Part shown: positions 1 through 64,000 of the stretch, one piece after another
How positions within the stretch are numbered: position 1 is the stretch's first letter
Layout: every line of letters starts with the position of its first letter
Assembly (NCBI GenBank): GCA_033856235.1
Contig: JAWVFI010000078.1
Location: 6,062 to 70,061 of the forward strand
DNA: 64,000 nt
Direction: 5' to 3'
Source of the DNA: Blastocatellia bacterium
GTDB lineage: Bacteria; Acidobacteriota; Blastocatellia; Pyrinomonadales; Pyrinomonadaceae
Program-made: the position numbers and the translations under genes
The notes under the pieces: generated by a model
What the model was told of the DNA's origin: nothing
Seen by the model: only the letters and a program-made list of their open reading frames with translations
Database searches by the model: none

Positions 1-362
1 ACGTAATCCCGGGCAATGATGACGCGCTACGCGCGGTTCGTCTTTTTGCCTCACGTATCGCCGACGCCGTGCTCGAAGGACAGCAGATGCTGACCGAAGG
101 CGCCGCTGAAGAGGGCGCTGTTTCCGAAGGCGGGCCGGCGAACGAAACTTCGGAAGGCGGAACGGTCGACGCTGGCAACGCTGAGGTCGCGGGTGTTCCC
201 GAAGCCCAGACATCCGCCCCCAGCGGCACGGATTTTGGAACAACCGGGCCGCAGCCTGAAGCGCCAGTTAACGGGGCGACCGCCGCCGGATCGAGCGCCA
301 GCGCACCGGAATCGGCCGAGGAAGAGGGCAAGAGCGCAGAAACTGTCGTCGCAGCTAGTTAA
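1..362 (+). CDS. rpsB: 30S ribosomal protein S2, C-terminal part (5' end outside the window)
   Basis: Frame 3 from nt 3 reads [28 protein letters not shown], the conserved S2 C-terminal motif. An Ala/Glu-rich tail runs to the stop at 360-362. The canonical rpsB-tsf-pyrH-frr order follows. Confidence 0.85.
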
Positions 363-389
363 TCAACCAAGACCAAGTTTTCGACGAGC

Positions 390-430
390 GCAGCCTCTCC
401 AGCGGAACACCTCCGCCAGGCTGCGTTTTT
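390..430 (+). terminator. Possible intrinsic terminator after rpsB
   Basis: The stem gcagcct (390-396) / aggctgc (418-424) is followed by gttttt. The loop is long (21 nt), so support is only moderate. Confidence 0.4.
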
Positions 431-465
431 GCTATACATAGCGACACAGACCCTGGTCTGTGGAC

Positions 466-528
466 GTAACGCAAACTTTAGTTTGCGGTTTGGGATACGC
501 CAAAGATGCAAACTGAAGTTTGCGTTAC
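466..528. repeat. Palindromic doublet: two GCAAACT-NNN-AGTTTGC hairpins in inverted orientation
   Basis: gtaacgcaaactt (466-478) is the reverse complement of aagtttgcgttac (516-528). Each arm carries its own hairpin (471-486, 508-523). A separate hairpin cacagacc/ggtctgtg lies at 445-462. Confidence 0.8.
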
Positions 529-552
529 ATAAAAGCAGGAAAGAGAGAAACA

Positions 553-1218
553 ATGGGAGACATTACGGCGAGCGGCGTTAAGTCGCTCCGAGAAAAAACC
601 GGCGCCGGCATGATGGAGTGCAAGAACGCCCTCACCGAAGCCGGCGGCAACGAGGAACAGGCGATAGACATTCTCCGCAAGCGCGGTTTGGCTTCAGCCA
701 AGAAGCGAGAAGGCAGGATCGCCGCGGAAGGCGCTGTCGGGTCATACATCCATATGGGTGGAAAAGTCGGCGTGCTGGTCGAAGTCAATTGTGAAACTGA
801 CTTCGTCGCTCGCAGCGAAGAGTTCCAGCAGCTAATCAAGGACATTGCGATGCATATTGCGGCGGCCGAACCTCGTTTTGTGAGCCGCGATGAAGTCACG
901 ACTGAGGCGTTGGATAAAGAGCGTGAGATTGCGCGCGCGCAAGCGCGGAACGATCCCAAGAACGCCAGTAAGCCCGACCAGGTGATCGATAAGATCGTCG
1001 AGGGTCGTCTCAATAAGTTTTATGAAGAGGCCGTCCTGCTGGATCAGCCCTTCGTAAAAGACCCGGCCAAGACCGTCGGCGAACTGGTTACCGAGAAAGT
1101 CGGAAAAACCGGCGAGAAGATAACTGTGCGCCGCTTCTCTCGATACAAGATGGGCGAGGGATTGGCGAAACGCGATGAGGATTTCGGAGGCGAAGTCGCC
1201 GCCTTGGCGGGAAACTAG
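553..1218 (+). CDS. tsf: Translation elongation factor Ts
   Basis: [45 protein letters not shown] is the typical EF-Ts N-terminus. The ATG at 553 is preceded by aggaaagagag. The ORF-track start at 520 would read through a hairpin repeat. Confidence 0.95.
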
Positions 1219-1289
1219 GGAAAAGGAATTCAGGTTGTCTGGGCCCGAATGACCTTCGGGCGTAACCTGAGTTTGGAAACCTGAAAAGC

Positions 1290-2057
<768 letters not shown>

Positions 2058-2119
2058 CGCGAAGTTTTCGTACCCGCGCCCGCACCGCTTCTTTCTGATC
2101 GCCGATTACGGAGAATGAT

Positions 2120-2680
2120 ATGAGCGAGAAGGATGTAATCAAAGAAACCCGGCCGCGCATGGAAGCGGTAATCGACGACGTGCGCCGGAAGCTGAGCACG
2201 GTTCGCACCGGCCGCGCCGCCATCAGTTTGTTGGACAATGTGATGGTTGATTACTACGGCACGCCCACGCCGCTCACGCAAATGGCTTCGGTCCATGCTC
2301 CCGAGCCGCAAATGCTGACCGTGCAGCCGTGGGACCAGACCCAGGTCGTTCCCGTTGAAAAAGCCATCCGGGCTGCCGATCTCGGCCTCAACCCCTCAAA
2401 CGACGGCAAGCTGGTGCGCATCCCGATTCCGCCGCTAACGGAAGAGCGCCGCAAACAACTTGCGAAGCAAGTGCATGAGATTGCCGAGGACCATCGCACC
2501 GCCGTGCGCAACGTTCGCCGGGACGCCAATGAACGCCTGAAGAAGATGTTCAAGGACAAAACCATTTCTGAGGACAACGAGCGAGACGGCCTCGAGGAAG
2601 TGCAGAAGCTGACAAATACTTTCATCGGCAGGATCGATGATCTCGCCAAGAGCAAAGAGCACGAGCTCATGAGTGTTTAG
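2120..2680 (+). CDS. frr: Ribosome recycling factor
   Basis: 186 aa with LSTVRTGRA and [14 protein letters not shown] motifs; follows pyrH. Confidence 0.95.
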
Positions 2681-2758
2681 CGTCTGCCGGCCACAGGCAA
2701 AGACCGCCTGATGTGACTACCGGTTCGTGGCAGAGCAACTCCTAAACGGCAATCACAA

Positions 2759-3376
2759 ATGATCGCGCACCTTTCCGGAACTCTACTTTCCAAGCAACCG
2801 AATACCGTGATCGTTGACGTCGGCGGCGTAGGCTATGAACTAATCATACCGGTCTCGACCTTTTATGAATTGGAAGAAACCGGCGCCCACACGCAGCTTC
2901 GGGTTTACACGCACGTGCGCGAAGAAGCCCTTCAGCTTTACGGTTTCAAGACTGTCCGCGAGCGCGAACTCTTTCTGCAGATCATTTCCGTAAGCGGCAT
3001 CGGACCAAAGATAGCGATCACCCTGCTTTCGGGAATGAACGCGTCTGAAATCATCAATTCGATCCGCTCCAACAACCTCGCGCGCCTGACTTCGATCCCG
3101 GGCGTTGGGAGAAAAACGGCTGAGCGATTGGTGGTGGAGTTACGGGACAAGATTACCGCGCTCTCATCACCGGCGCTGGAAGAGGAAATTGCTGGCGAGT
3201 CCGGGGCCCGCGCGACGTCGCCGGATGTCATGCGCGATGACGCGCTCTCGGCACTGTTGAATTTAGGCTACCAGAAGACTGCCGCGGAAAAGGCGATCAA
3301 GTCCGCTATCGACGAAGGCGGCGAACTTTCTTTGGACGTAATCCTGCGCCGCGGCCTGCGTTCACTCTCGCGATAA
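2759..3376 (+). CDS. ruvA: Holliday junction branch migration complex subunit RuvA
   Basis: MIAHLSGTL...VDVGGVGYEL N-terminus and a SVSGIGPKIA helix-hairpin-helix; directly upstream of ruvB. Confidence 0.93.
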   Translation: MIAHLSGTLLSKQPNTVIVDVGGVGYELIIPVSTFYELEETGAHTQLRVYTHVREEALQLYGFKTVRERELFLQIISVSGIGPKIAITLLSGMNASEIINSIRSNNLARLTSIPGVGRKTAERLVVELRDKITALSSPALEEEIAGESGARATSPDVMRDDALSALLNLGYQKTAAEKAIKSAIDEGGELSLDVILRRGLRSLSR

Positions 3377-3439
3377 AACTCAGCAGGCACTATCTGGTGT
3401 TGACGATTTTTCAATTCCAAGTCACGATCCGTCTCGACC

Positions 3440-4483
3440 ATGTCGAACCAAGCTCAGCCGGCAGAAGTTAGGAATAGCCCTCCCTCCGAAGACGATAAGC
3501 AATACGAGCTATCGCTACGCCCTACCCGTCTGGCTGAGTACATCGGCCAACGTCAGGCCAAAGACAATCTGCGCATCTACATGAAAGCCGCGCTGGGCCG
3601 CAAGGAAGCGCTCGATCATGTTCTCTTGACGGGCCCGCCAGGCTTGGGGAAAACGACGCTGGCGCACATTATCGCCAATGAAATGGGGGCGGAGCTGCGA
3701 GGGACAGCCGGCCCAGCTATTGAGAAGACGGGAGACATCGCGGCCCTGCTTACCAACTTGCAGGAAGGCGACGTCCTGTTCATTGATGAAATTCATCGCC
3801 TGATTCCGGCGCTCGAAGAGAAACTCTACCCGGCCATGGAGGACTATCACCTGGACTTATTAATCGGCCAGGGCACCGCCGCGCGATCCATCAAACTGGA
3901 ACTGCCAAAGTTCACCCTGATAGGGGCGACCACGCGTGCAGGTTTGATTACCGCTCCTTTGCGCGGCCGGTTCGGGATCCAGTTCCACCTGGATTTCTAT
4001 CCGAACGAGGATTTAGAAGTTATCTGCAAGCGTTCAGCAGAAATCCTGGGCGTGGAAATTGATGAGGGCGGGAGCCGCGAAATCGGGCGGCGCGCGCGTG
4101 GCACACCCCGAATAGTCAACCGGCTATTGCGGCGCGTGCGTGATTATGCCGAAGTTGATTACGACGGCCGCATTACCGAAGATGTCGCCCGCGATGCCCT
4201 CAACCGGATGGAAGTGGACACCTACGGGTTGGATGAGATGGATCGTAAACTGCTGCTGACCATCATCGAGAAATTCGATGGCGGGCCGGTGGGCCTGGGC
4301 ACGATTTCCGCCTCCATCCACGAAGAGAAGGACGCAATAGAAGAAATCATTGAACCTTATTTGATCCAGATCGGATTTCTTAATCGCACCCCCCGTGGCC
4401 GGATGGCGACCCCCCTTGCCTACCAGCATTTCGGCCTCCGGACCAATCGGCCCGATAAGCCCAGCCTCTTCGATCAAGTGTAG
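3440..4483 (+). CDS. ruvB: Holliday junction DNA helicase RuvB
   Basis: [12 protein letters not shown], Walker [12 protein letters not shown], Walker [10 protein letters not shown], and the [16 protein letters not shown] sensor region. Confidence 0.96.
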
Positions 4484-4503
4484 AACCAGAACGGGATCTT
4501 CCA

Positions 4504-5439
4504 ATGTCAGGTTTTGTAAAATGGCTGGCTTCCTTTACGCGTCACTCGTTCGGCGTTCGCAACGCTTCGCCCTGGATGACCATGATCGGTCACACCATTC
4601 ATGAGTTTGATGAGAACGATCTGTTCACGTCGTCCGCGGCGATGAGCTATTTCGGGATCCTTACTCTCTTTCCCGCGCTGCTTTTGCTGCTCGCATTGAG
4701 TAACTGGATCGCCGCCGGCAGCCAGATGCTGACCCATGTAGTCCAGGTTTACCCGGGTTCCAGCAAATTCCTCAGCGACACTATTCGGGCGCTTTCCCAT
4801 CTGGGCACCGGAGTAATCATCAGTTGTGTGATCGTCACCTTTTGGGCGGGCTCCTGGGTTTTTGCCGTGATCGAACGCGCCATGAGTCGCATTTGGCGCA
4901 CCACGCCTCGCACTTTTCTTCACGGCCGTGCCCTGACCCTGGGCATGATCGGCATCGTCGGATTGTTGCTTTCGCTGTCGGTGGTGGTGACGTCGGTGCT
5001 GGTAGGCTTCCAGGAGATCGCTCTGCGCCTCTCTCCGCGGCAACTGGAGAATTATAAACTGCTGGGCTCAGTAGGAAGTTTGTTCTGGCAACTCGTCTTC
5101 GCCTTGGTAAGCATCCTCATTACGATCACTCTCTTTGTTATCGTCTATCGTTTCATGCCGAATGCTTACGTGACGCTGCGCGATACGATCCCTGGCGCCG
5201 TGGTTGCCGGCTTGCTGTGGGAAGTGGCGAAGTACGTCTTTGCCTTGTGCGTCAATTACTTCCATTACGACGAGATCTACGGCTCCGTGGGTGCAGTCAT
5301 CGCCGTGCTCACGTGGGGTTATGTCTCGAGCATCGTGCTCCTGTTTGGGGCCCAACTAACGGCTGTCTTTCATTATGAACATACCGACCAGTTAGAAGCG
5401 GTGCCCGCACCCGCCGAAGGTATTGCGTCCGTGTCCTAA
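4504..5439 (+). CDS. YihY/BrkB (virulence factor BrkB) family membrane protein
   Basis: 311 aa and polytopic. The SAAMSYFGILTLFPALLLL motif and the C-terminal YGSVGAVIAVLTWGYVSSIVLLFGA are typical of YihY family proteins. Confidence 0.8.
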   Translation: MSGFVKWLASFTRHSFGVRNASPWMTMIGHTIHEFDENDLFTSSAAMSYFGILTLFPALLLLLALSNWIAAGSQMLTHVVQVYPGSSKFLSDTIRALSHLGTGVIISCVIVTFWAGSWVFAVIERAMSRIWRTTPRTFLHGRALTLGMIGIVGLLLSLSVVVTSVLVGFQEIALRLSPRQLENYKLLGSVGSLFWQLVFALVSILITITLFVIVYRFMPNAYVTLRDTIPGAVVAGLLWEVAKYVFALCVNYFHYDEIYGSVGAVIAVLTWGYVSSIVLLFGAQLTAVFHYEHTDQLEAVPAPAEGIASVS

Positions 5440-5472
5440 TGCTCTCAAAGCGTCCTAAGCTCCTTCCCTGAA

Positions 5473-6510
5473 ATGCGCCTGGCTGATTTCGATTACGATC
5501 TTCCCGACAAGCTAATCGCCCAGCAGCCGGCAGTTCAACGTGATGCCTCACGAATGTTAATTGTGGATCGGGCTAAGCAGACTTTCCATGATGCCTCCTT
5601 CCGCGACTTCCCTTCCTGCGTAGGATCCGGCGATCTGGTCGTGCTGAACAACACAAAGGTTTTCCCGGCCCGTCTGATTGGGAAAAGAGAGACTTCAGGC
5701 GGGCGCGTAGAACTATTTTTGATCCATGAAAGAGAGCCAGGCATTTGGGAAGCCCTGGTGAAACCCGGCCGTCGCATAACGGCAGGCGCCCGGATAAAGT
5801 TCGACAGGTCATCACTGCAGGCCGAAGTATTGCAATCCGTCGGAGAGGGAGTGCGGCTCGTTAGACTTACTTGCGACGGCGCGCTGGAGAAGGCATTCGA
5901 GGAAGCTGGGCAAGTTCCCCTCCCGCCGTACATCAAGCGTCCCGAAGGAAGTTTGGAGGATGATCGTGATCGTTATCAAACAGTTTACGCGCGTCATAGC
6001 GGGGCAATCGCGGCGCCTACTGCCGGTCTGCACTTTACACCCGCAGTTTTGCAGGCTGTAACTGACCGGAGCGCCGCGATCGTGGAGATTACGCTGCACG
6101 TTGGCTACGGCACGTTTGAACCGGTCCGGGTTCAGAACATCGCGCAGCACACCGTCGCACCGGAGCGATTTCAGATTGATACGGAATCTGCGGAAAAGAT
6201 AAATCGCACTCGGCGCTCTGGCGGGCGAGTAATTGCGATCGGCACAACCACCGCCCGGGCCCTGGAATCAGCGATTGATGGGGCTGGCAAGATCGCGACT
6301 GGAACCGACATCGCGCGGATTACCATTACCCCTGGGCATCAGTTCAGGTCCGTCGATGCGCTCTTGACTAATTTTCACCTCCCACAGTCTTCGCTCCTTT
6401 TGTTGGTGGCGGCGTTTGCTGGACGAGACCTGATCATGCGCGCCTATGCACATGCGGTGGCAGCTGAATATCGCTTTTACAGCTATGGCGACTGCATGTT
6501 AATTCTCTAG
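5473..6510 (+). CDS. queA: S-adenosylmethionine:tRNA ribosyltransferase-isomerase
   Basis: MRLADFDYDLPDKLIAQQP N-terminus, PLPPYIKR, AAPTAGLHFT and YRFYSYGDCMLI motifs. Confidence 0.95.
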   Translation: MRLADFDYDLPDKLIAQQPAVQRDASRMLIVDRAKQTFHDASFRDFPSCVGSGDLVVLNNTKVFPARLIGKRETSGGRVELFLIHEREPGIWEALVKPGRRITAGARIKFDRSSLQAEVLQSVGEGVRLVRLTCDGALEKAFEEAGQVPLPPYIKRPEGSLEDDRDRYQTVYARHSGAIAAPTAGLHFTPAVLQAVTDRSAAIVEITLHVGYGTFEPVRVQNIAQHTVAPERFQIDTESAEKINRTRRSGGRVIAIGTTTARALESAIDGAGKIATGTDIARITITPGHQFRSVDALLTNFHLPQSSLLLLVAAFAGRDLIMRAYAHAVAAEYRFYSYGDCMLIL

Positions 6511-6578
6511 GACCACGTGACGCTGACGAGGCGTCAAGCTATAATGGCGCACGCATCATTTCCGGGAACCAGGGAACA

Positions 6579-7136
6579 ATGGCAGTACTTAAGAAATTTC
6601 GTTCGCGTTGGTGGTCACAAAATGAGCCGCCCACTTCATACCCGGTTCCAGCCGAACCGGCGCTCGCTGCGGATCAAATCGGATCCGTTTACGACGTTCG
6701 CCCGCTGACCATTTCACAACTCGATGAGTGTTGGCGACTCGATCAGCGGTGTTTCGTTGATGGCGAGGCCTATAGCCGCGAGACCTTTGATTATCTGCTG
6801 ACGGCATCAGAATCTGTTTCTTATCGGGCAGTGACCACGGCGGGCGCTATGGCCGGTTTCGTGATTGGCCTGGTGGAACCGGATCACACCGGACACATCA
6901 CCACCATCGGAATAGCTCCCGAACACCGGCGGCGAGGAATCGCAAGTTCACTAATGCAGAAGGTGGAAAATGGGTTTCACCGGAGGAATGTACGGCTAGT
7001 GCGTCTGGAAGTTCGCGCCGCCAACGTTCCGGCTCAGAAGCTCTACCTCAACCTCGGCTACGCAGTCACGCAAAACCTTCCCAGATACTACTCAAACGGA
7101 GGCGACGGCCTCTTAATGGTGAAATCAATAGAATAG
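6579..7136 (+). CDS. GNAT family N-acetyltransferase (RimI-like)
   Basis: The acetyl-CoA binding motif IGIAPEHRRRGIASSLM, then LEVRAANVPAQKLYLNLGY. The N-terminal extension and exact start are uncertain. Confidence 0.75.
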   Translation: MAVLKKFRSRWWSQNEPPTSYPVPAEPALAADQIGSVYDVRPLTISQLDECWRLDQRCFVDGEAYSRETFDYLLTASESVSYRAVTTAGAMAGFVIGLVEPDHTGHITTIGIAPEHRRRGIASSLMQKVENGFHRRNVRLVRLEVRAANVPAQKLYLNLGYAVTQNLPRYYSNGGDGLLMVKSIE

Positions 7137-7154
7137 ACCAGCGGTGGTGCGATC

Positions 7155-7739
7155 TTAGCTGCGGCGCAGTTCGGTGAGTACCTGCTTAGCAACTGCTTTG
7201 AGGGTATCGAAGACTCCGACGCCAGTGGAGGCAACTGCCTCAACTACCGGTTCGCCCTTGCGCTGAAGTTCCCCGGTCATGTCTTCGGCAGAGACGATCT
7301 GGGGCAGGTCGCGTTTGTTGAGCTGCAAAGCGTAGGGCAACTTCATCAGGTCATAGCCCTGCGAGCTTAGGTTCTCTTCGAGGTTGTATAACGACTCGAT
7401 ATTCGCATCCATCCGCTCTTCCTGAGAGTCGGCAACGAATACAACTCCATCAACGCCCTTCAGAATCAGTTTCCGGGAAGCGTCATAAAAAACCTGGCCC
7501 GGAACGGTATAGAGGTGAAACCTGGTCTTGAAGCCACGCACGGTACCCAGTTCCAGAGGCATAAAATCAAAAAACAAAGTGCGATCCGTTTCGGTCGCCA
7601 AACTAATCATTTTTCCTCTGGATTGGGGGGCTGTAGAATCAAATATGTATTGCAGATTCGTCGTCTTCCCGCACAGGCCAGGACCGTAGTAGACGATCTT
7701 GCAGTTGATCTCTCGCGATGCGTAGTTGATGAAGGTCAT
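7155..7739 (-). CDS. mglA: Ras-like small GTPase MglA (gliding motility/polarity)
   Basis: [48 protein letters not shown] and NKRDL motifs; 194 aa; immediately downstream of a Roadblock/LC7 gene. Confidence 0.92.
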
Positions 7740-7778
7740 AGTTCGTTTAATGATGCTCGGGGCTGTGAGCGTCGCACC

Positions 7779-8261
7779 TCATGAAAACAGGCTCTCGATG
7801 TCTTCATCGGTGATCTCGCCAAAGGGCAGATCCTCGCGTTGTTGGCGGTCCTCTGAACTTCGCTCGACCTCATCGAAAATGGCAGCCAGCTCTTGCGACA
7901 CCTGGCGGGAGCGAAGCTTGACCAATCCCAGGCTCGACCGTTCATCAAAGACCACTAACAGCAGCAGTCTGCCCACGACACTAATGTGAATGCTTTCATG
8001 CTCACCTTCGTGTGAGAGCGTGGGAAACTCTTTTTCCCCAATCAATTCTGCCATGCCACCGGTAGCCGCCACGTTTCCGGCTGCCAACGAAGCCAGGCTC
8101 GTGGTATCCAGACCTGCCACATCGCCGTGTGTGGCGATTTGTTGGCCGTCCTTGTCCACGAGAAATACCACTCGAGCTGAAGCGTCCAGGCGCAGACGCG
8201 CCAACACCGCTTTGATCCGGTGGTATTCGTTCTCCCGCATTACTATGGGACTGTCTGCCAT
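7779..8261 (-). CDS. mglB: Roadblock/LC7 domain protein MglB (GAP for MglA)
   Basis: 160 aa with a Roadblock/LC7-like core (VVFLVDKDGQQIATHGD...SLASLAAGNVAAT) and an acidic C-terminal tail; forms the conserved mglB-mglA pair. Confidence 0.85.
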   Translation of the reverse strand: MADSPIVMRENEYHRIKAVLARLRLDASARVVFLVDKDGQQIATHGDVAGLDTTSLASLAAGNVAATGGMAELIGEKEFPTLSHEGEHESIHISVVGRLLLLVVFDERSSLGLVKLRSRQVSQELAAIFDEVERSSEDRQQREDLPFGEITDEDIESLFS

Positions 8262-8633
8262 TAATACAGCTTCTTTTGCGTGCTCAGGACGAGTAGCGAA
8301 GTAGGTCGAACCGATTAACTGGCGGGGATTAGAATTGAGGGTTAAGTAGTTTACCCGGAAGGTCTTTCATTAACCCGCACGTAGACGAAAGACCCGTTTC
8401 AGCATTATTGATCCGGCCGAAACAACCGAAACTGACAGTAACATAGCGTACATAATCGCAGCAAGTGTTTTCCGGTGTTGACCAAAGCTTTCAAGAGTTC
8501 AACCATAAGACTCGTGGTGAAGCCGCAAACCCTACTCTTTAGTTGATTTAGAAGGAAGCCTATGTTAGAGTGCCGCGAGTCTTTCCAGGGCAACTCGTTT
8601 TGAGTTAGCCGTCCTTCGAAATCGGAGCTTTAC

Positions 8634-9518
8634 ATGAGTAGTCCTATGGTTAAGGGCGTCAAAAGGTCTCCGTTGCGCTCCACCTCTCGTCAATCTTCAG
8701 CGTCCACAAGTAAAAGCCGCACCTTGGCGGGCAAGTCGGTGCGTTTGAAGCCGATCACCAAACGTTCGGCTACCGGCAAAGCCCCAGCAAAAAAGGCTAA
8801 GAAAGCAGCAGCGGTTTCAGCGCCAAAGGGACGGGTCATTGCCAAGAAGAAAGTTGTAGCCGCGAAAAAACGTCCAGTTCCCAAGTCACAACCAGCGCAA
8901 AAAGCCCGAAAAGTGGCCCCGAAGGCCGCAATTCGATCAACTAAGTCCAAGCCCGTCAGGATGAAAGCCCTGAAGCCGGCACTGCGCAGAACGCCACCCC
9001 CATTACCTCCGCCCAAACCGAAACCCACGCGTGACGAGGCTGCGGCACTCAAGGACTTTCAAAAGGCCCACAAGGAATTTGTCATGGGCCGATTTGCTGA
9101 AGCTCGGAATCAGTTTCGCGCACTGGTTGAGAAGTATTCAGGTGTCTCTGAGGTAACCGCGCGAGCTCGAACCTACTTGTCTGTGGCTGAGACCCGTTTA
9201 CGTACAGAGACCATGTTGCCCCGCGACGCGGATTCCCTCTACGACCGCGGCGTGATTGAACTGAACCGGGGTGAATACGTCGCGGCACAGGAACTCTTTG
9301 AGCGTGCGCTCAAGCGAGAACCCACCGCCGGTCACGTTCATTATGGGTTAGCCGCAACTCGTTCCCGATTAGGATCGATCGACCTGGCTCTGGCGTCGCT
9401 ACGCAGTGCGCTTGACGCTCAGCCCAGTCTGCGCATCCGTGCTCAACATGATCAGGATCTCAATGCCCTCCGTACTGATCCTGACTTCGATAAACTAGTG
9501 TTTACCCCACGGCCTTAG
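8634..9518 (+). CDS. Lys/Ala/Pro-rich (histone H1-like) N-terminal region fused to a TPR-like C-terminal domain
   Basis: About 135 N-terminal residues of KKAKKAAAVSAPKG/AAKKRPVPK-type basic low complexity. The C-terminal region then shows TPR-like helix pairs (AEARNQFRALVEKY, YVAAQELFERALKREP). Divergent from mglBA. Confidence 0.6.
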   Translation: MSSPMVKGVKRSPLRSTSRQSSASTSKSRTLAGKSVRLKPITKRSATGKAPAKKAKKAAAVSAPKGRVIAKKKVVAAKKRPVPKSQPAQKARKVAPKAAIRSTKSKPVRMKALKPALRRTPPPLPPPKPKPTRDEAAALKDFQKAHKEFVMGRFAEARNQFRALVEKYSGVSEVTARARTYLSVAETRLRTETMLPRDADSLYDRGVIELNRGEYVAAQELFERALKREPTAGHVHYGLAATRSRLGSIDLALASLRSALDAQPSLRIRAQHDQDLNALRTDPDFDKLVFTPRP

Positions 9519-9638
9519 CTCGCCACGCATCGCTGCCCAGTTTTCCATTGCTCAACCTGCTGCCATCGTTTTGAGAGGCTTCTGCTTTTGGGTATCATTC
9601 CGTGACGACGTCCAGTCATTCGCGGGGAGGTCATAGAT

Positions 9639-10661
9639 TTGAGGACTGGTGAAACTCAGCGGGGTCTCAAGCTCGTCGCCATCGGCGGCGGTACCGGCCT
9701 GTCAACTTTACTGGCGGGTTTGAAAGAACTCGTGGGAATCGATCGCCGCGACGCCAGACTTGAAACCCTGTCAGCAATTGTGACCGTGTCGGATGATGGG
9801 GGCAGTTCGGGTCGACTTCGGGACGAGCTGCAGATGCTGCCACCGGGCGACATCCGGAATTGTATGATTGCGCTGTCGGAAGATTCCACTTTGCTGTCCC
9901 GACTGTTTCGACACCGCTTTCGTGGTTCCGGGGAATTAGGCGGTCACAGTTTCGGCAATCTATTTCTGGCGGCGCTAACGGAAGTGACCGGTGACTTCGT
10001 CGAAGCAGTCCGGCTATCTTCAGAAGTACTGGCGAGCAAGGGCCATATCTTTCCCGCCACGATTAATGATATTCGGCTGGTTGCTGACTTAGAAGACGGC
10101 ACGGAAGTGCGGGGCGAAACTCAAATCACCGCGTCGCGGGCGCCAATTCGCAAGTTGCGACTGGAACCGGAGACGTGCCTGCCGCTGCCCGCGGCCCTCG
10201 CTGCGATTCGCGCCGCGGATGTCATCACAGTGGGTCCAGGATCGCTTTACACCAGCATCCTGCCGAACCTTCTGGTCTCGCGCGTGGCCGAGGCCATCGG
10301 CAACTCCGCCGCGACGAAGATTTTCGTCTGCAACCTGATGACTCAGCCAGGCGAAACTGACGGGTATACTGGCGCCCAACATCTGGAAACCGTGCGCAGC
10401 TATGCTCCGGAAATTAGTTTTGACTTTGTAGTAGTCAACGATCGGAAGATTACAGCTGAACAGGCGGTGCGTTATGGGGCCGATGGGGCCCATCAGATTG
10501 AGGCTGAGAATATTGTGCTGGACAGCGGTGATACTGAGTTGGTGAAGGCCGACCTTTTGGATGATGATGAAAAGGTCCGCCACAATTCTGAAAGATTGGC
10601 ACAGGTAGTGATGGCTTGTCAGGACATAGCACACTCGATTGTTGGCGCCGGCATTCACTGA
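9639..10661 (+). CDS. yvcK: YvcK/GlmR (CofD-like, UPF0052) gluconeogenesis/cell-wall precursor regulator
   Basis: LVAIGGGTGLSTLLAGLK, VTVSDDGGSSGRLR and GPGSLYTSILPNLLV motifs. The TTG start at 9639 is uncertain. Confidence 0.88.
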   Translation: MRTGETQRGLKLVAIGGGTGLSTLLAGLKELVGIDRRDARLETLSAIVTVSDDGGSSGRLRDELQMLPPGDIRNCMIALSEDSTLLSRLFRHRFRGSGELGGHSFGNLFLAALTEVTGDFVEAVRLSSEVLASKGHIFPATINDIRLVADLEDGTEVRGETQITASRAPIRKLRLEPETCLPLPAALAAIRAADVITVGPGSLYTSILPNLLVSRVAEAIGNSAATKIFVCNLMTQPGETDGYTGAQHLETVRSYAPEISFDFVVVNDRKITAEQAVRYGADGAHQIEAENIVLDSGDTELVKADLLDDDEKVRHNSERLAQVVMACQDIAHSIVGAGIH

Positions 10662-10664
10662 TTC

Positions 10665-12101
10665 ATGGACACACTCGCAACCAACGGCACAAAGAAACGG
10701 CCCCTTGACGTCTTGATCATGGCAGCCGGCCTGGGAACGCGGATGCGCTCCGAAAAGGCCAAGGTGCTGCATCAACTGGATGGGCGTTCGCTGGTGGCAC
10801 ACGTCTGCCGGGCGGCGGCCGCGCTCAATCCGCGAAGAATCTACATCGTGGTGGGCCATCAAGCCGAGGAAGTCGCCGCGGCTGTCTCCCAGGAGTTCCC
10901 GGACGTAACGTTCGTGCAGCAAGCTCAACAAAGAGGCACGGGAGACGCAGTGTTGGCAGCGAAAGGGGCGTTGGCTGAATCCGATGCAACAGTCCTGGTG
11001 CTTTCTGGTGACGTGCCCCTCGTGCGTGCAGAGACGTTGGCCGCGCTGCTCAACCAACACGACAGCGCAACCAATCCGGAGTCGAGTTGCACGATCCTAT
11101 CGGTGAAACTCGAAAATCCCCGGGGTTACGGACGGATAGTGCGCGACCAGGATGGACGTTTTGAAAAGATCGTCGAAGAGAAGGATGCGAGTGACGAGGA
11201 GCGCGAGATTCGCGAAATCAACGCGGGCCTATATTGCTTCCACTCCACATCGCTTTTCCAAGCGCTCGAACGGGTCCAGCCTACCAACCAACAAGGCGAG
11301 TACTATCTTACGGACGTTCCGGCCATTTTGAGGACGGAAGGTAAGGGCGTAAACATTTACCTTCATCCCGATGCCCGCGAGGTTTCCGGTATTAACACGC
11401 GCGCGGACCTCGCGGAGTTTGAAAACCTGCTGCGCCGGACCGCCATTCGCCGATTAATGACGGAAGGCGGCGTCACCTTTATCGATCCTTCTCATGCGTA
11501 CATCAGCGCTGACGCGCAGATCGGCCGCGACACAGTCATTTACCCCGGTGTCAGCATCGAGGGGAATTCTCAGGTGGGGGAGCGATGCGAGATTCGCTCC
11601 GGCTCGCGGATTACGAATTCGCGCCTCGGGAATGGGGTCGTGGTCAAAGATCACTGCGTAGTTATGGACTCTGAGATCACCGATGATTGCACCATTGGTC
11701 CCTTTGCCCATCTGCGCATGAACAGCCGTATGGAGCCAGGCGCGGTAGTTGGAAACTTTGTGGAAGTGAAGAAAACGAGGATCGGCCGCGGCACAAAATC
11801 CATGCACTTGACCTATCTCGGCGATGCCATCATTGGCGAGAAGACGAATATCGGCGCCGGCACGGTTACCTGTAACTACGACGGCAAGGACAAACATCAG
11901 ACGATCATCGAAGACAATGTCCGCATCGGATCAGACACCATGCTGATCGCGCCGGTGCGCGTCGGCAGCGGATCCGTAACCGCAGCAGGCTCCGTCGTCA
12001 CTCAGGATGTGCCATCAAATACTTTGGTCGCCGGTGTGCCCGCCGTCGTAAAGAAGCGCCTGGACGAAAAGCCGCCTGAGAACACAACAGACAAGAAATA
12101 G
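10665..12101 (+). CDS. glmU: Bifunctional UDP-N-acetylglucosamine pyrophosphorylase / GlcN-1-P acetyltransferase
   Basis: [19 protein letters not shown] nucleotidyltransferase motif, QQRGTGDAV, and C-terminal left-handed beta-helix hexapeptide repeats. Confidence 0.95.
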
Positions 12102-12139
12102 TTTCATCCGTTACGCCATTCTCACTTTTATTAAATATT

Positions 12140-14002
12140 ATGTGCGGAATAGTTGGCTACGTGGGGAACAAGCAGGTCGTACCCTTGATAATCGAAGGGC
12201 TGCGCAAGCTCGAATATCGTGGATATGACTCGGCGGGCATCGCCGTAGTTGATAGCAATCGAGTCCTTGAGGTGCGTCGCGCCGAAGGCAAGCTGCGCAA
12301 TCTTGAGGAAGCGCTGCGAGTCGAACCGCTGGACGGCACTTATGGCATCGGCCACACACGTTGGGCCACCCACGGCCGGCCTACTGAAGAGAACGCCCAC
12401 CCGCATCGCGACTGCACCGGCCGCCTCGTAGTGGTGCACAACGGCATTATTGAAAACTACCTGCAACTGAAGGAACGCCTGCGAAAACAGGACCACAGTT
12501 TCGTTACGGAGACCGATACCGAAATCATCGCCCACCTGATTGAGGAGTATCTCAAGACGAGCAAGGGTTTTGAGGAGGCAGTGCGACGCGCGGTCAAGGA
12601 TCTTCGCGGCATCTTTGCCATGTCCATCATCAATGCCGACGAGCCCGACATCATTATTTCGGCGCGGGAGGGCCCGCCGGTGGTCATCGGTATCGGTGAT
12701 GGCGAGTTCTTTGTCGCTTCGGATATTCCGCCGATTCTGGAGCACACGCGCGACGTGTTCTTCCTGGGCGACGGCGAAATTGCGGTGCTTAGCAAAGACT
12801 CGGTCCACGTCACCGATTTTGAGGGCAATGCGGTTGAGCCGGTTAAGCAACGAATCACCTGGGACCCAATCCTTGCGGAGAAGGGCGGCTTCAAGCATTT
12901 CATGCTCAAGGAGATTTATGAGCAGCCGCGCGCCGTCCGCGACACCGTGCAGGGTCGCGTTTCCCTGGATACCGGCCGTGTTTTTCTCGATGAGATGAAG
13001 GGCATCACGGAGGAAGACTTCAAGCGTTTCACCTCGATCAAAGTCGCTGCCTGCGGCACATCGTTGCACGCGGGGATGGCCGGGAAATACATGATCGAGC
13101 AGCTCGCGCGAATGAATGTGGAAGTGGATTACGCTTCAGAATTTCGCTATCGCGATCCGGTGCTGGATGAAAACACTTTGCTGCTCGTGATTTCGCAATC
13201 CGGCGAAACAGCGGACACGATTGCGGCGATGCGCGAGGTAAAGGATCGCAATGTGAAGACCCTCGCGATCTGCAATGTGCAGGGCTCGATGATCACGCGC
13301 GAGGCGGACGGCACCATCTTGACGCACGCCGGCCCCGAGATTGGCGTGGCTTCGACCAAGGCCTTCACGTCGCAGATGATCGCTCTCTATCTGCTGGCGC
13401 TGCATTTGGGTTACCTGCGTGGCGTACTCAGCACCGATGAAGCGAAGTATCACGCGCAGGAGTTGGCGGAACTGCCGGTGAAGATGGAGCACTTGTTGAG
13501 CGAGGCTGACAGCATCGAAGAGCTGTCGCGCGAGTTCTTTCGCGTAACGGATTTTCTTTATCTCGGTCGCGGTATCAACTTTCCCGTGGCCCTCGAAGGA
13601 GCGCTCAAACTCAAAGAGATTTCTTACATTCACGCGGAAGGCTATCCGGCCGGCGAGATGAAGCACGGTCCCAACGCATTAATCGATGAGCGTTTGCCAG
13701 TCATGTTCATTAACACACGAGAAGACGGCAATCGCGCTTCCGAACTGCGTTATGAGAAAACGCACTCAAACATCGTCGAAGTCAAAGCCCGCGAAGGGGT
13801 CGTGCTCTCAGTTCTTACCGAAGGCGATTCGATGTCTTCGATCGTATCCGATCACGTGATTAGCATTCCCCCGTCAAGCGATCTGCTCTCACCGATCCTT
13901 TCGGTGATTCCGCTGCAATTGCTCGCCTACCACATAGCCGTGCGCCGAGGCTGTGACGTCGATCAGCCCCGGAACCTCGCAAAATCAGTGACCGTGGAAT
14001 GA
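12140..14002 (+). CDS. glmS: Glutamine--fructose-6-phosphate aminotransferase
   Basis: MCGIVGYVG catalytic N-terminal Cys, [11 protein letters not shown], two SIS domains, and C-terminal LAKSVTVE. Confidence 0.97.
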
Positions 14003-14202
14003 GCCGTTGCGAGCAAATCGGGGTATAATCATCGGGCATTGAGCTTAGAAAAGACTGTCTCCCAATAATCGAAGACTGCTCGCCCAGCATCACAGTCTTT
14101 ACGGCCTCCGTAAGCGGGATAAAACACTGTTTCAGCACGATCCTTCCGTTGTTCTGGAAGCGATGTTGGTGTTACCTCATTCGGTTCAAGGAACAAAGCC
14201 TC

Positions 14203-17200
14203 ATGCAAGTCAAAACCTCTGTTCTCCTTGTTTTTGGACGGCGAAACCGTTCGGCTCTCTGGTCATTCCTCATCCTGGGCGCAATTTTCAGCGTGCTCTC
14301 TGCGAAGCCTTTCGAGCGCCTTTTGACATCCTCAGCGCATCCGGAGGATGTCACCACGGCAGGCCCACCGCGCCTGCCAGAAGCAAGCTCTAACATTGCC
14401 GTCACCAACCAGGCTTACGGCAATCTTCCAATCAGCTTCGCAGCCAATGAAGGGCAAGCCCATTCCGACGCAAAGTTCATAGCGCGCGGCAGCGGTTATG
14501 GCCTCTTTCTGACCTCGGCCGGCGCGGTGCTTTCGTTGACTCACTCGCTTGACCAGCAGAAAACAGATGTTGCTCCGGAAGTGCGACCGACATCGGCGAA
14601 ACAAGCCAGTGCGGCTGTCTCCCTGCGGTTGCTGGAGTCGCGACGACAGCCACGCATAACCGGCAGAGATGAACTCCCGGGAAAGTTGAACTACTTCATT
14701 GGAAATGATCCCGGCAAGTGGCGAACCGACATCGACACTTACGCTAAAGTTCATTACGAGAACGTCTATCGCGGCATCGATGTCGTGTATTACGGCAATC
14801 AAAGAGAACTTGAATACGACTTTGTGATCGCCCCCCGCGCAAATCCGCACCACATCAAGCTCCAGTTCAGGGGCGCTTCGCTAAGCATCGACGAGGAAAC
14901 TGGGGACCTGATCCTGCACACTCCTCAGGGCGATGTGCGGCAGCGCAAACCGTTGGCCTACCAACAAATCAAGCATCAACGCCAGGAGGTTGCGGTTGCT
15001 TATCAGTTAGAGCAGGACACGGTGACGTTCAAGATCGGCGAATATGACACTAGCCGGCAATTAGTCATCGATCCGGTTCTCATTTATTCGAGTTTTCTTG
15101 GAGGCGCCAATTCCGAACAGGGGCTGGGAATTGCAGTTGATGCACAAGGTAGCGCTTATCTCACCGGCGCTACGACCTCTTCTGATTTTCCCCTTGCCGG
15201 CGCGCTGCAAAGTATTAAGGACGCTGTGAATGACGCGTTCGTAGTCAAGCTCAATCCGGCAGGCACCGCTCTCATCTATAGCACCTATGTGGGGGCCAAC
15301 GGCGACGATATTGGCAATGCCATTGCCGTCGACGGGAACGGAAACGCATATGTCGCAGGTCTCACCGGCTCAGGCAGTTTCCCCGCGACGGCGGGCGCGT
15401 ATCAAACATCGAAGAGCGGTGTGATTGACGGATTTGTCTTCAAGCTCAATCCTGCGGGGACGCAGTTACTCTATGCGACATTTTTGGGCGGCGAGAACAA
15501 CGATCAGGCCTTTGGCGTGGCAGTAGATTCCAGCGGACGCGCCTATGTCGTAGGCCGAACCGATTCTCGCCGACTCGGATTTGCGCCGGTACAGAGACAT
15601 GGCAGCCCGATATACAAGACGACCGACAGCGCGGCCCAGTGGTCGGCAAGCGATACGGACCTAAACGCGAGTACCGTTACATCTTTCGTGTTCGACCCCA
15701 ACAATTCAAATATCGTTTACGCCGGTTCCAATTATGGCGTGTTCAAGACTATCAACGCAGGGGGGAATTGGATGGCGACCGGCACCTCTCAGCCCGCCCT
15801 TAGCGCTGCCTTAACTAACGCCCTGGCCATCGATCCCTCAAACTCAAGTATTGTTTACGCTGGGACGAGCAGCGGCATTTTCAAGACTACGAATGCCGGC
15901 GCGACTTACACTGCTAAAAACACGGGACTCGGGAGTACGTTTATTAATGCTTTGGCTATCGATCCTCTGACGCCAAATACGATCTACGCTGGCACCCAAC
16001 TAGGCATATTTAAGAGCACCAACGGCGGGGACAACTGGGCCGAAATTAAGAACGGCATCAGCGGCACTTCGCCACGCGTCACTCGCGTCGTTATCGATCC
16101 CACCAATTCCGCCATCATTTACATAGCCACCAACCGCGGCATGTTCAAAAGCACGAATGGCGGATCGTTGTGGACGGTGATTAATAACGGCTTGGCGCTT
16201 TCGGGGACGCCCCAGATCACCGGCTTGGCGATTGATCCGATTAATCCGGCAACTCTTTATGCCAGTGGTTTGGGCACGGCGGGTCTGGTCCTGAAAACTG
16301 TCGATGGCGGTTTGAACTGGAACGTAAACGACGCGGGATTGCCGAGCAGCGTAAGTAATTTGACGGTCGATCCGATTACTCCGACGAGGGTCTATGCCGG
16401 GACCTCATTGGCGGGGATTTACAAATCAACGAACGGGGGGGCGAACTGGACCGCTGCCAATACCGGGTACGCAAACCTCTTCGCGCTCGCCGTGGTCATT
16501 GACCGAAACAATCCTGCTACGATCTACGCCGGTAGTAACATTGGTAACGATGCTTTTATTGTCCGCTTGAACGCCGCGGGAGAACTGGATTATTTCACGA
16601 ACCTTGGCGGAAACGAAACTGATGAAGCTCGTGGCGTAGCCGTGGATGCCGGCAACAACGCCTACATCGTTGGCTCAACTAATTCTCCGAACTTCCCGCT
16701 GGCCAACGCCTTCCAACCGACGCTCAGCGGCATTTCCGATGCCTTCGTCACGCAGCTAAATTCCAGTGGCAGCGCGCTAAATTATTCGACCTTCCTTGGC
16801 GGCAGCGGCACCGAGCAAGGCCGGGCAATCGCCGTGCGCGGAGGCAGCGCATATGTTACCGGTGTGACCACTTCACAGACTTTCCCGGTGCTGAATGCCT
16901 TCAAATCGACTCTCGCAGATTTTGATACTGACGCGTTTGTCGCAAAGTTCAATTCTTCGGGGATGGCGCTTGGTTATTCAACCTTTCTTGGGGGCAGCGG
17001 CATCGATCAGGGATTGGGGATCGCAGTTGACTCAAACGATGCCATTTACGTCGCCGGCAGCACACAGTCGGCTGATTTCCCCTTAGTAGCAGGCGCGCCT
17101 CAATCAGATAACGGCGGCAACACTGACGGGTTCGTTACTCGCCTCAATCCAGCTCCCGGCAACCTGTTCTATTCGACATTCCTGGGAGGTCAAAGTACCG

Positions 17201-20200
17201 ATCAAGTTAACGGCATCGCGGTTGATCCGGTGGGAAACGCTTACGTCGTGGGCACTACTTCGTCATCGAATTTCCCCACGGTGACTCCGCTGCAAGCAAC
17301 GTTAAAGGTCACCGATGCATTCGTTGCCAAGATCAGCCTTTCGCCGGATCTGGTTCTGAGCATGACCGGATCGCCGAACGAGATTAACTACGGCGCCAAC
17401 ATTACGTACACGATCACTGTGAATAACGGCGGGGAAATCGCCGCGCAAAACGTGAAACTCAGCGATACGCTGGTATCAGGTACTGGCGTGATTTCGATAA
17501 GCCCGAGCCAGGGAACCTGCTCGGGCAATCGCTTCATCAACTGCGATCTCGGTACAATAAATCCAGGATCACCAGTTACGGTAACGCTGGTAGTGCGGCC
17601 GCCTGCTGTTACCCCGATGGTGAATACAGCTAGCGTCTCGACGACCACTTCGGAAGCGACTACAGCCAACAATAGTGCGACCCTCAACACTCAGGTCAAT
17701 TTCACCGACCTGGTGATAAAGAACACTTCCGCCCTGCAGCAAACGCCAATCAACGGCATTAATACGTACATCGTGACGGTCACAAACAAGGGGCCGGCCG
17801 CGGCTCTGGGAGTCACCGTCACCAACAACCTTCCGTCAGCGACGACCTTTGTTAGTTGCACCTCCAGCGGTTTGGGATTGTGCTCTGGTTCTGGCAACAG
17901 CCGCACCGCCTCAATCCCATCGCTGGCCGTCAACGGCTCTTTCACCACCACGTTCGCAACCAGGGTGAATAGCAACGTCGCCGTGGGAACAGTGGTCAGT
18001 GATACTGCCTCGGTCGTCTCCACCACGCCCGACATCAATCCCAATAACGACGCGGCCACGGCCACCACCGTGGTCAAGGCAGCCGCCCCGCCGAAACAAA
18101 ACGGACTAATCGCCTGCACGGCCGGTGCGGGAACCGGGACTTCCGGGACAAATAATATTTGGTTGATGAATCCTGATGGCTCTGGTTTAACTCCACTCAC
18201 ACTTAATACGCCGGCCGAAGATGTTGCGCCCGTTTGGTCACCGGACGGAACCCGGATCGCGTTTGTGAGCCGCGCGCCCAATGCGTATGGTCTTTACGTG
18301 ATGAATGCGGACGGCAGCAACATCAGCCGACTTACCGATTCAAACCAGGACCAATCGCCGACCTGGTCCCCCGACGGCACGCGCATCGCGTTCGGCGGAT
18401 CCCGAAACAGCGATCCTTACGGAATCCTGGTAGTCAACAGTGACGGCACAAATCTAAAACGTCTGAGTAACGGCAACCTTCCGTCATGGTCGCCCGACGA
18501 AGTAAGCATTGCCTTCAACGGTGCTTTTGGCTTCATGATCATGAATGCCGACGGCACGAATATTCGGAGCATTCCGCTCCCGGGGTTGCCATTTGGCGCC
18601 ATGCAATTTCGCTGGTCGCCCGATGGGACCAAACTGGCCTTCACCGGTCTGGAAAACGGCAGCTTCGGCAGGTCGATCTACACAGTCAGTCCGGATGGCA
18701 CCGGTTTGACCAAGATCCCAAACTCCAGCGGCGGACAATCCCCGGCCTGGTCCCCGGATGGTACGAAGATCGTGTTCTATGGAATTATTAATGCGGGCCT
18801 GCCAACGGGCATCTATACGATTGATCTGGCCGGAACCGGTCTCACGAAGATCTCAGGTGATTTGACGGAAGTGGATACGCCTGACTGGCAGACTCAGCCG
18901 CCGAATTTCTCACCGCTATCGCCGACCTACAGCATCGCGGGACACCTGCAGAATTCCAGCGGCACTTCATTAAACTCGACAGTTCAAATCACTGGCTCGG
19001 CCGCGACCTCGATCTCCACTGATAACAGCGGCAATTACATTTTCCGAGGCTTGCCTTCCGGAGGCAACTTCACAGTTACTCCGCTTCCGTTTGGGATGCC
19101 TACGTCGAGCCCTTCGAACCGTGTCTATAACAATCTCACTGCAAACGTAACCGGCGCAGACTTTGTTTTGACCTATCCTCCGATTCCCGATATCACCGGC
19201 GTGATCGTAAACCAAAGCGGTTCGCCAATGACTGGCGTGAAAGTGGGCATCAGAAACGTTTTTCCGGAAACCGACGTGTTTACCGACGCGAATGGGGCCT
19301 ACAAGTTCTCTAACATTTCCACGCGAACCGGCTCGTTCATTCTCCCTTTTAACACCGGTGCGTTTGCAAACTACATCTTCGATCCAGGAGTCATTACCTA
19401 TCAAACGCCGACCGGTAACAATTTCATCGGCCGGGAGAAGCTGGCGTCCATCAGCGGCCAGGTCCGTGTTGGTGGCGCAGGAAAGTCAGGCGTCATCGTA
19501 AGCACCGGTAATCCCCAGGCACTTTCCACGACTACCGACGCCAACGGCAACTACACACTCACTGGCGTTGGTGAAGGCGTGACCTTAGCCGTCCTGGTAA
19601 GTACGAGCACTTATCCCTTCGCGCCCTCCTCCAGAATCGTGCCCGTAAACGGGCCGACGACAGGTATCGATTTCGACGCTCCAGCAAATCAGTCTCTGAT
19701 TTATGGCCATGTTGGCGATGCAAGCTCACTCTCGCTTGAAGGCGTGACTCTGACCTTGAGCGGTGGGGCAAACCTCACGGCGCAGACCGACAGTCAGGGC
19801 AACTACTCTTTGGGTCCAGTGGCCGCGAATCTCGCCTACACACTGACACCTGCCAAATTGGGATACAGCTTTGTTCCCGCGGCAACGCAGATTCCAAACT
19901 TAACCAGCAATACCCAAACCGGTTTCACCGCGTACTTGAATTCCGTAGCGTTCTATTACACCAGCGCCAATGTGGCCACCGGCGAAGGGAGCGGCAGTAT
20001 CTCTCTGACTGTCGTGCGCTCAGGATTGCTCAGCGATCCGGTAAAAGTGGACTACAAGACTCTCGACGGATCCGCCAGGCAGCGCACTGACTACACCACG
20101 ATGGCTGGAACCCTATCCTTCGCGCCGCAACAACAGTCGAAGACAATTGTGATTCCGTTGAACGACGATGCATATGTTGAGGGAGATGAAACTTTCTCAG

Positions 20201-21123
20201 TGACGCTCGTCAATCCCGTAAACGGCGCCCTCGGAGACATTCCCACAGCAACCGTCATGCTGCAGGACGACGACACGGCCACACCGTCGATCAATCCGCT
20301 GGATAACGCCGCGTTCTTTGTGCGGCAACAGTATTTGGACTTTCTGAGCCGGGTTCCCGATTCAGGAGGTTTCACTTACTGGACCGAACAAATCACGGAC
20401 TGCGGGATGGACCCAATCTGCATAAGAAATCGCCGCGTTGATGTTTCGAATGCGTTCTTTTATGAACTGGAATTCCAACAGACCGGGGCTTACGTCTACC
20501 GCGTCTATCGCTCCGCTTTCGGAAACAATCAGCCGTTTCCAAATCCCGACTTCGACCCCTCTCATCCCGGTGAAGAAAAGAAGGTGATTGCCTACAAGGC
20601 GTTTGTAGCCGATCGCTCGCGCGTACTCGGAGGCTCCAGCTTGGCGCAGACGCAGTTGAATCTCGCAAACGCGTTTGTCCTCAGGCCTGAATTTGTGGCG
20701 AAGTATCCCGTAAGCCTGGATGGTCCCGCATTCGTCGATGCGATGTTGGCAACGATCAAGAATGACATTGGTGCGGATCTAGCCTCTCAGCGTCAGGCGT
20801 TAATTGATCTTTATAATTCGGGCGGGCGCGGAGCCGTGCTGTATCGCCTGGCCGACGACAACACGCAAACGAACCCAATCAACAATCGCGCCTTCATCGA
20901 TGCCGAATATGGCCGGTCGTTTGTGGCCACCCAGTACTATGGTTACTTACGTCGCGATCCAGACATGGGAGGGTTCCTGTTCTGGCTGGGCCAGGTCAAC
21001 AGTGGACCGTTGCGTGACGTGGCGAAGCAACACGCGATGGTTTGCTCGTTCATCACTTCCACTGAATATCAGGAGCGCTTCAGCACCGTCGTGACGCATA
21101 GCAATGCTGAGTGCGGGCCGTGA
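14203..21123 (+). CDS. Giant secreted mosaic repeat protein (SBBP repeats, BNR-type propeller, DUF11, PD40/TolB-like, CarboxypepD_reg-like, Calx-beta, DUF4214)
   Basis: A single 6.9 kb ORF. The ATG at 14203 gives a signal-like N-terminus (ALWSFLILGAIFSVLSA). SBBP-type YSTFLGG...GIAVD repeats occur in two blocks. Seven [FY]K[ST]xNGGxxW blades lie between them. PD40-like xWSPDGTxIAF occurs five times. The C-terminus matches the 25659-27479 protein. Confidence 0.85.
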   Translation: MQVKTSVLLVFGRRNRSALWSFLILGAIFSVLSAKPFERLLTSSAHPEDVTTAGPPRLPEASSNIAVTNQAYGNLPISFAANEGQAHSDAKFIARGSGYGLFLTSAGAVLSLTHSLDQQKTDVAPEVRPTSAKQASAAVSLRLLESRRQPRITGRDELPGKLNYFIGNDPGKWRTDIDTYAKVHYENVYRGIDVVYYGNQRELEYDFVIAPRANPHHIKLQFRGASLSIDEETGDLILHTPQGDVRQRKPLAYQQIKHQRQEVAVAYQLEQDTVTFKIGEYDTSRQLVIDPVLIYSSFLGGANSEQGLGIAVDAQGSAYLTGATTSSDFPLAGALQSIKDAVNDAFVVKLNPAGTALIYSTYVGANGDDIGNAIAVDGNGNAYVAGLTGSGSFPATAGAYQTSKSGVIDGFVFKLNPAGTQLLYATFLGGENNDQAFGVAVDSSGRAYVVGRTDSRRLGFAPVQRHGSPIYKTTDSAAQWSASDTDLNASTVTSFVFDPNNSNIVYAGSNYGVFKTINAGGNWMATGTSQPALSAALTNALAIDPSNSSIVYAGTSSGIFKTTNAGATYTAKNTGLGSTFINALAIDPLTPNTIYAGTQLGIFKSTNGGDNWAEIKNGISGTSPRVTRVVIDPTNSAIIYIATNRGMFKSTNGGSLWTVINNGLALSGTPQITGLAIDPINPATLYASGLGTAGLVLKTVDGGLNWNVNDAGLPSSVSNLTVDPITPTRVYAGTSLAGIYKSTNGGANWTAANTGYANLFALAVVIDRNNPATIYAGSNIGNDAFIVRLNAAGELDYFTNLGGNETDEARGVAVDAGNNAYIVGSTNSPNFPLANAFQPTLSGISDAFVTQLNSSGSALNYSTFLGGSGTEQGRAIAVRGGSAYVTGVTTSQTFPVLNAFKSTLADFDTDAFVAKFNSSGMALGYSTFLGGSGIDQGLGIAVDSNDAIYVAGSTQSADFPLVAGAPQSDNGGNTDGFVTRLNPAPGNLFYSTFLGGQSTDQVNGIAVDPVGNAYVVGTTSSSNFPTVTPLQATLKVTDAFVAKISLSPDLVLSMTGSPNEINYGANITYTITVNNGGEIAAQNVKLSDTLVSGTGVISISPSQGTCSGNRFINCDLGTINPGSPVTVTLVVRPPAVTPMVNTASVSTTTSEATTANNSATLNTQVNFTDLVIKNTSALQQTPINGINTYIVTVTNKGPAAALGVTVTNNLPSATTFVSCTSSGLGLCSGSGNSRTASIPSLAVNGSFTTTFATRVNSNVAVGTVVSDTASVVSTTPDINPNNDAATATTVVKAAAPPKQNGLIACTAGAGTGTSGTNNIWLMNPDGSGLTPLTLNTPAEDVAPVWSPDGTRIAFVSRAPNAYGLYVMNADGSNISRLTDSNQDQSPTWSPDGTRIAFGGSRNSDPYGILVVNSDGTNLKRLSNGNLPSWSPDEVSIAFNGAFGFMIMNADGTNIRSIPLPGLPFGAMQFRWSPDGTKLAFTGLENGSFGRSIYTVSPDGTGLTKIPNSSGGQSPAWSPDGTKIVFYGIINAGLPTGIYTIDLAGTGLTKISGDLTEVDTPDWQTQPPNFSPLSPTYSIAGHLQNSSGTSLNSTVQITGSAATSISTDNSGNYIFRGLPSGGNFTVTPLPFGMPTSSPSNRVYNNLTANVTGADFVLTYPPIPDITGVIVNQSGSPMTGVKVGIRNVFPETDVFTDANGAYKFSNISTRTGSFILPFNTGAFANYIFDPGVITYQTPTGNNFIGREKLASISGQVRVGGAGKSGVIVSTGNPQALSTTTDANGNYTLTGVGEGVTLAVLVSTSTYPFAPSSRIVPVNGPTTGIDFDAPANQSLIYGHVGDASSLSLEGVTLTLSGGANLTAQTDSQGNYSLGPVAANLAYTLTPAKLGYSFVPAATQIPNLTSNTQTGFTAYLNSVAFYYTSANVATGEGSGSISLTVVRSGLLSDPVKVDYKTLDGSARQRTDYTTMAGTLSFAPQQQSKTIVIPLNDDAYVEGDETFSVTLVNPVNGALGDIPTATVMLQDDDTATPSINPLDNAAFFVRQQYLDFLSRVPDSGGFTYWTEQITDCGMDPICIRNRRVDVSNAFFYELEFQQTGAYVYRVYRSAFGNNQPFPNPDFDPSHPGEEKKVIAYKAFVADRSRVLGGSSLAQTQLNLANAFVLRPEFVAKYPVSLDGPAFVDAMLATIKNDIGADLASQRQALIDLYNSGGRGAVLYRLADDNTQTNPINNRAFIDAEYGRSFVATQYYGYLRRDPDMGGFLFWLGQVNSGPLRDVAKQHAMVCSFITSTEYQERFSTVVTHSNAECGP

Positions 21124-21144
21124 TCTGACCCACCGCGACTCGAC

Positions 21145-21197
21145 ACGCCTGAAAGCAATCAATGCCAGAGGTTTGTTTTCAGGCGTCTCCTATTTTT
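21145..21197 (+). terminator. Probable intrinsic terminator after the giant-protein gene
   Basis: The stem acgcctgaaa (21145-21154) / tttcaggcgt (21177-21186) is followed by ctcctattttt. Confidence 0.55.
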
Positions 21198-21260
21198 CTC
21201 CAAGGCTAACTAAAACGCCGTAACTATCCGCCGGCAACATCCCGCATTATAATCGGCTTC

Positions 21261-21833
21261 ATGATCCCACTGGCCCGTTTGAAACCCACCCGACAGCAAC
21301 TCCTCGAGTCCGCTAATAAGACCATCGCCGATGTCATCGCGCCTGACCTGCGGGTGTTGTTTTGCGGCATCAATCCCGGCCTGTATTCCGGTTGGAGCGG
21401 CCATCATTTTGCCAAGCCGGGAAATCGGTTTTGGCCGGCCCTGCACGCCAGCGGGTTCACGGACCGGCTTTTGTCCCCAACGGAAAAGTCGGAGTTGCTA
21501 AAGAACGGCTATGGCATTACCAATGTCATCGCCAGAACATCTGCTTCGGAAACCGATCTGAACAAAGAGGAATTCGTTATTGGGGCGCGACGATTAAAGG
21601 CGAAGCTGCTTCGATATCAGCCAAAGTTTCTTGCCGTTCTGGGCATCGGCGCTTATCGCGCGGGCTTTGCACGGCCCAAAGCCATGCTGGGCCGGCAGGA
21701 AGAGCAATTTGGCAACACGATTGTATGGGTCTTGCCCAATCCCAGCGGACTGAACGCCCATTATCAACCAAAGGAGCTGGCGCGACTGTTCCGCGAGTTG
21801 CGCGAAGCCGTTGACGCTGAGTGCCCCGCGTAG
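21261..21833 (+). CDS. mug: G/U mismatch-specific DNA glycosylase (Mug/TDG family)
   Basis: VLFCGINPGLYS and HHFAKPGNRFW active-site region, and VLPNPSGLNAHY; 190 aa. Confidence 0.9.
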   Translation: MIPLARLKPTRQQLLESANKTIADVIAPDLRVLFCGINPGLYSGWSGHHFAKPGNRFWPALHASGFTDRLLSPTEKSELLKNGYGITNVIARTSASETDLNKEEFVIGARRLKAKLLRYQPKFLAVLGIGAYRAGFARPKAMLGRQEEQFGNTIVWVLPNPSGLNAHYQPKELARLFRELREAVDAECPA

Positions 21834-21841
21834 CAAAACTG

Positions 21842-21994
21842 ATGATTCGAAAACTTAAATCAGGAAAGTACCGGCTGTATTCTCGGAGGAAAGATCCAAA
21901 GACTGGGAAACGAAGAAATCTGGGAACTTTTGAAAGCCGCGCCGCCGCCGAAAAGCACGAACGCGCTGTGCAATTTTTTAAGCGCCAGGGCTGA
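21842..21994 (+). CDS. Small basic 50-aa protein (below the ORF-track length cutoff)
   Basis: The ATG at 21842 reads MIRKLKSGKYRLYSRRKDPKTGKRRNLGTFESRAAAEKHERAVQFFKRQG to a TGA at 21992-21994. It lies 8 nt after the mug stop, on the same strand as mug and uvrD. I recall similar small proteins in other bacteria but cannot verify this. Confidence 0.5.
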   Translation: MIRKLKSGKYRLYSRRKDPKTGKRRNLGTFESRAAAEKHERAVQFFKRQG

Positions 21995-22098
21995 CCATCG
22001 CGTTCACGGGACCTTTGCATCCAATCCTTCCGGCCACTGCTCCTCCACATTTCTCAATTCATCGCGGACAGACTAATATCATTATTCAACTTGATCCC

Positions 22099-24588
22099 AT
22101 GACTGACTTTCTATCTTCTCTGAACGACGAACAACGGCAAGCTGTGCTCGCCACCGAGGGGCCGATACTAATCCTCGCCGGCGCGGGGTCAGGCAAAACC
22201 CGTGTTATCGCACATCGCATCGCTTACTTAATCGCTGAGCGCGAGGTGGAGCCGTGGCACATTCTTGCAGTCACGTTCACCAACAAGGCCTCTCAGGAAA
22301 TGCGCAGCCGCGTCGAGCAACTCCTGAAAGGAATGGAGTTGAGCAGCGCACCGTTGATTTCCACTTTTCACAGTCTCTGCGTACGAATTCTGCGCCGCGA
22401 CATACAGGATCTTAACGCTGGTTACACTCGCTCGTTCACGATTTACGATCAGGACGATTCCCTGCGTTTGGTGAAGAATTGCATCAAGGACCTGGGACTG
22501 GACGACAAACAGGTGGCCCCACGCGCGGCGCAGTCGGCCATCAGTGCCGCCAAAAATCGCGGCCAGGATCCGGACGGTTATGCGCTCCAGGCTGAGCATA
22601 TCAGCGAGAAGCACGTGGGCATCGCGCGCGTATTTCATCTCTACGAAGAACGGCTCCGTAATAATAACGCGCTGGATTTTGATGATCTGCTGATAAAGAC
22701 AGTGCGGCTCTTACGCGACGTGCCGGAAGTACGAGACCGCTACAACCGTCGTTTTCAGTACATCCTGGTGGACGAATATCAGGATACCAACTCGTTGCAA
22801 TTTGCCCTCGTTAGCTTCCTGACCGAAAGGCAGCAGAACATTTGCGTCGTTGGCGATCCGGATCAAAGTATTTATAAATGGCGCGGCGCGGACATTTCGA
22901 ACATCCTCAATTTCGAACAGCACTTTCCCAACACCAAAGTCATTCGGCTGGAAGAAAACTACCGCTCAACCCAGAACATCCTGGATGTGGCCAGCGCGGT
23001 GGTGCGGAACAATATTGAGCGTAAGGAAAAGAGCCTCTGGACAAAGAATCCCAAGGGCGAGCGGATTCGTTATTACCAGGCGATGGATGCGGAGTCGGAA
23101 GCCCGCTTCGTAGCCGCCAGAATAGAAGAACATCGGGCGGCTGACTCCCAGCTTCGCGCGGCTGTCCTCTACCGCACCAACTCCCAGTCGCGGGTTTTTG
23201 AAGAAGCCATGCGCCGCGCCAGTCTGCCTTACAACATCGTCGGTGGCTTCTCTTTTTACGAACGCCTGGAAGTGCGCGACGTCATTGCCTATCTGAAGCT
23301 GGCGCTGAATCCCAACGACTCGATCGCGCTGCAACGCGTTATCAACAGTCCGCCCCGCGGCATTGGCAAACAAACGCTGGATGAGATCGACCGGTACGCG
23401 AAGGATTATGGCGTCTCCTATTGGGAAACGATTATGTTGCTGACTTCTGACGGCCAGCAACGTCTGTCGCCGCGCGCGACCGCCGCCTTGCGAAACTTTC
23501 AAAAGATCATCCTTCATCTTTCTCAATTGGCCGGAACAGCTATTGAAGGTTCAAATACTCCCGACGAGCAGCCCAGGCATAGTCTGGCTGAAATGAATCA
23601 AGAGCAGGTCGTCCCTGACACAGACGATAGTAACGGCGAACACACAATTCTCTCCGATTCGCTCGTTTCCGATCTGGTCAAAGCCGCTATTCTCGATACC
23701 GGCTATGAAAATGCACTTAAAGGCGAGAACTCCGATGAAGCGGAAGCCCGGCTGGAGAACCTTCAGGAACTGGTAAACGCGGCCGTCGATTACGACGAAA
23801 TGGGCGAGGAAGGCTTGCGGGAGTTTATCGATCACTCCGCGCTCGTGTCCGACGCCGATCAGTACAAACGGGATGCGCCTGTAACTTTAATGACCGCTCA
23901 TTCGGCCAAGGGCCTCGAGTTCCCTCTTGTTTTCATCGTCGGGCTTGAGGATGGGCTTTTTCCGCACTCGCGCTCCGCCTCAGATATCGCAGAACTCGAA
24001 GAAGAGCGTCGTCTCTGCTATGTGGCAATGACGCGCGCTGAGCGCTTCCTTTACGTCACCCACGCGGTGAAACGGCGCGTCTACGGCGAAGAGCTGGCGT
24101 CAGAGCCGTCGCAGTTTTTGAATGAGATGCCGATAGAACTAATCGAAGATTTGTCGCGCGGCCGGTCATGGCTTTCCCTGGCACGCGGTTCATCATCACA
24201 GAAAGAGGAGCGCGGGCTGAAAGATACGAAAGCCCGGGCTCGCTACAGCGGCAAGACTTACGATAGCGCCGACTCGATCGCCGAGTTCTTCAAGAATCGA
24301 GCCGCCCAGATGCCCGGCGCGGCCCCACAGAATCCGAGTCAGCGCGGCAGTAGCCAGACCGTAAGGGAGGGCCCCTCACGTTCTTCAAAACTCGAAACCC
24401 GAAACTCAAAACCCGAAACTTCCGTTTCCGACTTCACGCCCGGCTCGTACGTTCGTCACGCAAAGTATGGCCGCGGCCTGGTGCTGCGCCGTGAAGGCAC
24501 GGGCGACTCCCTGAAGTTGACCGTGACCTTTCCCGGATATGGGCAGAAAAAACTGATTCAAAAGTACGCGGGATTGGAACTCGCATAG
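22099..24588 (+). CDS. uvrD: UvrD/PcrA-type ATP-dependent DNA helicase
   Basis: MTDFLSSLNDEQRQAV start, Walker A AGAGSGKT, motif II VDEYQDTN, GDPDQSIYKWRGA, a C-terminal YVAMTRA motif and a Tudor-like tail (GSYVRHAKYGRG). The ORF-track start at 22015 is probably too early. Confidence 0.93.
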   Translation: MTDFLSSLNDEQRQAVLATEGPILILAGAGSGKTRVIAHRIAYLIAEREVEPWHILAVTFTNKASQEMRSRVEQLLKGMELSSAPLISTFHSLCVRILRRDIQDLNAGYTRSFTIYDQDDSLRLVKNCIKDLGLDDKQVAPRAAQSAISAAKNRGQDPDGYALQAEHISEKHVGIARVFHLYEERLRNNNALDFDDLLIKTVRLLRDVPEVRDRYNRRFQYILVDEYQDTNSLQFALVSFLTERQQNICVVGDPDQSIYKWRGADISNILNFEQHFPNTKVIRLEENYRSTQNILDVASAVVRNNIERKEKSLWTKNPKGERIRYYQAMDAESEARFVAARIEEHRAADSQLRAAVLYRTNSQSRVFEEAMRRASLPYNIVGGFSFYERLEVRDVIAYLKLALNPNDSIALQRVINSPPRGIGKQTLDEIDRYAKDYGVSYWETIMLLTSDGQQRLSPRATAALRNFQKIILHLSQLAGTAIEGSNTPDEQPRHSLAEMNQEQVVPDTDDSNGEHTILSDSLVSDLVKAAILDTGYENALKGENSDEAEARLENLQELVNAAVDYDEMGEEGLREFIDHSALVSDADQYKRDAPVTLMTAHSAKGLEFPLVFIVGLEDGLFPHSRSASDIAELEEERRLCYVAMTRAERFLYVTHAVKRRVYGEELASEPSQFLNEMPIELIEDLSRGRSWLSLARGSSSQKEERGLKDTKARARYSGKTYDSADSIAEFFKNRAAQMPGAAPQNPSQRGSSQTVREGPSRSSKLETRNSKPETSVSDFTPGSYVRHAKYGRGLVLRREGTGDSLKLTVTFPGYGQKKLIQKYAGLELA
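24387..24420. repeat. CGAAACx heptamer tract inside the uvrD coding region
   Basis: aaaactcgaaacccgaaactcaaaacccgaaact is translated in frame as KLETRNSKPETS. It uses the same word as the intergenic element at 46908-47055. Confidence 0.8.
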
Positions 24589-24596
24589 TCTGCATT

Positions 24597-24696
24597 TGTA
24601 GGGGTGGTCCTCCGTGGCCACCCCCTTCGTTCCCTTGGCCTTCTGCATCAAATGTAACTACGAACGAGGGGGCGGCCACGGAGGGCCGCCCCTACA
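24597..24696. repeat. REP/REPIN-like doublet, family A copy 1 (GTAG + GGGGYGGCC...GGCCRCCCC hairpin)
   Basis: The left arm tgtaggggtggtcctccgtggccacccccttcgtt (24597-24631) pairs with the right arm aacgagggggcggccacggagggccgcccctaca (24663-24696). It fills the gap between convergent uvrD and the response regulator. Confidence 0.85.
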
Positions 24697-24697
24697 A

Positions 24698-25108
24698 TCA
24701 GCCGCTGGCGGCTCGTGCTTTGGCCGGATCTGTCTGCAACGTTTCTTTGATCCTGTCGAGCAACGCGGCGATGTCCACCGGCTTACCGAACACCTCCGTG
24801 CATCCCGCCGCCATTGCATCGCGTTTCACTTCATGAATCGCATAGGCGCTGATCGCGAAGATCGGCGTTCGCACCAGCGCGTGACGCTGGCGCATTTGGC
24901 GCGTGGCTTCGACTCCGTCCATCTCCGGCATTGCCAGATCCATAAGGATCAGATCCGGTGTGACGCGATTGGCCTGAATTATCCCTTCTCTGCCGTCGCT
25001 TGCCTCGATCACTTTGTAACCGTGGGCGCGCAACAACGACGACATCAGCGTGCGAGTGTCGGAATAGTCTTCGATTACCAGGATTGTAGGATTGGTTTTC
25101 ACAGCCAT
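24698..25108 (-). CDS. Single-domain response regulator (CheY-like receiver)
   Basis: ILVIEDYSDTRTLM, DLILMDLAMPEMDG (phospho-acceptor Asp) and a conserved Lys in FGKPVD; 136 aa with no output domain. Confidence 0.88.
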   Translation of the reverse strand: MAVKTNPTILVIEDYSDTRTLMSSLLRAHGYKVIEASDGREGIIQANRVTPDLILMDLAMPEMDGVEATRQMRQRHALVRTPIFAISAYAIHEVKRDAMAAGCTEVFGKPVDIAALLDRIKETLQTDPAKARAASG

Positions 25109-25200
25109 CTCATCTCCCCTTCTTAGCAGGAAGTTTATCGTCGGGGGTTGATGTGAGATGGGGCACTTCCAAGATAACGCCGGGGAGAGGTAAAAGCAAC

Positions 25201-25293
25201 GTCAGAACCGCCTGCCGTAGCGGGCGGTAGATCTCTCGGCGTTACTTGGCTCTTTTGAACATTCAACCGCCCGCTACCCCAGGCGGTTCTGAC
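25201..25293. repeat. Palindromic doublet, family B copy 1 (GTCAGAACCGCCTGCGGTAGCGGGCGGT)
   Basis: gtcagaaccgcctgccgtagcgggcggt (25201-25228) pairs with aaccgcccgctaccccaggcggttctgac (25265-25293). Confidence 0.85.
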
Positions 25294-25406
25294 TTAGTCC
25301 TCCAGCAGATTCCCGCTAAACAGCGCCTGGCCGCCGAGGCTGGTATAAAAACCGTAAGCCTTTGATGTCTCCGTTGTACACATCGTATCTGCTTTGCACA
25401 GAAACT

Positions 25407-25513
25407 CCGATTCGTGTTCTTGGTGTTTCGTGTGATTTCGTGAATCGTATGACTGCGATTTGTCAGCGCACGATTCACGAAAGTACACGAACTCCCACGA
25501 CGCGAAGCGAATC
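25407..25513. repeat. TTCGTGA/CACGAAx-word inverted repeat, copy 1
   Basis: The left arm ccgattcgtgttcttggtgtttcgtgtgatttcgtgaatcgt pairs with the right arm cgcacgattcacgaaagtacacgaactcccacgacg. The element is homologous to 42096-42202. Confidence 0.75.
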
Positions 25514-25658
25514 AGTCAGAACGGAAACGGCCAATGGGCACAAGAAAGAGGCGCCCCCGCTCAGTGACGCCCCTACCTGGTTTCTCTGCGAGCCTCCTGG
25601 AAAATCTGCAACCAGGAAACTCCGACGCTCTGCCCGCTCCTGCCTCCTGCTCCTGCCG

Positions 25659-27479
25659 CTACTGCCCACACTCGGCATTCGAATGTGTGCGAACTGAACT
25701 AAACCGGTCCTGATATTCATCCGAAGTCAGAAATCCACAAACCATCGCGCGATAACCGCTGATGTCATTGGGCAGTTTGTTGTTCAGAACATTCAGCCAG
25801 AACTGATAGCCTTCCGGCTCCGGGTCCCGGCGCAAGTAACCGTAGTATTGCATCAAGACAAACGCCGGATTGAACTCGCGCGTCTTGAACTCCGGAATCT
25901 CGATTACATCCAGCAACACTTGCGCGCGAGTCTTACTGCCATCGATCAGCGCCTGAGTTTCCGTTTGCCGTTGCGCGTCGAAAGTCGCGCTGGTCAATCC
26001 CGCCGTGTCGAAAAGTTTGTTCACGAAATCCGCCGGCGCCATCCCTCCGGGATAGAAGTTCAGAAACGCTCCGCCCTGGACGAATTCGTTGGCATAGCTG
26101 ACGGTGCTGTCGTGCAACTGCGGCCCGCCGATCAGCCTCCCACGTTCGACCATGAAATGTGTATAGCTGGGAATCATTCCCAGCGCCGCGCGGTTCAAAC
26201 GATAGATGACATAGCCAGTTTCCTGGAACTCCTGCTCAACAAAGAAGGCGGCTGAAATTCCAATCCGCCGTTCACGCAAGCAGAGGGCATCCCTGCCGCA
26301 CTTCGCCAACTCGCCGGTCCAGTAGTCCAATCCCTCTTGATCCGGCACCCGATTTAGAAAGTCAGCGTAGTGCTGCCGAACAAACGACTGGGCGTCGTCC
26401 GTGGTATTCGACGTCGGAGCCACCGCATCGTTGTCTATGATGCTTAACGTTACGAAACCCGGTGAACCAAGAAATGCTCCTCCGGTTGGACTGCTGAGTT
26501 GCAGAAACAGTGTGTGGGTCCCCTGAACGTAGGCGTTTTCAGTAATCAAAACGGTGAACCTCTTGCTGGTTTCGCCCGGCGCGAAGTTCAGCATGCCACC
26601 GGCCAGCGTGTAGTCGCGCTTTTGGGTGGCCACACCAGCGTCGCCTGTAAAGTAGAAGACACTCGCCGGGCTCGACGTGTCGCCGGTGCGCGTGACCGTA
26701 ATCTTGGCGCTGCCATCGCCTTCGCCTACCGAATAGCTCGAAGCGCTGAATTGAATATAACTGGGCGGCGTGGCCGACGCCGCAGCCTTGAACACGGCGG
26801 GCTGGTTTCCGTTCTGACTGCTCAGGGTCCAAAAGGAAGGAGTGAAAGTGTAGCCGGGTTTCTGAGGCGTAAGTGTGACCATCGTGTTCCCCGTCTCCGC
26901 AATTCCGAGAGCGAGGATAAGATTTCCAAACGCGTTGGTTTGCGGCAACCCAAACGTCGCGCCATTAATTTGAATTGCCACGCTCGCGATGCCAGTCCCC
27001 GAACTATCCTCCACCCGAAGATTCACTTGCATGTATGGGTCGAGCCGCAGGTTCTTCGTTTGATTGCTGTTCAAGTTACTGACATTCGTGGCGAACGCAG
27101 TGTACTGGCCCGGCTTGGAAGGTGACAGGGTGTAATTCCCGCCCGCCGCGAGATCCGAGAAAGAGTAATTGCCGTTGGCGTCAGTTCCCGTCACCGCCGA
27201 CTGTGTTCCGCTAAGCGTTACATTGGCCCCGCTGATTCCATTATTGAACCCGTCCGTCACGCGCCCCGAAATCGAATAAGTCTGAGCCTGAGCGTGTGCC
27301 GGCGCGACCAAAGAGATCGCGACCACAGCAGTGATAAAAAGAACCCGAAGGACTTGAGCCGCAAAGGGCAAAGCGCAGAGCGGAAAGCGCGGCACCTGAC
27401 CCTTTGCTCGTACCCCTCGACCCTTTGCTCTTACCCCCTGGCACTTGGCTGCGTTTGAATGAGAAAGCATTGACAACAT
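25659..27479 (-). CDS. Secreted CarboxypepD_reg-like / Calx-beta / DUF4214 protein
   Basis: Signal-like VLFITAVVAISLVAPAHA, YSISGRVTD-type Ig-like repeats, a Calx-beta-like block and a DUF4214-like tail ending THSNAECGQ (the giant protein ends THSNAECGP). The first ~36 codons overlap an inverted repeat, so the true start may be the TTG at 27371. Confidence 0.8.
   Translation of the reverse strand: MLSMLSHSNAAKCQGVRAKGRGVRAKGQVPRFPLCALPFAAQVLRVLFITAVVAISLVAPAHAQAQTYSISGRVTDGFNNGISGANVTLSGTQSAVTGTDANGNYSFSDLAAGGNYTLSPSKPGQYTAFATNVSNLNSNQTKNLRLDPYMQVNLRVEDSSGTGIASVAIQINGATFGLPQTNAFGNLILALGIAETGNTMVTLTPQKPGYTFTPSFWTLSSQNGNQPAVFKAAASATPPSYIQFSASSYSVGEGDGSAKITVTRTGDTSSPASVFYFTGDAGVATQKRDYTLAGGMLNFAPGETSKRFTVLITENAYVQGTHTLFLQLSSPTGGAFLGSPGFVTLSIIDNDAVAPTSNTTDDAQSFVRQHYADFLNRVPDQEGLDYWTGELAKCGRDALCLRERRIGISAAFFVEQEFQETGYVIYRLNRAALGMIPSYTHFMVERGRLIGGPQLHDSTVSYANEFVQGGAFLNFYPGGMAPADFVNKLFDTAGLTSATFDAQRQTETQALIDGSKTRAQVLLDVIEIPEFKTREFNPAFVLMQYYGYLRRDPEPEGYQFWLNVLNNKLPNDISGYRAMVCGFLTSDEYQDRFSSVRTHSNAECGQ
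27361..27436. repeat. GCAAAGG/CCTTTGC-word inverted repeat
   Basis: gcaaagggcaaagcgcagagcggaaagcgc pairs with gaccctttgctcgtacccctcgaccctttgctcttaccc. It overlaps the nominal 5' end of the 25659-27479 ORF. Confidence 0.75.
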
Positions 27480-27690
27480 AATTCCTTAAGACCCAACCGT
27501 TTTGGTCGTGTTTAGTTCCCCCGGTTATGAACCGGGTTTTGGCTTAAATTTGGACTAAAACTGCGCGATTTGTGAGGTCGAGCCAATATGACAAATCCAG
27601 CAGACCGCCTTTGATGGTCTGCCCTTCTTCTCAGTTGCCTGAGAGCCAGAAGCTAAGCCCAGGAGCTAAACCTCAACTTCCAAGAGCAAC

Positions 27691-27763
27691 AACTCCTGAC
27701 TCCTGCAGCTTGCCTCCTGCAGCTTGCCTCCTGCTTCCTGCTCCTGCTCCTGCTCCTGCCGCG
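27691..27763. repeat. CTCCTG(C)-word tandem tract
   Basis: The 14-mer ctcctgcagcttgc occurs twice (27700-27727), then a gctcct run (27733-27759). Two short hairpins follow (27781-27803 cggaaaggc/gcctttccg and 27819-27833 ggaggc/gcctcc). Confidence 0.75.
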
Positions 27764-27894
27764 GCTCCGCCGTCTGATGTGCGGAAAGGCTTCGCCTTTC
27801 CGTCACCTCAACTTAATGGAGGCTGCGCCTCCTTTTCCCCGTCAAACATTGCTAGAATCCGACACTTCGAAAAGAGATCTGGAGAACGCCACCC

Positions 27895-29301
27895 ATGTTA
27901 GGTGAAAATTTGCCTCTAACCGCAGTATCTGCAGTCCTCGCTCTCATCTATCTTCTCCAACCTTCTCCGGCCGCATCGCAAACAGTTGCGCCGCCCCCTA
28001 ACGAAGTCCGGGCCCTCTGGGTCGTGCGCACCACGCTGACCTCACCCGAAAGAATCCGCACCATGGTCAACGCCGCCGCCGACAACGGCTTCAACACAAT
28101 CATCGTCCAGGTGCGCGGCCGCGGCGACGCCTACTACCGCTCGCATCGAGAGCCGCGCGCCAACGAACTGAAAGATCAACCCGCAGACTTCGATCCATTG
28201 GCAGTGACTTTGACAGAAGCAAAGCGCCGAGGCTTGAAAGTCCACGCTTGGGTCAACACCAGCCTCCTCGCAAACCTGGACGCGCTTCCCACAAATCCCG
28301 AGCACATCTACAACAAGCATCCCGAGTGGCTCGCCGTCCCCCACCCAATCGCCGCCGAGCTCTACAATATATCGCCGAAAGACCCGCGCTACCGGGCCCG
28401 CATCGTCGAGTGGTCCAAAGCCAACACAGCCGAACTCGAAGGTGTCTACACCGGCCCCGCGAATGCAAAAGTCCGCGAACACATTTACCAAATCTGGATG
28501 GACATTCTGAAGAACTACGATGTAGACGGCATTCACTTCGACTACATCCGCCTAGCCAGCCCCGACTTCGACTACAGCCGCACGTCCCTGGATAACTTCC
28601 GCAAATGGCTGGATCAGCGAGGAGCAGGTGCAGTCAGCAGGAGCAGCCGGAGCACTGTGCCTGGCGAGTCTCGCGGTACTCGCCAACCTTCCCTCTTTGC
28701 CCTTAGCTCTTTGCCCGGCGCAGCCGGCCTTCCCCCTTCCCTCTTTGCCCTTAGCCCTATGCCTGGCCAGCCCTTTGCCCTGCGCCCTTTGCCCGAGGGC
28801 TCCGCCCTCGCCCTCGCCGAAGCCTACCCCGAAAGATTCGCCGACTTCCAACGCGAACAAATCACCACGTTGGTCCAACGCATCTACCGCGAAGTCAAAC
28901 GCCGCAAACCAAACGTCACCGTCTCCGCCGCAGTCTTCGCCAACGACGAAAACGCCTACACGCGAAGATTTCAAAACTGGCGCCGCTGGCTCCAAATGGG
29001 AATCCTCGATGTAGTCTGCCCCATGGCCTACACGACAGACACAGAGATCTTCAAAACCCAAATCAAAACTGCCACCCAACTCGCCCACGCGAATAACAAA
29101 CAAATCTGGTCCGGCATGGGCGCCTACCGCCTCCCCATAGAATCCACAGTGGAAAAAATAAACGCCGCCCGATCCCTTAAATCAGACGGCATAATCCTCT
29201 TCTCCTACGATTTCACAATTCGCCCCAGCGCCCTCAACCCCAACGCCGACTACCTCGAACGAGTCCGCCATAACGCATTTGAGCGCCCGGGACCTGAATG
29301 A
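27895..29301 (+). CDS. Glycoside hydrolase-like family 10 (GHL10/YngK-like, DUF187) protein
   Basis: VRALWVVRTTL, GFNTIIVQVRGRGDAYY, VHAWVN and DGIHFDYIRL motifs with a signal-like N-terminus. It contains an in-frame low-complexity insert encoded by repeat-type DNA (28615-28800). Confidence 0.8.
   Translation: MLGENLPLTAVSAVLALIYLLQPSPAASQTVAPPPNEVRALWVVRTTLTSPERIRTMVNAAADNGFNTIIVQVRGRGDAYYRSHREPRANELKDQPADFDPLAVTLTEAKRRGLKVHAWVNTSLLANLDALPTNPEHIYNKHPEWLAVPHPIAAELYNISPKDPRYRARIVEWSKANTAELEGVYTGPANAKVREHIYQIWMDILKNYDVDGIHFDYIRLASPDFDYSRTSLDNFRKWLDQRGAGAVSRSSRSTVPGESRGTRQPSLFALSSLPGAAGLPPSLFALSPMPGQPFALRPLPEGSALALAEAYPERFADFQREQITTLVQRIYREVKRRKPNVTVSAAVFANDENAYTRRFQNWRRWLQMGILDVVCPMAYTTDTEIFKTQIKTATQLAHANNKQIWSGMGAYRLPIESTVEKINAARSLKSDGIILFSYDFTIRPSALNPNADYLERVRHNAFERPGPE
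28621..28795. repeat. Repeat-word DNA (GCAGGAG then CCTTTGC words) embedded in frame in the GHL10 gene
   Basis: ggagcaggtgcagtcagcaggagcagccggagc is followed by ccctctttgcccttagc, which occurs twice, and by ccctttgccctgcgccctttgccc. The translation is SLFALSSLPG...SLFALSPMPGQPFALRPLP. Confidence 0.75.
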
Positions 29302-29593
29302 TCATCGCCCCATTCGGGCACCGACTCTGCGTCTAGCCATCTGCAAGAAAAACCCCGAATTGACCAATGCCACAAAAAACTCTTGACTAATTCCTTGCAT
29401 CTGGAATAAAGTCCGCCCGCCCTGCAGCAGTCAAGAAGGACGCCAACGTTCCTTACAGCTTTCTTTGGGCTAGCATCCAACGGTTTCTCAGCCGCTGGAC
29501 TCTCAGAGCCCGGCAGTTCAACGGTTTTAACTCGCTTCAAGATGAGTTTTCGCCCCTCTCTCTTGGCGGGACCATTTACTCACGATTCTCACT

Positions 29594-31987
29594 ATGGCAT
29601 TCAGCGATCAATCAGTTCTCAACCTAGACGGAAAGGATCCCGTTCCCGCGGCGGATCCTGTGTCCTCCGAGTCATCAGCCAGCGACGCTAAGGGAAAAGG
29701 TTTGGGCGAATCAGATGGCCCTCAACGAGTTTCGAGTCTCCCTGAACTATTCTCTTCGCCAGATGAGAGGAAGGAGATCGCTGTTGGGCTTGCGCTGGCC
29801 GGAAGCACACTGGAAGAAGCTCTTCGACATGTGCAAAGCTTCTACTCTACTTTGCAGCAGAGAATTGAAAAGGCCTATCACGCGCGATTGGCGCGCATAG
29901 GGGACGTCATCAGCAATCGCAAGACCGAGCTAGAAGAACGGCAGACAATTGCGAATAACAGTAAAAAGGAGCTTGAGACGCTGCGCATCGAACATGGCGA
30001 AGTAGAAAAAACAATACCGTTACTGGAACAACAAAACGGAGATGCTTGGCAGAAGATTCTCCACCATCGCTTCGAAACTGGAAGACAGTTTTTTGAGAAC
30101 CAGGAAGAACATCTTGAAGGCCTATTGAAGGATAACCGAAAAGCAATTCTAGCTGAGATCGACGCCCAAATTGAGATAGATCAGAAAATATACGAGATAC
30201 AGAAAACGAATCGCGATATTAATCGCAGTGAGTTCGAACGACGCGTCGAGCTGTGCAAGGAAGAAAAAACTAAGATTGAGAAACAAATTGAAGATGCCGT
30301 CAAATACACTGATAACCTCAAGACCATCGGCGTAACCCGGACGAGCGCCACGTTTCTGTTTGTTGCTGGATTTATTTCCATCGCCGGCGTTGGAAGTGTG
30401 ATTTCCAGTCTCTTACAAGGTCGTGAGCCAGGGGATGATTTGCTATCCAGGATTATCGGTAACCTCGATTTGATCGTGGGCGGACTGATTCCGGAACGAT
30501 TTGCACCCTTTAGAGCGCCTTTAAAACCATTCCTGTTTATAGTTTTACTCTTGCTTTTCCTGATCGTCTTCTACGTTGTTATTCGGTTTATGGACTGGCT
30601 CCTCAGAAAGTTTGATCTAAAAGGCTGGACCGGAGAGTCAGATGAAGACAGAGAATCTGACAAGGCAAACCGCGGAAACAAAACGCTGCACGAACAATTC
30701 ACTGGGTTTACTTCTTCAGCATTGAGTATTAAGTCGCAGCTTTCTAACTTCATTTCACTGGATTTGCAACGGAAAGACTACACAAAACTATTAGCCTCTT
30801 TCCCTTACTTGTTTCTTGGGGGAATTATCGTTTTTCTGTTTTCGGGAGTTGACAGTAATGGGAAAGTTTTGAGCTTAACCACTGCCTATGTTGGTGTCAT
30901 CTTCGCGCTTTTGGCCACCTCTGTTTCGGTTCTCTACGTAACAAAAGTAATTGAGCCGCGATGGGATCTCGCCGCGCGTACTCGAGGCAACCCTTCCCCC
31001 GTAGACGGCAATAACGAGCCAAAACAAAAGCGGGCCTTTGCTCGTTTTGTCGGAATCAACAGGGAGCTTGGTGCGCTGTTTCTGTTAATGGTTCTTTCAC
31101 TGATAGCTGCTGCCTTTATACCGACCCAGGATCAAGGCTGGAGATACTTTAGCGGCAACCAAATGAACTTGATTGTTTGGGGCCTCGTTGCTGTTTTCAT
31201 GTGTCTAAGCTCACTCGGTTTGGCCTATGGAATTATTCAAAGGGGCCTTTTCAGGGATGTAGATCATCTAATTCGAAGGCGTAATGAGTATCGGACCCTG
31301 ATTGAGAAATTTAGCATGCAGCCCGTGGTGGGAGGAGTGGGCTACGGCCGAAGTTATGGGACTGACTCGAGATCATCAAATTATTCAGATCTTTTGCAAA
31401 ACTTAGAGGAGCAGAGGCTCTGGTATGAAATGAATGAGATATTTGGAGACGATTTTGAATTCAACGAAAATCCTCCTGAAGATAAATCTCTACGTTCGCT
31501 TTGGTTTGTACTTCGTAAGCCAAAGAGAAAGGCGAGGCGCCCGTGGTTAGGCCTGCGGTTCAAGAAAGAGATAGCAACTGAGCCTCGAGTAATGGATTTT
31601 TCGGTAGCCCCTGAAGAGACAAAAGCTTTCATAACCACACGAGAAGATATAAAACGCCACCAAGCTAAAAAGGGTGAACTAACCGATCGGATCAAATTGC
31701 TTGTCGAGAAGATTAATTCACTTCATCCGGAATTGACAGATCTGCGATTAGGCAACATTGCTGACGAAGCACTCAAACGCAGCATCGAACAAGACTTGGA
31801 GAGTGAACTTACTTCCTTGATCATGGCGAGGGAAAAAGATTTGATGGAGTTCAGGGGAAGTTTCGCAATTGGATTTGTAGCTCGTAACCTTCTTAAAAAG
31901 GAAGGGGTCCTTCCAGGAGACTTAGCTTCCGAGAGAGAGCCTTATCAAAAGGTGGAAAACCCACAACCCAGCCCAACAGGGGTGTAG
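29594..31987 (+). CDS. Hypothetical 797-aa polytopic membrane protein with long N- and C-terminal coiled-coil regions
   Basis: About 250 aa of heptad-like Glu/Lys/Gln-rich sequence, then about six hydrophobic helices (e.g. FLFIVLLLLFLIVFYVVIRF, LIVWGLVAVFMCLSSLGLAYGII), then about 230 aa of charged helical tail. I see no catalytic motif. GC is low relative to flanks. Confidence 0.7.
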   Translation: MAFSDQSVLNLDGKDPVPAADPVSSESSASDAKGKGLGESDGPQRVSSLPELFSSPDERKEIAVGLALAGSTLEEALRHVQSFYSTLQQRIEKAYHARLARIGDVISNRKTELEERQTIANNSKKELETLRIEHGEVEKTIPLLEQQNGDAWQKILHHRFETGRQFFENQEEHLEGLLKDNRKAILAEIDAQIEIDQKIYEIQKTNRDINRSEFERRVELCKEEKTKIEKQIEDAVKYTDNLKTIGVTRTSATFLFVAGFISIAGVGSVISSLLQGREPGDDLLSRIIGNLDLIVGGLIPERFAPFRAPLKPFLFIVLLLLFLIVFYVVIRFMDWLLRKFDLKGWTGESDEDRESDKANRGNKTLHEQFTGFTSSALSIKSQLSNFISLDLQRKDYTKLLASFPYLFLGGIIVFLFSGVDSNGKVLSLTTAYVGVIFALLATSVSVLYVTKVIEPRWDLAARTRGNPSPVDGNNEPKQKRAFARFVGINRELGALFLLMVLSLIAAAFIPTQDQGWRYFSGNQMNLIVWGLVAVFMCLSSLGLAYGIIQRGLFRDVDHLIRRRNEYRTLIEKFSMQPVVGGVGYGRSYGTDSRSSNYSDLLQNLEEQRLWYEMNEIFGDDFEFNENPPEDKSLRSLWFVLRKPKRKARRPWLGLRFKKEIATEPRVMDFSVAPEETKAFITTREDIKRHQAKKGELTDRIKLLVEKINSLHPELTDLRLGNIADEALKRSIEQDLESELTSLIMAREKDLMEFRGSFAIGFVARNLLKKEGVLPGDLASEREPYQKVENPQPSPTGV

Positions 31988-32031
31988 CGAAGGGCTGGTG
32001 AGGGTTTGAGCGAAGGTAAATAGGATTTGGC

Positions 32032-33609
32032 ATGACAACACCGACTGACAATAACGGCTCTGGATCAACCATTGGCTCACGAAATGAGGAGAACGGAAGG
32101 GTCCGGGAGCCGACGCGTGAAAACTTCAATCGAATCCAACGAGCTTACGCAAAGGTTGCGGAGATCATACGACGTCTACAGCGAAATGAGCATCGACGTT
32201 TCGATATTGACGGTGATCAACTAAAAGAGTTACTTGCTGAACTCGCTAAGACTGAGAATGAAGCGACAGATACCGGCAAGAAGTTTATTAGGCCTGAATA
32301 TCCCGAAAACCCCCAAGATCGAACGGACTATCCCGACCCATCCGACGGCAACAACCGAAATTATAGAAAGCCCCCATACGCATACATAGACGAGGAGTGG
32401 CATTTGGGATGGACAGATGGTCGAGTCGGCCAACCGCCACGTCTCAATAAGGACATTGTAGAAGCTCGTGTTCGGACGGAGGCCGCCGAAGCACTGCTTT
32501 CGACCCAGGCCAAGATGGCCAGTAAGGAGACAACAATAGCGGGTCTGAGCGATCTACTTGATAAGAGAAAAGTGCGGCTAGAGTCCAAAGAAGACTTTTA
32601 CAATAAACTCTCTGACAAACGTAACCGAAACTACCTTGAGTTCTCCCGGTCTCTGGGCTACCTATATCTATTCTTCGCAATACTCCTGTTCTTAGCCGAT
32701 ATTCCCCTATCGCTAAAGCTTGTTGCTTCCGGTTTTCAAGTGCCAGTAGAGGCCGACCTGCCTGCCGGTGTTGCGCCCATTGGCTCGAGTACCAAGTTGC
32801 TCATAGATCACTTGTTGTTTCACCCGTGGGTTGTACTTGGAAATTTTTGGGAGTCGTTAGCGCTCGCCGCAGGGATCGCGTTCGTCGGCATTATTGTCAA
32901 ATACTATGTGGATCTAATTGTTTTGCGAGACGCGGAAACACCCGGGCCAAAAAAGCTGGCAATCGTGGTACTCACTGTAATCCTTTTCGGTTTTGTTACG
33001 ACAATTTTTTTCCTTGGTAACTTTCGTGCGGAACAGCAATCACAGGCCGTACGCCGCCAAGTAGAAACCAACTTGAGAAACGAAAATGAGGCTAACAAGA
33101 TTTTCAACAGCGGTAACCCTAATGCTTTGAGGAAGATCTTTCGAGAGAACGAGATTACTGAGGAAGTGACGAAGAGGTTCAATGATACGCAGGCCCTATC
33201 GGGAAGCAAATGGCTTATTCAAACTTTCATCGCTCTGACCCTATTACTCCCCATTGTCGGAGGCGTTTGCTTTTCTGCGAGCGGCAGCAAGTTGAGAAAT
33301 GCCAAGCAGTATTGGTTTGCCCTCCTGGATTACAAGAAGCTTGAAATTGAGTGCGACAAGTTGAGTCTCTCATTGAAGAAGGAAGAGGGAGATCTCCAAG
33401 GGCTACGTGAGAACCTGAAGCAAATCTTGGGTGATCCGGACCGCCTAAAAAGCCGGGCGGAACTGAAGCTGGGCTTATACCTTCACGGCTACGCACGTGG
33501 TCAGACAGTCCCGGAAACACTTGAAGAGGGAGCCAGCTTGTACGAGCGTTGCGAGAAAACGGTCACGAAACTGTTAGCAAAGAAATCACGGGAACGATTT
33601 GAAAGCTAA
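32032..33609 (+). CDS. Hypothetical 525-aa membrane protein with coiled-coil flanks
   Basis: About 205 aa of charged N-terminus, four hydrophobic helices (LGYLYLFFAILLFLADIPLSL, LALAAGIAFVGIIVKYYV, LAIVVLTVILFGFVTTIFFL, LIQTFIALTLLLPIVGGV), then a coiled-coil C-terminus. It starts 44 nt after the previous gene, with aggat before the ATG. Confidence 0.7.
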   Translation: MTTPTDNNGSGSTIGSRNEENGRVREPTRENFNRIQRAYAKVAEIIRRLQRNEHRRFDIDGDQLKELLAELAKTENEATDTGKKFIRPEYPENPQDRTDYPDPSDGNNRNYRKPPYAYIDEEWHLGWTDGRVGQPPRLNKDIVEARVRTEAAEALLSTQAKMASKETTIAGLSDLLDKRKVRLESKEDFYNKLSDKRNRNYLEFSRSLGYLYLFFAILLFLADIPLSLKLVASGFQVPVEADLPAGVAPIGSSTKLLIDHLLFHPWVVLGNFWESLALAAGIAFVGIIVKYYVDLIVLRDAETPGPKKLAIVVLTVILFGFVTTIFFLGNFRAEQQSQAVRRQVETNLRNENEANKIFNSGNPNALRKIFRENEITEEVTKRFNDTQALSGSKWLIQTFIALTLLLPIVGGVCFSASGSKLRNAKQYWFALLDYKKLEIECDKLSLSLKKEEGDLQGLRENLKQILGDPDRLKSRAELKLGLYLHGYARGQTVPETLEEGASLYERCEKTVTKLLAKKSRERFES

Positions 33610-33623
33610 GGAATACAAGAGCC

Positions 33624-34490
33624 ATGCCCTCGGGGGATAATACAAACAAGAAACGTCTTCAAAGGATGGTCGGAATCGCCTTTTTGGTGGTAGCGGTATG
33701 TAGCTCGCTTGCCTGTCCCACACCGCGGCCCCCTATCAAAACTGAGGCACCGCCTGTTTTCCTCTTGATTCTTGTGGACGTAACTCGAAGTTTGGAAAAG
33801 AGCGAAGTGCGACAGGTGGCAAAACTTGCATCTGATGTTCTCGATAGGTTTCCGGCCAATACTGACTACACGATCTATCCAATTCAGTGGGAAACCCAAA
33901 AGCCAACGGCCGTTGACGAAGGACATCCTCGAAGCAGTTCCCAGCCATTGACCGAGGATGAGAAAGGAGCACGCCGTAAGCGTATTGACGAGAAGATAGA
34001 AAGGTATTTCACCAACGTTAATGAGAAACAGCCGACTGACCGTTCGTGCATTTTAAATACGTTACATTTAGCCGACAAACACTTTTACCAAGCTACGGGC
34101 GGGTCGCCCGGGGACCCCACTAAGCAACCTTGCATGGAAATGGTGATTATCAGCGATATGATTGAACAGTGCGCTATTAACCCATCCAACCAAGGAATAG
34201 ACCTGCAGGAAATTCCAATTTCAGAGGCTTTAGAGTTGGTTAAGCAAATACCATCGCTACCCAATCTGTCTCGTCTACATATCTCAGTAATAATTCCAAC
34301 AGCAGAAGATGCGACGCCGTACGCGAGGAACAGACCCAGTTTAGGCGATCTCGAAACTTTCTGGAACGCGGTCTTTTTGCGCTGCGGTTTCAAACAGGAA
34401 GATCTTAGAGGCTTCAACTGGCTTCCCACAGTGCCAGCAAGATTTCAACAGGTCTGTCAGCCATCCCCAAGTCCCACTCCTAGCAACTAA
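33624..34490 (+). CDS. Hypothetical secreted/lipoprotein with a vWA-like (MIDAS-like) core
   Basis: Signal peptide with Cys26/Cys31. VFLLILVDVTRS (D-x-T-x-S), CILNTLHLA (Thr) and MVIISDMIEQ (Asp) are spaced as in a vWA MIDAS. It starts 14 nt after the previous stop, with aagga before the ATG. Confidence 0.6.
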   Translation: MPSGDNTNKKRLQRMVGIAFLVVAVCSSLACPTPRPPIKTEAPPVFLLILVDVTRSLEKSEVRQVAKLASDVLDRFPANTDYTIYPIQWETQKPTAVDEGHPRSSSQPLTEDEKGARRKRIDEKIERYFTNVNEKQPTDRSCILNTLHLADKHFYQATGGSPGDPTKQPCMEMVIISDMIEQCAINPSNQGIDLQEIPISEALELVKQIPSLPNLSRLHISVIIPTAEDATPYARNRPSLGDLETFWNAVFLRCGFKQEDLRGFNWLPTVPARFQQVCQPSPSPTPSN

Positions 34491-34527
34491 ATATCGTGTA
34501 CACGATATATGATTCAGACAACAGATC

Positions 34528-34561
34528 GCAAAGGGCCGTTTGACGGCCCTTTGGAGTTTTT
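34528..34561 (+). terminator. Intrinsic terminator closing the low-GC three-gene operon
   Basis: caaagggccg-tttga-cggccctttg, followed by gagtttttt. It is preceded by the small palindrome atatcgtgtacacgatat, directly after the stop codon. Confidence 0.75.
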
Positions 34562-34606
34562 GCTTTAGGGAGTCTCCGCCGTTTTCTGTCGGGAGACTTT
34601 CCGGGG

Positions 34607-34981
34607 TTAAGTGGTTGGTGGTTTGCCCGGGCCCTTCCGGGTGGGGTTTTTGTATTCGGACTTCTTTTTGAGTTTCATGGCCTGGACTTCGTTGGAGTCT
34701 TTGCCGAATTGGGCGGTGACCTGGTCTTTGGCGCCGAGCAGGGCGTTGTGGAGTTCCCATTGCACCGCAACGTGGTTGTCGCGGGCGGATTCGGCGGCGG
34801 CGGACGTCTGGACTTCGGTGTCGGCGGCCGTGGCGCGCCGAGCGTCGATGGCCGCAATGGCATTGACCGTGTACGCCGGGTTCGCCGGCGCGTAATTATT
34901 GATGTCTTTTAGAGCTGCCAGAATTTCCTGGTCCTGCGCGATGGCTGCCGGGCTGAGTCGGCGAGTTTCGTTTTTACCCAT
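34607..34981 (-). CDS. Hypothetical protein (124 aa)
   Basis: The ORF has host-like GC and runs convergent to the low-GC operon. I recognise no motif. Overlapping alternative-frame ORFs look like GC artefacts. Confidence 0.45.
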   Translation of the reverse strand: MGKNETRRLSPAAIAQDQEILAALKDINNYAPANPAYTVNAIAAIDARRATAADTEVQTSAAAESARDNHVAVQWELHNALLGAKDQVTAQFGKDSNEVQAMKLKKKSEYKNPTRKGPGKPPTT

Positions 34982-35100
34982 GAGTCTGTTCTCCTAGAGG
35001 ATGTAAGGATGGTAAAGCCGTTATGAGTTGGGCGCAGTGTACGCTTCGCGCGATCTTTGCACTATCGGGATTTTCCTTAGCAAAAACGTTGAATTGAGTT

Positions 35101-35335
35101 AATTGTCGCGCTTGACTGCAAGGGATTCACGCGTGCTTCGCTTGCATGCAGCCTTGCTTCCATTGCATTCACGCGCAGCTCCTTTGCAATCATCGCTGCT
35201 TCGATTGCATTCGGGCCTGCTTCCATTGGAGGGTCCGGTTGATTGCGTTGGATACAGGCCTGGTTGCGTTCGATGTGGGCTGTGGTTCCTTTGCAATCAG
35301 TGATGAATGGATTGCATTCTCAAAGGACGCAAACC
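35101..35335. repeat. Degenerate ATTGCA/TTGCAAT-rich repeat region
   Basis: Recurring units ttgcttccattgcattc, tttgcaatcatcgctgcttcgattgcattc, tgcttccattgga, gattgcgttgga and tttgcaatcag...ggattgcattc. No credible ORF. Confidence 0.6.
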
Positions 35336-35368
35336 CTTTGAAAGACCGGCTTGGCCTAAGCGCCGAAG

Positions 35369-35582
35369 CTGCGAAATGCAATAGCCTGGGCCAGCGGCCC
35401 AGGGGAGGATCGAGGGTCAACACGCGAGCGCTGAAAGTGCGAAATAGTCACCGTTGGGGATGTCGTTGCGCCTGTCGATTTCGCGCCTTCAGCGCTTATC
35501 GGATCCACGGCTGAACGCCCCAGGCCGTTGGCCTGGGCTTTTACATTTCGCCCCGTTGGCGCCGAGAGCCGGCACTTTCAGC
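35369..35582. repeat. Composite palindromic element (GCGAAAT..CCTGGGCCAGCGGCCCAGG and GCTGAAAGTGC units in both orientations)
   Basis: ctgcgaaatgcaatagcctgggccagcggcccagggga (35369-35406) pairs with gccccaggccgttggcctgggcttttacatttcgcc (35517-35552). gcgctgaaagtgcgaaat (35428-) pairs with atttcgcgccttcagcgc (35478-35495). A third unit ends at 35582. Confidence 0.75.
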
Positions 35583-35615
35583 AGTGCATGGGCCTTGATG
35601 TCCTTGTCCTCTCGC

Positions 35616-35687
35616 ACACTTACGATCACTAAGCATCACGATTCACGAAATTTCACGAATCTCACGAAGACACACGAACCAACGCAC
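35616..35687. repeat. CACGAAx-word tract (single arm)
   Basis: catcacgattcacgaaatttcacgaatctcacgaagacacacgaaccaacgcac. It uses the same word as 25407-25513 and 42096-42202, with no obvious partner arm. Confidence 0.65.
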
Positions 35688-35721
35688 AGCGGGAGGGCCT
35701 TCTGGCAAAGTGCGGCATGGC

Positions 35722-35751
35722 AAAAAAAAGAGGCGGGCGTTAGCCCGCCTC
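35722..35751 (-). terminator. Intrinsic terminator of the S46 peptidase gene
   Basis: On the minus strand gaggcgggc-taac-gcccgcctc is followed by T8 (the plus-strand A run at 35722-35729). It lies 59 nt downstream of the stop. Confidence 0.8.
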
Positions 35752-35809
35752 TAAAAGGTTTGGGAAGTGTGTGGAAAGAAAAGCAAAGAGGACAGGCAGG
35801 AATGCTGTC

Positions 35810-37897
35810 CTACTTGGCTACTAGTTCGTCGGCGATGGCGTTGGCGTTGAAGACGTTGCGTAAGACTTCCAGCATGCCTCGGGAGTCAACGCTGATTGCT
35901 CGGTTAACGCTTTCGTCGTAGTAGAAGTCGCCTACCAAACTCTGGATGTTGCCATCGAAGATTAGGCCTACCAGTTCGGCGTTCTTGTTAATCGTGGGCG
36001 AGCCGCTGTTGCCGCCGATGATGTCGTTCGTGGAGACGAAGTTGAAAGGCGTCTTCAGATTGATTGAAGATTTCTTCTCCAGCCATCGCGGCGGCAGGTT
36101 GTACGGGAACGCTGATTTGAATTGAGTCGAACGATCGAAAAGGCCGCCAAGGGTTGTGAAGGGCGCGATCTTTTTGCCGTTTTCCGTGTAGCCTTTTACG
36201 GCGCCGTACGAGAGGCGCAGAGTGAACGTGGCGTCGGGATAGAGCTTGGTGCCTTCGCTTTCGAAACGGGCCTTTGCGATTCTGGCGTAGTTGGCGCGCT
36301 CGACGCCGGTGACTTCGCTTTCGTAACGCGTGCGTAGTTCGCGCGCGCGATTATCGATGAGGCGGGCCAACACGATCATCGGGTCGGTGGAAGCGTTGAT
36401 GGCCTGGCTGCCGCCGGCGGCCAGCTCTCTGCGGTAAGCGACGTCTTTCAGTTTCGTGCCATCAATCAATTCGGCGGCGCGAACTTCGGGAGTGTCGCCG
36501 TCCAGGATTTGCTTAGCCAGCGGGTTATCGGCGCCGAGCAACTCCACCATGAAGGCGAGGGAGTCGGCCAGCTTCAGCTTCTCGAAGTCGTCATGGATTG
36601 GCGCCGGTGAATATAGCGCTAACTCCAGCGAGGCGCGGCGCGCGTCGGTGAACTCGGGCAACCGCTGTGCGTTCGGCTTTTCACTTTCGGCGGCGAGGCG
36701 CACCAGGGTGCGCGCGATCCCGAAGTAAGCGGTGTTGAACCCGTTGCCCTGATCGAAAATCCGTCTTTCGCGAATGTAGGAAGGCAGGCCGGCATGTGCT
36801 TTGGCAATTGCGTCCCAGGCCTCGCCGTACATCTTCTGCCGTTCCGGATTCGTGGAAATGGCCTTGCGCAAGATGGCCTCGCCAAATTCCTTGCGATTCA
36901 TCAATTGTTTGTCTTTCAAACCGGCGAGCTGACCGCGATAAACTTTCAGGCTGTTCTGCACGCTGTTCAGTTCGTTCTGGGCCTGGCGCGATTGCTCTTC
37001 ACCGAGGGCCATATATGTTTTCAACATGGCTTCGCGGCGTTCCAACAAACGAGTGACGAGCGGGATGCTGGTATCGCGCAGTTCTCTCAGATGCGCAGCG
37101 GTGTTCAGGCGGGCCGTTGAGCCGGGATGGCCGGTAACAAACACGAGCTCGTTTTCTTTCGCGCCCGCGGTGGACCATTTCAGGTAACTCTGCGGATGCA
37201 CCGGCTGGTCGTTCTCGTAAACTCGCACGAGGGACATGTCGATGTTGAAACGCGGAAAATTGAAGTTGTCGGGGTCGCCGCCAAAGAAGGCGGCCTGAAA
37301 CTCCGGCACGAACACCAGGCGCACGTCGGTATATTTCTTGTAGCGATAGAGATTGTATTGGCCACCCTGATAGAGCGTGACTACGTCGGACCGGAACCCC
37401 GTGTCTTTGGTGGATTCGGCTTCGACGGCGGCGATTTCCGCGCGACGGGCGGTGAACGCTTCGGCATCGGAAGAGCCTGCTTTGACAGCGCCGTTGATGC
37501 GGGCGGTGACGTCTTCGATGCTTTCCAGGACATTCAGCTCCAGGCTGGGCGCTTTGATTTCTTCGGCGCGGGTGCGGGCGACGAAGCCTTCCTTGGCCAA
37601 ATCTTTCGTCGGCGTGCTGACTTCGCCGACAATGTCTTCGACGATGTGATAGTTGGTGAGCACCAGGCCGTCGCGCGAAACGAACGAGCCGGAGCCACCG
37701 TTGTTGAAACGCACGGAAGCGAGCTGGACCTTCTTCAGCCAGTCGTCGGTCACATCGAAGCCGTACTTGGCTTTGATTTCTGCGCGCGGTACGTTATTGA
37801 AAGTCCACATGCCTTCGTCGGCGCGGGCGGCGAACTGCAAAGACTGGAGCGAAAAGAGCGCAACGATGACGGCGCACAGAAGTTTTCTTAATCTCAT
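35810..37897 (-). CDS. S46 family dipeptidyl-peptidase (DPP7/DPP11-like serine peptidase)
   Basis: Signal peptide, then ADEGMWTFNN, VLTNYHIV (catalytic His region) and GGNSGSPTINKNAELVGLIFDGN (catalytic Ser); 695 aa. Confidence 0.9.
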   Translation of the reverse strand: MRLRKLLCAVIVALFSLQSLQFAARADEGMWTFNNVPRAEIKAKYGFDVTDDWLKKVQLASVRFNNGGSGSFVSRDGLVLTNYHIVEDIVGEVSTPTKDLAKEGFVARTRAEEIKAPSLELNVLESIEDVTARINGAVKAGSSDAEAFTARRAEIAAVEAESTKDTGFRSDVVTLYQGGQYNLYRYKKYTDVRLVFVPEFQAAFFGGDPDNFNFPRFNIDMSLVRVYENDQPVHPQSYLKWSTAGAKENELVFVTGHPGSTARLNTAAHLRELRDTSIPLVTRLLERREAMLKTYMALGEEQSRQAQNELNSVQNSLKVYRGQLAGLKDKQLMNRKEFGEAILRKAISTNPERQKMYGEAWDAIAKAHAGLPSYIRERRIFDQGNGFNTAYFGIARTLVRLAAESEKPNAQRLPEFTDARRASLELALYSPAPIHDDFEKLKLADSLAFMVELLGADNPLAKQILDGDTPEVRAAELIDGTKLKDVAYRRELAAGGSQAINASTDPMIVLARLIDNRARELRTRYESEVTGVERANYARIAKARFESEGTKLYPDATFTLRLSYGAVKGYTENGKKIAPFTTLGGLFDRSTQFKSAFPYNLPPRWLEKKSSINLKTPFNFVSTNDIIGGNSGSPTINKNAELVGLIFDGNIQSLVGDFYYDESVNRAISVDSRGMLEVLRNVFNANAIADELVAK

Positions 37898-37956
37898 GAT
37901 GACCTCTCGGAAGATGATTTGTTGGGAGAAGTTAATATTAAACGGTAAATGGGAAA

Positions 37957-38070
37957 AACAGAAGCCTGACCGTCAGGGAGGGCTCCCTCGGGACTCGAAT
38001 GGCCCTTGTCGAAGCTGGGGCCCTTTCAACACCATCGTAGGGAGCCCTCCCTAACGGTCGGGCTTCTGTT
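37957..38070. repeat. Palindromic doublet, family E (AACAGAAGCCYGACCGTYAGGGAGGGCTCCCT)
   Basis: aacagaagcctgaccgtcagggagggctccctc (37957-37989) pairs with gtagggagccctccctaacggtcgggcttctgtt (38038-38070). The right arm carries a GTAG head. Confidence 0.85.
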
Positions 38071-38088
38071 GTACCATTTCACCAACCA

Positions 38089-38541
38089 ATGACGAACGAA
38101 CAAATCGCCCAACGTTTTTACAACATGGCGGCGCTGATGGAGGTGCGGGGGGACGATCCGTTTCGGCTGCGCTCTTATCGGAATGCGGCTGAGGCGCTGG
38201 AGACTTGGCCGGCGTCTTTGGAAAAAATTGCCCGGGCGGAAGGCGCGGCCGGGCTGCAAACAATTCCCGGCGTCGGGAAAGCGATTGCCGGAAAGATCGT
38301 TGACATGGTTAAACGCGGGACGTTCGACGCCTGGGAACGGTTGATTGCGGAGACTCCGGAATCAGTGCTGGAGCTATTGACGATTCCCGGCATTGGGCCA
38401 AAGACGGCGGCATTGCTGCATCAGCAGTTTAAGATTTCTTCGCTCGCGGAGTTAAAGAAGTTCGCGGCGGGCGGCGGATTGGAAATGGTGGATGGGATTG
38501 GGGCGAAGACGGCGGAGCGGATTAGGGAGAGGTTGCGTTAG
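38089..38541 (+). CDS. Helix-hairpin-helix protein resembling only the N-terminal (8 kDa + fingers) part of family X DNA polymerases
   Basis: NEQIAQRFYNMAALMEVRGDDPFRLRSYRNAAEAL, IPGVGKAIAGKI and IPGIGPKTAALL HhH motifs. It is only 150 aa, with no palm/thumb or PHP domain. Confidence 0.7.
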   Translation: MTNEQIAQRFYNMAALMEVRGDDPFRLRSYRNAAEALETWPASLEKIARAEGAAGLQTIPGVGKAIAGKIVDMVKRGTFDAWERLIAETPESVLELLTIPGIGPKTAALLHQQFKISSLAELKKFAAGGGLEMVDGIGAKTAERIRERLR

Positions 38542-38610
38542 GTTTGAGGATGGGATACGTCAAACCTTAAGAAGATTTTCCATTTCTCATTTTTCATTGG
38601 GCGTTGCGAT

Positions 38611-38698
38611 TGTCGGGGTGGCCCTCCGTGGCCACCCCCTTCGTTTTCCCCAGCGAGTAAGCAAAGGAAGGGGGCGACCACGGAGTGCCGCCCCTACA
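38611..38698. repeat. REP/REPIN-like doublet, family A copy 2
   Basis: tgtcggggtggccctccgtggccacccccttcgtt (38611-38645) pairs with ggaagggggcgaccacggagtgccgcccctaca (38667-38698). Near-identical to 24597-24696. Confidence 0.85.
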
Positions 38699-38714
38699 GA
38701 TCAGCACTCCAAAA

Positions 38715-38945
38715 CTACTTGAAGATGTCGCCGATTTTGCCGGCGATGTCGCCTACCGCTCCGGCGGCTCCATCGGCGACGCCCCCGGCGGCGCTTGCGC
38801 TGTCACCAACCAGCCCATCAAGTTGACTCGCGATGGGTGCGGGTAGTTTGTCTTTGAGAAAACCAAGCACTGTGGTTACTGCGGTCCTCGCCTGGTCCTG
38901 AGAAATGCCAGTGCGGTCCGAAACCTGTTTGATAAGTTCGTCCAT
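38715..38945 (-). CDS. Small conserved-looking hypothetical protein (76 aa)
   Basis: MDELIKQVSDRTGISQDQARTAVTTVLGFLKDKLP, then a Gly/Ala/Asp-rich tail. It lies between two palindromic doublet elements, downstream of the HerA-like ATPase gene. Confidence 0.55.
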   Translation of the reverse strand: MDELIKQVSDRTGISQDQARTAVTTVLGFLKDKLPAPIASQLDGLVGDSASAAGGVADGAAGAVGDIAGKIGDIFK

Positions 38946-38958
38946 GTTTGCTCCTTAT

Positions 38959-39052
38959 GTCGGAACCGCCTGCGGTAGCGGGCGGTTGATCGCTCGGTTC
39001 TACTTCATTAACTAAGCCAGTTCAACCGCCCGCTACCGCAGGCGGTTCTGAC
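38959..39052. repeat. Palindromic doublet, family B copy 2
   Basis: gtcggaaccgcctgcggtagcgggcggttgatc (38959-38990) pairs with tcaaccgcccgctaccgcaggcggttctgac (39022-39052). Confidence 0.85.
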
Positions 39053-39053
39053 A

Positions 39054-41525
39054 TTACTCCCACGCTGGCGTGACCTGGCCCTGTGCGTCGTGCCAGTGCG
39101 GCGCCCACGCGAGGGTCAGAGTCATCACTGCTATGTTTGCCTTGGTCGGCTTCAACACCAGGGTCTCAAAAACCTCGGCCTGGCTATTCGATAAACTTTC
39201 CAGCGCCTGGGTTTCAGAATTGAATTGCGCGTTGAGATCGGCGAACTGCTGGCTGACAGCCCCAACCGTTTCCTGCGCGCGGCCAATGTCAGCGGATTCC
39301 TTCATGGAACGGCCGACGCCGCGAACGGCGGTGGTGGCCCGGCCCAGCGACGTGGCGCTGATCGCTTTGCGGCCCATGAACGACGATAACAAAGTGGCGC
39401 CGAATGAAATTGCTGTTTGCAGCTTCTGACCCCTGGCCTGTTCAGCTTCGCGTTCGACTGTTTGCTCAGCGCGCCGCTTGCGCTCCTCGAGGGCGGCAAA
39501 CTTCGGCGCATATTTTTGTCGCAAGCGTTCCACGGCGGCATCGCGCTGCTCGCGCGCGGCCTGCTGAGTGCGAAGTCGAAAGTCCTGCTCGGACTCTCCG
39601 GGGTTTGAGACCGCCTTCAAACTCGCACTCTTTTGCAGCTCGACCTTCTGATTGCGATAGAGCCACGCGGCAAAGTCTTTCTTCCATGTTTCGTAGTTCT
39701 TCGCTTTGGCAGCCGGTTTCGGCAACTCGGCAAACTGCGCGCCATCGGCCGGCGTTGGCTCCAGGTCGGCGACTGCGACATCGACGTTGGTGGCATTTTC
39801 CCAATCGACCGGAACGACCCCGTCATTGATGTTTGCGAGGACCGTCAGCTCCTGGGTCGTGTCGATCTCTTTTTTGTCCGTGAATCTCACCTGGGCCGAA
39901 CTGAGGACCATTGGGTGATAGACAAGAGTGGCGCCGCTTTGGTCGCTGCGAACCGGGACGAAGTATTGCGAGATTTCCGCAGGCAATACGGGCCGCTGAG
40001 GTTGCGCCGAAGGTTTGGCGGCTGGCGCGGCTTCAGCGCTAGTCGGTGCAGTGGAATCGGGAGACGCGGCCGAAGCTTTTACTGCTGCCGGCGATGTACC
40101 CTCGGCCGCCTTGATCGGATCCATCAGCGTTTTGATCTGCTTCTTAGTTAAAGGACCGCGGAGGTACGACATCGCCCAACGCGTCTCAAATAATTCCGGC
40201 CCGTCTTCGTGCACGTTGTTCAGCATGAAGATGCGGTTTCCCAGTCCGGCCAGTGTCTGTTCCATCTGTTGTCGATCAAACTTCAACCCAGTTCCCGCGG
40301 CGACGCCTTCCAAGCCTTCGATCACTTTTGATTTGTCACGCTCGGTCTGCAGTCGGCCAATGAACCAGGTGCCGGTATTCGACAGGCCCTTGTAATCAAG
40401 GTCCACCGGATTCTGTGTAACTAAGACCACGCCCAATCCAAATGCGCGCCCCTGTTTCAGCAAGGTCATGAGCGGCAACTTCGACGGCGGATTCGCCACC
40501 GGGGGAAAGTAACCCAGGATCTCGTCCATGTAGAGAATGGCCCGCAGGCTGGTGGTTCCCGACTGGGTTCGCATCCATCCCAGCACTTGATTGAGCAGGA
40601 GCGACACGAAGAACATGCGCTGGGAATCTTCCAGCATGTGCGCGATCGAGAAAATCGCCAGCCGCGGTTTGCCGCTCGACGTGTACAGCAGTTGTTGAAT
40701 GTCGAGCGGTTCACCTTCCATCCACGAACTGAAGCTCGGCGCCGCCAGCAGATTGTTAAGGGCCATCGCCAGTTCAAATCGATCCTTCGCCGGGAAGAAG
40801 GAATCAAGATCCATAACGCCAACTCTCGTCACCGGCGGCGACTGAATTTGAGTGATCAGGGCGGCAATATCCAGGTCGGTGCCGGCCATCCACGCCTGGT
40901 TGAGGATGGTCGAAATCAGAATGTGCTCGCGGCTTTTGAAAGGGTCAGCTTGAATACCCAGTAAACCCAGCAGGCTGGTGGCGGTGCTGCTGACTCGTTC
41001 AGCAAGAGCCTCTTCATCATCACGAATCGCTGGGGGCGGAGCAGAAAAAGACTTGAGGATAGAAACTGGAAATCCCGCGTTGCTGCCGGGCGTGTAGATC
41101 TTAAAATCGGCCGCCTCTCGCAGACGCTTTATCCGCGCGCCGTCCTGTCCCCATTTCGCCAATCCGTCTTTCCAGAGCTGGGCCTGTTGCGCAGCGTAGT
41201 CAGCTGCTGACATATTTTTCTTAGCCGCGTCTTCTTCGTTGATCCATGGCGCGAAGTCCTCGGGCTTCAGATCCGGGAACGTCAGCATCAAGTTTGCGAG
41301 ATCGCCCTTCGGATCGATCACGATGGCCGGAATGCCGTCAATTGCCGCCTCTTCCAGGAGTGACAGACAGAGGCCGGTCTTGCCGCTGCCAGTCATCCCG
41401 ACGCAGACGGCATGCGTGACCAGATCCTTGGAGTCGTAGAGAACCAGGCCTTCTTTGGCTTGCTTCGTTTCGAGATCGTAGGGGCGGCCCAGGTAAAAGG
41501 CGCCAAGTTTTTCAAAGTCGTCCAT
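39054..41525 (-). CDS. HerA/FtsK-superfamily (DUF87-like) P-loop ATPase with a long C-terminal coiled-coil extension
   Basis: The start at MDDFEKLGAFYLGRPYD (41525) avoids the heptamer repeat upstream. Walker A is VGMTGSGKTG and Walker B ILYMDEILGY, followed by VVLVTQNPVDLDY. About 300 C-terminal residues are Ala/Glu/Gln-rich. Confidence 0.8.
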   Translation of the reverse strand: MDDFEKLGAFYLGRPYDLETKQAKEGLVLYDSKDLVTHAVCVGMTGSGKTGLCLSLLEEAAIDGIPAIVIDPKGDLANLMLTFPDLKPEDFAPWINEEDAAKKNMSAADYAAQQAQLWKDGLAKWGQDGARIKRLREAADFKIYTPGSNAGFPVSILKSFSAPPPAIRDDEEALAERVSSTATSLLGLLGIQADPFKSREHILISTILNQAWMAGTDLDIAALITQIQSPPVTRVGVMDLDSFFPAKDRFELAMALNNLLAAPSFSSWMEGEPLDIQQLLYTSSGKPRLAIFSIAHMLEDSQRMFFVSLLLNQVLGWMRTQSGTTSLRAILYMDEILGYFPPVANPPSKLPLMTLLKQGRAFGLGVVLVTQNPVDLDYKGLSNTGTWFIGRLQTERDKSKVIEGLEGVAAGTGLKFDRQQMEQTLAGLGNRIFMLNNVHEDGPELFETRWAMSYLRGPLTKKQIKTLMDPIKAAEGTSPAAVKASAASPDSTAPTSAEAAPAAKPSAQPQRPVLPAEISQYFVPVRSDQSGATLVYHPMVLSSAQVRFTDKKEIDTTQELTVLANINDGVVPVDWENATNVDVAVADLEPTPADGAQFAELPKPAAKAKNYETWKKDFAAWLYRNQKVELQKSASLKAVSNPGESEQDFRLRTQQAAREQRDAAVERLRQKYAPKFAALEERKRRAEQTVEREAEQARGQKLQTAISFGATLLSSFMGRKAISATSLGRATTAVRGVGRSMKESADIGRAQETVGAVSQQFADLNAQFNSETQALESLSNSQAEVFETLVLKPTKANIAVMTLTLAWAPHWHDAQGQVTPAWE

Positions 41526-41535
41526 GAGTTTTACG

Positions 41536-41649
41536 GGTGAATGGTAAATGGTAAATAGTGAATGCTGATAGCAGCCGAACAGGGATCCAGGCAAAGGTAA
41601 TAGTAAAGAGCAGCTATCAATATTTACTATTTACCATTTACCATTTACC
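41536..41649. repeat. (GGTAAAT)n / (ATTTACC)n heptamer-word inverted repeat
   Basis: ggtgaat ggtaaat ggtaaat agtgaat (41536-41563) pairs with atttact atttacc atttacc atttacc (41622-41649), with a 58-nt centre. Confidence 0.9.
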
Positions 41650-41653
41650 CACA

Positions 41654-41976
41654 CTATCGTTGTTTTGCGATTACCATAGCCGAAATTTGTTCGTAAGTGG
41701 CTTCCGGAATAATGTTCTTCCGGACCAGTTCGGTCTTCTCGCGATAGGGGCGGCCGTCGATGATTTTTTGAGCGTAGGCTTCGCCAATTCCTGGCAGTCC
41801 GATCAATTCAGTCTTATTGCAGAGTTCAGATCGACTAAGCCCGCGTTGTTGTGATCGTTACCAAGCACCGCGCGCTTGAGATTGGCGTGGCTGTTCTCAG
41901 TACGGTTTCCGCATCCGATAGCGACGAGCACCGCCGCGAACAGAACAAAGGCAAGAAACTTTTCCATTGCGTGCAT
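41654..41976 (-). pseudogene. ComEA-like helix-hairpin-helix lipoprotein gene with an apparent 1-nt frameshift
   Basis: Frame A gives M(HAM)EKFLAFVLFAAVLVAIGCGN...GLVDLNSA, then a stop at 41803. Shifting one nucleotide near 41813-41821 continues [45 protein letters not shown] to the stop at 41654. Confidence 0.7.
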
Positions 41977-42095
41977 CATCCTACGCCTATGACGAATTAC
42001 TTTGTCCCGGGGGCCGTTAGGATACCAGCAAATTAGCAGAAAGTCAGAATTCGGAAATGGTATAATCGCCAACCCTATTAGCACGATGTTGTACT

Positions 42096-42202
42096 CTGAT
42101 TTCGTGTTCTTTGGTGAGCTTAGTGATTTCTTGGATCGTATGCCTCCGATTCGTAAGCGCACGATTCACGAATTACACGAAAACTCACGAAGTGTCACGA
42201 AC
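42096..42202. repeat. TTCGTGA/CACGAAx-word inverted repeat, copy 2
   Basis: ctgatttcgtgttctttggtgagcttagtgatttcttggatcgtatg (42096-42142) pairs with cgcacgattcacgaattacacgaaaactcacgaagtgtcacgaac (42158-42202). It aligns arm-for-arm with 25407-25513. Confidence 0.75.
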
Positions 42203-42351
42203 TAATAAATCGTGATTGACTCAGCGGACTGATAGAAATATCTTTGGTGCGTCTTTGTTAGTGCCTGCTTCTAATTTGCGCGGGGGCCTTGCGTTTCCGG
42301 GCGGTTTCACATTAGTCGCATTCTTAAAACCGCCACGCGGACTCTGACATC

Positions 42352-42882
42352 ATGAAAAATTTCTTGAGCGCAATGACGCTTCTACTGGTTTGCGCTGCAG
42401 CCGTTGCAGCGCAGGGCACCTGCGTGCGCTATCTCGAAACCGGCGCCGGTTTTTCGTTTTGCCCACCTGATGCGTGGACGATTCAGGAACAGGCCGGCGA
42501 GAAATACAAAGTTATGTTTGGCACCGGCGCAAACTTCAAGCCCAACATCAACATTAAGGAGCAGACGAGTGCGGGAACTTTGGCCGAGTATGCGGAACTG
42601 GCGAAGAAACTAATCGTGTCCAAAGAGAACAGGGAAAAGTTGGGCGCGACGACGCTGGTGGCGTTGGATCAATCAGAGTTCATTACTACCTCGGGTTTAT
42701 CGGGAATAAAAGTTACCTATCAAACTGAATTTAAGGGTTACCTAATTCGGAGCCTGCAGTATTACTTCGAGTTAAAGGGCGGGATAAAAATAATCGTTAC
42801 CGGTACCAGCCTGGTCGCGGACAAGGAAACGCTGGATCCGCTTCTCGACCGGTCGCTAAAGACTTTTCGGATTGAGAACTAG
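42352..42882 (+). CDS. Hypothetical secreted protein (possibly a PsbP/DcrB-like fold)
   Basis: Signal peptide MKNFLSAMTLLLVCAAAVAAQG; 176 aa. The FSFCPPDAWTIQ...KPNINI pattern is reminiscent of DUF1795/PsbP-like proteins. The assignment is weak. Confidence 0.5.
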   Translation: MKNFLSAMTLLLVCAAAVAAQGTCVRYLETGAGFSFCPPDAWTIQEQAGEKYKVMFGTGANFKPNINIKEQTSAGTLAEYAELAKKLIVSKENREKLGATTLVALDQSEFITTSGLSGIKVTYQTEFKGYLIRSLQYYFELKGGIKIIVTGTSLVADKETLDPLLDRSLKTFRIEN

Positions 42883-42910
42883 GCAGGGTTTTCCAGATTA
42901 AGTCTAACTA

Positions 42911-43087
42911 TTCAAGCTCCTCACTGGGACCGCGGGTGCCCCCCCGCAACCCTCTCGCGGCGTCAATTTGCAGTAAGAACAATTTTTCGCGCTTTGCGCT
43001 CAAAGCGGGCGGGACGCCCGCGCCCCCAGTGAAGAGCTTGAACCCGGCAATGACAAATGAAATATGGAAACTGAGAAATGGAAAATG
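42911..43087. repeat. Palindromic element family F plus an (xAAAxTG)5 heptamer tract
   Basis: ttcaagctcctcactggg (42911-42928) pairs with cccagtgaagagcttgaa (43025-43042), enclosing GC-rich hairpins (cgctttg/caaagcg, gcgggcgggacgcccgc). Then acaaatg aaatatg gaaactg agaaatg gaaaatg runs 43053-43087. Confidence 0.75.
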
Positions 43088-43112
43088 CTTCTGATTCACC
43101 CTGATTGGCTAG

Positions 43113-44837
43113 CTACACTCCCGCCGCCGCGATCGCGGCGCCTTCTGCCTGCCGTTTGACGATTACCAGGGTGATATCGTCGGCCGCCGGAGTGCCCTGC
43201 GAAAACTTTGTCAGCGCCGATTCGATCCGGTCGCGAATGCCCGCAGCGGACGCATCGAGGTTGCGTGCCACAACGTCGTACAAACGCGTCGGCCCAAATT
43301 CTTCGCCGCTGGGGCTTTGCGCCTCAGTGACACCGTCCGAATAAATCACCAGCACATCGCCGTATGAGAGGCGGGTCCTGCCCTCACGGTAATCAGCATC
43401 GGGCATGATGCCCAACGGGAGGCCGCCCGCAGCCAGTTGTTCCATGGTGCCCGCGGCATGGACGATCAAGGGAGGATTGTGGCCGGCGTTCAAGAACGAC
43501 AGCTCGCCGGTTTTCGGCTGCAGCTCGGCGTAGAAGAGCGTGATGAAACGATTCGCAGGAATGTTTTCCGCAAGATAGCGGTTAACGCCGGAGATCGTTT
43601 TCAATAATGAGTCATGGGACGCCGCCTGAGCATGTACGGCCGCGTGCAGCGATGACATCAGCAGTGCGGCAGCCGCCCCTTTGCCTGAGACATCGCCCAG
43701 CGCAACGATCAGCCGGCCGTCCTCGCGCGGAATGAAGTCGTAGTAGTCGCCGCCAATTTCATAACAGGGGAAGCTGATGCCCTGCAGCTCGTATCCGGCA
43801 ACGATGGGCGGCGCCGTTGGTTGGAAGCGTTGCTGAATCTCGCTGGCAACTTGAAGCTCGTGCTCCATGCGCTCGCGCTGTAGTTGCTCATCCAACAGGC
43901 GGGTGTTTTCCACCCGGATGGCGGCCACCGAGGCCAGGGTCGTCAGCACCTTCAAATGATCTTCAGTGAAGCGGCCTTCGGCCATGGGCGAGTCGGCATA
44001 GATGATGCCGAATATTTTTTCGCTAACGCCCAGGGGCACGGCCAGGACTGAGCGCACGCCCTGCAGCATTACTGTCCCACTCATGAATCGCGGATCGGCT
44101 TGGGCATCAGAGGTGAGTACTGACTTGCCGCGCACTACGACTTCCTCGATTACGGAACGACTGACGCGAATCTCACCGACTTCGCCGGCGCGGTCACGTA
44201 AGCGAGCCACGGCCACCTGCAATTCGGTACTGTCCTTCTCGCGCATCATGATCATACAACGATCCGCGGGCACCGCTTCGAACACGAGGCTGACCACCTG
44301 CTCCAGCGTCTCATTCAAGGTGGCGGACGAGAGCAGGGTAATGCCCACTTTGCTGATCAACGCCAGCAGGTCGCTGTGCCTGGAAGCGCGTTGGGCGGCG
44401 ACTTCTTCCGGCTTACTGCGCGCGCCTTCGATGGCTTCTAAAAGTCCGGAGGTGGTGCGATCGGAAGAGGTCAGGGCGATGGTGGCTTCCGGCAAAGACG
44501 TGGCGCTGTTGTCGGTGATCATGGTGGCGCCGGTACCAGAACGATAGGTACCGTCATCAAACATGATTTCCGTTTCACCGATTTGAATGCGGCCGCCGAC
44601 ACTCAGCGGCAGGGTCCCATCCACGGCAGCGCCGTTGTAAAGCGTGCCGTTGGCCGAACCCAGATCCTGCAGGACATAGCCGTCGCCTTCGCGCCGAACT
44701 TCGGCATGAACGCGTGAAGCAAAAGGATCGGGAATGCACAAGTCATTGCGCGCTGAGCGACCAATCGTGATGCGCAAGCGTCCCAAAGGGAAATTCTCTG
44801 ACGGACGATCGGGATATTTGACTATTAATTCAGGCAT
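43113..44837 (-). CDS. FHA-GAF-PP2C (SpoIIE-type) serine/threonine phosphatase
   Basis: N-terminal FHA (ITIGRSARNDLCIPDPFASRVHAEV...LGSANGTLYNG), a central GAF-like region, and a C-terminal PP2C/SpoIIE region (GGDYYDF, ALGDVSGKG, VIYSDGVTEA, DDITLVIV). Confidence 0.88.
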   Translation of the reverse strand: MPELIVKYPDRPSENFPLGRLRITIGRSARNDLCIPDPFASRVHAEVRREGDGYVLQDLGSANGTLYNGAAVDGTLPLSVGGRIQIGETEIMFDDGTYRSGTGATMITDNSATSLPEATIALTSSDRTTSGLLEAIEGARSKPEEVAAQRASRHSDLLALISKVGITLLSSATLNETLEQVVSLVFEAVPADRCMIMMREKDSTELQVAVARLRDRAGEVGEIRVSRSVIEEVVVRGKSVLTSDAQADPRFMSGTVMLQGVRSVLAVPLGVSEKIFGIIYADSPMAEGRFTEDHLKVLTTLASVAAIRVENTRLLDEQLQRERMEHELQVASEIQQRFQPTAPPIVAGYELQGISFPCYEIGGDYYDFIPREDGRLIVALGDVSGKGAAAALLMSSLHAAVHAQAASHDSLLKTISGVNRYLAENIPANRFITLFYAELQPKTGELSFLNAGHNPPLIVHAAGTMEQLAAGGLPLGIMPDADYREGRTRLSYGDVLVIYSDGVTEAQSPSGEEFGPTRLYDVVARNLDASAAGIRDRIESALTKFSQGTPAADDITLVIVKRQAEGAAIAAAGV

Positions 44838-44848
44838 GTTTGTTAGAT

Positions 44849-45020
44849 CGTAAACCGAAAACTGTAAACCGTAAACGGTGGGCCGTGAACTGTAAACCGG
44901 CGCACGATTTTCAGGTCCCTAACACTCGCTGCTTACCGGTTCACTGTGCTCCATCTACGATTCACGATTCTCGGTTTACGTTCTCAGTGTACGGTTTACG
45001 GTTTAAGGTTGACGGTTTAC
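44849..45020. repeat. GTAAACC/GTGAACC heptamer-word inverted repeat, 'empty' copy
   Basis: The left arm cgtaaaccgaaaactgtaaaccgtaaacggtgggccgtgaactgtaaaccgg (44849-44900) pairs with a right arm ending cggtttacggtttaaggttgacggtttac (to 45020). It shares the 17-mer ccgtgaactgtaaaccg with 56284-56300. Confidence 0.85.
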
Positions 45021-46324
45021 TGGACCCCACTGTTCCTGCGGCGATCGAATTCCCTGCCCAATTTTTCTGCAAGTCGCTTTGCCTCGTCTCTATGCTTCCC
45101 GTCCAGTGCGGCGCGTTGCGCCGCTGCCAGGGCCCGCAGTAACTCCGGGCGGGGAAGGTTTTTCGGATCGCGTCCCGCAATAATCGATACGCTCAGCGAA
45201 TAATTATGATCTTGATCCTGCTGGGCCAGCGTCACTGCGGCCTTTGTCGCCACCGCGGTCTGCGTAGCCCCACCGGGTGACTCGGTCTTTCCCCCCGCGG
45301 TGCTTGCCGAGCTCGCCGGCGCCGGCAGGGGCAGTCGCGCATTCACTGACACATTCGATGCTGTTGGCCCCGGCAGTTGCGTCAAACGCTGCTTCGCGGT
45401 CGCGACGATGTCATCGGGCGCGCCGCTCAGGAGCTTTTGATATTCGACGCGCGAGTCTTCGGTGTAACCTGCAAGGCGCAAAGCGTCGGCGTACTCAAGC
45501 TGGTCTCGCGGGGAAAACGCCGTATCGCCCATCGCACTTTTCAGGCGGCGATAGCTGTCAATCGCATCCGCATAGAGTTGCCCCTGGAATTGCAGCGAAG
45601 CCAGCATATGCAGCGTGTCAACGTCTCCCGGATCCCTTTGCGCTGCCGCAAAGTATTCATCGATCGCCTGCCGGCGTTGGCCATTACGCATGAAGGCCGC
45701 GCCCAACAGACGGTGTGCCTCGACATTTGCAGGATCCAGATTGACGACCGAATGCAGACGCTCAATCGCTTCCTTGATGTTACCTGCGGCCAGCAACGAG
45801 CGCGCTTCACCCAACTGCTGAGCCACCAACCGGCTCTGGTCCACGTTGGCTACCAGCGGCCCCGCGTTCGAGTCACGATGCCGTAAATAATAAACCAACA
45901 AGCCGGCGGCCAATGCCAGAAAGAAGAATGTCAGCAGTACTATGGGCCACCAACGTTTTCGCTTCGCCTGGGGTTGGGCGGCCGCAGGTAAGACCAGCGA
46001 CGAAGTGGTTGGCGCAGCGTATTGTTCACCGCTGTAATCCGCCGCCAATCCATCGTCCCCATTGGCGGTGACCGGAATTTGCGCCAGGCGCTGGTTCCGC
46101 AGAATCGAGTCCAGTTCGGCGCTGCCAACGCGCGCGGTGTTGGCGTGCCGCTCATCCGCCAAACCATCAGTCGTGCGCCCGTCAATGGACAGCGGCACAG
46201 TTTGCGCCAGCGGCGAGATTGGGCCACTTAAGCCGCCCGCAGTTTTCAATGGGGCGCCGCAAAGCCGGCAGAAGCGCGCCTCTGTCGGGCTGGGGGAATT
46301 ACAACTTGGACACAAGTACGCCAT
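45017..46324 (-). CDS. Zinc-ribbon / single-pass membrane / TPR repeat protein
   Basis: N-terminal CPSCNSPSPTEARFCRLCGAPL zinc ribbon, TM helix WWPIVLLTFFFLALAAGLLVYYL, then TPR-like repeats (AIERLHSVVNLDPANVEAHRLLGAAF...). Confidence 0.75.
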   Translation of the reverse strand: MAYLCPSCNSPSPTEARFCRLCGAPLKTAGGLSGPISPLAQTVPLSIDGRTTDGLADERHANTARVGSAELDSILRNQRLAQIPVTANGDDGLAADYSGEQYAAPTTSSLVLPAAAQPQAKRKRWWPIVLLTFFFLALAAGLLVYYLRHRDSNAGPLVANVDQSRLVAQQLGEARSLLAAGNIKEAIERLHSVVNLDPANVEAHRLLGAAFMRNGQRRQAIDEYFAAAQRDPGDVDTLHMLASLQFQGQLYADAIDSYRRLKSAMGDTAFSPRDQLEYADALRLAGYTEDSRVEYQKLLSGAPDDIVATAKQRLTQLPGPTASNVSVNARLPLPAPASSASTAGGKTESPGGATQTAVATKAAVTLAQQDQDHNYSLSVSIIAGRDPKNLPRPELLRALAAAQRAALDGKHRDEAKRLAEKLGREFDRRRNSGVQ

Positions 46325-46333
46325 TATTTTCGC

Positions 46334-46369
46334 GATCTCAAATTTGAGATCTCAGATCTCAGATCTCAG
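46334..46369. repeat. (AGATCTC)3 heptamer tract with an inverted copy
   Basis: gatctcaaatttgagatc is a palindrome (46334-46351). Three perfect agatctc units occupy 46347-46367. Confidence 0.9.
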
Positions 46370-46375
46370 CAAGCT

Positions 46376-46903
46376 TCAACGCGGCGTGCGGCGCACGCGA
46401 GTGGCGACGCGCCGGGCGCCTTCGCGCACCACGACGGTTCCGGCAATGATGTCATGCAGCGCGCGGCCCTCCGCGTTGAACGCCGCAATCAAGAAACCAA
46501 TGCCCAGCGTCAGTATGGAAGCCGGGTAGCCGACAAAATGACGGAGCAGTGTCTGGGGAAAACTCAGTTCCCTGCCGTCGATGCGCTCGATGCGAATACC
46601 GGCGGCCCACTTTCCCAGGGTCTGGCCCCAAACGGCAGCGAGGAACACAAAGTTCAAAGCGGCCAGCAGAATGGCCGTAATGATGCCCAGGGTTTCTGCG
46701 GTACCGCCGGCGGAGCGCGCGCCGCCACCCAGCATCCGAGCGATGAGCACGCTGATAGCGACTACGCAGATGACGACGATGTAATCGATCAGCAGAGCGC
46801 CGCAGCGAAGCAGAATGGGCGCGCGAAACCTCTCGAGATGGGCCAGAGCTTCGGCACGGCTGATCGTGCGCGGGCGCGGAAGAGTGGTCGGGTCAACTGT
46901 CAT
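46376..46903 (-). CDS. RDD family membrane protein
   Basis: 175 aa with RCGALLIDYIVV (RDD-type motif), three hydrophobic helices and a C-terminal ALHDIIAGTVVV. Confidence 0.8.
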   Translation of the reverse strand: MTVDPTTLPRPRTISRAEALAHLERFRAPILLRCGALLIDYIVVICVVAISVLIARMLGGGARSAGGTAETLGIITAILLAALNFVFLAAVWGQTLGKWAAGIRIERIDGRELSFPQTLLRHFVGYPASILTLGIGFLIAAFNAEGRALHDIIAGTVVVREGARRVATRVRRTPR

Positions 46904-46907
46904 ATAA

Positions 46908-47055
46908 AGTTTCGAGTTTCGAGTTTCGAGTTTCGAGTTTTGGGTTTCGAGTTTTGGGTTACGAGTTACAGTTTCGGGTTTGGTTCGTTCGATCTGATTC
47001 CGACGTCATGAATTTTCGCTTTGAACTCGAAACTCGAAACTCGAAACCCGAAACT
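46908..47055. repeat. (AGTTTCG)n / (CGAAACT)n heptamer-word inverted repeat
   Basis: Four perfect agtttcg units plus about seven degenerate units (46908-46984) pair with cgaaact cgaaact cgaaacc cgaaact (47028-47055). Confidence 0.9.
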
Positions 47056-47063
47056 TCCCCGCC

Positions 47064-48725
47064 TTATCCAACTAAAAAATGCAATGTGGTTTCGCCCAGG
47101 CGGAGTTTGTCTCCACTGTCCAGCACCCGCGGTTGCCTGGGCGCCAGCCGGATTGCATCGTTAATGACTGTGCCATTGATCGAACCCAGGTCTTCGACCA
47201 GAAAGGTCTCGCCTTCGCGCCAAATCCGAGCATGCCGGCGCGACACTTTGGTTTCGGGATCAAAGCGCGAGAGATCCACTTCGGGAAAAATATTTGACTG
47301 CGGGTCCGTACGTCCCAATAGATTGCTTTCCTTCTGCAGATGAAACGAAGCATCAAGCTCTGTAGTTCCCGCTACAACCAGTTTTGCGGTTCCACGCGCC
47401 GCGACCACGGCCCCAGTCCCCATTCCGATCGGTTGTCGAGCGCCGCAATGGGCACAGAAAATATCGTCCGCAGCGATCCTGCCGCCACAGAAACCACAAT
47501 ACACAGTTTCCACCTTGACTGTTTCGCCGCCCAGGTCGTTGGCCGGCATTCCATAACTGACTTGTCCGGTCCCTAACTTTTCCAGGTGGGCCACCAATGT
47601 GTCGCGCATTTCCGCAGCCGAGCGAAAGCGGTTCTCAGGTTTGTATTCCACCGCCCGCATCAATATCCGTTCCATCTCCGTTGACATCGCCGGGTTGATC
47701 TGGCGCGGCCGGAGGTTTTTAGTGAAATCAAAGATCAGTAAGGGATTGTCCTGAGGATCGGCGCCAGTCGCTAGATGAAACAGGGTGGCGCCCAAGCTAT
47801 AAATATCCGATCGCGGTTCCACCTGGCCGCTAAACAACTCCGGCGGGGCGTATCCCATTGTGCCGACAGCAGTGACGCCTTTTTCCTGCTTGGTCACCCA
47901 ACGCGCTATGCCAAAGTCAATCAACATCACGCGGCCTGAGTTGCCGTCAATCATCAAATTTGCCGGTTTCAAGTCGCGGTAGATAATCGGCTTCGGTCGC
48001 GTGTGCAGGTAATGCAAGACATCGGCTATCTGGATTCCCCAATCGGTCACGTTCTTTTCGTCAACCCGGCCTCCCGGAGCGTTTCTAACCCGGGACGAAA
48101 AGTCGCCACCGGAAATATATTTCATCACCAGATAGAAGCGTCCGGCAGTTTCATCGTAGAAGTAATCGTAGATAGTCGGGATCGAAGCGTGCTCCAACGA
48201 AGTCAGCAAGAGAGATTCGCGCTTGAAATCACTGATTGCCTTTTCATGTTGCACGTCGTCAATGTGCGATTCGATCATTTCCTTGACGGCCCGCGGAGCG
48301 TCACCCAGATTTCGATCGCGCGCCAGGTACACCGCGCCCATGCCGCCGCCTCCGATGCGTCGCACTATTTCGTAGCGTCCATTCAAGCAAGTGCCCGCCT
48401 CCAGTTGCTTCGCCTTTGAGTGCTTGCTGGAACTCTCGTTCGCGCGGACGGTTGGTTGCACGGGAGGAACTGTATCGCCGTCGCCCAACAGGTCTCCGGT
48501 GGTTATGCTCCGGACAGCAGCTGAGACCCTTTGCTCGTGCGCATCGGTGATGTCCGCATCAGCGGTCGCCTCTGAATTTTCAGGAGAGACTGAGCTGATC
48601 GGAGGCGCGCCTCCTGAGGCGCCCGCTACGGCGGCAGCGCTCTGCTCCGACCGCGGCGTACCGCAGCTTCCGCAGAACTTTTCTTCGGGCGCCAAGGTCG
48701 CGCCGCATTCGCCGCAAATCGTCAT
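47064..48725 (-). CDS. Ser/Thr protein kinase with N-terminal zinc ribbon, internal zinc ribbon and C-terminal FHA domain
   Basis: CGECGATLAPEEKFCGSCG; kinase motifs IGGGGMGAVY, AVKEM, IIYRDLKPANL and DFGIAR; CGFCGGRIAADDIFCAHCG; and FHA (LLGRTDP...VSRRHARIWREGETFLVEDLGSINGT). Confidence 0.9.
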   Translation of the reverse strand: MTICGECGATLAPEEKFCGSCGTPRSEQSAAAVAGASGGAPPISSVSPENSEATADADITDAHEQRVSAAVRSITTGDLLGDGDTVPPVQPTVRANESSSKHSKAKQLEAGTCLNGRYEIVRRIGGGGMGAVYLARDRNLGDAPRAVKEMIESHIDDVQHEKAISDFKRESLLLTSLEHASIPTIYDYFYDETAGRFYLVMKYISGGDFSSRVRNAPGGRVDEKNVTDWGIQIADVLHYLHTRPKPIIYRDLKPANLMIDGNSGRVMLIDFGIARWVTKQEKGVTAVGTMGYAPPELFSGQVEPRSDIYSLGATLFHLATGADPQDNPLLIFDFTKNLRPRQINPAMSTEMERILMRAVEYKPENRFRSAAEMRDTLVAHLEKLGTGQVSYGMPANDLGGETVKVETVYCGFCGGRIAADDIFCAHCGARQPIGMGTGAVVAARGTAKLVVAGTTELDASFHLQKESNLLGRTDPQSNIFPEVDLSRFDPETKVSRRHARIWREGETFLVEDLGSINGTVINDAIRLAPRQPRVLDSGDKLRLGETTLHFLVG

Positions 48726-48792
48726 GACTTTAATAGTCGGTGATCGAACTCCACGGAAATAACGCAGTCAGGAAGTGCGTTGGCCACCCCTC

Positions 48793-49365
48793 CTACTTCG
48801 TCACGTGGAATCGTAAAAATGTCTTGCCGACGATTATCTCATCACCATCGCGCAGGGGCTGGGGGTCACCGGGTAATAGGCGCCGCCCGCGGTTTATGAA
48901 CGTTCCATTGGTTGAACCCAAGTCTTCAACCGCGTATCCACCTTCGCGCCTACTGATCCGCGCGTGCCGCCGGGACACCTTGGCCTCAGGATCATCGGCG
49001 TCGAGATCAATCTCCGGGAAAATGCCACCATCGGCGTCCCAGCGTCCAATCTGCGATTCATCCTCAGTCAGGGGGAATTTTTTGCCGGCCGAACGTCCTC
49101 GTTCGATCACCAAAGTCGCATGGGGCGCTTCCGCTACCGAAACCGGGGATGACGCGCCACTAAAGGCCGGCGCGAGGGCCGGCGATTCCGCTGCCTTGAC
49201 CTGGGCCGCGCCGCTGTTGGCAAACCGGCGGCCAGTTCCACTGCCAGTTTCCCCGGTACCGATCGACGTTCGGCCTTCGGCCCCGGCGTTCAGCGACGCC
49301 CCACAAGCGTCGCAATGCTGCGATCCGTCAAGGTTCTGCGTATTGCATGTTGCGCAAGTTGTCAT
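48793..49365 (-). CDS. Zinc-ribbon / FHA domain protein
   Basis: CATCNTQNLDGSQHCDACGASL, then a C-terminal FHA domain (QIGRWD...VSRRHARISRREGGYAVEDLGSTNGTFIN). Confidence 0.88.
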   Translation of the reverse strand: MTTCATCNTQNLDGSQHCDACGASLNAGAEGRTSIGTGETGSGTGRRFANSGAAQVKAAESPALAPAFSGASSPVSVAEAPHATLVIERGRSAGKKFPLTEDESQIGRWDADGGIFPEIDLDADDPEAKVSRRHARISRREGGYAVEDLGSTNGTFINRGRRLLPGDPQPLRDGDEIIVGKTFLRFHVTK

Positions 49366-49487
49366 AAGATTAACACCCCGTGTATGTGGGAGTGGCCGGC
49401 AGCGTCAGTCTGCTTGCGGGAGACGCCAGCGTAATACGCGAAGAAAACGCCACATTGTAGCGCGAAAGATTCAAGCCGCCAACGAGA

Positions 49488-49691
49488 CTTCGGGTCAGTT
49501 AGTGGGTCAGTTTGAAAATCTCATTAGCACCGCACTTCAGTGCGGTGATCTGGGTGGGAGATGATCTCGCGAACCGTTTTAACGGTTTACTGAGGAGAAA
49601 CCGTTGAAACGGTTAAGCATCAATGCCCGTTTATGAACACCTGACTGTAGTCAGGTGCTAATGAGACTCAAAACTGACCTGCTACTTCGGG
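49488..49691. repeat. Complex four-hairpin palindromic element
   Basis: The outer arms are ggtcagtttgaaaatctcattagcacc and ggtgctaatgagactcaaaactgacc. The hairpins are caccgcacttcagtgcggtg (49528-49547), aaccgttttaacggtt (49572-49587), aaccgttgaaacggtt (49599-49614) and cacctgactgtagtcaggtg (49638-49657). Confidence 0.85.
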
Positions 49692-49856
49692 TGGATACGC
49701 AGGCGGTTCTGACCCTTTGGCGCTGATAAATGAAACCGCGGGCTCGATTCGCTCGTAAAAACATCTCTAGCGCGAAAATGCCCGCAGCGTGCCTTCAAGA
49801 TTCACTACGCGCCCGGCGGCGAACCTAACTACCAGAAAAAGGACAGAAAGCTAATC

Positions 49857-51371
49857 ATGGCTTTAACGCGGAAGAAAAAAATCATTATCGGGGTGGCCGC
49901 GGTGGCAGTGCTGGCCATTATCGTCATCATCAGTGTCTTTGCCAGCCGCAAAGAAGAGGCCGACGTCTCCTCAGTAAAAGTTGAGGTGCGGCCAGAGCTT
50001 CGTTCAACTGTAACGGCCTCAGGGGAAGTCAGGCCGGTGCGCTACATCAAGCTGACGAGCGAGGTGGCCGGACGCATTGAAGAGATTTACGTCAATCCCG
50101 GTGATCAAGTGACACTGGGCAAACCGGTAGTGCGGGTTGATCCGACGCAATTGCAATCCAGCCAGGAAGCGCAGTTTGCCGCCACCCAGGCGTCACTCAA
50201 CGACATTCAAAGTTCGCGCAATGCGGTGGCCCAGGCCGAACAGGGGCTGGTGGTTTCCGAAACCGCCGTGGCCCAGGCACGTCAGGGCTTAGTGGCATCA
50301 CAGACAGTCGTGGATCGCGCCCAAATCGATTTGAACACTGCCGCGCGCGAACTGAAACGAGTCACCGACTTGATCGAATCCGGCGTCGCTTCGCGTTCGG
50401 AGTACGATGCCGCCAAGGACCGTCACGAGCAGGCAAAGATTTCCCTCAACACTGCCAGAGCAAATCTGGAATCACAAAGACTTGCAATTAAGGAAGCGAT
50501 GGACCGCGCGAACTCGCAACGGGTCGCGGTGAAGGATGCCAGAAATAGCGTGCGTACCAGCGAGATGCGCGCCAATCAGCAACAAGCGCTGTTGCGCGGC
50601 AGTTCCAGCCAGCGCTCAAAGGCAACTCAGCTTTCGCCGCTGAACGGCGTGGTGGCCGACATTCCAGTTCGCGTCGGAGAATACGCGGTGGCCAGTCTTT
50701 CCAGCACTCCGCTAATGACCATTGCCGACATGTCCACAATCAATGTAGAGGTCAACGTCGATGAGACTGAAATCTCGAATGTGGAAGTGGGCCAGCAAGT
50801 GAAAATCAAGGTGGATGCCCTCGGTGATAAGGACGTCAAAGGTGTGGTGGTGCAAAAAAACCCCCTGGCCGTTTCAAAGTCAGATACGCAGGGCGGGCTT
50901 TCCAATCGAGTCAATGTTCAGGAAGCCAAAGAATTCAAAGTCACCATCCAGGTGGACAACGGCATGCCGGACGACATCCGCAGTGCCCTTCGTCCGGGCA
51001 TGAGCGCCACCGCCACTATCACTACCAAAACCAGAAACAACGTGATCGCAGTCCCGCTGCAAGCCATCGTGGAAAAAGCGCCTCCGAGCCCGTCACCAAC
51101 AATCGCGGGCAGCGCGCCCACTCCGGTGCCAACTGAGAAGCGTAAAGACATCAAAGGCGTTTACCTGCTGCAAGTGGGCAAAGCAAAGTTCGTTGAAGTC
51201 ACCACCGGAATTACCGGCGAATCCGACATCGAGATCCTCAGCGGAGTGAAGACCGGAGATGAGGTCATCACCGGGCCCAGCCGCGTGCTCAAGACATTGA
51301 AAGACGGAGCCACCGTGAAACGCCAGACGCATAAGGCCAGCGAGAACGCCAACGCGGGCGGAGGAAGTTAA
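49857..51371 (+). CDS. Efflux periplasmic adaptor subunit (HlyD/MacA-like membrane fusion protein)
   Basis: N-terminal TM anchor, the lipoyl-like motif [26 protein letters not shown], a long alpha-hairpin coiled coil, and beta-barrel/MP domains. It is upstream of ABC ATPase and FtsX permease genes. Confidence 0.88.
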
Positions 51372-52141
51372 TGAGCGAAGCGACGACAGCGCCACCCATA
51401 GCGCCGGACTCAATCGTTCAAACGGAAACTCCCGCTGTCACGCCGGTGATCGGCTCGGACACGCTGATCCTGATGCGCGATTTGTGGAAGACGTACGAGA
51501 TGGGCGCCGAAAAAGTACACGCGCTGCACGGGGTAACCTTCGAAGTGACGCGCGGCGAGTACCTGGCCATCACCGGGCCGTCCGGCTCAGGCAAGTCAAC
51601 TTTGATGAACCTGATTGGATGCCTGGATACACCGTCGCAGGGTGAGTACTGGCTCAATGGCAAGAACGTCTCGGAGATGGATGACGACGACCTGGCCCGC
51701 ATTCGCAATCAGGAAATTGGGTTTGTCTTTCAGACCTTCAATCTGCTGGCGCGAGCGACCGCGCTGCATAACGTCGAGCTGCCGCTAATCTATGGCGGCG
51801 TGGGCTCGGCGGCGCGTCACGAGATGGCAAAGAAGGCGCTGGCCTCCGTCGATCTCAGTGATCGCGTCATGCACAAGCCAAACGAGCTCTCCGGCGGCCA
51901 ACGTCAGAGAGTCGCCATCGCGCGGGCCCTGGTTAACCACCCATCAATTCTGCTGGCGGACGAACCGACCGGCGCCCTGGACACACATACCAGTTACGAG
52001 ATCATGAACCTTTTCGAACGGCTGCACGCGGAAGGCAATACGATAATCGTGGTCACTCACGAACACGATATTGCCGCGAGGGCACACCGCGTAATCGCCA
52101 TCCGCGACGGACAAATCGAGAAGGACGAACGGATCAGATGA
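51371..52141 (+). CDS. ABC transporter ATP-binding protein (MacB/LolD-type)
   Basis: Walker [10 protein letters not shown], signature [15 protein letters not shown], Walker [16 protein letters not shown] overlap with the adaptor gene stop. Confidence 0.93.
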
Positions 52142-52142
52142 G

Positions 52143-52167
52143 TAGCACAGGCATTCCTGCCTGTCCC
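52143..52167. repeat. GTAG-headed hairpin (ACAGGC-attcct-GCCTGT)
   Basis: gtagcacaggcattcctgcctgtccc lies between the ABC ATPase and the first permease. It belongs to the same family as gtaggacaggcattcttgcctgtcc at 63658-63684. Confidence 0.8.
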
Positions 52168-52213
52168 TTTGCGGCGTGCGACCCACAACCCGCACCCCAG
52201 CCGATCTACGCAA

Positions 52214-53497
52214 ATGCTTGTCAATATTAGACAGGCACAAAAGCCTAAACGTCGCCGGTTCGCCGCCCTCTGGGAATCCTTTCGCGTATCCGCCGGAAGC
52301 TTGCGCGCCAACAAACTGCGCAGCTCCCTCACCCTGGTCGGTATTGTCGTCGGCGTCACTGCCGTAATCGCCGTAGTCACGATCATTAAAGGCCTGGATC
52401 AGACGGTCGCCACAACCTTTTCCTCCCAGGGCTCGACGGTCTTTACCGTTTCCAAGAAACCTCGCGTGATAACTTCGCGGGAAGATTTCATCAGGTTCAA
52501 CAAGCGTAAGGACGTCACAATGGACGATGCCGAGGCGATTTTTCGTCTTTGCAGTGTTTGCTGGCGCACCGGCGTTGCCGCTAATTCATTAGAGACGGTC
52601 AAGCGACGTGATAAGAGCTCGGAGAATGTCGCCGTGCGCGGGATCACTCCGGTGGCCATGTTCGACATCGACGCGGTCACCATTGACGCCGGTCGCATCT
52701 GGAGCGAAAGCGAAGGCGCTTCGGGGCGAGAGCTCTGCGTGGTCGGGGCTGATATTGGAGAGAATCTTTTTGGCTCCGAGGTTCCGGATCGTCTCATCGG
52801 ACAAAAAGTGAATGTAGGCGGGCGTCCTTATGAAATCGTCGGCGTCCTGCAAAGGCTGGGAAAGATTTTTGGTCAGTCCCGCGACAATATTGTCTATGTC
52901 CCGTATTCAAACTACCAGAAGAATTTTGGCGCGCGCGATTCCCTTGTAGTCTTCGTGAAGACCGCGGCGGCCGCCGATTTGGAAGAAACTGAAGATCAGG
53001 TACGGGCCATCATGCGCTCCCGGCGCGGCAAGCTCTTTGACGCCGGAGATGAGGGTTTCACTCTTGAGACTCAGGACGTGTTCATCGATCTCTACAAGAA
53101 AGCGACTGAGAACATTTACTTTGTTACCTACGGCGTAGCCATCATTGCCCTGTTTGTGGGCGGCATCGTGGTGATGAATATCATGCTGGTGTCTGTCACT
53201 GAACGGACGAAGGAGATTGGGATTCGCAAAGCCGTCGGCGCGCGCCAGAAAGATATCCGCGTCCAGTTCCTGATTGAGGCGATTACCGTCACGGCTGTCG
53301 GCGGTGCAATCGGAGTCATAACCGGCTTCGGCCTGGCTTACCTGCTGGCGCTGGCAATGGGTTTTCCGCTTCTGATCAGCCCCTGGTCCGCGGTGTTGGG
53401 TGTGGGTGTATCTTCGGTCGTGGGAGTCATCTTCGGCCTCTGGCCGGCTTGGCGCGCCGCTCGACTTGATCCAATCGAAGCCCTGCGGAAGGAATAG
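52214..53497 (+). CDS. ABC transporter permease, MacB/FtsX family (paralogue 1)
   Basis: LRANKLRSSLTLVGIVVGV N-terminal TM, a periplasmic MacB_PCD-like domain, and the FtsX motif MLVSVTERTKEIGIRKAVGA. I prefer the ATG at 52214 over the TTG at 52169 by comparison with the paralogues. Confidence 0.88.
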   Translation: MLVNIRQAQKPKRRRFAALWESFRVSAGSLRANKLRSSLTLVGIVVGVTAVIAVVTIIKGLDQTVATTFSSQGSTVFTVSKKPRVITSREDFIRFNKRKDVTMDDAEAIFRLCSVCWRTGVAANSLETVKRRDKSSENVAVRGITPVAMFDIDAVTIDAGRIWSESEGASGRELCVVGADIGENLFGSEVPDRLIGQKVNVGGRPYEIVGVLQRLGKIFGQSRDNIVYVPYSNYQKNFGARDSLVVFVKTAAAADLEETEDQVRAIMRSRRGKLFDAGDEGFTLETQDVFIDLYKKATENIYFVTYGVAIIALFVGGIVVMNIMLVSVTERTKEIGIRKAVGARQKDIRVQFLIEAITVTAVGGAIGVITGFGLAYLLALAMGFPLLISPWSAVLGVGVSSVVGVIFGLWPAWRAARLDPIEALRKE

Positions 53498-53500
53498 ATA

Positions 53501-53588
53501 ATGTCCGACAAACTTCAGTTTGTCGTCACATTCGTGAGGACGAACAAGATTTAGCAGCGCGGCCGACAAACTGAAGTTTGTCGGACAT
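53501..53588. repeat. Palindromic doublet (CGACAAACT-TCAG/GAAG-TTTGTCG hairpins)
   Basis: atgtccgacaaacttcagtttgtcg (53501-53525) pairs with ccgacaaactgaagtttgtcggacat (53563-53588). It lies between permease paralogues 1 and 2. Confidence 0.85.
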
Positions 53589-53600
53589 GTTGAAGCAATC

Positions 53601-54845
53601 ATGAAATTCGAGGATGTCAAAGAATCCGCCTGGATGGCGATCGACACGTTGCGCAATAACAAAGTGCGCTCCGGACTGACCATCCTCGGGGTCAGCGTCG
53701 GGGTAATCACCGTGGTGCTGATGGTGGGCATTATTCAGGGACTGAACAAAGCCTTTGCCGATCAAATTGAGGCCCTCGGCTCCAACGCGATTTGGGCCAC
53801 AAAGTTCGATCCCAGCTTCGGACACCAGCCCGGGCCGGAAGAGTTGCACCGCAAAGATCTGACACTCGCAGATGCCGATGCGATTCGGCAGGAAGCGCCG
53901 TCGGTGCTCAGCGTTTCGCCTATCCATCGCAAGATTGCCGAGACAGTGCGGTACGCCGAGAAACAATCGGACACGCCAATTCTGATCGGGGCAACTCCTT
54001 ACTACGAATTTACGCAATCCAGTTACGTGTCGCACGGACATTTCATAACCGAGCAAGACATCAGGGAACGCACCAACGTTTGCGTCCTGGGCCAGGATCT
54101 GGTGCGCGCGCTCTTTCCATTCGAAGAACCGCTGGGCAAAGAATTAAAGCTGCAGGGGCGGCCCTTTCGGGTAGTCGGGGTCATGGAACCGCTCGGTAAT
54201 TTCCTGGGCCAATCGCGTGACAACTCGATCTTTGTTCCCATCACGACCTTCGAGAAATACTATCCGGATCCGCAGCCATTTCCCGAGGTTGTATTTGTGA
54301 TCATCGTGCGGCCCAAGTCGCGGGCCTATGTGAAGTCAGCGATCGACGAGATGACGGACATTCTGCGGCGTCGCCGGCGCGTACCCACGGGCGAGCCAAA
54401 CACGTTCGGCATTTCTTCCCAGGACGCGCTGCTGGATATTTACAATCAACTTACCGGCGCCACCGCCCTGGTGTTGACTGCGATTTCCTTCGTCGCGCTG
54501 ATGATTGGCGGCATCGGCGTAATGAACATCATGCTGGTATCTGTGACTGAGAGAACGAAAGAAATCGGATTGCGCAAAGCGGTGGGCGCCACGCGTTTTA
54601 ATATCCTTTCGCAGTTTCTGATTGAGGCAGTTTGGCTGACTGCGATCGGCGGTATTTTGGGTTTGGCCATCGGCGAGGTGGGCAGCCTGCTCATTAACAA
54701 GTATTCGCCGCTGCCTGCGTTTGTCCCCGCGTGGGCCCTCGGCATGGGGGTCGGCATCTCCGCCGGAGTCGGAATCATCTTTGGGCTGTGGCCGGCATGG
54801 AAAGCAGCGCGCCTCGATCCGATCGAGTCGCTGCGATATGAGTAA
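53601..54845 (+). CDS. ABC transporter permease, MacB/FtsX family (paralogue 2)
   Basis: LRNNKVRSGLTILGV, MLVSVTERTKEIGLRKAVGA, and C-terminal WPAWKAARLDPIESLRYE. Confidence 0.9.
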   Translation: MKFEDVKESAWMAIDTLRNNKVRSGLTILGVSVGVITVVLMVGIIQGLNKAFADQIEALGSNAIWATKFDPSFGHQPGPEELHRKDLTLADADAIRQEAPSVLSVSPIHRKIAETVRYAEKQSDTPILIGATPYYEFTQSSYVSHGHFITEQDIRERTNVCVLGQDLVRALFPFEEPLGKELKLQGRPFRVVGVMEPLGNFLGQSRDNSIFVPITTFEKYYPDPQPFPEVVFVIIVRPKSRAYVKSAIDEMTDILRRRRRVPTGEPNTFGISSQDALLDIYNQLTGATALVLTAISFVALMIGGIGVMNIMLVSVTERTKEIGLRKAVGATRFNILSQFLIEAVWLTAIGGILGLAIGEVGSLLINKYSPLPAFVPAWALGMGVGISAGVGIIFGLWPAWKAARLDPIESLRYE

Positions 54846-54846
54846 C

Positions 54847-54986
54847 CTTTTTGGAGTGCGCTGACCTGTCAGCGCTTTGTCCGGACGCGACCGGTCGCGA
54901 CCATCTTAGACTGCGATCCCGGCAAAGAAACGCGGCGCCAAGCCGCCGCTGACCAAAGCGGCGACAGGTCGCCGCACTCCAAAGGG
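54847..54986. repeat. Palindromic doublet (GGAGTGCGSYGACCTGTCRSCGCTTTG)
   Basis: ctttttggagtgcgctgacctgtcagcgctttgtcc (54847-54882) pairs with gaccaaagcggcgacaggtcgccgcactccaaaggg (54951-54986). An inner gcgaccggtcgc palindrome is present. It lies between permease paralogues 2 and 3. Confidence 0.85.
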
Positions 54987-55038
54987 CGGCCCCCACCGTG
55001 CAACTCAATTGCTGTAGCCCGCGTAATACACGGTACTA

Positions 55039-56280
<1,242 letters not shown>

Positions 56281-56282
56281 AA

Positions 56283-56326
56283 CCCGTGAACTGTAAACCG
56301 TAAACCGTAAACCGTGAACCGTAAAT
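56283..56326. repeat. GTAAACC/GTGAACC heptamer-word arm, left flank of the four-helix-bundle gene
   Basis: cccgtgaactgtaaaccgtaaaccgtaaaccgtgaaccgtaaata. It is the reverse complement of the tract at 56787-56841. Confidence 0.9.
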
Positions 56327-56408
56327 ACAAAAGCACTGTGAGAATCATTTTGGAGATTTCTTAAACTGTTGAAGCTCGCCCCTTCATCATTGCCTAAAGG
56401 AGTTAACG

Positions 56409-56780
56409 ATGCGACCACATGAAAAGCTTGATGTGTGGAGGAAGGCAATTGAGTTTGTTCTGGCGGTTTACAAAGCAACGGAGGGTTTTCCCAAGGAAGA
56501 GAAATTCGGCTTAACATCACAGGTAAGACGCGCTGCTGTATCAATCCCTGCCAACCTGGCCGAAGGCGCTGCGAGAAGCTCGCGCAAAGAGTTCGCTCAT
56601 TTCATCTCTAATGCTCAAGGATCGGCAAGCGAAGTTGAGACAGAACTACTAATCGCCTACCGCCTGGGTTATCTCCCAGAGGAAGAGTATTCCTCGTTAA
56701 GGAAGGCTCATGATGACTTGGGTAAGATGTTGAATGGGCTATCCCGGCATATACGCCAGCGAATAGGCAACAGTTCTTAA
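56409..56780 (+). CDS. Four-helix-bundle protein (23S rRNA intervening-sequence protein / Avd-like family)
   Basis: HEKLDVWRKAIEFVLAVYKATEGFPKEEKFGLTSQVRRAAVSIPANLAEGAAR...GSASEVETELLIAYRLGYL is the typical signature of this family. aaggag precedes the ATG. It is flanked by heptamer inverted repeats. Confidence 0.9.
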   Translation: MRPHEKLDVWRKAIEFVLAVYKATEGFPKEEKFGLTSQVRRAAVSIPANLAEGAARSSRKEFAHFISNAQGSASEVETELLIAYRLGYLPEEEYSSLRKAHDDLGKMLNGLSRHIRQRIGNSS

Positions 56781-56786
56781 ACCCAT

Positions 56787-56841
56787 CCCGGTTTACGGTT
56801 TACGGTTCACGGTTTACGGTTCACGGTTCACGGTTCACGGG
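56787..56841. repeat. GGTTTAC/GGTTCAC heptamer-word arm, right flank of the four-helix-bundle gene
   Basis: cccggtttacggtttacggttcacggtttacggttcacggttcacggttcacggg. Confidence 0.9.
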
Positions 56842-56848
56842 AACAACG

Positions 56849-58105
56849 ATGAAAATCATACGCAGCGACATCTTCGAAAACCTGAAAATGGCCCTGGCCA
56901 CTTTGCGGGCCAACAAGCTGCGCTCTTTCCTGACCGTTATCGGCGTGATGATTGGCGTCATTACCGTGATGCTGATTTCTTCCATCATCAGCGGCGTTGA
57001 TACGGCTGTGAAGACTGAGCTGGAATCCTACGGCACCAATACGATCTACATTATTAAGTTCAATTCCGGCATCCACATTGGCCGGCTCTCGCGCGAAGAG
57101 CGGATGCGCAAGGAATTGACCTACGACGATGCGCTCGCACTGCAACCACTGCCGGCGGTGGAGTTGTCAGTTCCCTTCCTCGACATCAGCAATAACTTTT
57201 TCGGACAGAAGATCACGGTGACCGGCGTCGGCAAAACGTCAAACGCAGTGGGCCTCCAGGGCACGCTGCCCGACTTTGAACGTGCCGGGACTCAGGTCGT
57301 CAAGGAAGGCCGCTTCTTTTCCCAATATGAGAATGATACGAACAGTCTGGTTTGCGTCGTTGGTTCAGCAATCGCCTCAGACTTTTTTCCTAACGGCTCG
57401 GCGGTGGGGCAGGAACTTGGCATCGGCGGCTATCAATTCCGCGTGGTGGGCGTACTGGAAAAACGCGAGCAGTTTCTGCTGGGCGGCGGAGGCGACAGTC
57501 AGAATAGCGTGATCTACATGCCTTTTAATGTCGCCCGGAAGCTGAAGCCGAATTCCGAGGACGTCATGATCCTGGCGGTGGCCCGCAAAGGGATGATGGA
57601 CGAAGCGAAAGATCAGATCACTGACGTACTGCGCGTGCGGCGCCAGGTTGCTTTCGGCCAACCTGACAATTTCGGGATGCAAACCGCGGAACTATTCCTC
57701 AGTAACTTTCGATCCATCCTCAGCGGAGTCGCAATCGCAATGGTAGTTATTTCTTCGGTTGGCCTGATGGTAGGCGGCATCGGCGTGATGAACATCATGC
57801 TGGTGTCGGTGACCGAGCGCACCCGTGAAATTGGTGTGCGCAAGGCCATTGGCGCGCGCCGCAGCGATATCATGTGGCAGTTCCTGATTGAGGCGGCGAC
57901 GCTGACCGGTTTCGGAGGACTAGTCGGTCTGACAATCGGCTGGCTACTGACATTTCTCTTACGGCTGATATTGCCTTCGTATGTTCCGCTCTGGGCGCCG
58001 ATTGGCGGCTTCGTCGCCAGTGTGGCTATCGGAATGGTTTTCGGTCTCTGGCCGGCATGGAAAGCCGCGCGGCTCGACCCCATCGAATCACTAAGATATG
58101 AATAG
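56849..58105 (+). CDS. ABC transporter permease, MacB/FtsX family (paralogue 4)
   Basis: LRANKLRSFLTVIGV, MLVSVTERTREIGVRKAIGA, and C-terminal WPAWKAARLDPIESLRYE. Confidence 0.9.
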   Translation: MKIIRSDIFENLKMALATLRANKLRSFLTVIGVMIGVITVMLISSIISGVDTAVKTELESYGTNTIYIIKFNSGIHIGRLSREERMRKELTYDDALALQPLPAVELSVPFLDISNNFFGQKITVTGVGKTSNAVGLQGTLPDFERAGTQVVKEGRFFSQYENDTNSLVCVVGSAIASDFFPNGSAVGQELGIGGYQFRVVGVLEKREQFLLGGGGDSQNSVIYMPFNVARKLKPNSEDVMILAVARKGMMDEAKDQITDVLRVRRQVAFGQPDNFGMQTAELFLSNFRSILSGVAIAMVVISSVGLMVGGIGVMNIMLVSVTERTREIGVRKAIGARRSDIMWQFLIEAATLTGFGGLVGLTIGWLLTFLLRLILPSYVPLWAPIGGFVASVAIGMVFGLWPAWKAARLDPIESLRYE

Positions 58106-58180
58106 CGAAGGCGCGGTGGAGAGGCGCGCCTCGCTAATCTCTGCAGCGGAAGGCTTAGTTCGCGGCTTATGGTTTCCTAT

Positions 58181-58939
58181 TCAGCCAAAGGCCGCCTTAG
58201 ATGCGACGCTCAGAACCAGGCCAATCAACCAGAACAAGATGACAACTCCCCAGGCCGCGCCCGAGGACAACTTCCCAAGCTTCCTCAGTCCCACCGCCGC
58301 CAGAAACATTCCATAAAATCGCAGCAAATCGAAGTGACTTAACAGAGCGGTCAGAACCGGCGACGAGCCCTGTCCCAGGAATGCCCCCGGATTCGTGATC
58401 AGCAACTTTTCCGGATCGACCGTATCCGGTGCTTTCAGAAAAAGCACGACCACCGCCACCAGTGCGCCAAGGACCGAGGGTGGCAAAGATGAATAGACCC
58501 AGACCGAGAGAGAGCGTTTGTAGCTAAGCGATCCGCCAAATGCCATCACCGCGAGCAGGTAGAGTCCCGCGCCTGCCGCAATCGAAATGGGAACGAATAC
58601 CGGCCCGGCCAAGCCGATCGCCAGCTTGCCAATCCTGGCTCCCATTTCCTTCTGTTCTTCCGTTTGCTGAGCGGCGTTCGGTGACTGGTCCATCTTGTCG
58701 CGGATGAACTGCCCTATGTCCACTCGCATGAATAGCACTGCGGTCACGAGAACAGTCGCCAGGATCAAGATCAGACCGGCCACGAGAAACCGTGGGCGCG
58801 AACGCAAACCCTCGAAGACATGCGATGGTTCGAAGAAAATGCCTGTGAGAGACTCGGCAGTCGAGATTGTTGGCTCAACGGCAGCGGCTGTTTGCATTGG
58901 TGGCGGCGGCGGTTGAAAGCCACTATTAGGATCGCTCAT
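58181..58939 (-). CDS. Yip1 family membrane protein
   Basis: N-terminal soluble segment with IFFEPSHVFEGLRSRPRF, followed by five hydrophobic helices; 252 aa. Confidence 0.75.
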   Translation of the reverse strand: MSDPNSGFQPPPPPMQTAAAVEPTISTAESLTGIFFEPSHVFEGLRSRPRFLVAGLILILATVLVTAVLFMRVDIGQFIRDKMDQSPNAAQQTEEQKEMGARIGKLAIGLAGPVFVPISIAAGAGLYLLAVMAFGGSLSYKRSLSVWVYSSLPPSVLGALVAVVVLFLKAPDTVDPEKLLITNPGAFLGQGSSPVLTALLSHFDLLRFYGMFLAAVGLRKLGKLSSGAAWGVVILFWLIGLVLSVASKAAFG

Positions 58940-59114
58940 ATTGATAATCCTCCTCTTTCGAAGGACGGGGAGAAAGCTTTCCGTCCGGTGCAGTTGGCCC
59001 GCGCAGAGTTAGGGGCCTGATTAATGTTGCGTACCAATACGGATTCCCGAGCATCGTGGTTTCATGACCTCGGCCTTTCGATTGCGGTAACAGGCGCGCC
59101 ACTTAGGCATCGGA

Positions 59115-60137
59115 TTACGGCGCTGATAACGCCTCGTGGAGTGGTTCCGCAGCGGAAGCTTCTTGCCATCCCGGAACGCGTATGCAGGCTACGGTGTGTC
59201 CCGGCGAGACTTCACGCAACTCCGGATCGATCTGGGCGCACTCCGGAATCGCGATCGGGCACCGCGTGCGAAAACGACAGCCGGAGGGTGGATTGATCGG
59301 AGTCGGCACGTCACCCTGCAGAATAATACGCGAGCGTTTCTGTTTCGGGTCGGGGATAGGAATCGCGGACAGCAACGCCTGGGTATAAGGATGCAGCGGG
59401 TGCTCGTAAAGCTCAGCCGCCGCTGCGACCTCTACGATTCGGCCGAGGTACATCACTGCGACCCGGGTCGAGATGTGCTCAACTACCGCCAGGCCATGCG
59501 AAATAAAGAGGTAGGTCAGGCCAAATTCCTTCTGCAAATCCTGCAGCAGGTTTACTACCTGGGCCTGCACTGAAACATCCAGCGCTGACACAGGTTCGTC
59601 GGCGACAATCAACTTCGGCTCCAGCGCGAGTGTCCGAGCCACCCCGATGCGTTGCCGCTGACCTCCGGAAAATTCGTGTGGATAGCGATCCATGAACGCT
59701 GGATCCAGGCCGACGCGACGCAACAGTTCGCCCACCCGCTCCCGACGGTCCTGCTTCGTTCCAAGTTTGTGAATCACAAGTGGTTCACCCACGATGTCGC
59801 GGACCTTCATGCGCGGGTTCAGCGAGGCGTAAGGATCCTGAAACACAATCTGCATATCGCGGCGCAGCTCGCGCAACTCGCGCTTTCCCATCTGCAAAAC
59901 GTCGCGACCCTCAAAATTGATTTCGCCTTCAGTCGGCTCTAGCAAACGCAGCAGGCAACGGCCCACAGTTGATTTCCCGCAACCGGATTCCCCGACCAGC
60001 CCGAGCGTTTCGCCGCGCATGATTGCGAACGATACGCCATCGACGGCGCGCACAACATCGTCGCTGTCCTCCACCGGAAAGTGTTTGACCAGGCCGCGGA
60101 CATCGACGAGCTGAGAATTGTGATTGGTTTCAGTCAT
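59115..60137 (-). CDS. Oligopeptide/dipeptide ABC transporter ATP-binding protein (OppF/DppF-type)
   Basis: Walker [10 protein letters not shown], signature [15 protein letters not shown], Walker [12 protein letters not shown], and a C-terminal oligopeptide-type extension with CRFRTRCP. Confidence 0.9.
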
Positions 60138-60159
60138 GTCAGACCCGCTTAGCGGGCGT

Positions 60160-60294
60160 GTCAGAACCGCCTGCGGTAGCGGGCGGTTGATCTAGCAAAG
60201 AGCAAAGCGCCATGGTCTTTTCCAGTTCTTGCCCTTTGCCCTTTGCCCTTTGCTCTTCGCGCATTAACCGCCCGCTACCCCAGGCGGTTCTGAC
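60160..60294. repeat. Palindromic doublet family B copy 3, with a nested GCAAAGG/CCTTTGC inverted repeat
   Basis: gtcagaaccgcctgcggtagcgggcggttgatc (60160-60191) pairs with aaccgcccgctaccccaggcggttctgac (60266-60294). The interior holds agcaaagagcaaagcgcc (60195-60212) against gccctttgccctttgccctttgctct (60231-60256). Confidence 0.85.
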
Positions 60295-61298
60295 GTCAAA
60301 CGATGTTCGGCCGCTGGCACGCTTGGATCGTACAAAACACAACGCACGATGACTTCGTCCCCGACCGGGTACAGGGGAATCTCGCCTTCGACACAACGCG
60401 GCATGCGATATGGGCAGCGCGGCGCGAAGTGACATCCCGGAGGCAGATTCGTCGGACTGGGAACGGTGCCTTCGATAGTTTCCAATCGCTCCAACTTCAG
60501 GACGTGTTCGGCAGTTAACTTCGGCACCGAACGGAGCAGTCCTTCAGTGTATGGATGTTTTGGCCGCGCAAACAATTCATCAACCGGCGACTCTTCCACA
60601 ATCTTCCCCGTGTACATCACTGCGACGCGATCGGCCACCTCCGCGACTACGCCAAGGTCGTGTGTGATCAGGAGTACCGCCAGTTCGCGCGTCTTTCGCA
60701 ACTCGTCGAGCAGCTCCAGAATCTGCGCCTGAATGGTTACGTCCAGCGCGGTGGTTGGTTCGTCGGCGATCAGGAGTTTAGGATCGCAGGCCAGGGCCAT
60801 AGCGATCATCACGCGCTGGCGCATCCCGCCGGACAGTTGATGGGGATAGTCATCGGCGCGCCGCGCCGCGTCAGGAATTGCGACTTCCGTCATCGCTGCA
60901 ATCGCTGCGGCGCGCGCGTCTTTTCGCGACAGGTTGCGGTGCAGTCGCAATGCTTCGGCGATCTGTTCGCCCACCGTATAGACCGGATTCAGCGAAGTCA
61001 TCGGATCCTGAAAGATCATCGCGATGTCGTCGCCCCGAATCGCGCGCATTTCCGCGTTCGAGAGCGCCAGCAGATTCTTGCCCTCGAAGATGATCTCGCC
61101 GCCAACCGTTTTTCCCGGCGGCGCAATCAAACGCATGATCGATAGCGCAGTGATCGACTTGCCACAACCCGACTCGCCAACCAGGCCCAGCAGCTCGCCG
61201 CCATCCAGATAAAAACTGACCCCATTCACCGCCCGCACCAATCCGGCGCGGGTGGGAAAATGCGTTTCGAGGTTTCTTACTTCGAGCAGATGTGACAT
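60264..61298 (-). CDS. Oligopeptide/dipeptide ABC transporter ATP-binding protein (OppD/DppD-type)
   Basis: Walker A GESGCGKS, signature [15 protein letters not shown], Walker [12 protein letters not shown], and CHFAPRCPY. The last ~10 codons (SEPPGVAGG) are read from a palindromic repeat arm. Confidence 0.9.
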
Positions 61299-61325
61299 CA
61301 GCGATATTTCGCGAAAATGAACAGG

Positions 61326-61814
61326 TTAGCCCAATGAGTCCTCTTTGATCTTGTTTTCCAGGAAGCGGCGATCCATCAAATCCTTTTCTCTATACGTTTG
61401 TTTCGTTCTGAGTAACAGCTTGGCAGAGGCAAACGGGATAGGAATGCCCTGAATCGTATGAAATTCAATTCCGTCCTTAGCGTCATCGTATGTAAGACCG
61501 CCGGCGGACAGCATGAGGTCAACGACAATTTCATCGGCCACACGGACGACGAGAAAGCGATCGAGATCAGAGGAGTTCATTTCCCGTACGGCCTTGTCCG
61601 GAAGAATCTCAAGAGCGGCGCGGACTCTTTCCTGGTTTCCTCGCGTTTTCTCGATTAGAAGGTCGATATCCTCCGTGGCACGCAGGAAACCTAGCCGGTT
61701 AACTGCCATACCGCCGATGACGATATAAAGCGCGGCATTAACGTTGAGCGCCTGGCACAGTTTTATTAAGTCGATTTGCTCTGCGGGTCTGGGTGGAGAA
61801 GCTTGGTTTTCCAT
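61326..61814 (-). CDS. Putative nucleotidyltransferase-fold protein (AbiEii/DUF6036-like)
   Basis: 162 aa. YIVIGGMAVNRLGFLRATEDIDLLI resembles the G-x...D-x-D minimal nucleotidyltransferase motif. The C-terminal LLRTKQTYREKDLMD is typical of such stand-alone NTases. Confidence 0.55.
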   Translation of the reverse strand: MENQASPPRPAEQIDLIKLCQALNVNAALYIVIGGMAVNRLGFLRATEDIDLLIEKTRGNQERVRAALEILPDKAVREMNSSDLDRFLVVRVADEIVVDLMLSAGGLTYDDAKDGIEFHTIQGIPIPFASAKLLLRTKQTYREKDLMDRRFLENKIKEDSLG

Positions 61815-61978
61815 TCTTCGAAGTCCTCGAAACTTTTGAAACGAAAGACTCCTTTAGGGCAGATCGCACGTCCCAAAAGAACGTGTGCCGTTCGTTGCAG
61901 GCGGTCAAACCGCTCCCAATGTGAAGGGAGGTTGCGACCGCCTAAAACCTTCATTTCTTTTCCTGATTCTGAAGACAT
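61766..61978 (-). CDS. Small hypothetical protein upstream of, and overlapping, the NTase-like gene
   Basis: 70 aa with the motif KGVFRFKSFEDFEEW. It overlaps the downstream ORF by 49 nt and has lower GC than neighbours. Coding status is uncertain. Confidence 0.4.
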   Translation of the reverse strand: MSSESGKEMKVLGGRNLPSHWERFDRLQRTAHVLLGRAICPKGVFRFKSFEDFEEWKTKLLHPDPQSKST

Positions 61979-62032
61979 TTTTCTCTGGACCTAATTCTAA
62001 CTCATCCGAGCTCGCGGTAGGAATGCGAGCTA

Positions 62033-63643
62033 TCAGATCGTCACCGCTTCGCGATATTCGCCCCACACATTGCGCAACCTATTGCTGATCTCTCCCACCG
62101 TCCCGTAAGCCTCAACGCAATCCAGAATGCGCGGCAGGAGGTTTTCGTTTCCGCGCGCGGCCTCTTCAAGTTTCGCCAACGCGGCTTCCACCACGGCGGC
62201 ATCGCGGCGGGCGCGCACCGCGTGTAGGCGCTCGATTTGTTCCTGTTCAATCTTCGGTTCGACGCGCAGCACGGACATCGACGAATCCTCTTCAACCTGA
62301 AAACTGTTTACGCCAACGACAATCGCATCTTTTGTTTCGACCGCGCGCTGGTAATCATAGGCGGCCTGCTGGATTTCGCGCTGCACGTATCCGGTTTCGA
62401 TGGCGTGCAGCATTCCGCCCATGGCGTCAATGCGATCGAGATACTTCACGGCGCGGCTTTCGATCTCATCGGTCAGATGTTCGATGGCGTACGAGCCGGC
62501 CAGGGGATCGACCGTGTCCGCAACACCTGATTCGTGCGCGACGATTTGCTGCGTGCGCAACGCGACGCGCGCCGCCGTCTCCCCAGGCAAGCCCAGCGCC
62601 TCGTCCATCGCATTTGTGTGCAGCGACTGCGTGCCGCCCAGTACTGCCGCAAGGGCCTGGATGGTGGTGCGCACCACGTTCACTTCCGGCTGTTGGGCCG
62701 TCAGCGTCGAGCCCGCCGTCTGGGTATGGAAACGCAGCATCAGCGAACGGGGATCGCGGGCCCCAAAGCGCTCGCGCATCAGGCGCGCCCAAAGACGCCG
62801 CGCGGCGCGGAACTTGGCAATCTCTTCGAGCAGATTGTTATGCGAATTGAAAAAGAACGAAATGCGCGCCGCGAAGTCATCAACCTGCAAGCCCGCGGCC
62901 ACCGCTGCATCGACGTAAGCAATGCCATCAGCGAGGGTGAAGGCTACTTCCTGAACCGCTGTCGAGCCGGCTTCGCGAATGTGATAACCGCTGATAGAGA
63001 TCGTGTTCCACTCCGGAACTTCACGGGCGCAGAAAGCAAAAGTGTCGGTGACCAAACGCAGCGAAGGCGCGGGTGGAAAAATGTAAGTACCGCGAGCGAT
63101 GTACTCCTTCAGGATATCGTTCTGAATCGTCCCACCAAGTTTCGTAAACGGAATGCCATTCTTTTTGGCCACCGCCAGATAGAGACACAACAAAGTGGAG
63201 GCGGTGGCATTGATGGTCATCGAGGTGGTCACGCTATCGAGCGGAATCCCCTCGAACAGGCGCAACATGTCTTCGAGCGAATCAATGGCCACGCCGACTT
63301 TGCCGACTTCCCCGACTGCCAGTGGATCGTCGGAATCGAGCCCGATTTGCGTGGGAAGATCAAACGCTACGGAAAGTCCGGTAGTGCCCTGGGCCAGCAG
63401 ATACTTGTAGCGGGCATTGGACTCTTCCGCCGTCGCATAGCCCGCATACTGTCGCATGGTCCACAAGCGGCCGCGGTACATATTGGGCCGGATGCCGCGC
63501 GTGTAGGGAAACTGCCCCGGCGCGGCCAGGTCGCGGTCGTAATCCGGAGCTTCAGTGTTCGCCGGATTGAAATCGGCGGGCAGTTCGATCCCCGAAGATG
63601 TCTCGAAATGCTCGCGACGCTCGCTAATGGTCTTTGTGGGCAT
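62033..63643 (-). CDS. Methylmalonyl-CoA mutase family large subunit (catalytic TIM-barrel domain only, no B12-binding domain)
   Basis: [46 protein letters not shown] and [11 protein letters not shown] motifs. I chose the start at [13 protein letters not shown] (63643); the ORF-track start at 63685 reads through a GTAG hairpin. Confidence 0.9.
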
Positions 63644-63657
63644 TTGTTTCCGATGAG

Positions 63658-63814
63658 TGTAGGACAGGCATTCTTGCCTGTCCACCGTTAGGCAGGAGGC
63701 AGGGGCAGTAGGCAGGAGCAGGGCCGGTGTTACGTTGCCATTAGAGCTTTACCTGGTGACTCCTCCGGCCGACTGGCTCCTGCCGACTGCTTCTGCCTCC
63801 TGCCTCCCGCCTCC
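63658..63814. repeat. GTAG hairpin followed by a GCAGGAG/CTCCTGC-word inverted repeat
   Basis: The hairpin is gtaggacaggcattcttgcctgtcc (63658-63684). Then ggcaggaggcaggggcagtaggcaggagcaggg (63691-63723) pairs with ggctcctgccgactgcttctgcctcctgcctcccgcctcc (63775-63814). Confidence 0.8.
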
Positions 63815-63881
63815 TTGGCACGGTTGACCCGCATGGTTCTGGTCGCATAGCATTGAGTATCGAAACGGATGCAGGTGAATC

Positions 63882-64000
63882 TTGGAAATTGACGACGACA
63901 CCAGGCAGATAGTCCATGAGATCGGATCGGCCATCAACGATTCGATTGAGAGCTCTTCGCAAGTGGCGAGGGCCATCGAGCGCTTGCGCGAGGCAGGTTA
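63882..64000 (+). CDS. Possible 5' end of an unidentified gene (runs off the window)
   Basis: An open frame from the TTG at 63882 reads EIDDDTRQIVHEIGSAINDSIESSSQVARAIERLREAG. No stop occurs before the window ends and the product is unknown. Confidence 0.25.
   Translation, partial: MEIDDDTRQIVHEIGSAINDSIESSSQVARAIERLREAG

Follow-up and report, generated by a model that had tools for sequence, protein, structure and literature searches.

Here, we describe a three-gene module that is conserved in soil bacteria and previously undescribed, encoding two membrane proteins with long coiled-coil arms (P1 and P2) and an exported lipoprotein with a divergent vWA fold (P3). It is located within a 64,000-nt stretch of a Blastocatellia bacterium genome (GCA_033856235.1, JAWVFI010000078.1:6062-70061; hereafter, the window), where the genes for P1 (29594-31987, 797 aa), P2 (32032-33609, 525 aa) and P3 (33624-34490, 288 aa) all lie on the plus strand, with gaps of 44 nt between the first two and 14 nt between the last two. 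The initial annotation of this DNA had singled out the same three ORFs, and our recomputed coordinates and lengths are identical to its own. As it also proposed, the operon is closed by an intrinsic-terminator-like hairpin on the plus strand, 3′ of the P3 gene (34529-34563 including the tail, hairpin 34529-34553), with an 11-bp stem containing seven G-C pairs, a 3-nt loop and a T-rich tail GAGTTTTTGC; the next gene (34607-34981) lies on the minus strand and converges on the operon. Upstream of the P1 gene, a plus-strand intergenic spacer (29302-29593) may serve as the promoter region, with one weak sigma-70-like site (29383-29412, 9 of 12 matches), the number of such sites not exceeding that in shuffled sequences. 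The spacer had previously been read as an untranslated leader of about 290 nt; its length of 292 nt agrees with this, but its status as a leader is putative. It has no match in Rfam, and neither a conserved small ORF nor nucleotide conservation was found in it across orthologous loci.

The linkage of the three genes is not peculiar to the window. Genes in the order P1-P2-P3 are found again in more than 20 other loci and, with short or overlapping gaps, in essentially every locus with enough upstream DNA; of two apparent exceptions, L039 is a divergent trio whose P2 is frameshifted, and L044 is a truncated remnant of P3. The proteins have a mean pairwise identity of about 27-31%, and their pairwise divergences correlate with one another (rho 0.88-0.91 over 21 loci). 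From this synteny and co-divergence, and as far as sequence comparison can tell, the trio is one functional unit. No further gene is conserved beside it in these more than 20 loci.

The module is at the same time rare and compositionally foreign. It is found in Acidobacteriota and other soil phyla, and a motif-limited scan recovered it in 4 of 185,579 species genomes, representing two phyla. The foreign composition had been suspected from hand counts of G+C on single 60-nt lines (23, 22 and 29 of 60 within the operon, against 37 of 60 in a comparison gene called glmS); all four counts are exact, the comparison gene does encode GlmS (MCGIVGYVG...VTVE), and the deviation is strong when computed properly. 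The trio has a GC content of 47.7% compared with 56.2% in the remainder of the window, and a GC3 of 47-52% compared with 66.7 ± 4.0% in 25 other window genes (z = -3.6 to -4.8). Of 15 other loci, 13 likewise show a trio poorer in GC than its flanks. Being GC-poor, rare and surrounded by different neighbours from locus to locus, the trio is an accessory, mobile module.

The best-understood component is P3, which carries a signal peptide and a lipobox (L-A-C31), the cysteine of which is kept by each of the eight orthologs aligned, provided that the gene start of one of them (L001) is corrected. Its AlphaFold2 model is confident (pLDDT 90.8, pTM 0.84) and, in Foldseek comparisons with the PDB, gave 132 matches at E<=1e-3, the best 50 of which are all vWA folds with a probability of 1.00, including integrin I-domains, TRAP and pilus adhesins; target-normalised TM-scores reach at most 0.58, with isolated I-domains. 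At the sequence level the relationship is faint: the best match of a deep P3 profile among PDB sequences is to integrin alphaL I-domains (E=0.03), the P3 of the window has no match in Pfam, and only 4 of 80 relatives weakly match VWA_2 (best E 4.6e-05). Nevertheless, P3 preserves the residue order of known MIDAS sites, namely D-x-[S/T]-x-S after beta1 (here D52-V-T-R-S56), a Ser/Thr in a helix-helix loop and an Asp after beta4, and these positions are nearly invariant among the 80 relatives (D52 in 80, T/S54 in 79, S56 in 78, S/T141 in 80, D178 in 80). The initial annotation had thus correctly pictured a vWA-like, MIDAS-bearing lipoprotein and identified its D-x-T-x-S motif; the fourth residue of the site, however, is S141 and not a Thr near position 91 (31 of 80). 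Since fold and motif are present whereas the Pfam threshold is not reached, P3 belongs to the vWA superfamily but to a family that has not yet been modelled. This family comprises 230 cluster representatives at E<=1e-3. It shares the alpha/beta fold and MIDAS residue order with integrin alphaL and alpha2 I-domains, BatB (3ibs), TFIIH p44 and the Sec23/24 trunk, and is set apart from them by its own signatures, SDM[ILV]E[EDQ]C, the cysteines C142 and C183 (each in 79 of 80 relatives), an invariant W247 and a long inserted helix (111-135), as well as by the form that it takes in the trio, that of a small periplasmic lipoprotein linked to P1 and P2. Taken together, the model and its structural matches confirm that P3 is an exported lipoprotein with a divergent vWA fold and a complete MIDAS-type motif, predicted to bind metal.

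Neither of the two membrane proteins resembles anything characterised. P1 has six hydrophobic segments within residues 252-544, assigned from hydropathy and the positive-inside pattern, flanked on each side by a polar arm of about 250 aa, and 163 of its residues fall in heptad-like segments, compared with 16 ± 23 in shuffled sequences; this agrees with the earlier description of a coiled-coil N-terminus, about six TM helices and a coiled-coil tail. P1 is accordingly predicted to be an inner-membrane protein whose N-terminal coiled-coil arm and C-terminal arm are both cytoplasmic. P2, which had been described as a charged N-terminus, four TM helices and a coiled-coil tail, indeed has a 203-aa N-terminal arm, about four TM helices within residues 206-415 and a 112-aa tail. 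Its N-terminal arm, predicted to be cytoplasmic, bears the motif WHLGWTDGRxGQP, its C-terminal coiled coil ends in YxHGYxRG...SLYxRCE, and the TM region is modelled with a periplasmic beta-hairpin and a helical hairpin. The AlphaFold2 model of P2 is entirely helical and of moderate confidence (pLDDT 71), and yielded nothing significant against the PDB or BFVD in Foldseek. Homologs are few (9 for P1 in a word-indexed search of 5.8 billion proteins, and 16 for P2 in a profile search), among them a partial P1, 58% identical, labelled Ktedonobacteraceae. No known family was found for P1 or P2, with divergent orthologs included, in Pfam, NCBIfam, PADLOC or PDB sequence profiles, and no confident homology to a characterised family emerged from these or from the Foldseek searches of the PDB and BFVD. 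None of the three outcomes that the initial annotation had named as counting against it (a known family for the membrane proteins, linkage confined to the window, ordinary composition) was obtained. The trio likewise contains no detectable nuclease, NADase, protease or NTPase domain.

Several residues are strongly conserved in the TM cores of P1 and P2. In P2, all 27 sequences share D223, K290, D294, R332 and C413, which sit inside TM helices or at their edges, and P225 and P407 are kept in 26. In P1, G259, G267, P404, E454-P455-R456, E491 and Y545-G546...G551 are kept in 21-22 of 22 orthologs; P455, R456 and E491 are invariant in all 22 and E454 is present in 21. To judge from these invariant charged and proline residues, the TM cores are more than passive anchors. 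The periplasmic loops of both proteins, by contrast, are poorly conserved and so offer no obvious docking site for P3 and no obvious acidic ligand for its MIDAS, the only candidate in these loops being P1 D282, which is acidic (Asp/Glu) in 18 of 22 sequences. Synteny alone leads us to infer that P3 may contact P1 and P2.

The intramembrane Asp, Lys, Asp and Arg of P2 and the conserved Glu, Pro and Arg of P1, together with the lack of an enzyme domain in the trio, would fit a housekeeping-type ion channel or transporter, in which P1 and P2 conduct and P3 is a lipid-anchored extracytoplasmic accessory with no role in conflict. Eukaryotic vWA accessories of this kind exist, alpha2-delta acting with Cav channels and CLCA1 with TMEM16A, and the vWA domain of CLCA1 is among the structural matches of P3 (rank 45). 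We nevertheless consider this explanation very unlikely: no likeness to a transporter or channel family was detected by sequence or fold, a simple channel leaves some 500 residues of P1 cytoplasmic coiled coil unexplained, and the rarity and foreign composition of the genes speak against a core physiological transporter.

Further insight comes from proteins in which the P3 domain occurs outside the trio. The domain is always preceded by a signal peptide, a lipobox or a TM anchor. In four proteins (P0060, P0101, P0134 and L030), it follows a TIR_2 domain (E 1.8e-32 to 6.7e-24) and one TM helix, and in a fifth (P0075), a protein-kinase C-lobe (Ser/Thr kinase domain) and a TM helix; fusions of these two kinds account for about 5% of the P3-family members among the matches listed. 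No P1 or P2 genes lie beside the TIR fusions where the flanks are readable (L029/L030 and L050), which implies that a known cytoplasmic output domain fills the place of P1/P2 in these proteins; one TIR-TM-vWA gene is adjoined by ParDE. The TIR and kinase fusions thus mark the P3 domain as an extracytoplasmic input. The four TIR proteins have the same layout as Toll/IL-1 receptors (a sensor outside, one TM helix and a TIR domain inside), but this likeness is a feature of the relatives and not of the window genes, the sensor is a vWA rather than an LRR or Ig domain, and NADase or signalling activity of these TIR domains is putative.

On this basis, we tentatively favour, at slightly less than even chances, a reading in which P3 is a periplasmic sensor and P1/P2 its membrane transducer or effector, surveying the envelope in a conflict setting. 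P1, P2 and P3 would form one envelope-embedded machine, inherited and transferred as a unit. P3, lipid-anchored in the periplasm, would be the input subunit, its MIDAS-type vWA domain binding a ligand in a metal-dependent manner, while P1 and P2 would make up an inner-membrane complex with invariant charged and helix-breaking residues in its TM cores and with the long cytoplasmic coiled-coil arms as its output side. Binding or loss of a ligand at P3 would be signalled to the TM core of P1/P2, which might either open an ion-conducting path, leading to membrane depolarisation and growth arrest, or relay a conformational signal along the coiled coils. The most likely role of such a device would be surveillance of the envelope against attack by phages or competitors. 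Physical contact among the three proteins, the direction of signalling, ion conduction and the immune role are all features that we infer.

Genomic context provides mixed evidence for a conflict setting. Most trio neighbourhoods are of a housekeeping nature (GH2, GalT, DeoC, ABC-F, DnaE, GSDH, hydrolases), and in the window the neighbours encode a GHL10 hydrolase and a peptidase-like protein. In one locus (L008), the trio is accompanied by TIR and nSTAND1 (PADLOC PDC-M28B, E=8.5e-24), an integrase and an M78/HTH pair, and a TPR-CHAT protein is another neighbour of conflict type. As the neighbourhoods are mostly housekeeping, there is no consistent defence-island signal, and a defence role is putative. 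Nor does the trio correspond to a known or candidate anti-phage system in PADLOC-DB v2, which gave no significant component match, only weak LmuB/JetC matches within coiled-coil segments (E 7e-6 to 4e-3) and none for P2 or P3. The idea of an envelope or conflict system, labelled as speculation when first put forward, has gained circumstantial support from the TIR/kinase fusions and the few conflict-type neighbours, while the predominantly housekeeping neighbourhoods and the lack of a defence-database match weigh against it.

The kinase-TM-vWA fusion, together with an S8 peptidase directly upstream of the trio and an ECF sigma factor nearby in two related loci (L007 and L012), raises the alternative of a non-immune signalling system, in which P3 binds an environmental or envelope ligand and P1/P2 pass the signal on to gene regulation or proteolysis, for instance by way of these two neighbours. 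The helical build of P2 also resembles chemoreceptor cytoplasmic bundles in Foldseek, a weak likeness at noise level. We regard this alternative as decidedly unlikely, because the S8/ECF neighbours occur in just two of the more than 20 loci, searches of P1 and P2 revealed no DNA-binding, HAMP, histidine-kinase or anti-sigma domain, and a TIR fusion typically indicates an immune or NAD-depleting output.

A third possibility, which we judge unlikely, is that the trio is a structural or adhesion machinery of the envelope with no part in immunity, P3 being an adhesin or tether and P1/P2 an inner-membrane platform whose coiled coils engage partners in the cytoplasm or the cytoskeleton. Adhesion is the classical function of a vWA fold with a MIDAS, as the integrin I-domains, TRAP and pilus adhesins among the best folds illustrate, long coiled-coil membrane proteins are typical scaffolds, and the mainly housekeeping neighbourhoods would suit such a role. 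A precedent is CglB, described as a vWA lipoprotein of the outer membrane that serves as an adhesin in the Glt gliding machinery of Myxococcus and works with a trans-envelope complex coupled to the inner membrane (PMC9946355). By this description, CglB shares with P3 the combination of a lipoprotein and a vWA domain. No Glt or Agl genes, however, are among the annotated neighbours of the trio, and CglB has no parallel to the fusions of the P3 domain with TIR and kinase domains, which suit signalling better than mechanics. In addition, gliding, pilus and secretion genes do not co-occur with the trio and no extra conserved gene accompanies it, its distribution is very sparse and patchy and its composition foreign, and a passive scaffold needs no invariant intramembrane charges such as those of P2.

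Among characterised systems, one counterpart to the sensor-transducer reading is the anti-phage system Zorya. Its ZorAB complex sits in the inner membrane, faces the envelope with one domain and extends a very long coiled-coil tail into the cytoplasm; it has been proposed to detect invasion at the envelope and to signal inward (PMC11946911). The likeness is conceptual only, with no homology: P1, P2 and their divergent orthologs gave no hit to ZorA or ZorB in PADLOC, or to MotA_ExbB or OmpA in Pfam, so that the trio is not a Zorya system. Its topology also differs (six and about four TM helices), it is without a peptidoglycan-binding domain, ZorC/ZorD-type effectors or a conserved fourth gene, and its envelope-facing part is a separate vWA lipoprotein. 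The vWA-MoxR ternary conflict systems likewise combine a vWA domain with the products of several genes and with exchangeable effectors, TIR among them, and certain versions are membrane-proximal (Kaur et al. 2020, PMC7159879). They depend on a MoxR AAA+ ATPase and a VMAP/iSTAND component, and their vWA protein is cytoplasmic with C-terminal effectors (PMC7159879). We reject this assignment, as no AAA+/NTPase gene lies in the operon or accompanies it consistently across the more than 20 loci, and P3 is exported and has no C-terminal extension. The Bacteroides aerotolerance (Bat) operon was rejected as well, the likeness of P3 to the BatB vWA domain (3ibs, E=1.3e-5) being at the level of the fold only, with no linked TPR proteins, MoxR or DUF58.

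A broader proposal, which is possible but doubtful, would unite the trio with its TIR-TM-vWA and kinase-TM-vWA relatives in an unrecognised class of 'outside-in' immune receptors. In these, a periplasmic MIDAS-vWA domain would detect envelope attack (phage tail or ejection proteins, bacteriocins, cell-wall damage) and be coupled to interchangeable outputs, namely TIR, a kinase, or a P1/P2 coiled-coil effector collapsing the membrane potential. To our knowledge, most known bacterial immune sensors are cytoplasmic and envelope-sensing systems are few, Zorya being the main example. If true, the proposal would open a tractable entry point to the sensing of extracytoplasmic threats in bacteria and provide a bacterial parallel to the Toll/IL-1-receptor layout. 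If the trio is an adhesion or ion-transport device instead, it would represent a new type of lipoprotein-assisted membrane complex, in the poorly studied Acidobacteriota and other soil phyla. Whatever its function, the module defines three protein families that are unmodelled in current databases, that of P3 with about 230 clusters within the vWA superfamily, and the sharp invariant motifs of all three make them ready for mutagenesis.

In the window, which is part of a Blastocatellia (Acidobacteriota) metagenome-assembled genome (MAG), the genes for P1 (797 aa), P2 (525 aa) and P3 (288 aa) occupy positions 29594-31987, 32032-33609 and 33624-34490 of the plus strand, with measured intergenic gaps of 44 and 14 nt, and the coordinates obtained by ORF calling are exactly those of the initial annotation, which had proposed a three-gene operon here. 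P1 is 100% identical to a database entry annotated as hypothetical protein QOD75_1694 [Blastocatellia bacterium]. A G+C-rich, 11-bp hairpin with a T-rich tail on its 3′ side (34529-34553) follows the genes, as expected from the terminator reported earlier, and the next ORF (34607-34981) is convergent to them. The proposal of an untranslated leader of ~290 nt held only in so far as a spacer of 292 nt precedes P1. This spacer carries one weak sigma-70-like site and matches no Rfam family, neither a common small ORF nor nucleotide conservation was found across the spacers of orthologous loci, and the small genes called 5′ of the trio in other contigs are mutually unrelated; we accordingly regard this stretch as a spacer or promoter, and not as an established regulatory leader.

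The three genes form one conserved, co-inherited unit. Contigs bearing homologs keep the order P1-P2-P3 with short or overlapping gaps, and the same order recurs in metagenomic loci, so that the linkage extends well beyond the window. A scan for motifs in single genomes from 185,579 species, which counts motif-matching loci only and thus gives a lower bound, returned at least four loci, three in Pyrinomonadaceae MAGs and one in a Saprospirales MAG, while the P3 motif retrieved 35 loci from metagenome contigs. HMMs for P1, P2 and P3, applied to all loci, place the first two genes upstream of the third in essentially all loci with sufficient DNA, including those at which P3 shares just 21-25% identity with its counterpart in the window. 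Two exceptions are only apparent, one (L039) being a diverged trio in which P2 is frameshifted and the first gene encodes a smaller coil-TM-coil protein, and the other (L044) an N-terminally truncated P3 remnant. Across 21 loci, the pairwise identities of the three proteins correlate (rho 0.88-0.91), with p-values that overstate significance because the pairs are non-independent. Separately, Spirosoma harenae (GCA_054776975.1; L010, 8848-11380) carries a distant two-gene relative in a housekeeping neighbourhood, consisting of a 362-aa coil-TM-coil protein and, after it, a P2-like protein of 459 aa (E=3e-21 against the P2 profile) whose two ends both bear HGYxxG-type motifs; no gene resembling P3 was found within 21 kb of this pair.

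P3 has no significant match in Pfam, NCBIfam or PADLOC. Exhaustive searching of 1.84 billion cluster representatives with a profile retrieved 230 relatives at E<=1e-3, of which 91 reach E<=1e-10; the majority are 250-300 aa long. The AlphaFold2 model built on an 80-sequence alignment (pLDDT 90.8, pTM 0.84) gave 132 Foldseek matches in the PDB at E<=1e-3, the best 50 of which all have the vWA fold, in agreement with the vWA-like call made from the sequence. These vWA matches include TFIIH p44, the Sec23/24 trunk, integrin I-domains, Bacteroides BatB, TRAP, CMG2/TEM8, complement C2a and CLCA1. Support at the level of sequence is weak but consistent: the best PDB sequence matches of the deep P3 profile are integrin alphaL I-domains (E=0.03), with DGSMS aligned to DVTxS, and Pfam VWA_2 is touched by 4 of the 80 relatives. 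Among these 80 relatives, which share only ~20% identity, the MIDAS positions are nearly invariant: D52, S/T141 (in the helix-helix loop before beta4) and D178 are conserved in all, T/S54 in 79 and S56 in 78. The MIDAS-like motif noted at the outset therefore stands, with one correction, namely that the fourth position is S141 and not a Thr close to residue 91, a position kept by only 31 of the 80. Further family signatures are SDM[ILV]E[EDQ]C, the C142/C183 pair (79/80 each), which would suit a periplasmic disulfide, and W247 (80/80). The lipobox Cys is conserved in orthologs once the gene start in locus L001 is corrected. Taken together, the model and the alignment identify P3 as a predicted lipoprotein with a divergent vWA domain in which the MIDAS-type motif is complete; its fold and motif place it in the vWA superfamily, but no existing family model covers it.

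The strongest argument as to what P3 does comes from its fusions. About 5% of the listed P3-family members are not lipoproteins and consist of a cytoplasmic domain, one TM helix and a P3 domain. The cytoplasmic part is a TIR_2 domain in P0060, P0101, P0134 and the gene of L029/L030 (E from 1.8e-32 to 6.7e-24), a protein-kinase C-lobe in P0075, whose gene is cut by the contig end, and an uncharacterised helical domain, unrelated to both P1 and P2, in P0042, P0051 and P0054. In the 5′-truncated P0040, the N-terminal residues have no Pfam match and resemble, by eye, the C-terminal part of the P0060 TIR. No P1 or P2 gene lies beside the TIR fusions where their flanks are readable. At one of these loci (L050, 443-2602), the TIR-TM-vWA gene encoding P0060 is directly upstream of a ParD/ParE toxin-antitoxin pair. 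Given these layouts, the P3 domain is always extracytoplasmic and coupled to varied cytoplasmic modules, and P1/P2 in the trio occupy the place that TIR or kinase has in the fusions. Because of this replacement, we infer that P3 is the input module, or sensor, and P1/P2 the output. In such a sensor and membrane-output model, P3 in the periplasm would bind a ligand, or an acidic residue of a partner, via its metal site, and the binding event would be passed to the P1/P2 core, which might either conduct ions, leading to depolarisation or growth arrest, or relay the signal along the coiled coils. We hold this model tentatively, at a little under an even chance. That the trio is instead an adhesion or envelope-tethering machine, to which integrin I-domains among the structural matches of P3 might seem to point, is improbable in our view; the neighbourhoods of the loci contain no link to gliding machinery.

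P1 has six hydrophobic helices (residues 252-544), a Lys/Arg distribution that fits an N-in, C-in topology, and arms of ~250 residues on each side that are enriched in heptad-like amphipathic segments. The P2 model, of moderate confidence (pLDDT 71), predicts that a 64-residue helix continues into TM1, that the first outside loop holds a small beta-hairpin (238-257), that TM3 and TM4 are prolonged outside as a helical hairpin of ~65 residues (330-392), and that a 76-residue helix leaves TM4 into the cytoplasm. The outside loops of both proteins are poorly conserved, and the residues that do not vary are charged or helix-breaking ones within TM helices or beside them: D223, K290, D294, R332 and C413 (27/27 sequences) with P225 and P407 (26/27) in P2, and G259, G267, P404, P455, R456 and E491 (22/22) with E454 (21/22) in P1. 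P2 additionally has a cytoplasmic motif close to its N-terminus (WHLGWTDGRxGQP) and a second one, related to the first, at its C-terminus (YxHGYxRG...SLYxRCE). These conserved residues and motifs argue for an active role of the TM cores, such as gating, ion binding or transmission of a signal, beyond that of anchors. The same intramembrane charges would suit a channel with the vWA protein as an auxiliary subunit, the reading to which we give the least credence.

The initial annotation could name no family for P1 and P2, and broader searches had the same outcome. Neither the window proteins nor their divergent orthologs gave anything significant, or above noise, against Pfam, NCBIfam and PADLOC; the profiles found only coiled-coil noise among PDB sequences (E>=0.2), and Foldseek returned nothing for the P2 model in the PDB and BFVD at E<=1e-3, with TM-scores <=0.24. 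Matches of the window proteins to DUF2207_C, HemY_N and LmuB were sub-threshold and lay in TM or coiled-coil segments, and a match to FlhB (Bac_export_2; E=0.0012) was dismissed, being confined to one ortholog. Paralogy of P1 and P2 was rejected (hhalign probability 1% with shallow and 12% with deep profiles), and a concatenated P2+P3 profile recovered P2 homologs only. P1 and P2 are thus two protein families without detectable relatives.

The composition of the trio fits acquired DNA, as had been suspected from four hand counts of G+C, which proved exact on recount, the gene used for comparison being indeed GlmS. The trio has 47.7% GC versus 56.2% in the remainder of the window, and its genes have 47-52% GC3 versus 66.7 +/- 4.0% in 25 other window genes (z = -3.6 to -4.8); since the deviation is seen at GC3, it is not merely a matter of amino-acid composition. 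In 13 of 15 other long loci, the trio is likewise GC-poorer than its flanks, whose GC ranges from 47 to 67% among hosts, which is the behaviour of an accessory module moving between genomes. A partial P1 labelled Ktedonobacteraceae (Chloroflexota) is 58% identical, which suggests transfer between phyla, if it is not due to faulty binning. The window contains no tRNA gene, and neither an integrase nor flanking direct repeats lie beside the trio there, leaving its borders unmarked; the trio was not found on IMG/VR viral contigs or PLSDB plasmids. A second low-GC patch at 41300-42900 (49.6% versus ~56% around it), holding a 176-aa ORF (42352-42882), may be another small acquired segment.

Neighbours of conflict type are seen at a few loci. 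In L008 (12289-20850; likewise L009), the trio is immediately followed by genes for a 414-aa TIR_2 protein and an 845-aa nSTAND1 NTPase, the latter a match to the PADLOC candidate PDC-M28B (E=8.5e-24); next come a tyrosine integrase and an M78-peptidase/HTH pair, and the region looks like a defence or mobile island. One further locus has a TPR-CHAT protein, and another a large TPR protein and a kinase. However, most neighbours are metabolic or housekeeping genes (GH2, GalT, DeoC, ABC-F, DnaE, GSDH, hydrolases), and those in the window are a GHL10 hydrolase and a peptidase-like gene, so the defence-island argument is weak. Within the sensor and membrane-output model, a specifically anti-phage or conflict role seems rather unlikely. 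A non-immune signalling system, as a reading outside that model, is improbable in our view, and we rate it marginally below the adhesion machine.

No further gene is conserved beside the trio except in two related loci (L007, 5485-7593; L012, 3337-5580), where P1 is directly preceded, on its own strand, by a gene for a 700-750-aa S8 subtilase, with a gene for an ECF sigma factor close by on the other strand; the two may be a clade-specific accessory. In L036 (91-3606), genes for a 585-aa protein without Pfam match and then a 582-aa VWA_2 protein (E=1.3e-9) are directly upstream of P1 on the same strand, the latter being a second, conventional vWA protein adjoining the trio. In the window itself, the GHL10-family hydrolase gene (27895-29301) contains three copies of a 33-nt direct repeat (28687-28797), encoding a repeated 'PSLFALS..P' low-complexity insert. 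At 35125-35314, in a low-coding stretch between a 124-aa ORF and the peptidase-like gene (35810-37897), a degenerate 21-nt unit (consensus ATTCAGCGCTGCTTCCATTGC) is repeated in tandem ~5-8 times, and the minus strand of this array could encode a heptad-repeat peptide of ~49 aa (MEAGPNAIEAAMIAKELRVNAMEARLHASEARV...). A very large plus-strand ORF (2324 aa; 14149-21123) lies upstream of the trio.

The trio differs from the known systems that it recalls. Unlike Zorya, it lacks MotA/ExbB-type and peptidoglycan-binding components as well as partners of the ZorC/D kind; unlike the vWA-MoxR ternary systems, it encodes no NTPase and has an exported vWA domain; nor is it a Bat operon. In the full-text literature, as far as its partial coverage of journals extends, we found no description of the trio or of TIR-TM-vWA proteins. 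The trio combines an exported MIDAS-type vWA lipoprotein with two polytopic proteins bearing intramembrane charges and cytoplasmic coiled coils; its composition and distribution are of the accessory type, and its P3 domain is swapped between this setting and TIR and kinase modules. In kind, it would be a membrane-associated sensor-output module using a vWA domain, which is a known type, here built with P1 and P2, two families without detectable relatives.

Follow-up and report, generated by a model that had tools for sequence, protein, structure and literature searches.

Within the 64,000-nucleotide stretch of DNA from a soil acidobacterium (Pyrinomonadaceae, Acidobacteriota) that we call the window lies a string of co-directional genes that a first-pass annotation had read as FHA-kinase-RDD-TPR-PP2C, and Pfam agrees, assigning these minus-strand genes to FHA-kinase, RDD, TPR and FHA-GAF-PP2C/SpoIIE. 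Spacers of this string, and others elsewhere in the window, hold hairpins whose arms are tandem words of seven nucleotides (Table 1).

Table 1. Heptamer elements and tracts of the window; fold z scores are relative to 200 dinucleotide shuffles
Element	Position	Strand	Context and arms	Fold (region; kcal/mol; z)
(AAACTCG/AAACCCG) tract	24388..24419	+	inside UvrD-like helicase ORF, linker preceding tudor domain	
TTCGTGA/CACGAA (CGTGAAT-like) hairpin	25407..25513	.	paralogue of 42096-42202	25400-25512; -47.2; z -5.0
Degenerate GCAAAGG/CCTTTGC element	27361..27437	.		27355-27440; z -1.1, not significant
(CTCCTGC)~10 direct tract	27693..27760	.	no inverted partner	z +1.1
(GGTAAAT/GGTGAAT)n hairpin	41535..41650	-	fills spacer from ComEA-like gene (stop ~41654) to HerA-like ATPase (start 41525); arms 41 nt, 88% complementary	41528-41656; -50.9; z -7.9
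Degenerate TTCGTGA/CACGAA hairpin copy	42096..42202	.	divergent intergenic region	42090-42205; weaker, z -2.1
(xAAAxTG)5 direct-only tract	43053..43087	-	downstream of PP2C stop codon; no inverted partner	z +0.8
GTAAACC/GTGAACC hairpin	44845..45020	-	fills TPR to PP2C spacer, overlapping TPR stop codon (45017-45019), ending 7 nt ahead of PP2C start (44837)	44838-45022; -72.2; z -7.0
Short (AGATCTC)3 tract, one inverted unit	46334..46369	-	51-nt RDD to TPR spacer	46325-46375; weak hairpin only, z -1.7
(AGTTTCG)n/(CGAAACT)n hairpin	46907..47056	-	fills kinase to RDD spacer, from 7 nt past kinase stop to 3 nt before RDD start; arms 33 nt, 97% complementary	46904-47063; 34-bp stem; -58.9; z -6.1
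Gene-bearing element	56283..56841	+	between two MacB/FtsX permease genes; arms 43 nt, 93% complementary	
(TTGCCCT)4/AGCAAAG hairpin	60195..60257	-	between two oligopeptide ABC ATPase genes, nested within loop of REP-like palindrome (60160-60294)	60192-60262; z -3.9
GCAGGAG/CTCCTGC hairpin	63686..63820	-	directly upstream of methylmalonyl-CoA mutase gene (62033-63685)	63686-63820; -79.4; z -6.7

Heptamer hairpins as real and recurrent structures

Every tract of the first-pass annotation was found where it had been placed, and its idea of 25-50-bp duplexes in polycistronic RNA is supported by RNA fold predictions, in which the main elements form stems of 30-50 bp with z scores of -6 to -8. Its view that each spacer has a different word was overstated: the words fall into recurring classes, and even inside the window AAACTCG appears again at 24388 and GTAAACC/GTGAACC again at 56284-56840. 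AGATCTC makes seven tracts across seven genomes, and the word of the kinase to RDD hairpin is also that of the orthologous spacer in one related locus (L001). Read on the minus strand, the direct-only tract at 43053 consists of CATTTxx words and amounts to half an element; the CATTTGT class builds full hairpins in three other loci (L003, L009 and L072). The two TTCGTGA/CACGAA elements are paralogous copies (25395-25520 and 42085-42210) whose alignment runs through the loop, so that the loop, too, is common to both.

Is a period of seven anything special? No other repeat period is enriched in the window, which holds seven strict period-7 tracts, against none or one for each other period from 3 to 15, with period 14 set aside as twice 7, and zero once its sequence is shuffled. 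Period 7 also dominates when 80 related loci are added (1.45 Mb in all), with 307 tracts vs 1-34 for periods 4-13 and 15, and 218 of the 307 (71%) have an inverted partner of the same word across a loop of median length ~57 nt. The window derives from a metagenome contig, and one might suspect that short reads from repeats had been wrongly sequenced or assembled. We give that suspicion practically no credence: it is already refuted by more than 150 independent assemblies, drawn from many studies and in part with contigs of 1-3.5 Mb, that show the same architecture in orthologous places, and finished cyanobacterial, Azospirillum and Xanthomonas genomes and plasmids have it as well.

The intervening-sequence protein gene and its arms

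One element carries a gene. Its arms, (CCGTAAA/CCGTGAA)n at 56283-56325 and (TTTACGG/TTCACGG)n at 56789-56841, enclose a reading frame (56409-56780) that belongs to PF05635 (E 2.6e-41) and TIGR02436, the four-helix-bundle "23S rRNA intervening-sequence protein" (IVP), and matches PDB 2GSC (XCC0516) at E 2.7e-32. The first-pass annotation does not list this element. Three features make the gene look foreign: its GC content is 49% vs 55.6% for the window, no gene of the window scores lower for codon usage, and it has a strong Shine-Dalgarno sequence of its own. Orthologous elements lie in seven related loci (L162-L168), and IVP orthologues at 86-87% identity retain the same heptamer word; the element has thus been inherited vertically at one site, and recent mobility is therefore not demonstrated.

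The association of gene and arms is not peculiar to this copy. A tblastn search of related loci found eight PF05635 genes at seven independent sites, all eight with flanking heptamer tracts; arms were detected on both sides of six, and the downstream arm alone in the other two (L052 and L035). Arms likewise flank four further homologues, each in a new gene context of its own, and have GTRAA-core words in three of them, so that every Pyrinomonadaceae PF05635 gene examined lies in a heptamer-armed hairpin (~12 independent sites, 10 with both arms). Complementary tracts on both sides were found for just 7 of 1085 predicted genes, and the sole one of these shorter than 200 aa is an IVP gene. PF05635/TIGR02436 is the only recognisable cargo of the hairpins; one (L029) holds an unrelated 147-aa ORF and most hold no gene, the AGTTTCG, AGATCTC, CTTTGGT and ATTGCCG classes, like most classes, having no gene-bearing copy among the loci compared.

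In other phyla, too, the IVP gene sits within a heptamer-armed hairpin in most examples. Inverted heptamer arms surround it in Anabaena, Geminocystis, Stanieria, Aulosira and Nostoc punctiforme; the Azospirillum gene lies inside a true 23S rRNA intervening sequence (IVS) with heptamer arms; and in Xanthomonas and Stenotrophomonas it stands between accB and accC with mirrored GGGAATC-type units on its flanks. The arms of the Gemmatirosa and Picosynechococcus loci are built of octamers, and 2 of 10 plasmid loci (Pseudanabaena and Oscillatoria) have direct, not inverted, flanking repeats. The heptamer word follows the protein lineage: GT(G/A)AA is the core in the clade of the window, GGGAATC the word of the Xanthomonas XCC0516 gene.

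The first-pass annotation could not match these elements to a described repeat class, a statement that does not hold, for stem-loops made of heptamer repeats are known as cyanobacterial STRR and from Nostoc, Xanthomonas and Coxiella. Stems of 7-nt motifs, with motif classes replaced repeatedly, form P6b of the Nostoc trnL intron (PMC4476775); each Xanthomonas genome contains 70-75 pairs of inverted GGGAATC (PMC4692102); and the Coxiella IVS has GACAGAT heptamers in variable copy number, with the 5' cut of RNase III at the first repeat (PMC4990558). Because all four match, the repeat class counts as already described. What is new here is the multi-word acidobacterial form and the link to a protein.

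Placement and turnover among related genomes

The 161 related loci contain roughly one such element every 10 kb, in at least 113 word classes. Elements are almost confined to co-transcribed or convergent spacers and are scarce in divergent (promoter) regions, their density per kb of spacer being 1.65 in co-directional, 1.27 in convergent and 0.33 in divergent ones. The stem begins a median of 0 nt from the upstream stop codon (interquartile range -2 to +3) and ends a median of 12 nt before the next start codon. Some 14% of co-directional spacers hold an element (~111 inverted-repeat elements in 809 spacers). Among the orthologous kinase to RDD spacers of 135 loci, 84% exceed 60 nt in length, and the predicted fold of 69% is below -25 kcal/mol; nearly all of the MacB to MacB spacers of ~70 genomes contain a hairpin, in many different words.

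Sense and antisense strands fold with equal stability (62 vs 49 elements, p = 0.23), and G-U pairs are not in excess on the sense strand (566 vs 608). Variants of the unit are not mirrored between arms (significant in 2 of 31 elements), so pairing is not finely maintained; the stems are imperfect, and pairing is possible in several registers.

Copy-number changes, word changes and empty sites, all of which the first-pass annotation had proposed to look for, are seen between strains. In three pairs of near-identical strains (L110/L112, L120/L125 and L114/L135) a single arm is longer or shorter by exactly 7 or 14 nt, which makes the proposed slippage directly visible, and arms gain or lose units independently of each other. 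Among strains with flanking genes 95-99% identical, whole elements are nested (L096/L102), lost or replaced, and in some pairs with flanks 98-99% identical the words are entirely different; in two pairs (L087/L089 and L006/L007) the whole spacer is swapped, and the two sequences part precisely at the stop codon on one side and the start codon on the other. Loop-sharing paralogues, nesting and stop-to-start swaps back the insertion of pre-formed units. The earlier suggestion of a single architecture and process behind unrelated words is also supported. For these elements neither a transposase nor any other mobilising enzyme came to light, nor could a target-site duplication be established.

Possible origin and consequences of the hairpins

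What could put one architecture, spelled in so many words, into so many spacers? Mrazek and colleagues reportedly proposed in 2007 that the replication machinery slips preferentially in heptamer units. One might imagine nothing more than simple-sequence-repeat dynamics, heptamer slippage and local inverted duplication in situ leaving neutral junk where PF05635 genes insert or survive. The exact single-arm indels, the independent evolution of unmirrored arms, the absent RNA strand signature, the direct-only tracts at 27693-27760 and 43053-43087 and the tracts in coding linkers all fit, as does the rank of heptamers as the commonest long simple-sequence repeat in many bacteria (cited in PMC4679880 and PMC4692102). 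We nonetheless think this unlikely: slippage alone does not make same-word inverted partners, loop sequence is common to paralogous copies, wholly different words stand between nearly identical flanks and break exactly at stop and start codons, the word follows the IVP lineage over gene contexts and phyla, and the elements keep strictly to stop codons and out of divergent spacers.

A possible, if doubtful, reading is that selection maintains intercistronic RNA structures (for processing, as a barrier to 3' exonucleases, against Rho, or to juxtapose stop and start codons for re-initiation), for which heptamers are the easiest route to a long stem and the IVP a passenger. The occupancy of the kinase to RDD (69-84%) and MacB to MacB (nearly 100%) spacers against ~14% of co-directional spacers, despite complete word turnover, speaks for it, as do the non-heptamer palindromes with which some genomes fill that MacB spacer, a stem base at which stop and start codons are juxtaposed, and arms whose orientation is biased relative to transcription (5' arm 63% G+T, 3' arm 60% A+C). 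Against it stand the lack of excess G-U pairs or stability on the sense strand, the imperfect stems with their several registers, and orthologous spacers that are empty at 3-40 nt with no apparent harm; persistence, moreover, could stem from nested re-insertion into existing hairpins. That the tracts are arrays for a DNA-binding protein, iteron-like or operator-like, seems very improbable. Tandem heptanucleotide sites have been proposed to bind a regulator in Geobacter metallireducens (PMC2700814), and the missing RNA strand signature would suit such a role, but the word classes number more than 100 and turn over at single loci, and the elements lie right after stop codons between co-transcribed genes while divergent promoter regions are depleted of them.

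We lean, at somewhat better than even confidence, towards a lineage-wide, "intervening-sequence-like" family of arm-loop-arm hairpins with arms of 7-nt words, residing in transcribed spacers right after stop codons. The gene-less hairpins would be non-autonomous relatives of the IVP gene-bearing elements, and in that case akin to MITEs, or else cognate sites of the IVP; elements would come in as pre-formed units and later drift by slippage. The AC-rich 3' arm beside the start codon may be the orientation that translation initiation without a Shine-Dalgarno sequence tolerates. Because 23S rRNA IVS elements of the same architecture are RNase III substrates (PMC4990558), processing of the acidobacterial stems is a fair analogy: RNase III would cut the 30-50 bp stems in polycistronic mRNA as it does the homologous IVS stems, and in doing so, perhaps, would separate or stabilise the cistrons.

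Heptamer-armed hairpins in the window

Every tract of tandem 7-nt words that the first-pass annotation had picked out was found in its place when we listed the tracts and inverted repeats of the window, and the shared period is indeed enriched: there are seven strict tracts of period 7, whereas the other periods from 3 to 15 have none or one apiece (14, which is twice 7, excepted) and shuffled sequences have none. The string of FHA-kinase, RDD, TPR and PP2C genes in which several tracts had been placed is borne out on the minus strand by Pfam, and in each case along it the hairpin spans the whole spacer, stop codon to start codon. The arm-loop-arm design that had been claimed holds for the three large elements of this string, which fold as minus-strand RNA at -50.9, -72.2 and -58.9 kcal/mol (z -7.9, -7.0 and -6.1), but not for all: the (AGATCTC)3 element makes a weak hairpin (z -1.7), and at 43053-43087 and 27693-27760 the repeats are direct, with no inverted partner. 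Computed stems in the window are 30-50 bp long.

All of the window's elements lie between protein genes and none inside a 23S rRNA helix; an Rfam scan of the window at gathering scores gave no matches, rRNA included. The four elements in 41536-47055 contain no ORF. A scan for intrinsic terminators (GC-rich stem plus U run), whose call count was at chance, called none of the hairpins, which are not intrinsic terminators; the 3' arms run up to the next start codon.

Positions of hairpin arms and genes in the window, and gene contexts of homologues of the 23S rRNA intervening-sequence protein (IVP) at related loci (L handles)
Feature	Position	Strand	Detail
Hairpin arms	41535-41575 with 41610-41650		41 nt, 88% complementary (inverted-repeat finder)
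Hairpin arms	44845-44902 with 44927-44984, outer layers to 45020		Inverted-repeat finder
Hairpin arms	46907-46939 with 47024-47056		33 nt, 97% complementary (inverted-repeat finder)
IVP element arms	56283-56325 with 56799-56841		GTAAACC/GTGAACC, 43 nt, 93% complementary
FHA-kinase gene	47064-48725	minus	Pfam
RDD gene	46376-46903	minus	Pfam
TPR gene	45017-46324	minus	Pfam
FHA-GAF-PP2C/SpoIIE gene	43113-44837	minus	Pfam
HerA-like ATPase gene	39054-41525	minus	Pfam
IVP homologue, L115			Between small genes
IVP homologue, L184			Between peptidase M28 gene and metG
IVP homologue, L186			Between mrdA and rodA
IVP homologue, L187			After peptidase M29 gene
IVP homologue, L188			After PPIase gene

The notion of a different word in each spacer, by contrast, goes too far: a word is not confined to one spacer, and AAACTCG recurs at 24388 and GTAAACC/GTGAACC at 56283-56841. 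This one window has at least 7 word classes, and the 1.45 Mb made up of the window and 80 related loci has 113 canonical classes, of which the commonest (AAACTCG, AAAGACC, AAAGTAC, AATCGGC and ACCACTG) each turn up again in many genomes. Read in the direction of transcription, 5' arms are 63% G+T and 3' arms 60% A+C. Within the window, the two TTCGTGA elements (25395-25520 and 42085-42210) are paralogues that align at ~80% identity, loop included. The same word class is often met in the two spacers that flank one gene (at loci L063, L068, L069, L016 and L072; AATCGGC around a MacB gene is an example), and such sharing between adjacent spacers suggests local spread or exchange.

Heptamer words also turn up inside coding regions. 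A UvrD-like helicase ORF (22099-24588) holds a tract of 4.6 AAACTCG/AAACCCG units at 24388-24419, translated into a low-complexity linker that separates UvrD_C from the PcrA/UvrD tudor domain, and the ORF at 27895-29301 has an extra segment of ~78 aa in its GHL10 glycosyl-hydrolase-like domain, encoded at 28611-28818 by GCAGGAG-type and CTTTGCC-type words, which has the look of a repeat element taken up into the reading frame. Separately, a ComEA-like helix-hairpin-helix gene (41654-41980, minus) appears to break frame near 41803-41806, its "VDLNSA..." continuing in another frame, through either pseudogene decay or a fault in the assembly. A REP-like palindrome distinct from the heptamer elements (GTCAGAACCGCCTGCGGTAGCGGGCGGTTGA and its complement; arms of 31-33 nt, 90-97% complementary) occurs three times, at 25201-25293, 38957-39054 and 60160-60294; the last copy carries a heptamer hairpin in its loop, and the kinase-RDD spacer of locus L079 contains a related sequence.

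Abundance, position and turnover in related genomes

How common are such elements, and how do they change? With the PP2C protein as query we collected 80 metagenome loci and 80 genome loci, the latter being Acidobacteriota MAGs with Blastocatellia or Pyrinomonadaceae in nearly every title. The window and 80 loci (1.45 Mb) hold 307 tracts of period 7, against 1-34 at other periods; 265 of the 307 are clearly intergenic, and almost all the rest are at most 100 nt from the end of a predicted gene. A partner of the same word, inverted and no more than 700 nt away, accompanies 218 of the 307 (median loop ~57 nt), which comes to about 140 elements at a rate of one per 10 kb. Their density per kilobase of spacer is 1.65 in co-directional spacers, 1.27 in convergent ones and 0.33 in divergent ones. 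In co-directional spacers the main stem (median 50 base pairs) begins a median of 0 nt from the upstream stop codon (IQR -2 to +3), and its far end is a median of 12 nt short of the next start codon; genes were predicted with a codon-usage-scored caller, and start codons are approximate.

The orthologous kinase-RDD spacer holds such elements in most of 135 loci, with words that vary by genome. Of these spacers 84% exceed 60 nt, a tract is detectable in 55%, and 69% fold below -25 kcal/mol; a few measure just 0-36 nt and are empty. The MacB spacer, between two MacB/FtsX permease genes, is occupied in nearly all of ~70 genomes, with highly varied words and, in some genomes, a palindrome that is not heptameric in place of the heptamer hairpin. 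In the MacB spacer of locus L029 (1363-1972), an AAACAGC-armed hairpin has in its loop an ORF of 147 aa (1435-1878, minus) with no Pfam match, either a second type of cargo or a spurious ORF.

An exact-protein look-up matched the window's own contig only (JGI Ga0467038_0000120), and the nearest relatives in the genome and metagenome scans have 93-94% PP2C identity; lacking a strain-level twin of the window, we therefore read copy-number variation from other close pairs of loci. A single arm differs by 7 nt between L110 and L112 (99.7% identical) and by 14 nt both between L120 and L125 and between L114 and L135: this is slippage, uncoordinated between arms. Larger changes replace the whole spacer. 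L087 and L089, whose flanks are 98-99% identical, have GTCAGTx/GACCACx in one and CTTTGTx/ACAAAGx in the other, with the break points at the stop and start codons, as also in L006 and L007. In L102, outer GTCAGTG arms enclose an inner CTTTGGT element that L096 has alone, and elements are nested in L003, L032, L035, L068 and L077 as well; because nesting is seen at several loci, apparent replacement may be differential loss from nested ancestors. Comparison of filled with empty kinase-RDD spacers gave a possible TTA duplication beside the stop codon, evidence too weak to claim.

Indels of 133-206 nt in pairs that are 97-99.7% identical were considered as heptamer elements and turned out to be coding-region or unrelated differences. 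An insertion of 206 nt, at alignment position 1821 in L090 and absent from the 98.5% identical L089, has complementary ends (GGGTCAGGG... / ...CCCTGACCCC) and may be an unrelated MITE.

The gene-bearing element and its protein family

One inverted repeat of the window, at 56283-56841, had been overlooked, and it encloses a gene. Its ORF of 123 aa (56409-56780) matches PF05635 (E 2.6e-41), the 23S rRNA intervening-sequence protein or IVP, and TIGR02436 ("four helix bundle protein"); it is a homologue of the Xanthomonas campestris XCC0516 structure 2GSC (E 2.7e-32) and has weak homology to the DGR protein Avd. The gene looks foreign: its GC is 49% against 55.6% for the window, its codon-usage score is the window's lowest, and it has a canonical, strong AAGGAG Shine-Dalgarno sequence, which ~28% of predicted starts in this genome have and the flanking host genes (RDD, TPR, PP2C and HerA-like) do not.

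A tblastn search with the IVP over 2.16 Mb of loci found eight genes at seven independent sites, all eight flanked by heptamer tracts; both arms were detected in six, and the downstream arm alone in L052 and L035. Looked at from the other direction, complementary tracts stand on both sides of 7 of 1085 predicted genes, six of which are large genes between two neighboring spacer elements, and the one small gene among the seven is an IVP gene. At the same MacB junction, orthologues of 86-87% identity are flanked by words of one and the same family, in differing copy numbers, and homologues of 69-76% identity have arms in all of their various gene contexts. Common to the window's IVP clade is a GT(G/A)AA core (CCGTGAA/CCGTAAA, CGTAAAT/CGTGAAT, AGTGAAT/AGTAAAT), with L188 (GTGACAG) as the exception, and IVP genes of 39-46% identity have unrelated words (ACTCAGG, GGTGACG, CTGATAG). 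Close relatives of the window's IVP number more than 6000.

Are the gene-less hairpins tied to this element? Its GTRAA class (R is G or A) is also that of the gene-less window hairpins at 41535-41650 and 44845-45020 and of the 25407/42096 pair; the AGTTTCG, AGATCTC, GCAAAGG and CTCCTGC elements fall outside it. For the gene-less GTAAACC hairpin, origin as a deletion derivative finds no direct support: its loop (44903-44971), compared by eye with the IVP leader and gene, has no similarity to them. At L187 a complete gene-less CCGTGAA/CCGTAAA hairpin (~1867-1960) lies directly downstream of the IVP gene, with direct copies of the word upstream, so that gene-bearing and gene-less units adjoin.

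We also inspected ten plasmid-borne IVP genes. Heptamer inverted arms surround the gene in Anabaena sp. 90 (cas6/cas4), Geminocystis, Stanieria, Aulosira and Nostoc punctiforme; the one on an Azospirillum lipoferum replicon is a true 23S rRNA IVS (intervening sequence) with arms GACGGAT GACAGAG GACGGAG GACAGAA; the arms are octamers in Gemmatirosa and Picosynechococcus (cas10/cmr3); and in Pseudanabaena and Oscillatoria the repeats are mainly direct. In Xanthomonas and Stenotrophomonas the XCC0516-family gene, the single IVP gene of Xanthomonas, sits between accB and accC, with GGGAATC GGGAGTG GAGAATC GGGAATC upstream and its mirrored complement downstream, and this GGGAATC is the word of the dispersed Xanthomonas repeats. 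IVP genes from several phyla were seen co-directional inside well-known operons, at L170 and L172 (cas6/cas4), L171 (cas10/cmr3), L179-L183 (accB/accC) and L186 (mrdA/rodA). Beyond the Coxiella case, the searchable literature yielded no link between heptamer hairpins and PF05635.

Known relatives, origin and significance

The first-pass annotation knew of no described repeat class for its elements. It was wrong, because the architecture of a hairpin with heptamer arms is already known, from the IVS, from Xanthomonas and from Nostoc. In the 23S rRNA IVS of Leptospira, Coxiella and Azospirillum, inverted repeats form a stem and an S23p/PF05635 ORF occupies the loop, an anatomy that the window's 56283-56841 element matches exactly. 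Those IVS sit in rRNA helices, whereas the acidobacterial elements sit in mRNA spacers of protein operons, are mostly gene-less and have many word classes per genome. The Coxiella IVS has two or three GACAGAT heptamers, a number that varies by strain, and its 5' RNase III cut is at the first repeat (PMC4990558).

Xanthomonas has ~90 GGGAATC repeats per genome, 70-75 of them inverted pairs, varying in length across species and keeping their type (single or paired); the authors read this one G-rich word per genome as G-quadruplex-forming and did not note the IVP link (Rehm et al. 2015, PMC4692102). The acidobacterial elements are likewise intergenic tandem heptamers, often in inverted pairs, but their words number at least 7 in the 64 kb of the window and 113 across the family, and most are not G-rich. 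The TAACTGA repeats of Beggiatoaceae, cyanobacteria and Bacteroidetes, one word per genome, are forward arrays ending just upstream of start codons and almost all direct, with 1 inverted among 170 sets (MacGregor 2015, PMC4679880); the related words AACTGAC and ACTGACC are common in acidobacterial 3' arms, in elements that are, unlike these, inverted and multi-word.

The P6b stem of the Nostoc/Calothrix trnL(UAA) intron consists of complementary 7-nt motifs, gains or loses 7-nt units on one or both sides, has insertions in the side of the stem, and has had its motif class replaced repeatedly, independent of phylogeny (PMC4476775). The acidobacterial elements share with it and with the cyanobacterial STRR heptamers the paired stem of 7-nt words, the 7-nt steps, the side insertions and the replacement of classes; those relatives lie within structured RNAs (group I intron, RNase P RNA) or in cyanobacterial spacers, whereas ours are in another phylum, with many words and a strict position at the stop codon. 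Strict STRR are the words CCCCAGT, TTGGTCA and CAACAGT of heterocystous cyanobacteria; the STRR heptamers, reportedly treated by Mazel in 1990 and Vioque in 1997, are intergenic, with a few fixed words. Ours have at least three head-to-tail units far above chance, 7-nt copy steps and two complementary 7-nt-repeat arms that fold to one stem, but they are not strict STRR, the host being one of the Acidobacteriota (Pyrinomonadaceae) and the words differing, and each genome has many classes instead of one or two fixed words. REP/BIME have a conserved palindromic consensus and a RAYT gene, and a MITE family has multiple, almost identical copies, bounded by terminal inverted repeats and with a target-site duplication. 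Both resemble our elements as short intergenic palindromes, sometimes nested, with dispersed paralogous copies, but the acidobacterial arms are internally periodic, with more than 100 word classes and no consensus common to the copies, which sets them outside REP/BIME; as for the MITE pattern, the heptamer elements show one ~80% identical pair, loop included, with no firm target-site duplication between filled and empty spacers and no transposase or terminal inverted repeat identified.

In other words, the flagged elements belong, as members lacking a gene, to an IVS-like class of hairpins with heptamer arms, and what is new is the multi-word acidobacterial form, its strict tie to the stop codon and a systematic link to PF05635 with lineage-specific words. 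How did they come to fill these spacers? We incline, with somewhat more belief than doubt, to see in the gene-less hairpins either non-autonomous relatives of IVP-bearing elements or their cognate sites; on this reading the hairpins would enter a spacer whole and afterwards drift by slippage. RNase III may also cut the predicted 30-50 bp stems, a step that can reasonably be inferred from the IVS literature.

Two other explanations are partly compatible with this one. Pure repeat dynamics we consider improbable. Selection for any intercistronic hairpin, doubtful to a lesser degree, draws on the very high occupancy of particular spacers, but the RNA strand signature is missing: sense and antisense folds do not differ in stability (62 vs 49 elements, Wilcoxon p = 0.23), nor G-U pairs in number (566 sense, 608 antisense), and neither comparison shows RNA-level selection. 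Nor are the arms kept as exact palindromes, with unit variants mirrored beyond shuffles in 2 of 31 elements; the Xanthomonas accB-accC element, by contrast, has perfectly mirrored arms.

What might these elements mean more widely? In many bacterial genomes no long simple repeat is as over-represented as the heptamer, and we know of no accepted mechanism for the excess; TIGR02436/PF05635 is a large family of solved structure and, to our knowledge, no known function. Our results suggest that these two puzzles are one, because at practically all sites examined the IVP gene sits within a heptamer hairpin, the word goes with the lineage of the protein, and gene-less copies fill stop-to-start operon spacers. 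For annotation, the elements account for long, highly structured intercistronic spacers in Acidobacteria and for low-complexity inserts in some proteins; and some caution is due with the IVP gene, repeatedly flagged as "CRISPR-associated" (PMC3936711, PMC10910872), whose association with cas operons may be just insertion into operon spacers. It is possible, although we put it forward tentatively and would not bet on it, that PF05635/TIGR02436 (Avd-like) proteins and heptamer hairpins make up a bacteria-wide mobile IVS system, found in rRNA helices, in stop-proximal operon spacers (accB-accC, mrdA-rodA, cas6-cas4, MacB) and probably in the trnL intron and RNase P RNA, with each protein lineage recognizing a 7-nt word of its own (GTRAA here, GGGAATC in Xanthomonas) and hundreds of gene-less hairpins per genome as non-autonomous copies. 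If true, such a system would account for two things together: why heptamer repeats are in excess among bacteria, as has long been noted, and what a very large family of orphan proteins does.

Follow-up and report, generated by a model that had tools for sequence, protein, structure and literature searches.

A gene for a four-helix-bundle protein (PF05635/TIGR02436) lies in a cassette that is bounded by two complementary arrays of tandem heptamers and is inserted between two cistrons of a transporter operon. We analysed this cassette in a stretch of 64,000 nucleotides, which we call the window, and compared it to homologous loci in other genomes. The combination of arms and ORF is a general pattern and not a local oddity, and several inter-cistronic junctions have gained or lost the cassette.

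The window belongs to a 130-kb contig from a soil metagenome that is assigned by NCBI to a Blastocatellia bacterium (Acidobacteriota). The host operon is encoded on the plus strand and comprises a membrane-fusion protein, an ABC ATPase and four permeases of the MacB/FtsX type. The four-helix-bundle gene is located between the third and the fourth permease (Table 1) and not in a 23S rRNA gene; a search with Rfam families, rRNA included, resulted in zero matches in the whole window. The two arms (56283–56325 and 56799–56841) are 93% complementary over 43 nt and are separated by 473 nt. Tandem Repeats Finder detects the heptamer CCGTAAA in 6.0 copies at 56284–56325 and CGGTTCA in 7.4 copies at 56789–56840. 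The leader contains a Shine-Dalgarno-like AAGGAG at 56397–56402, 6 nt 5' of the ATG of the four-helix-bundle gene, and the sequence AAAGGAG in the leader is unchanged across four orthologues. In the predicted RNA fold of a 591-nt stretch, the ends pair in a stem of about 42 bp with the ORF inside (MFE -202.9 kcal/mol, z = -4.67). A preliminary description of this DNA had proposed that the gene at 56409–56780 is bounded by inverted heptamer arrays and that these form a stem of about 45 bp around the ORF, and both proposals agree with what we find. Using a consensus scan, we detected neither a sigma-70-like promoter nor an intrinsic terminator inside the cassette, where it should be considered that the sigma-70 consensus may not fit the promoters of Acidobacteriota. 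Since independent metagenome assemblies contain an orthologous cassette built with the same word, an assembly artefact is ruled out.

Table 1. Positions of the cassette, its host cistrons and related sites in the window.
Feature	Position	Strand	Description
Empty site, Roadblock/LC7 gene and next gene	7740..7778	-	39-nt spacer; cassette in L040, L044
Empty site, glmU and glmS	12102..12139	+	38-nt spacer; four-helix-bundle cassette with GTGACAA-type arms in L033, L039
Spacer between peptidase S46 and helix-hairpin-helix genes	37898..38088	.	Unrelated long palindrome, no four-helix-bundle gene; cassette in L018
Gene-less hairpin, same word family as cassette	44845..45020	-	Between co-oriented minus-strand genes; 17-mer at 44883-44899
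Permease 3 (MacB/FtsX-type, upstream host cistron)	55039..56280	+	Third permease of operon; stop at 56280
5' arm	56283..56325	+	About 6 tandem heptamers CCGTGAA/CTGTAAA/CCGTAAA; 2 nt past permease 3 stop codon
Leader, 5' arm to start codon	56326..56408	+	Contains Shine-Dalgarno-like AAGGAG
Four-helix-bundle ORF	56409..56780	+	123 aa; PF05635/TIGR02436
3' arm array	56789..56841	+	About 7.4 heptamers CGGTTCA/CGGTTTA, complement of 5' arm; ends 7 nt before permease 4 start
Permease 4 (MacB/FtsX-type, downstream host cistron)	56849..58105	+	Fourth permease; start at 56849

The 123-aa ORF product clearly belongs to the four-helix-bundle family, as it matches the profiles PF05635 (E 2.6e-41; 140.6 bits compared to a cutoff of 33.8) and TIGR02436 (131.1 bits compared to a cutoff of 24). 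The nearest solved structure is 2GSC (XCC0516), with an E-value of 2.7e-32 over residues 2–118, and a second solved structure, 2RLD, is matched with an E-value of 8.6e-8. No other gene in the window belongs to this family. The family is very large, with at least 6493 relatives at E≤1e-10, and PF05635 is named after the ORFs of rRNA intervening sequences. To our knowledge, a function of PF05635/TIGR02436 proteins is known only in diversity-generating retroelements, and no defence-system model in PADLOC fits the four-helix-bundle protein. Among the orthologous cassettes, dN/dS ranges from 0.04 to 0.07 at a pS of 0.6–0.8, where synonymous sites are near saturation; in one orthologue (L078), the 5' end is disrupted. 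Strong purifying selection thus acts on the protein, which is therefore functional. Furthermore, the word of the arms is kept in orthologues at saturated synonymous divergence, and the arms are thus conserved beyond the neutral expectation.

To survey the arms, we used a sample of 80 loci with relatives that are 45–79% identical, taken from contigs of one genome per species. These are mostly from Pyrinomonadaceae/Blastocatellia, with a few from Elusimicrobiota, Planctomycetota, Methylomirabilota, Terriglobia and Deltaproteobacteria. To score the arms, we compared the 300 nt upstream of the gene to the 200 nt downstream and took the best complement without gaps, with a threshold of at least 15. 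We observed that 62 of the 78 four-helix-bundle loci from other genomes reach this threshold (79%; median score 20.5). The threshold is reached by none of 249 controls where the same geometry was moved by 2–3 kb (maximum score 13), by 10 of 472 other ORFs of the same DNA (2%) and by 3 of 140 other ORFs shorter than 600 nt. Some of the ten exceptional control ORFs use the arm of a neighbouring cassette, and others are transposase-like with their own non-heptamer repeats. The earlier view that gene and arms form a unit is thus supported by these comparisons and also by other phyla, with clear arms missing in about 20% of the homologous loci.

The sequence of the arms varies between loci. Nearly all armed loci have arms with a period of seven, and in the set of 63 armed loci (the 62 surveyed loci and the window's own contig) we found 26 distinct dominant heptamers, such as CGTAAAT, GTGACAA, GTGATAA, GGTAAAT and GTGAAGA. 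A purine-rich 5' arm is found at 59 of these 63 loci, and a GT[AG]A core recurs at 56 of them. Thus, complementarity is kept while the word changes, which is what a constraint on pairing predicts. The mismatches comprise 35 G:U and 35 A:C within the arms, or 209 and 202 when the arms are extended. A structure that was selected specifically in the sense RNA should have more G:U than A:C. These counts thus contain no strand-specific RNA signal, and they are explained equally well by pairing at the DNA level or by plain concerted evolution of the arrays.

Outside of the Acidobacteriota, flanking inverted arrays are present at about 15 of 21 loci, which belong to Cyanobacteriota, Gemmatimonadota, Alphaproteobacteria, Bacteroidota and Xanthomonas. 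The arm words found in cyanobacteria are GGTGACA (Anabaena sp. 90), GGGAGTA (Nostoc edaphicum, score 31), GGGAAAA (Nostoc sp. ATCC 53789), AGGGTGT (Calothrix brevissima), GGGAAAA/GGGAAGA (Geminocystis) and AAAGCTA (Pseudanabaena), and those in other groups are GAGGACG/GATGACA (Azospirillum) and GGTTTAA/GGTTCAA (Riemerella). The arms of Aphanizomenonaceae and Gemmatirosa have a period of 8. In Xanthomonas, XCC0516 (PDB 2GSC) is located between accB and accC, and the flanks of the orthologue that we examined are built of the word GGGAATC. In three cyanobacterial copies, the 5' array is long but its 3' complement is short, and at two of the 21 loci complementary arms are absent. Arms are also absent from the Avd gene of Pseudomonas phage Bise, which is next to a reverse transcriptase and is the single such Avd gene examined (score 8).

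The cassette is an insertion at the junction between permeases 3 and 4. The nearest relatives of the protein (86–91% identical) occupy the same junction of the orthologous operon and are flanked by the same word, in 3–6 and 3–7 copies. In relatives without the cassette, the gap between the two permeases is 4 nt (L093, permease 4 88% identical) or 23 nt (L091 and L092, 78% identical); in a further relative without the cassette (L090, 85% identical), 99 nt with an unrelated palindrome inside lie between permeases 3 and 4. Reciprocally, three cassette loci from relatives correspond by synteny to other sites in the window, and at these sites the window is empty (Table 1). At one of these, the 5' arm of the relative's cassette (L018) includes the same 17-mer as the window cassette. 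Since the empty sites are without arms, we conclude that arms and ORF are gained or lost together. No target-site duplication was found at four comparisons of occupied and empty sites. Furthermore, paralogues are 60–75% identical and we have seen no near-identical copies at different sites, suggesting that any movement of the cassette is ancient. The preliminary description had suggested an insertion and a comparison of occupied and empty sites. Run across relatives, this comparison confirms the insertion, with empty junctions in L090–L093 and reciprocal sites in L018, L033/L039 and L040/L044. Orthologues that have the gene but not the repeats, named there as evidence against an insertion, were not found; the orthologues are armed, with a variable copy number.

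The position of the cassette relative to its neighbour genes is constrained. The upstream neighbour has the same orientation at 57 of 61 loci, the downstream neighbour at 47 of 58. Relative to the end of the upstream ORF, the median start of the 5' arm is 2 nt earlier, and the two are within 20 nt of each other at 54 of 57 loci. The 3' arm is followed by the first in-frame start of the downstream ORF after a median of 10 nt (within 30 nt at 41 of 45 loci). Within the cassette, the median distance is 33 nt from the arm to the ATG and 12 nt from the stop codon to the 3' arm. This stop-to-start geometry means that the cassette takes exactly the place of the inter-cistronic spacer. If the arms pair, the stop codon and the start codon of the neighbours would become adjacent at the stem base, just as in the empty sites. 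The host junctions include some in conserved operons, namely accB and accC in Xanthomonas, glmU and glmS, cas6 and cas4 as well as cas10 and cmr3 in cyanobacteria, and the transporter operon. An earlier suggestion that the cassette can live in any transcript is thus overstated, as we found it almost only in spacers between co-oriented cistrons. The co-orientation may just reflect that a promoter-less gene needs to be expressed.

The window contains a second locus with the same word family, which is a hairpin without a gene (Table 1) between the genes for an FHA-GAF-SpoIIE phosphatase and a TPR protein. As described previously, the two loci share an identical 17-mer, CCGTGAACTGTAAACCG, which occurs in exactly two copies in the window (56284 and 44883). 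When up to two mismatches are allowed, 9 matches are found, all in the cassette and hairpin loci, compared to a chance expectation of 0. The hairpin at 44845–45020 is degenerate, with arms that are 71–79% complementary, and as RNA of the strand of the flanking genes it is predicted to fold into a single long imperfect hairpin (z = -6.4). This locus might be a cassette that has decayed, a relative that is non-autonomous, or an array that arose independently; a derivation from the cassette, which the shared sequence may suggest, is unproven. A scan of metagenomes with the 17-mer resulted in 82 matches, of which 10 have a period-7 context and 3 loci are near a four-helix-bundle gene; this is about the estimated chance rate.

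Heptamer arrays are also frequent apart from these two loci. In the window, we found 13 runs of period 7 compared to 0–1 for periods 5, 6, 8 and 9, and at least six families of heptamer words. The next two spacers of the gene run that contains the hairpin (46342–46371 and 46905–47055) include arrays of other words, and overall four spacers in a row at 44.8–47.1 kb have heptamer arrays. Another spacer (41535–41651) contains a heptamer hairpin with a word that differs from that of the cassette (GGTAAAT). We considered this hairpin as an ORF deletion of a cassette with GGTAAAT arms and rejected this origin, as its loop has no similarity to the leader or trailer of such cassettes. Around the cassettes of the relatives, 84 gene-less arrays are present in 393 kb, which is about one per 4.7 kb. 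The word of the nearby cassette is found in 10 of these 84 arrays, which is not significantly different from the permutation mean of 5.9 (standard deviation 2.9).

On balance, we consider it probable that the cassette is nested in operons such that it is co-transcribed with its host and cut out at the RNA level. Following this model, the cassette would be transcribed as part of the host operon from the host promoter, and the arms would pair in the transcript to form a duplex of 20–45 bp that rejoins the stop and start codons of the neighbours. The duplex would then be a substrate for RNase III, by which a discrete four-helix-bundle mRNA would be cut out, as in rRNA intervening sequences, and the flanking cistrons would stay functional. 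A point against the excision model is that it gives no account of the heptamer make-up of the arms.

Alternatively, the cassette might be a mobile element at the level of DNA. The arms would then be terminal inverted repeats composed of tandem sub-repeats, as in foldback-type elements, or hairpins of single-stranded DNA. Their recognition would fall to a trans-acting recombinase or to the four-helix-bundle protein, and the RNA stem would be incidental. Such an element would fit the presence/absence polymorphism at four junctions, as known from transposons and MITEs with terminal inverted repeats, and also the gene-less hairpins with the same word family, the copy number that differs between orthologues and the mismatches in the arms, where G:U is not in excess over A:C. 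Other hairpin-dependent elements do exist in these genomes, for example Y1 transposase genes that are flanked by palindromes of their own. However, we find this explanation unlikely. None of the pairs of occupied and empty sites has a target-site duplication, and the cassette is without a transposase or recombinase, its sole ORF being a helical bundle of 123 aa with no known catalytic activity. Furthermore, the arm sequence is not conserved (26 words), in contrast to the family-wide terminal sequence of transposons or MITEs, and the paralogues are 60–75% identical with no near-identical copies seen at different sites. Lastly, the orientation bias and the exact stop-to-start geometry are unexpected for a DNA transposon unless they are imposed by selection.

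A related arrangement is known from REP/BIME repeats, which are intergenic hairpin repeats found across the genome, where the gene of the Y1 transposase RAYT lies inside a pair of inverted repeats. By analogy, PF05635 proteins might be trans-acting partners of genome-wide heptamer arrays, as RAYT is for REP. The proteins of each clade would bind, process or propagate their own word, and the gene would be marked by the inverted pair. A lead in this direction comes from Xanthomonas, where the flank word GGGAATC of the XCC0516 orthologue is also the word of arrays elsewhere in the genome. The match between cassette words and nearby arrays gives no support (10/84 compared to 5.9 ± 2.9 expected), and we regard this role as doubtful. 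The resemblance to REP/BIME-RAYT is in the layout only, whereas the window protein does not belong to the Y1 transposases, the arms consist of tandem heptamers and not of a fixed palindrome, and the true RAYT-like genes of the relatives have their own non-heptamer flanks. As the cassette is without a Y1 transposase, we do not assign it to RAYT/REP. An integron attC cassette was also dismissed, because there are two arms instead of one 3' site and no integrase.

A further possibility is that the pairing of the flanks regulates or stabilises the four-helix-bundle mRNA, by occlusion of the ribosome-binding site or by protection from exonucleases, without any excision or mobility. In line with this, the 5' array reaches the start codon at many loci and contains units similar to Shine-Dalgarno sequences (AGGAG, GGTGAT, GGAGAT) to which the 3' units are complementary, and the median of 33 nt between arm and ATG also fits. 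In the window, however, the ribosome-binding site is 71 nt past the arm and the predicted fold does not pair it with the 3' arm, and the word CCGTRAA is not Shine-Dalgarno-like. Control of expression also leaves unexplained why the arms abut the stop and start codons of the neighbours, and we thus consider it to be rather improbable, more so than mobility at the DNA level. Finally, a coincidence in which a short gene happens to have one background array on each side could draw on the abundance of period-7 arrays (13 runs in the window, 84 arrays in 393 kb near cassettes, four successive spacers at 44.8–47.1 kb), but it is effectively refuted by the control sets, as mutually complementary flanks are found at 79% of the four-helix-bundle loci compared to 2% of other ORFs and 3/140 short ORFs, and it is also at odds with the mostly different words of nearby gene-less arrays (match in 10/84), the orthologous empty sites that are entirely without arms and the same pattern in distant phyla.

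When comparing the cassette to known systems, we find the closest likeness to the ORF-containing intervening sequences of 23S rRNA. These are known from Leptospira and Coxiella burnetii, at sites in helix 9, 25 or 45. The element of C. burnetii is 428–444 nt long and contains an 'S23p' ORF and a terminal stem of 28 bp (Warrier et al., PMC4990558). Its 5' end has 2–3 tandem GACAGAT heptamers whose copy number depends on the strain, RNase III cuts have been mapped in the stem where the first repeat begins, and the element is taken to be horizontally acquired (PMC4990558). Its ORF is decaying and not expressed, as the authors argue (PMC4990558). Both types of element thus have a PF05635-type ORF of about 120 aa within stem-forming complementary termini (28 bp in Coxiella, 43-nt arms in the window), a total size of about 430–560 nt and tandem heptamers of variable copy number in a terminus (6 and 7.4 copies in the window, 2–3 copies of GACAGAT in Coxiella). 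The order of these parts is also shared. The likeness that had been noted in the preliminary description is therefore closer than claimed, as the Coxiella terminus also has tandem heptamers (PMC4990558). They differ in that the window cassette is between cistrons of an ABC-transporter operon, and because of this location outside of 23S rRNA we do not classify it as an rRNA intervening sequence. Furthermore, the window ORF is under strong purifying selection whereas the Coxiella ORF is argued to be decaying, and RNase III cleavage has been mapped in Coxiella whereas for the window cassette it is proposed by analogy.

Avd of diversity-generating retroelements has a fold of the same family, and the window protein has weak matches to the Avd profiles PF22296 and NF033474. 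These are below the curated cutoffs (26.7 bits compared to 40 and 33.6 bits compared to 80, respectively). Unlike Avd genes, the window gene has neither a reverse transcriptase nor template and variable repeats nearby; among the genes called within 10 kb on either side of the cassette, no reverse transcriptase was found. The one Avd gene beside a reverse transcriptase that we examined has no arms.

Heptamer arrays have been described before in cyanobacteria, Beggiatoa and Xanthomonas (PMC4679880, PMC4692102). For Xanthomonas, about 186 arrays of the word GGGAATC are reported in the genome, with 70–75 convergent pairs that are capable of forming stem-loops (Rehm et al. 2015, PMC4692102). The arrays are treated there as free-standing repeats with a G-quadruplex or regulatory role and, in the text consulted, are not linked to PF05635 (PMC4679880, PMC4692102), and XCC0516 is not mentioned in PMC4692102. 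The cyanobacterial STRR-type repeats and the GGGAATC repeats resemble the window arrays in that they are intergenic head-to-tail heptamers, often in convergent pairs. In contrast to these, the window arrays make up both arms of a gene cassette.

What was known already are the ORF-bearing rRNA intervening sequences that are cut by RNase III, the wide spread of PF05635 genes and the heptamer arrays. In the full texts that we searched, none ties PF05635 genes in general to flanking inverted heptamer arrays, and the nesting of these genes between cistrons is not stated; most papers from subscription journals, such as the original reports on Leptospira and STRR, were outside of this search.

If the packaging is general, the 23S rRNA intervening sequences would be a special case of a widespread cassette that is mostly found between the cistrons of ordinary operons. 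At least part of the puzzling heptamer repeats of cyanobacteria and Xanthomonas would thereby gain a genetic context. The role of the protein and the cutting of the stem could then be tested in Xanthomonas, which is tractable and for which the structure 2GSC has been solved; RNA-seq data of X. citri have been published, as cited in PMC4692102. A four-helix-bundle gene near CRISPR-cas or other defence loci need not imply a functional linkage, because operons of many kinds appear to host the gene. If PF05635 proteins were indeed trans-acting partners of the arrays, there would be one explanation for the STRR repeats, the GGGAATC repeats of Xanthomonas and one of the largest families of proteins of unknown function.

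The tandem heptamer arrays of the window belong to at least six distinct word families (AAACCCG/CGAAACT, GCAAAGG, CTCCTGC/GCAGGAG, GGTAAAT, GATCTCA and TTGCCCT). The window contains 13 runs of period 7, compared to none or one at each of the periods 5, 6, 8 and 9. Many of the arrays form local hairpins. On the minus strand, the region 43113-48725 comprises four co-oriented genes, and all three spacers between them are occupied near-exactly by heptamer arrays or hairpins. Arrays are also observed within a coding sequence: the glycosyl-hydrolase-like (GHL10) ORF at 27895-29301 includes in-frame arrays of the heptamer type, and further arrays with complementary words lie upstream of it. The Pfam match of this ORF covers 381 residues for 303 profile positions.

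Positions of the described features (L-numbers denote loci from other genomes, in their own coordinates)
Feature	Source	Position	Strand
Heptamer arrays	window	24385-24419, 27361-27437, 27693-27772, 41535-41651, 46342-46371, 46905-47055, 60227-60260, 63691-63815	
Filled spacers of the four-gene run	window	44838-45016, 46325-46375, 46904-47063	minus
ORF-internal arrays (GGAGCAG, CTTTGCC)	window	28611-28818	
Upstream complementary arrays	window	27361-27390, 27693-27760	
26-nt repeat	window	54932-54988	
Long palindrome	window	37955-38070	
5' arms with stop codons	L040; L044	2185-2220; 3959-4003	
Site with reversed arm polarity	L175	1802-2152	
Long direct arrays	L082	2803-3160	
Paired armed genes	L159	1923-2264, 4648-4935	
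Cassette with in-frame stops	L078	3946-4306	
Palindromic repeat	L090	2018-2042, 3405-3491	
XCC0516 orthologue	L106-L110	2430-2875	
Y1 transposase genes	L083/L084; L063	2697-3365; 6669-7115	

At the loci where inverted arrays (arms) flank the four-helix-bundle gene (e.g. L040 and L044), TGA, TAA or TAG is part of many of the words that make up the 5' arm. Repeated in tandem, such a heptamer closes each of the three reading frames with a stop codon within 21 nt, and the upstream ORF frequently terminates within the arm. Further 5'-arm words resemble Shine-Dalgarno sequences (AGGAG, GGTGAT). A purine-rich 5' arm is absent in four of the 63 armed loci, as in L175, where the arm polarity is reversed and a pyrimidine-rich GGTTTAC array lies upstream.

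Very long direct arrays occur in a single spacer of L082, with about 14 GATCTGA-type units followed by about 14 ACCTGAA/ACTTGAA-type units, and throughout L146, a 1.4-kb contig consisting mostly of GGTTCAC/GGTTTAC units. L159 carries two armed four-helix-bundle genes within 5.1 kb. The orthologous cassette of the Blastocatellia isolate BP_49 (L078) has in-frame stops in the 5' part of its four-helix-bundle ORF, which could reflect a pseudogene or a sequencing error.

The 193-nt spacer between permeases 2 and 3 of the window operon contains 2.2 copies of a 26-nt unit, GCGGCGACAAGCCGCCGCACACCAAA. A divergent spacer of the window holds a long palindrome, CAGAAGCCTGACCGTCAGGGAGGGCTCCCT ... AGGGAGCCCTCCCTAACGGTCGGGCTTCTG, at the site where the relative L018 has a four-helix-bundle cassette. 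In the orthologous permease operon L090, two spacers contain another palindromic repeat, GTAACGCAAACTGTTAGTTTGCG; one of these spacers is the junction where the window carries its cassette.

Y1 transposase genes (PF01797, RAYT/IS200-like) are inserted between cistrons, in L083 between permeases 1 and 2 of the operon whose window counterpart hosts the cassette. These genes have inverted repeats of their own on either side, not of the heptamer kind, and are a second type of hairpin-flanked gene nested in these operons.

In Xanthomonas, the orthologue of XCC0516, the four-helix-bundle protein of known structure (PDB 2GSC), lies between accB and accC. Its arms consist of four GGGAATC and four NATTCCC units, and the 3' arm directly adjoins the accC start codon. 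GGGAATC has been described as a genome-wide, G-quadruplex-forming repeat (Rehm et al. 2015, PMC4692102). On cyanobacterial plasmids (L095, L096 and L097), armed and co-oriented four-helix-bundle genes lie within CRISPR-cas operons, twice between cas6 and cas4 and once between cas10 and cmr3. The CRISPR association reported for this family may reflect nesting instead of function.
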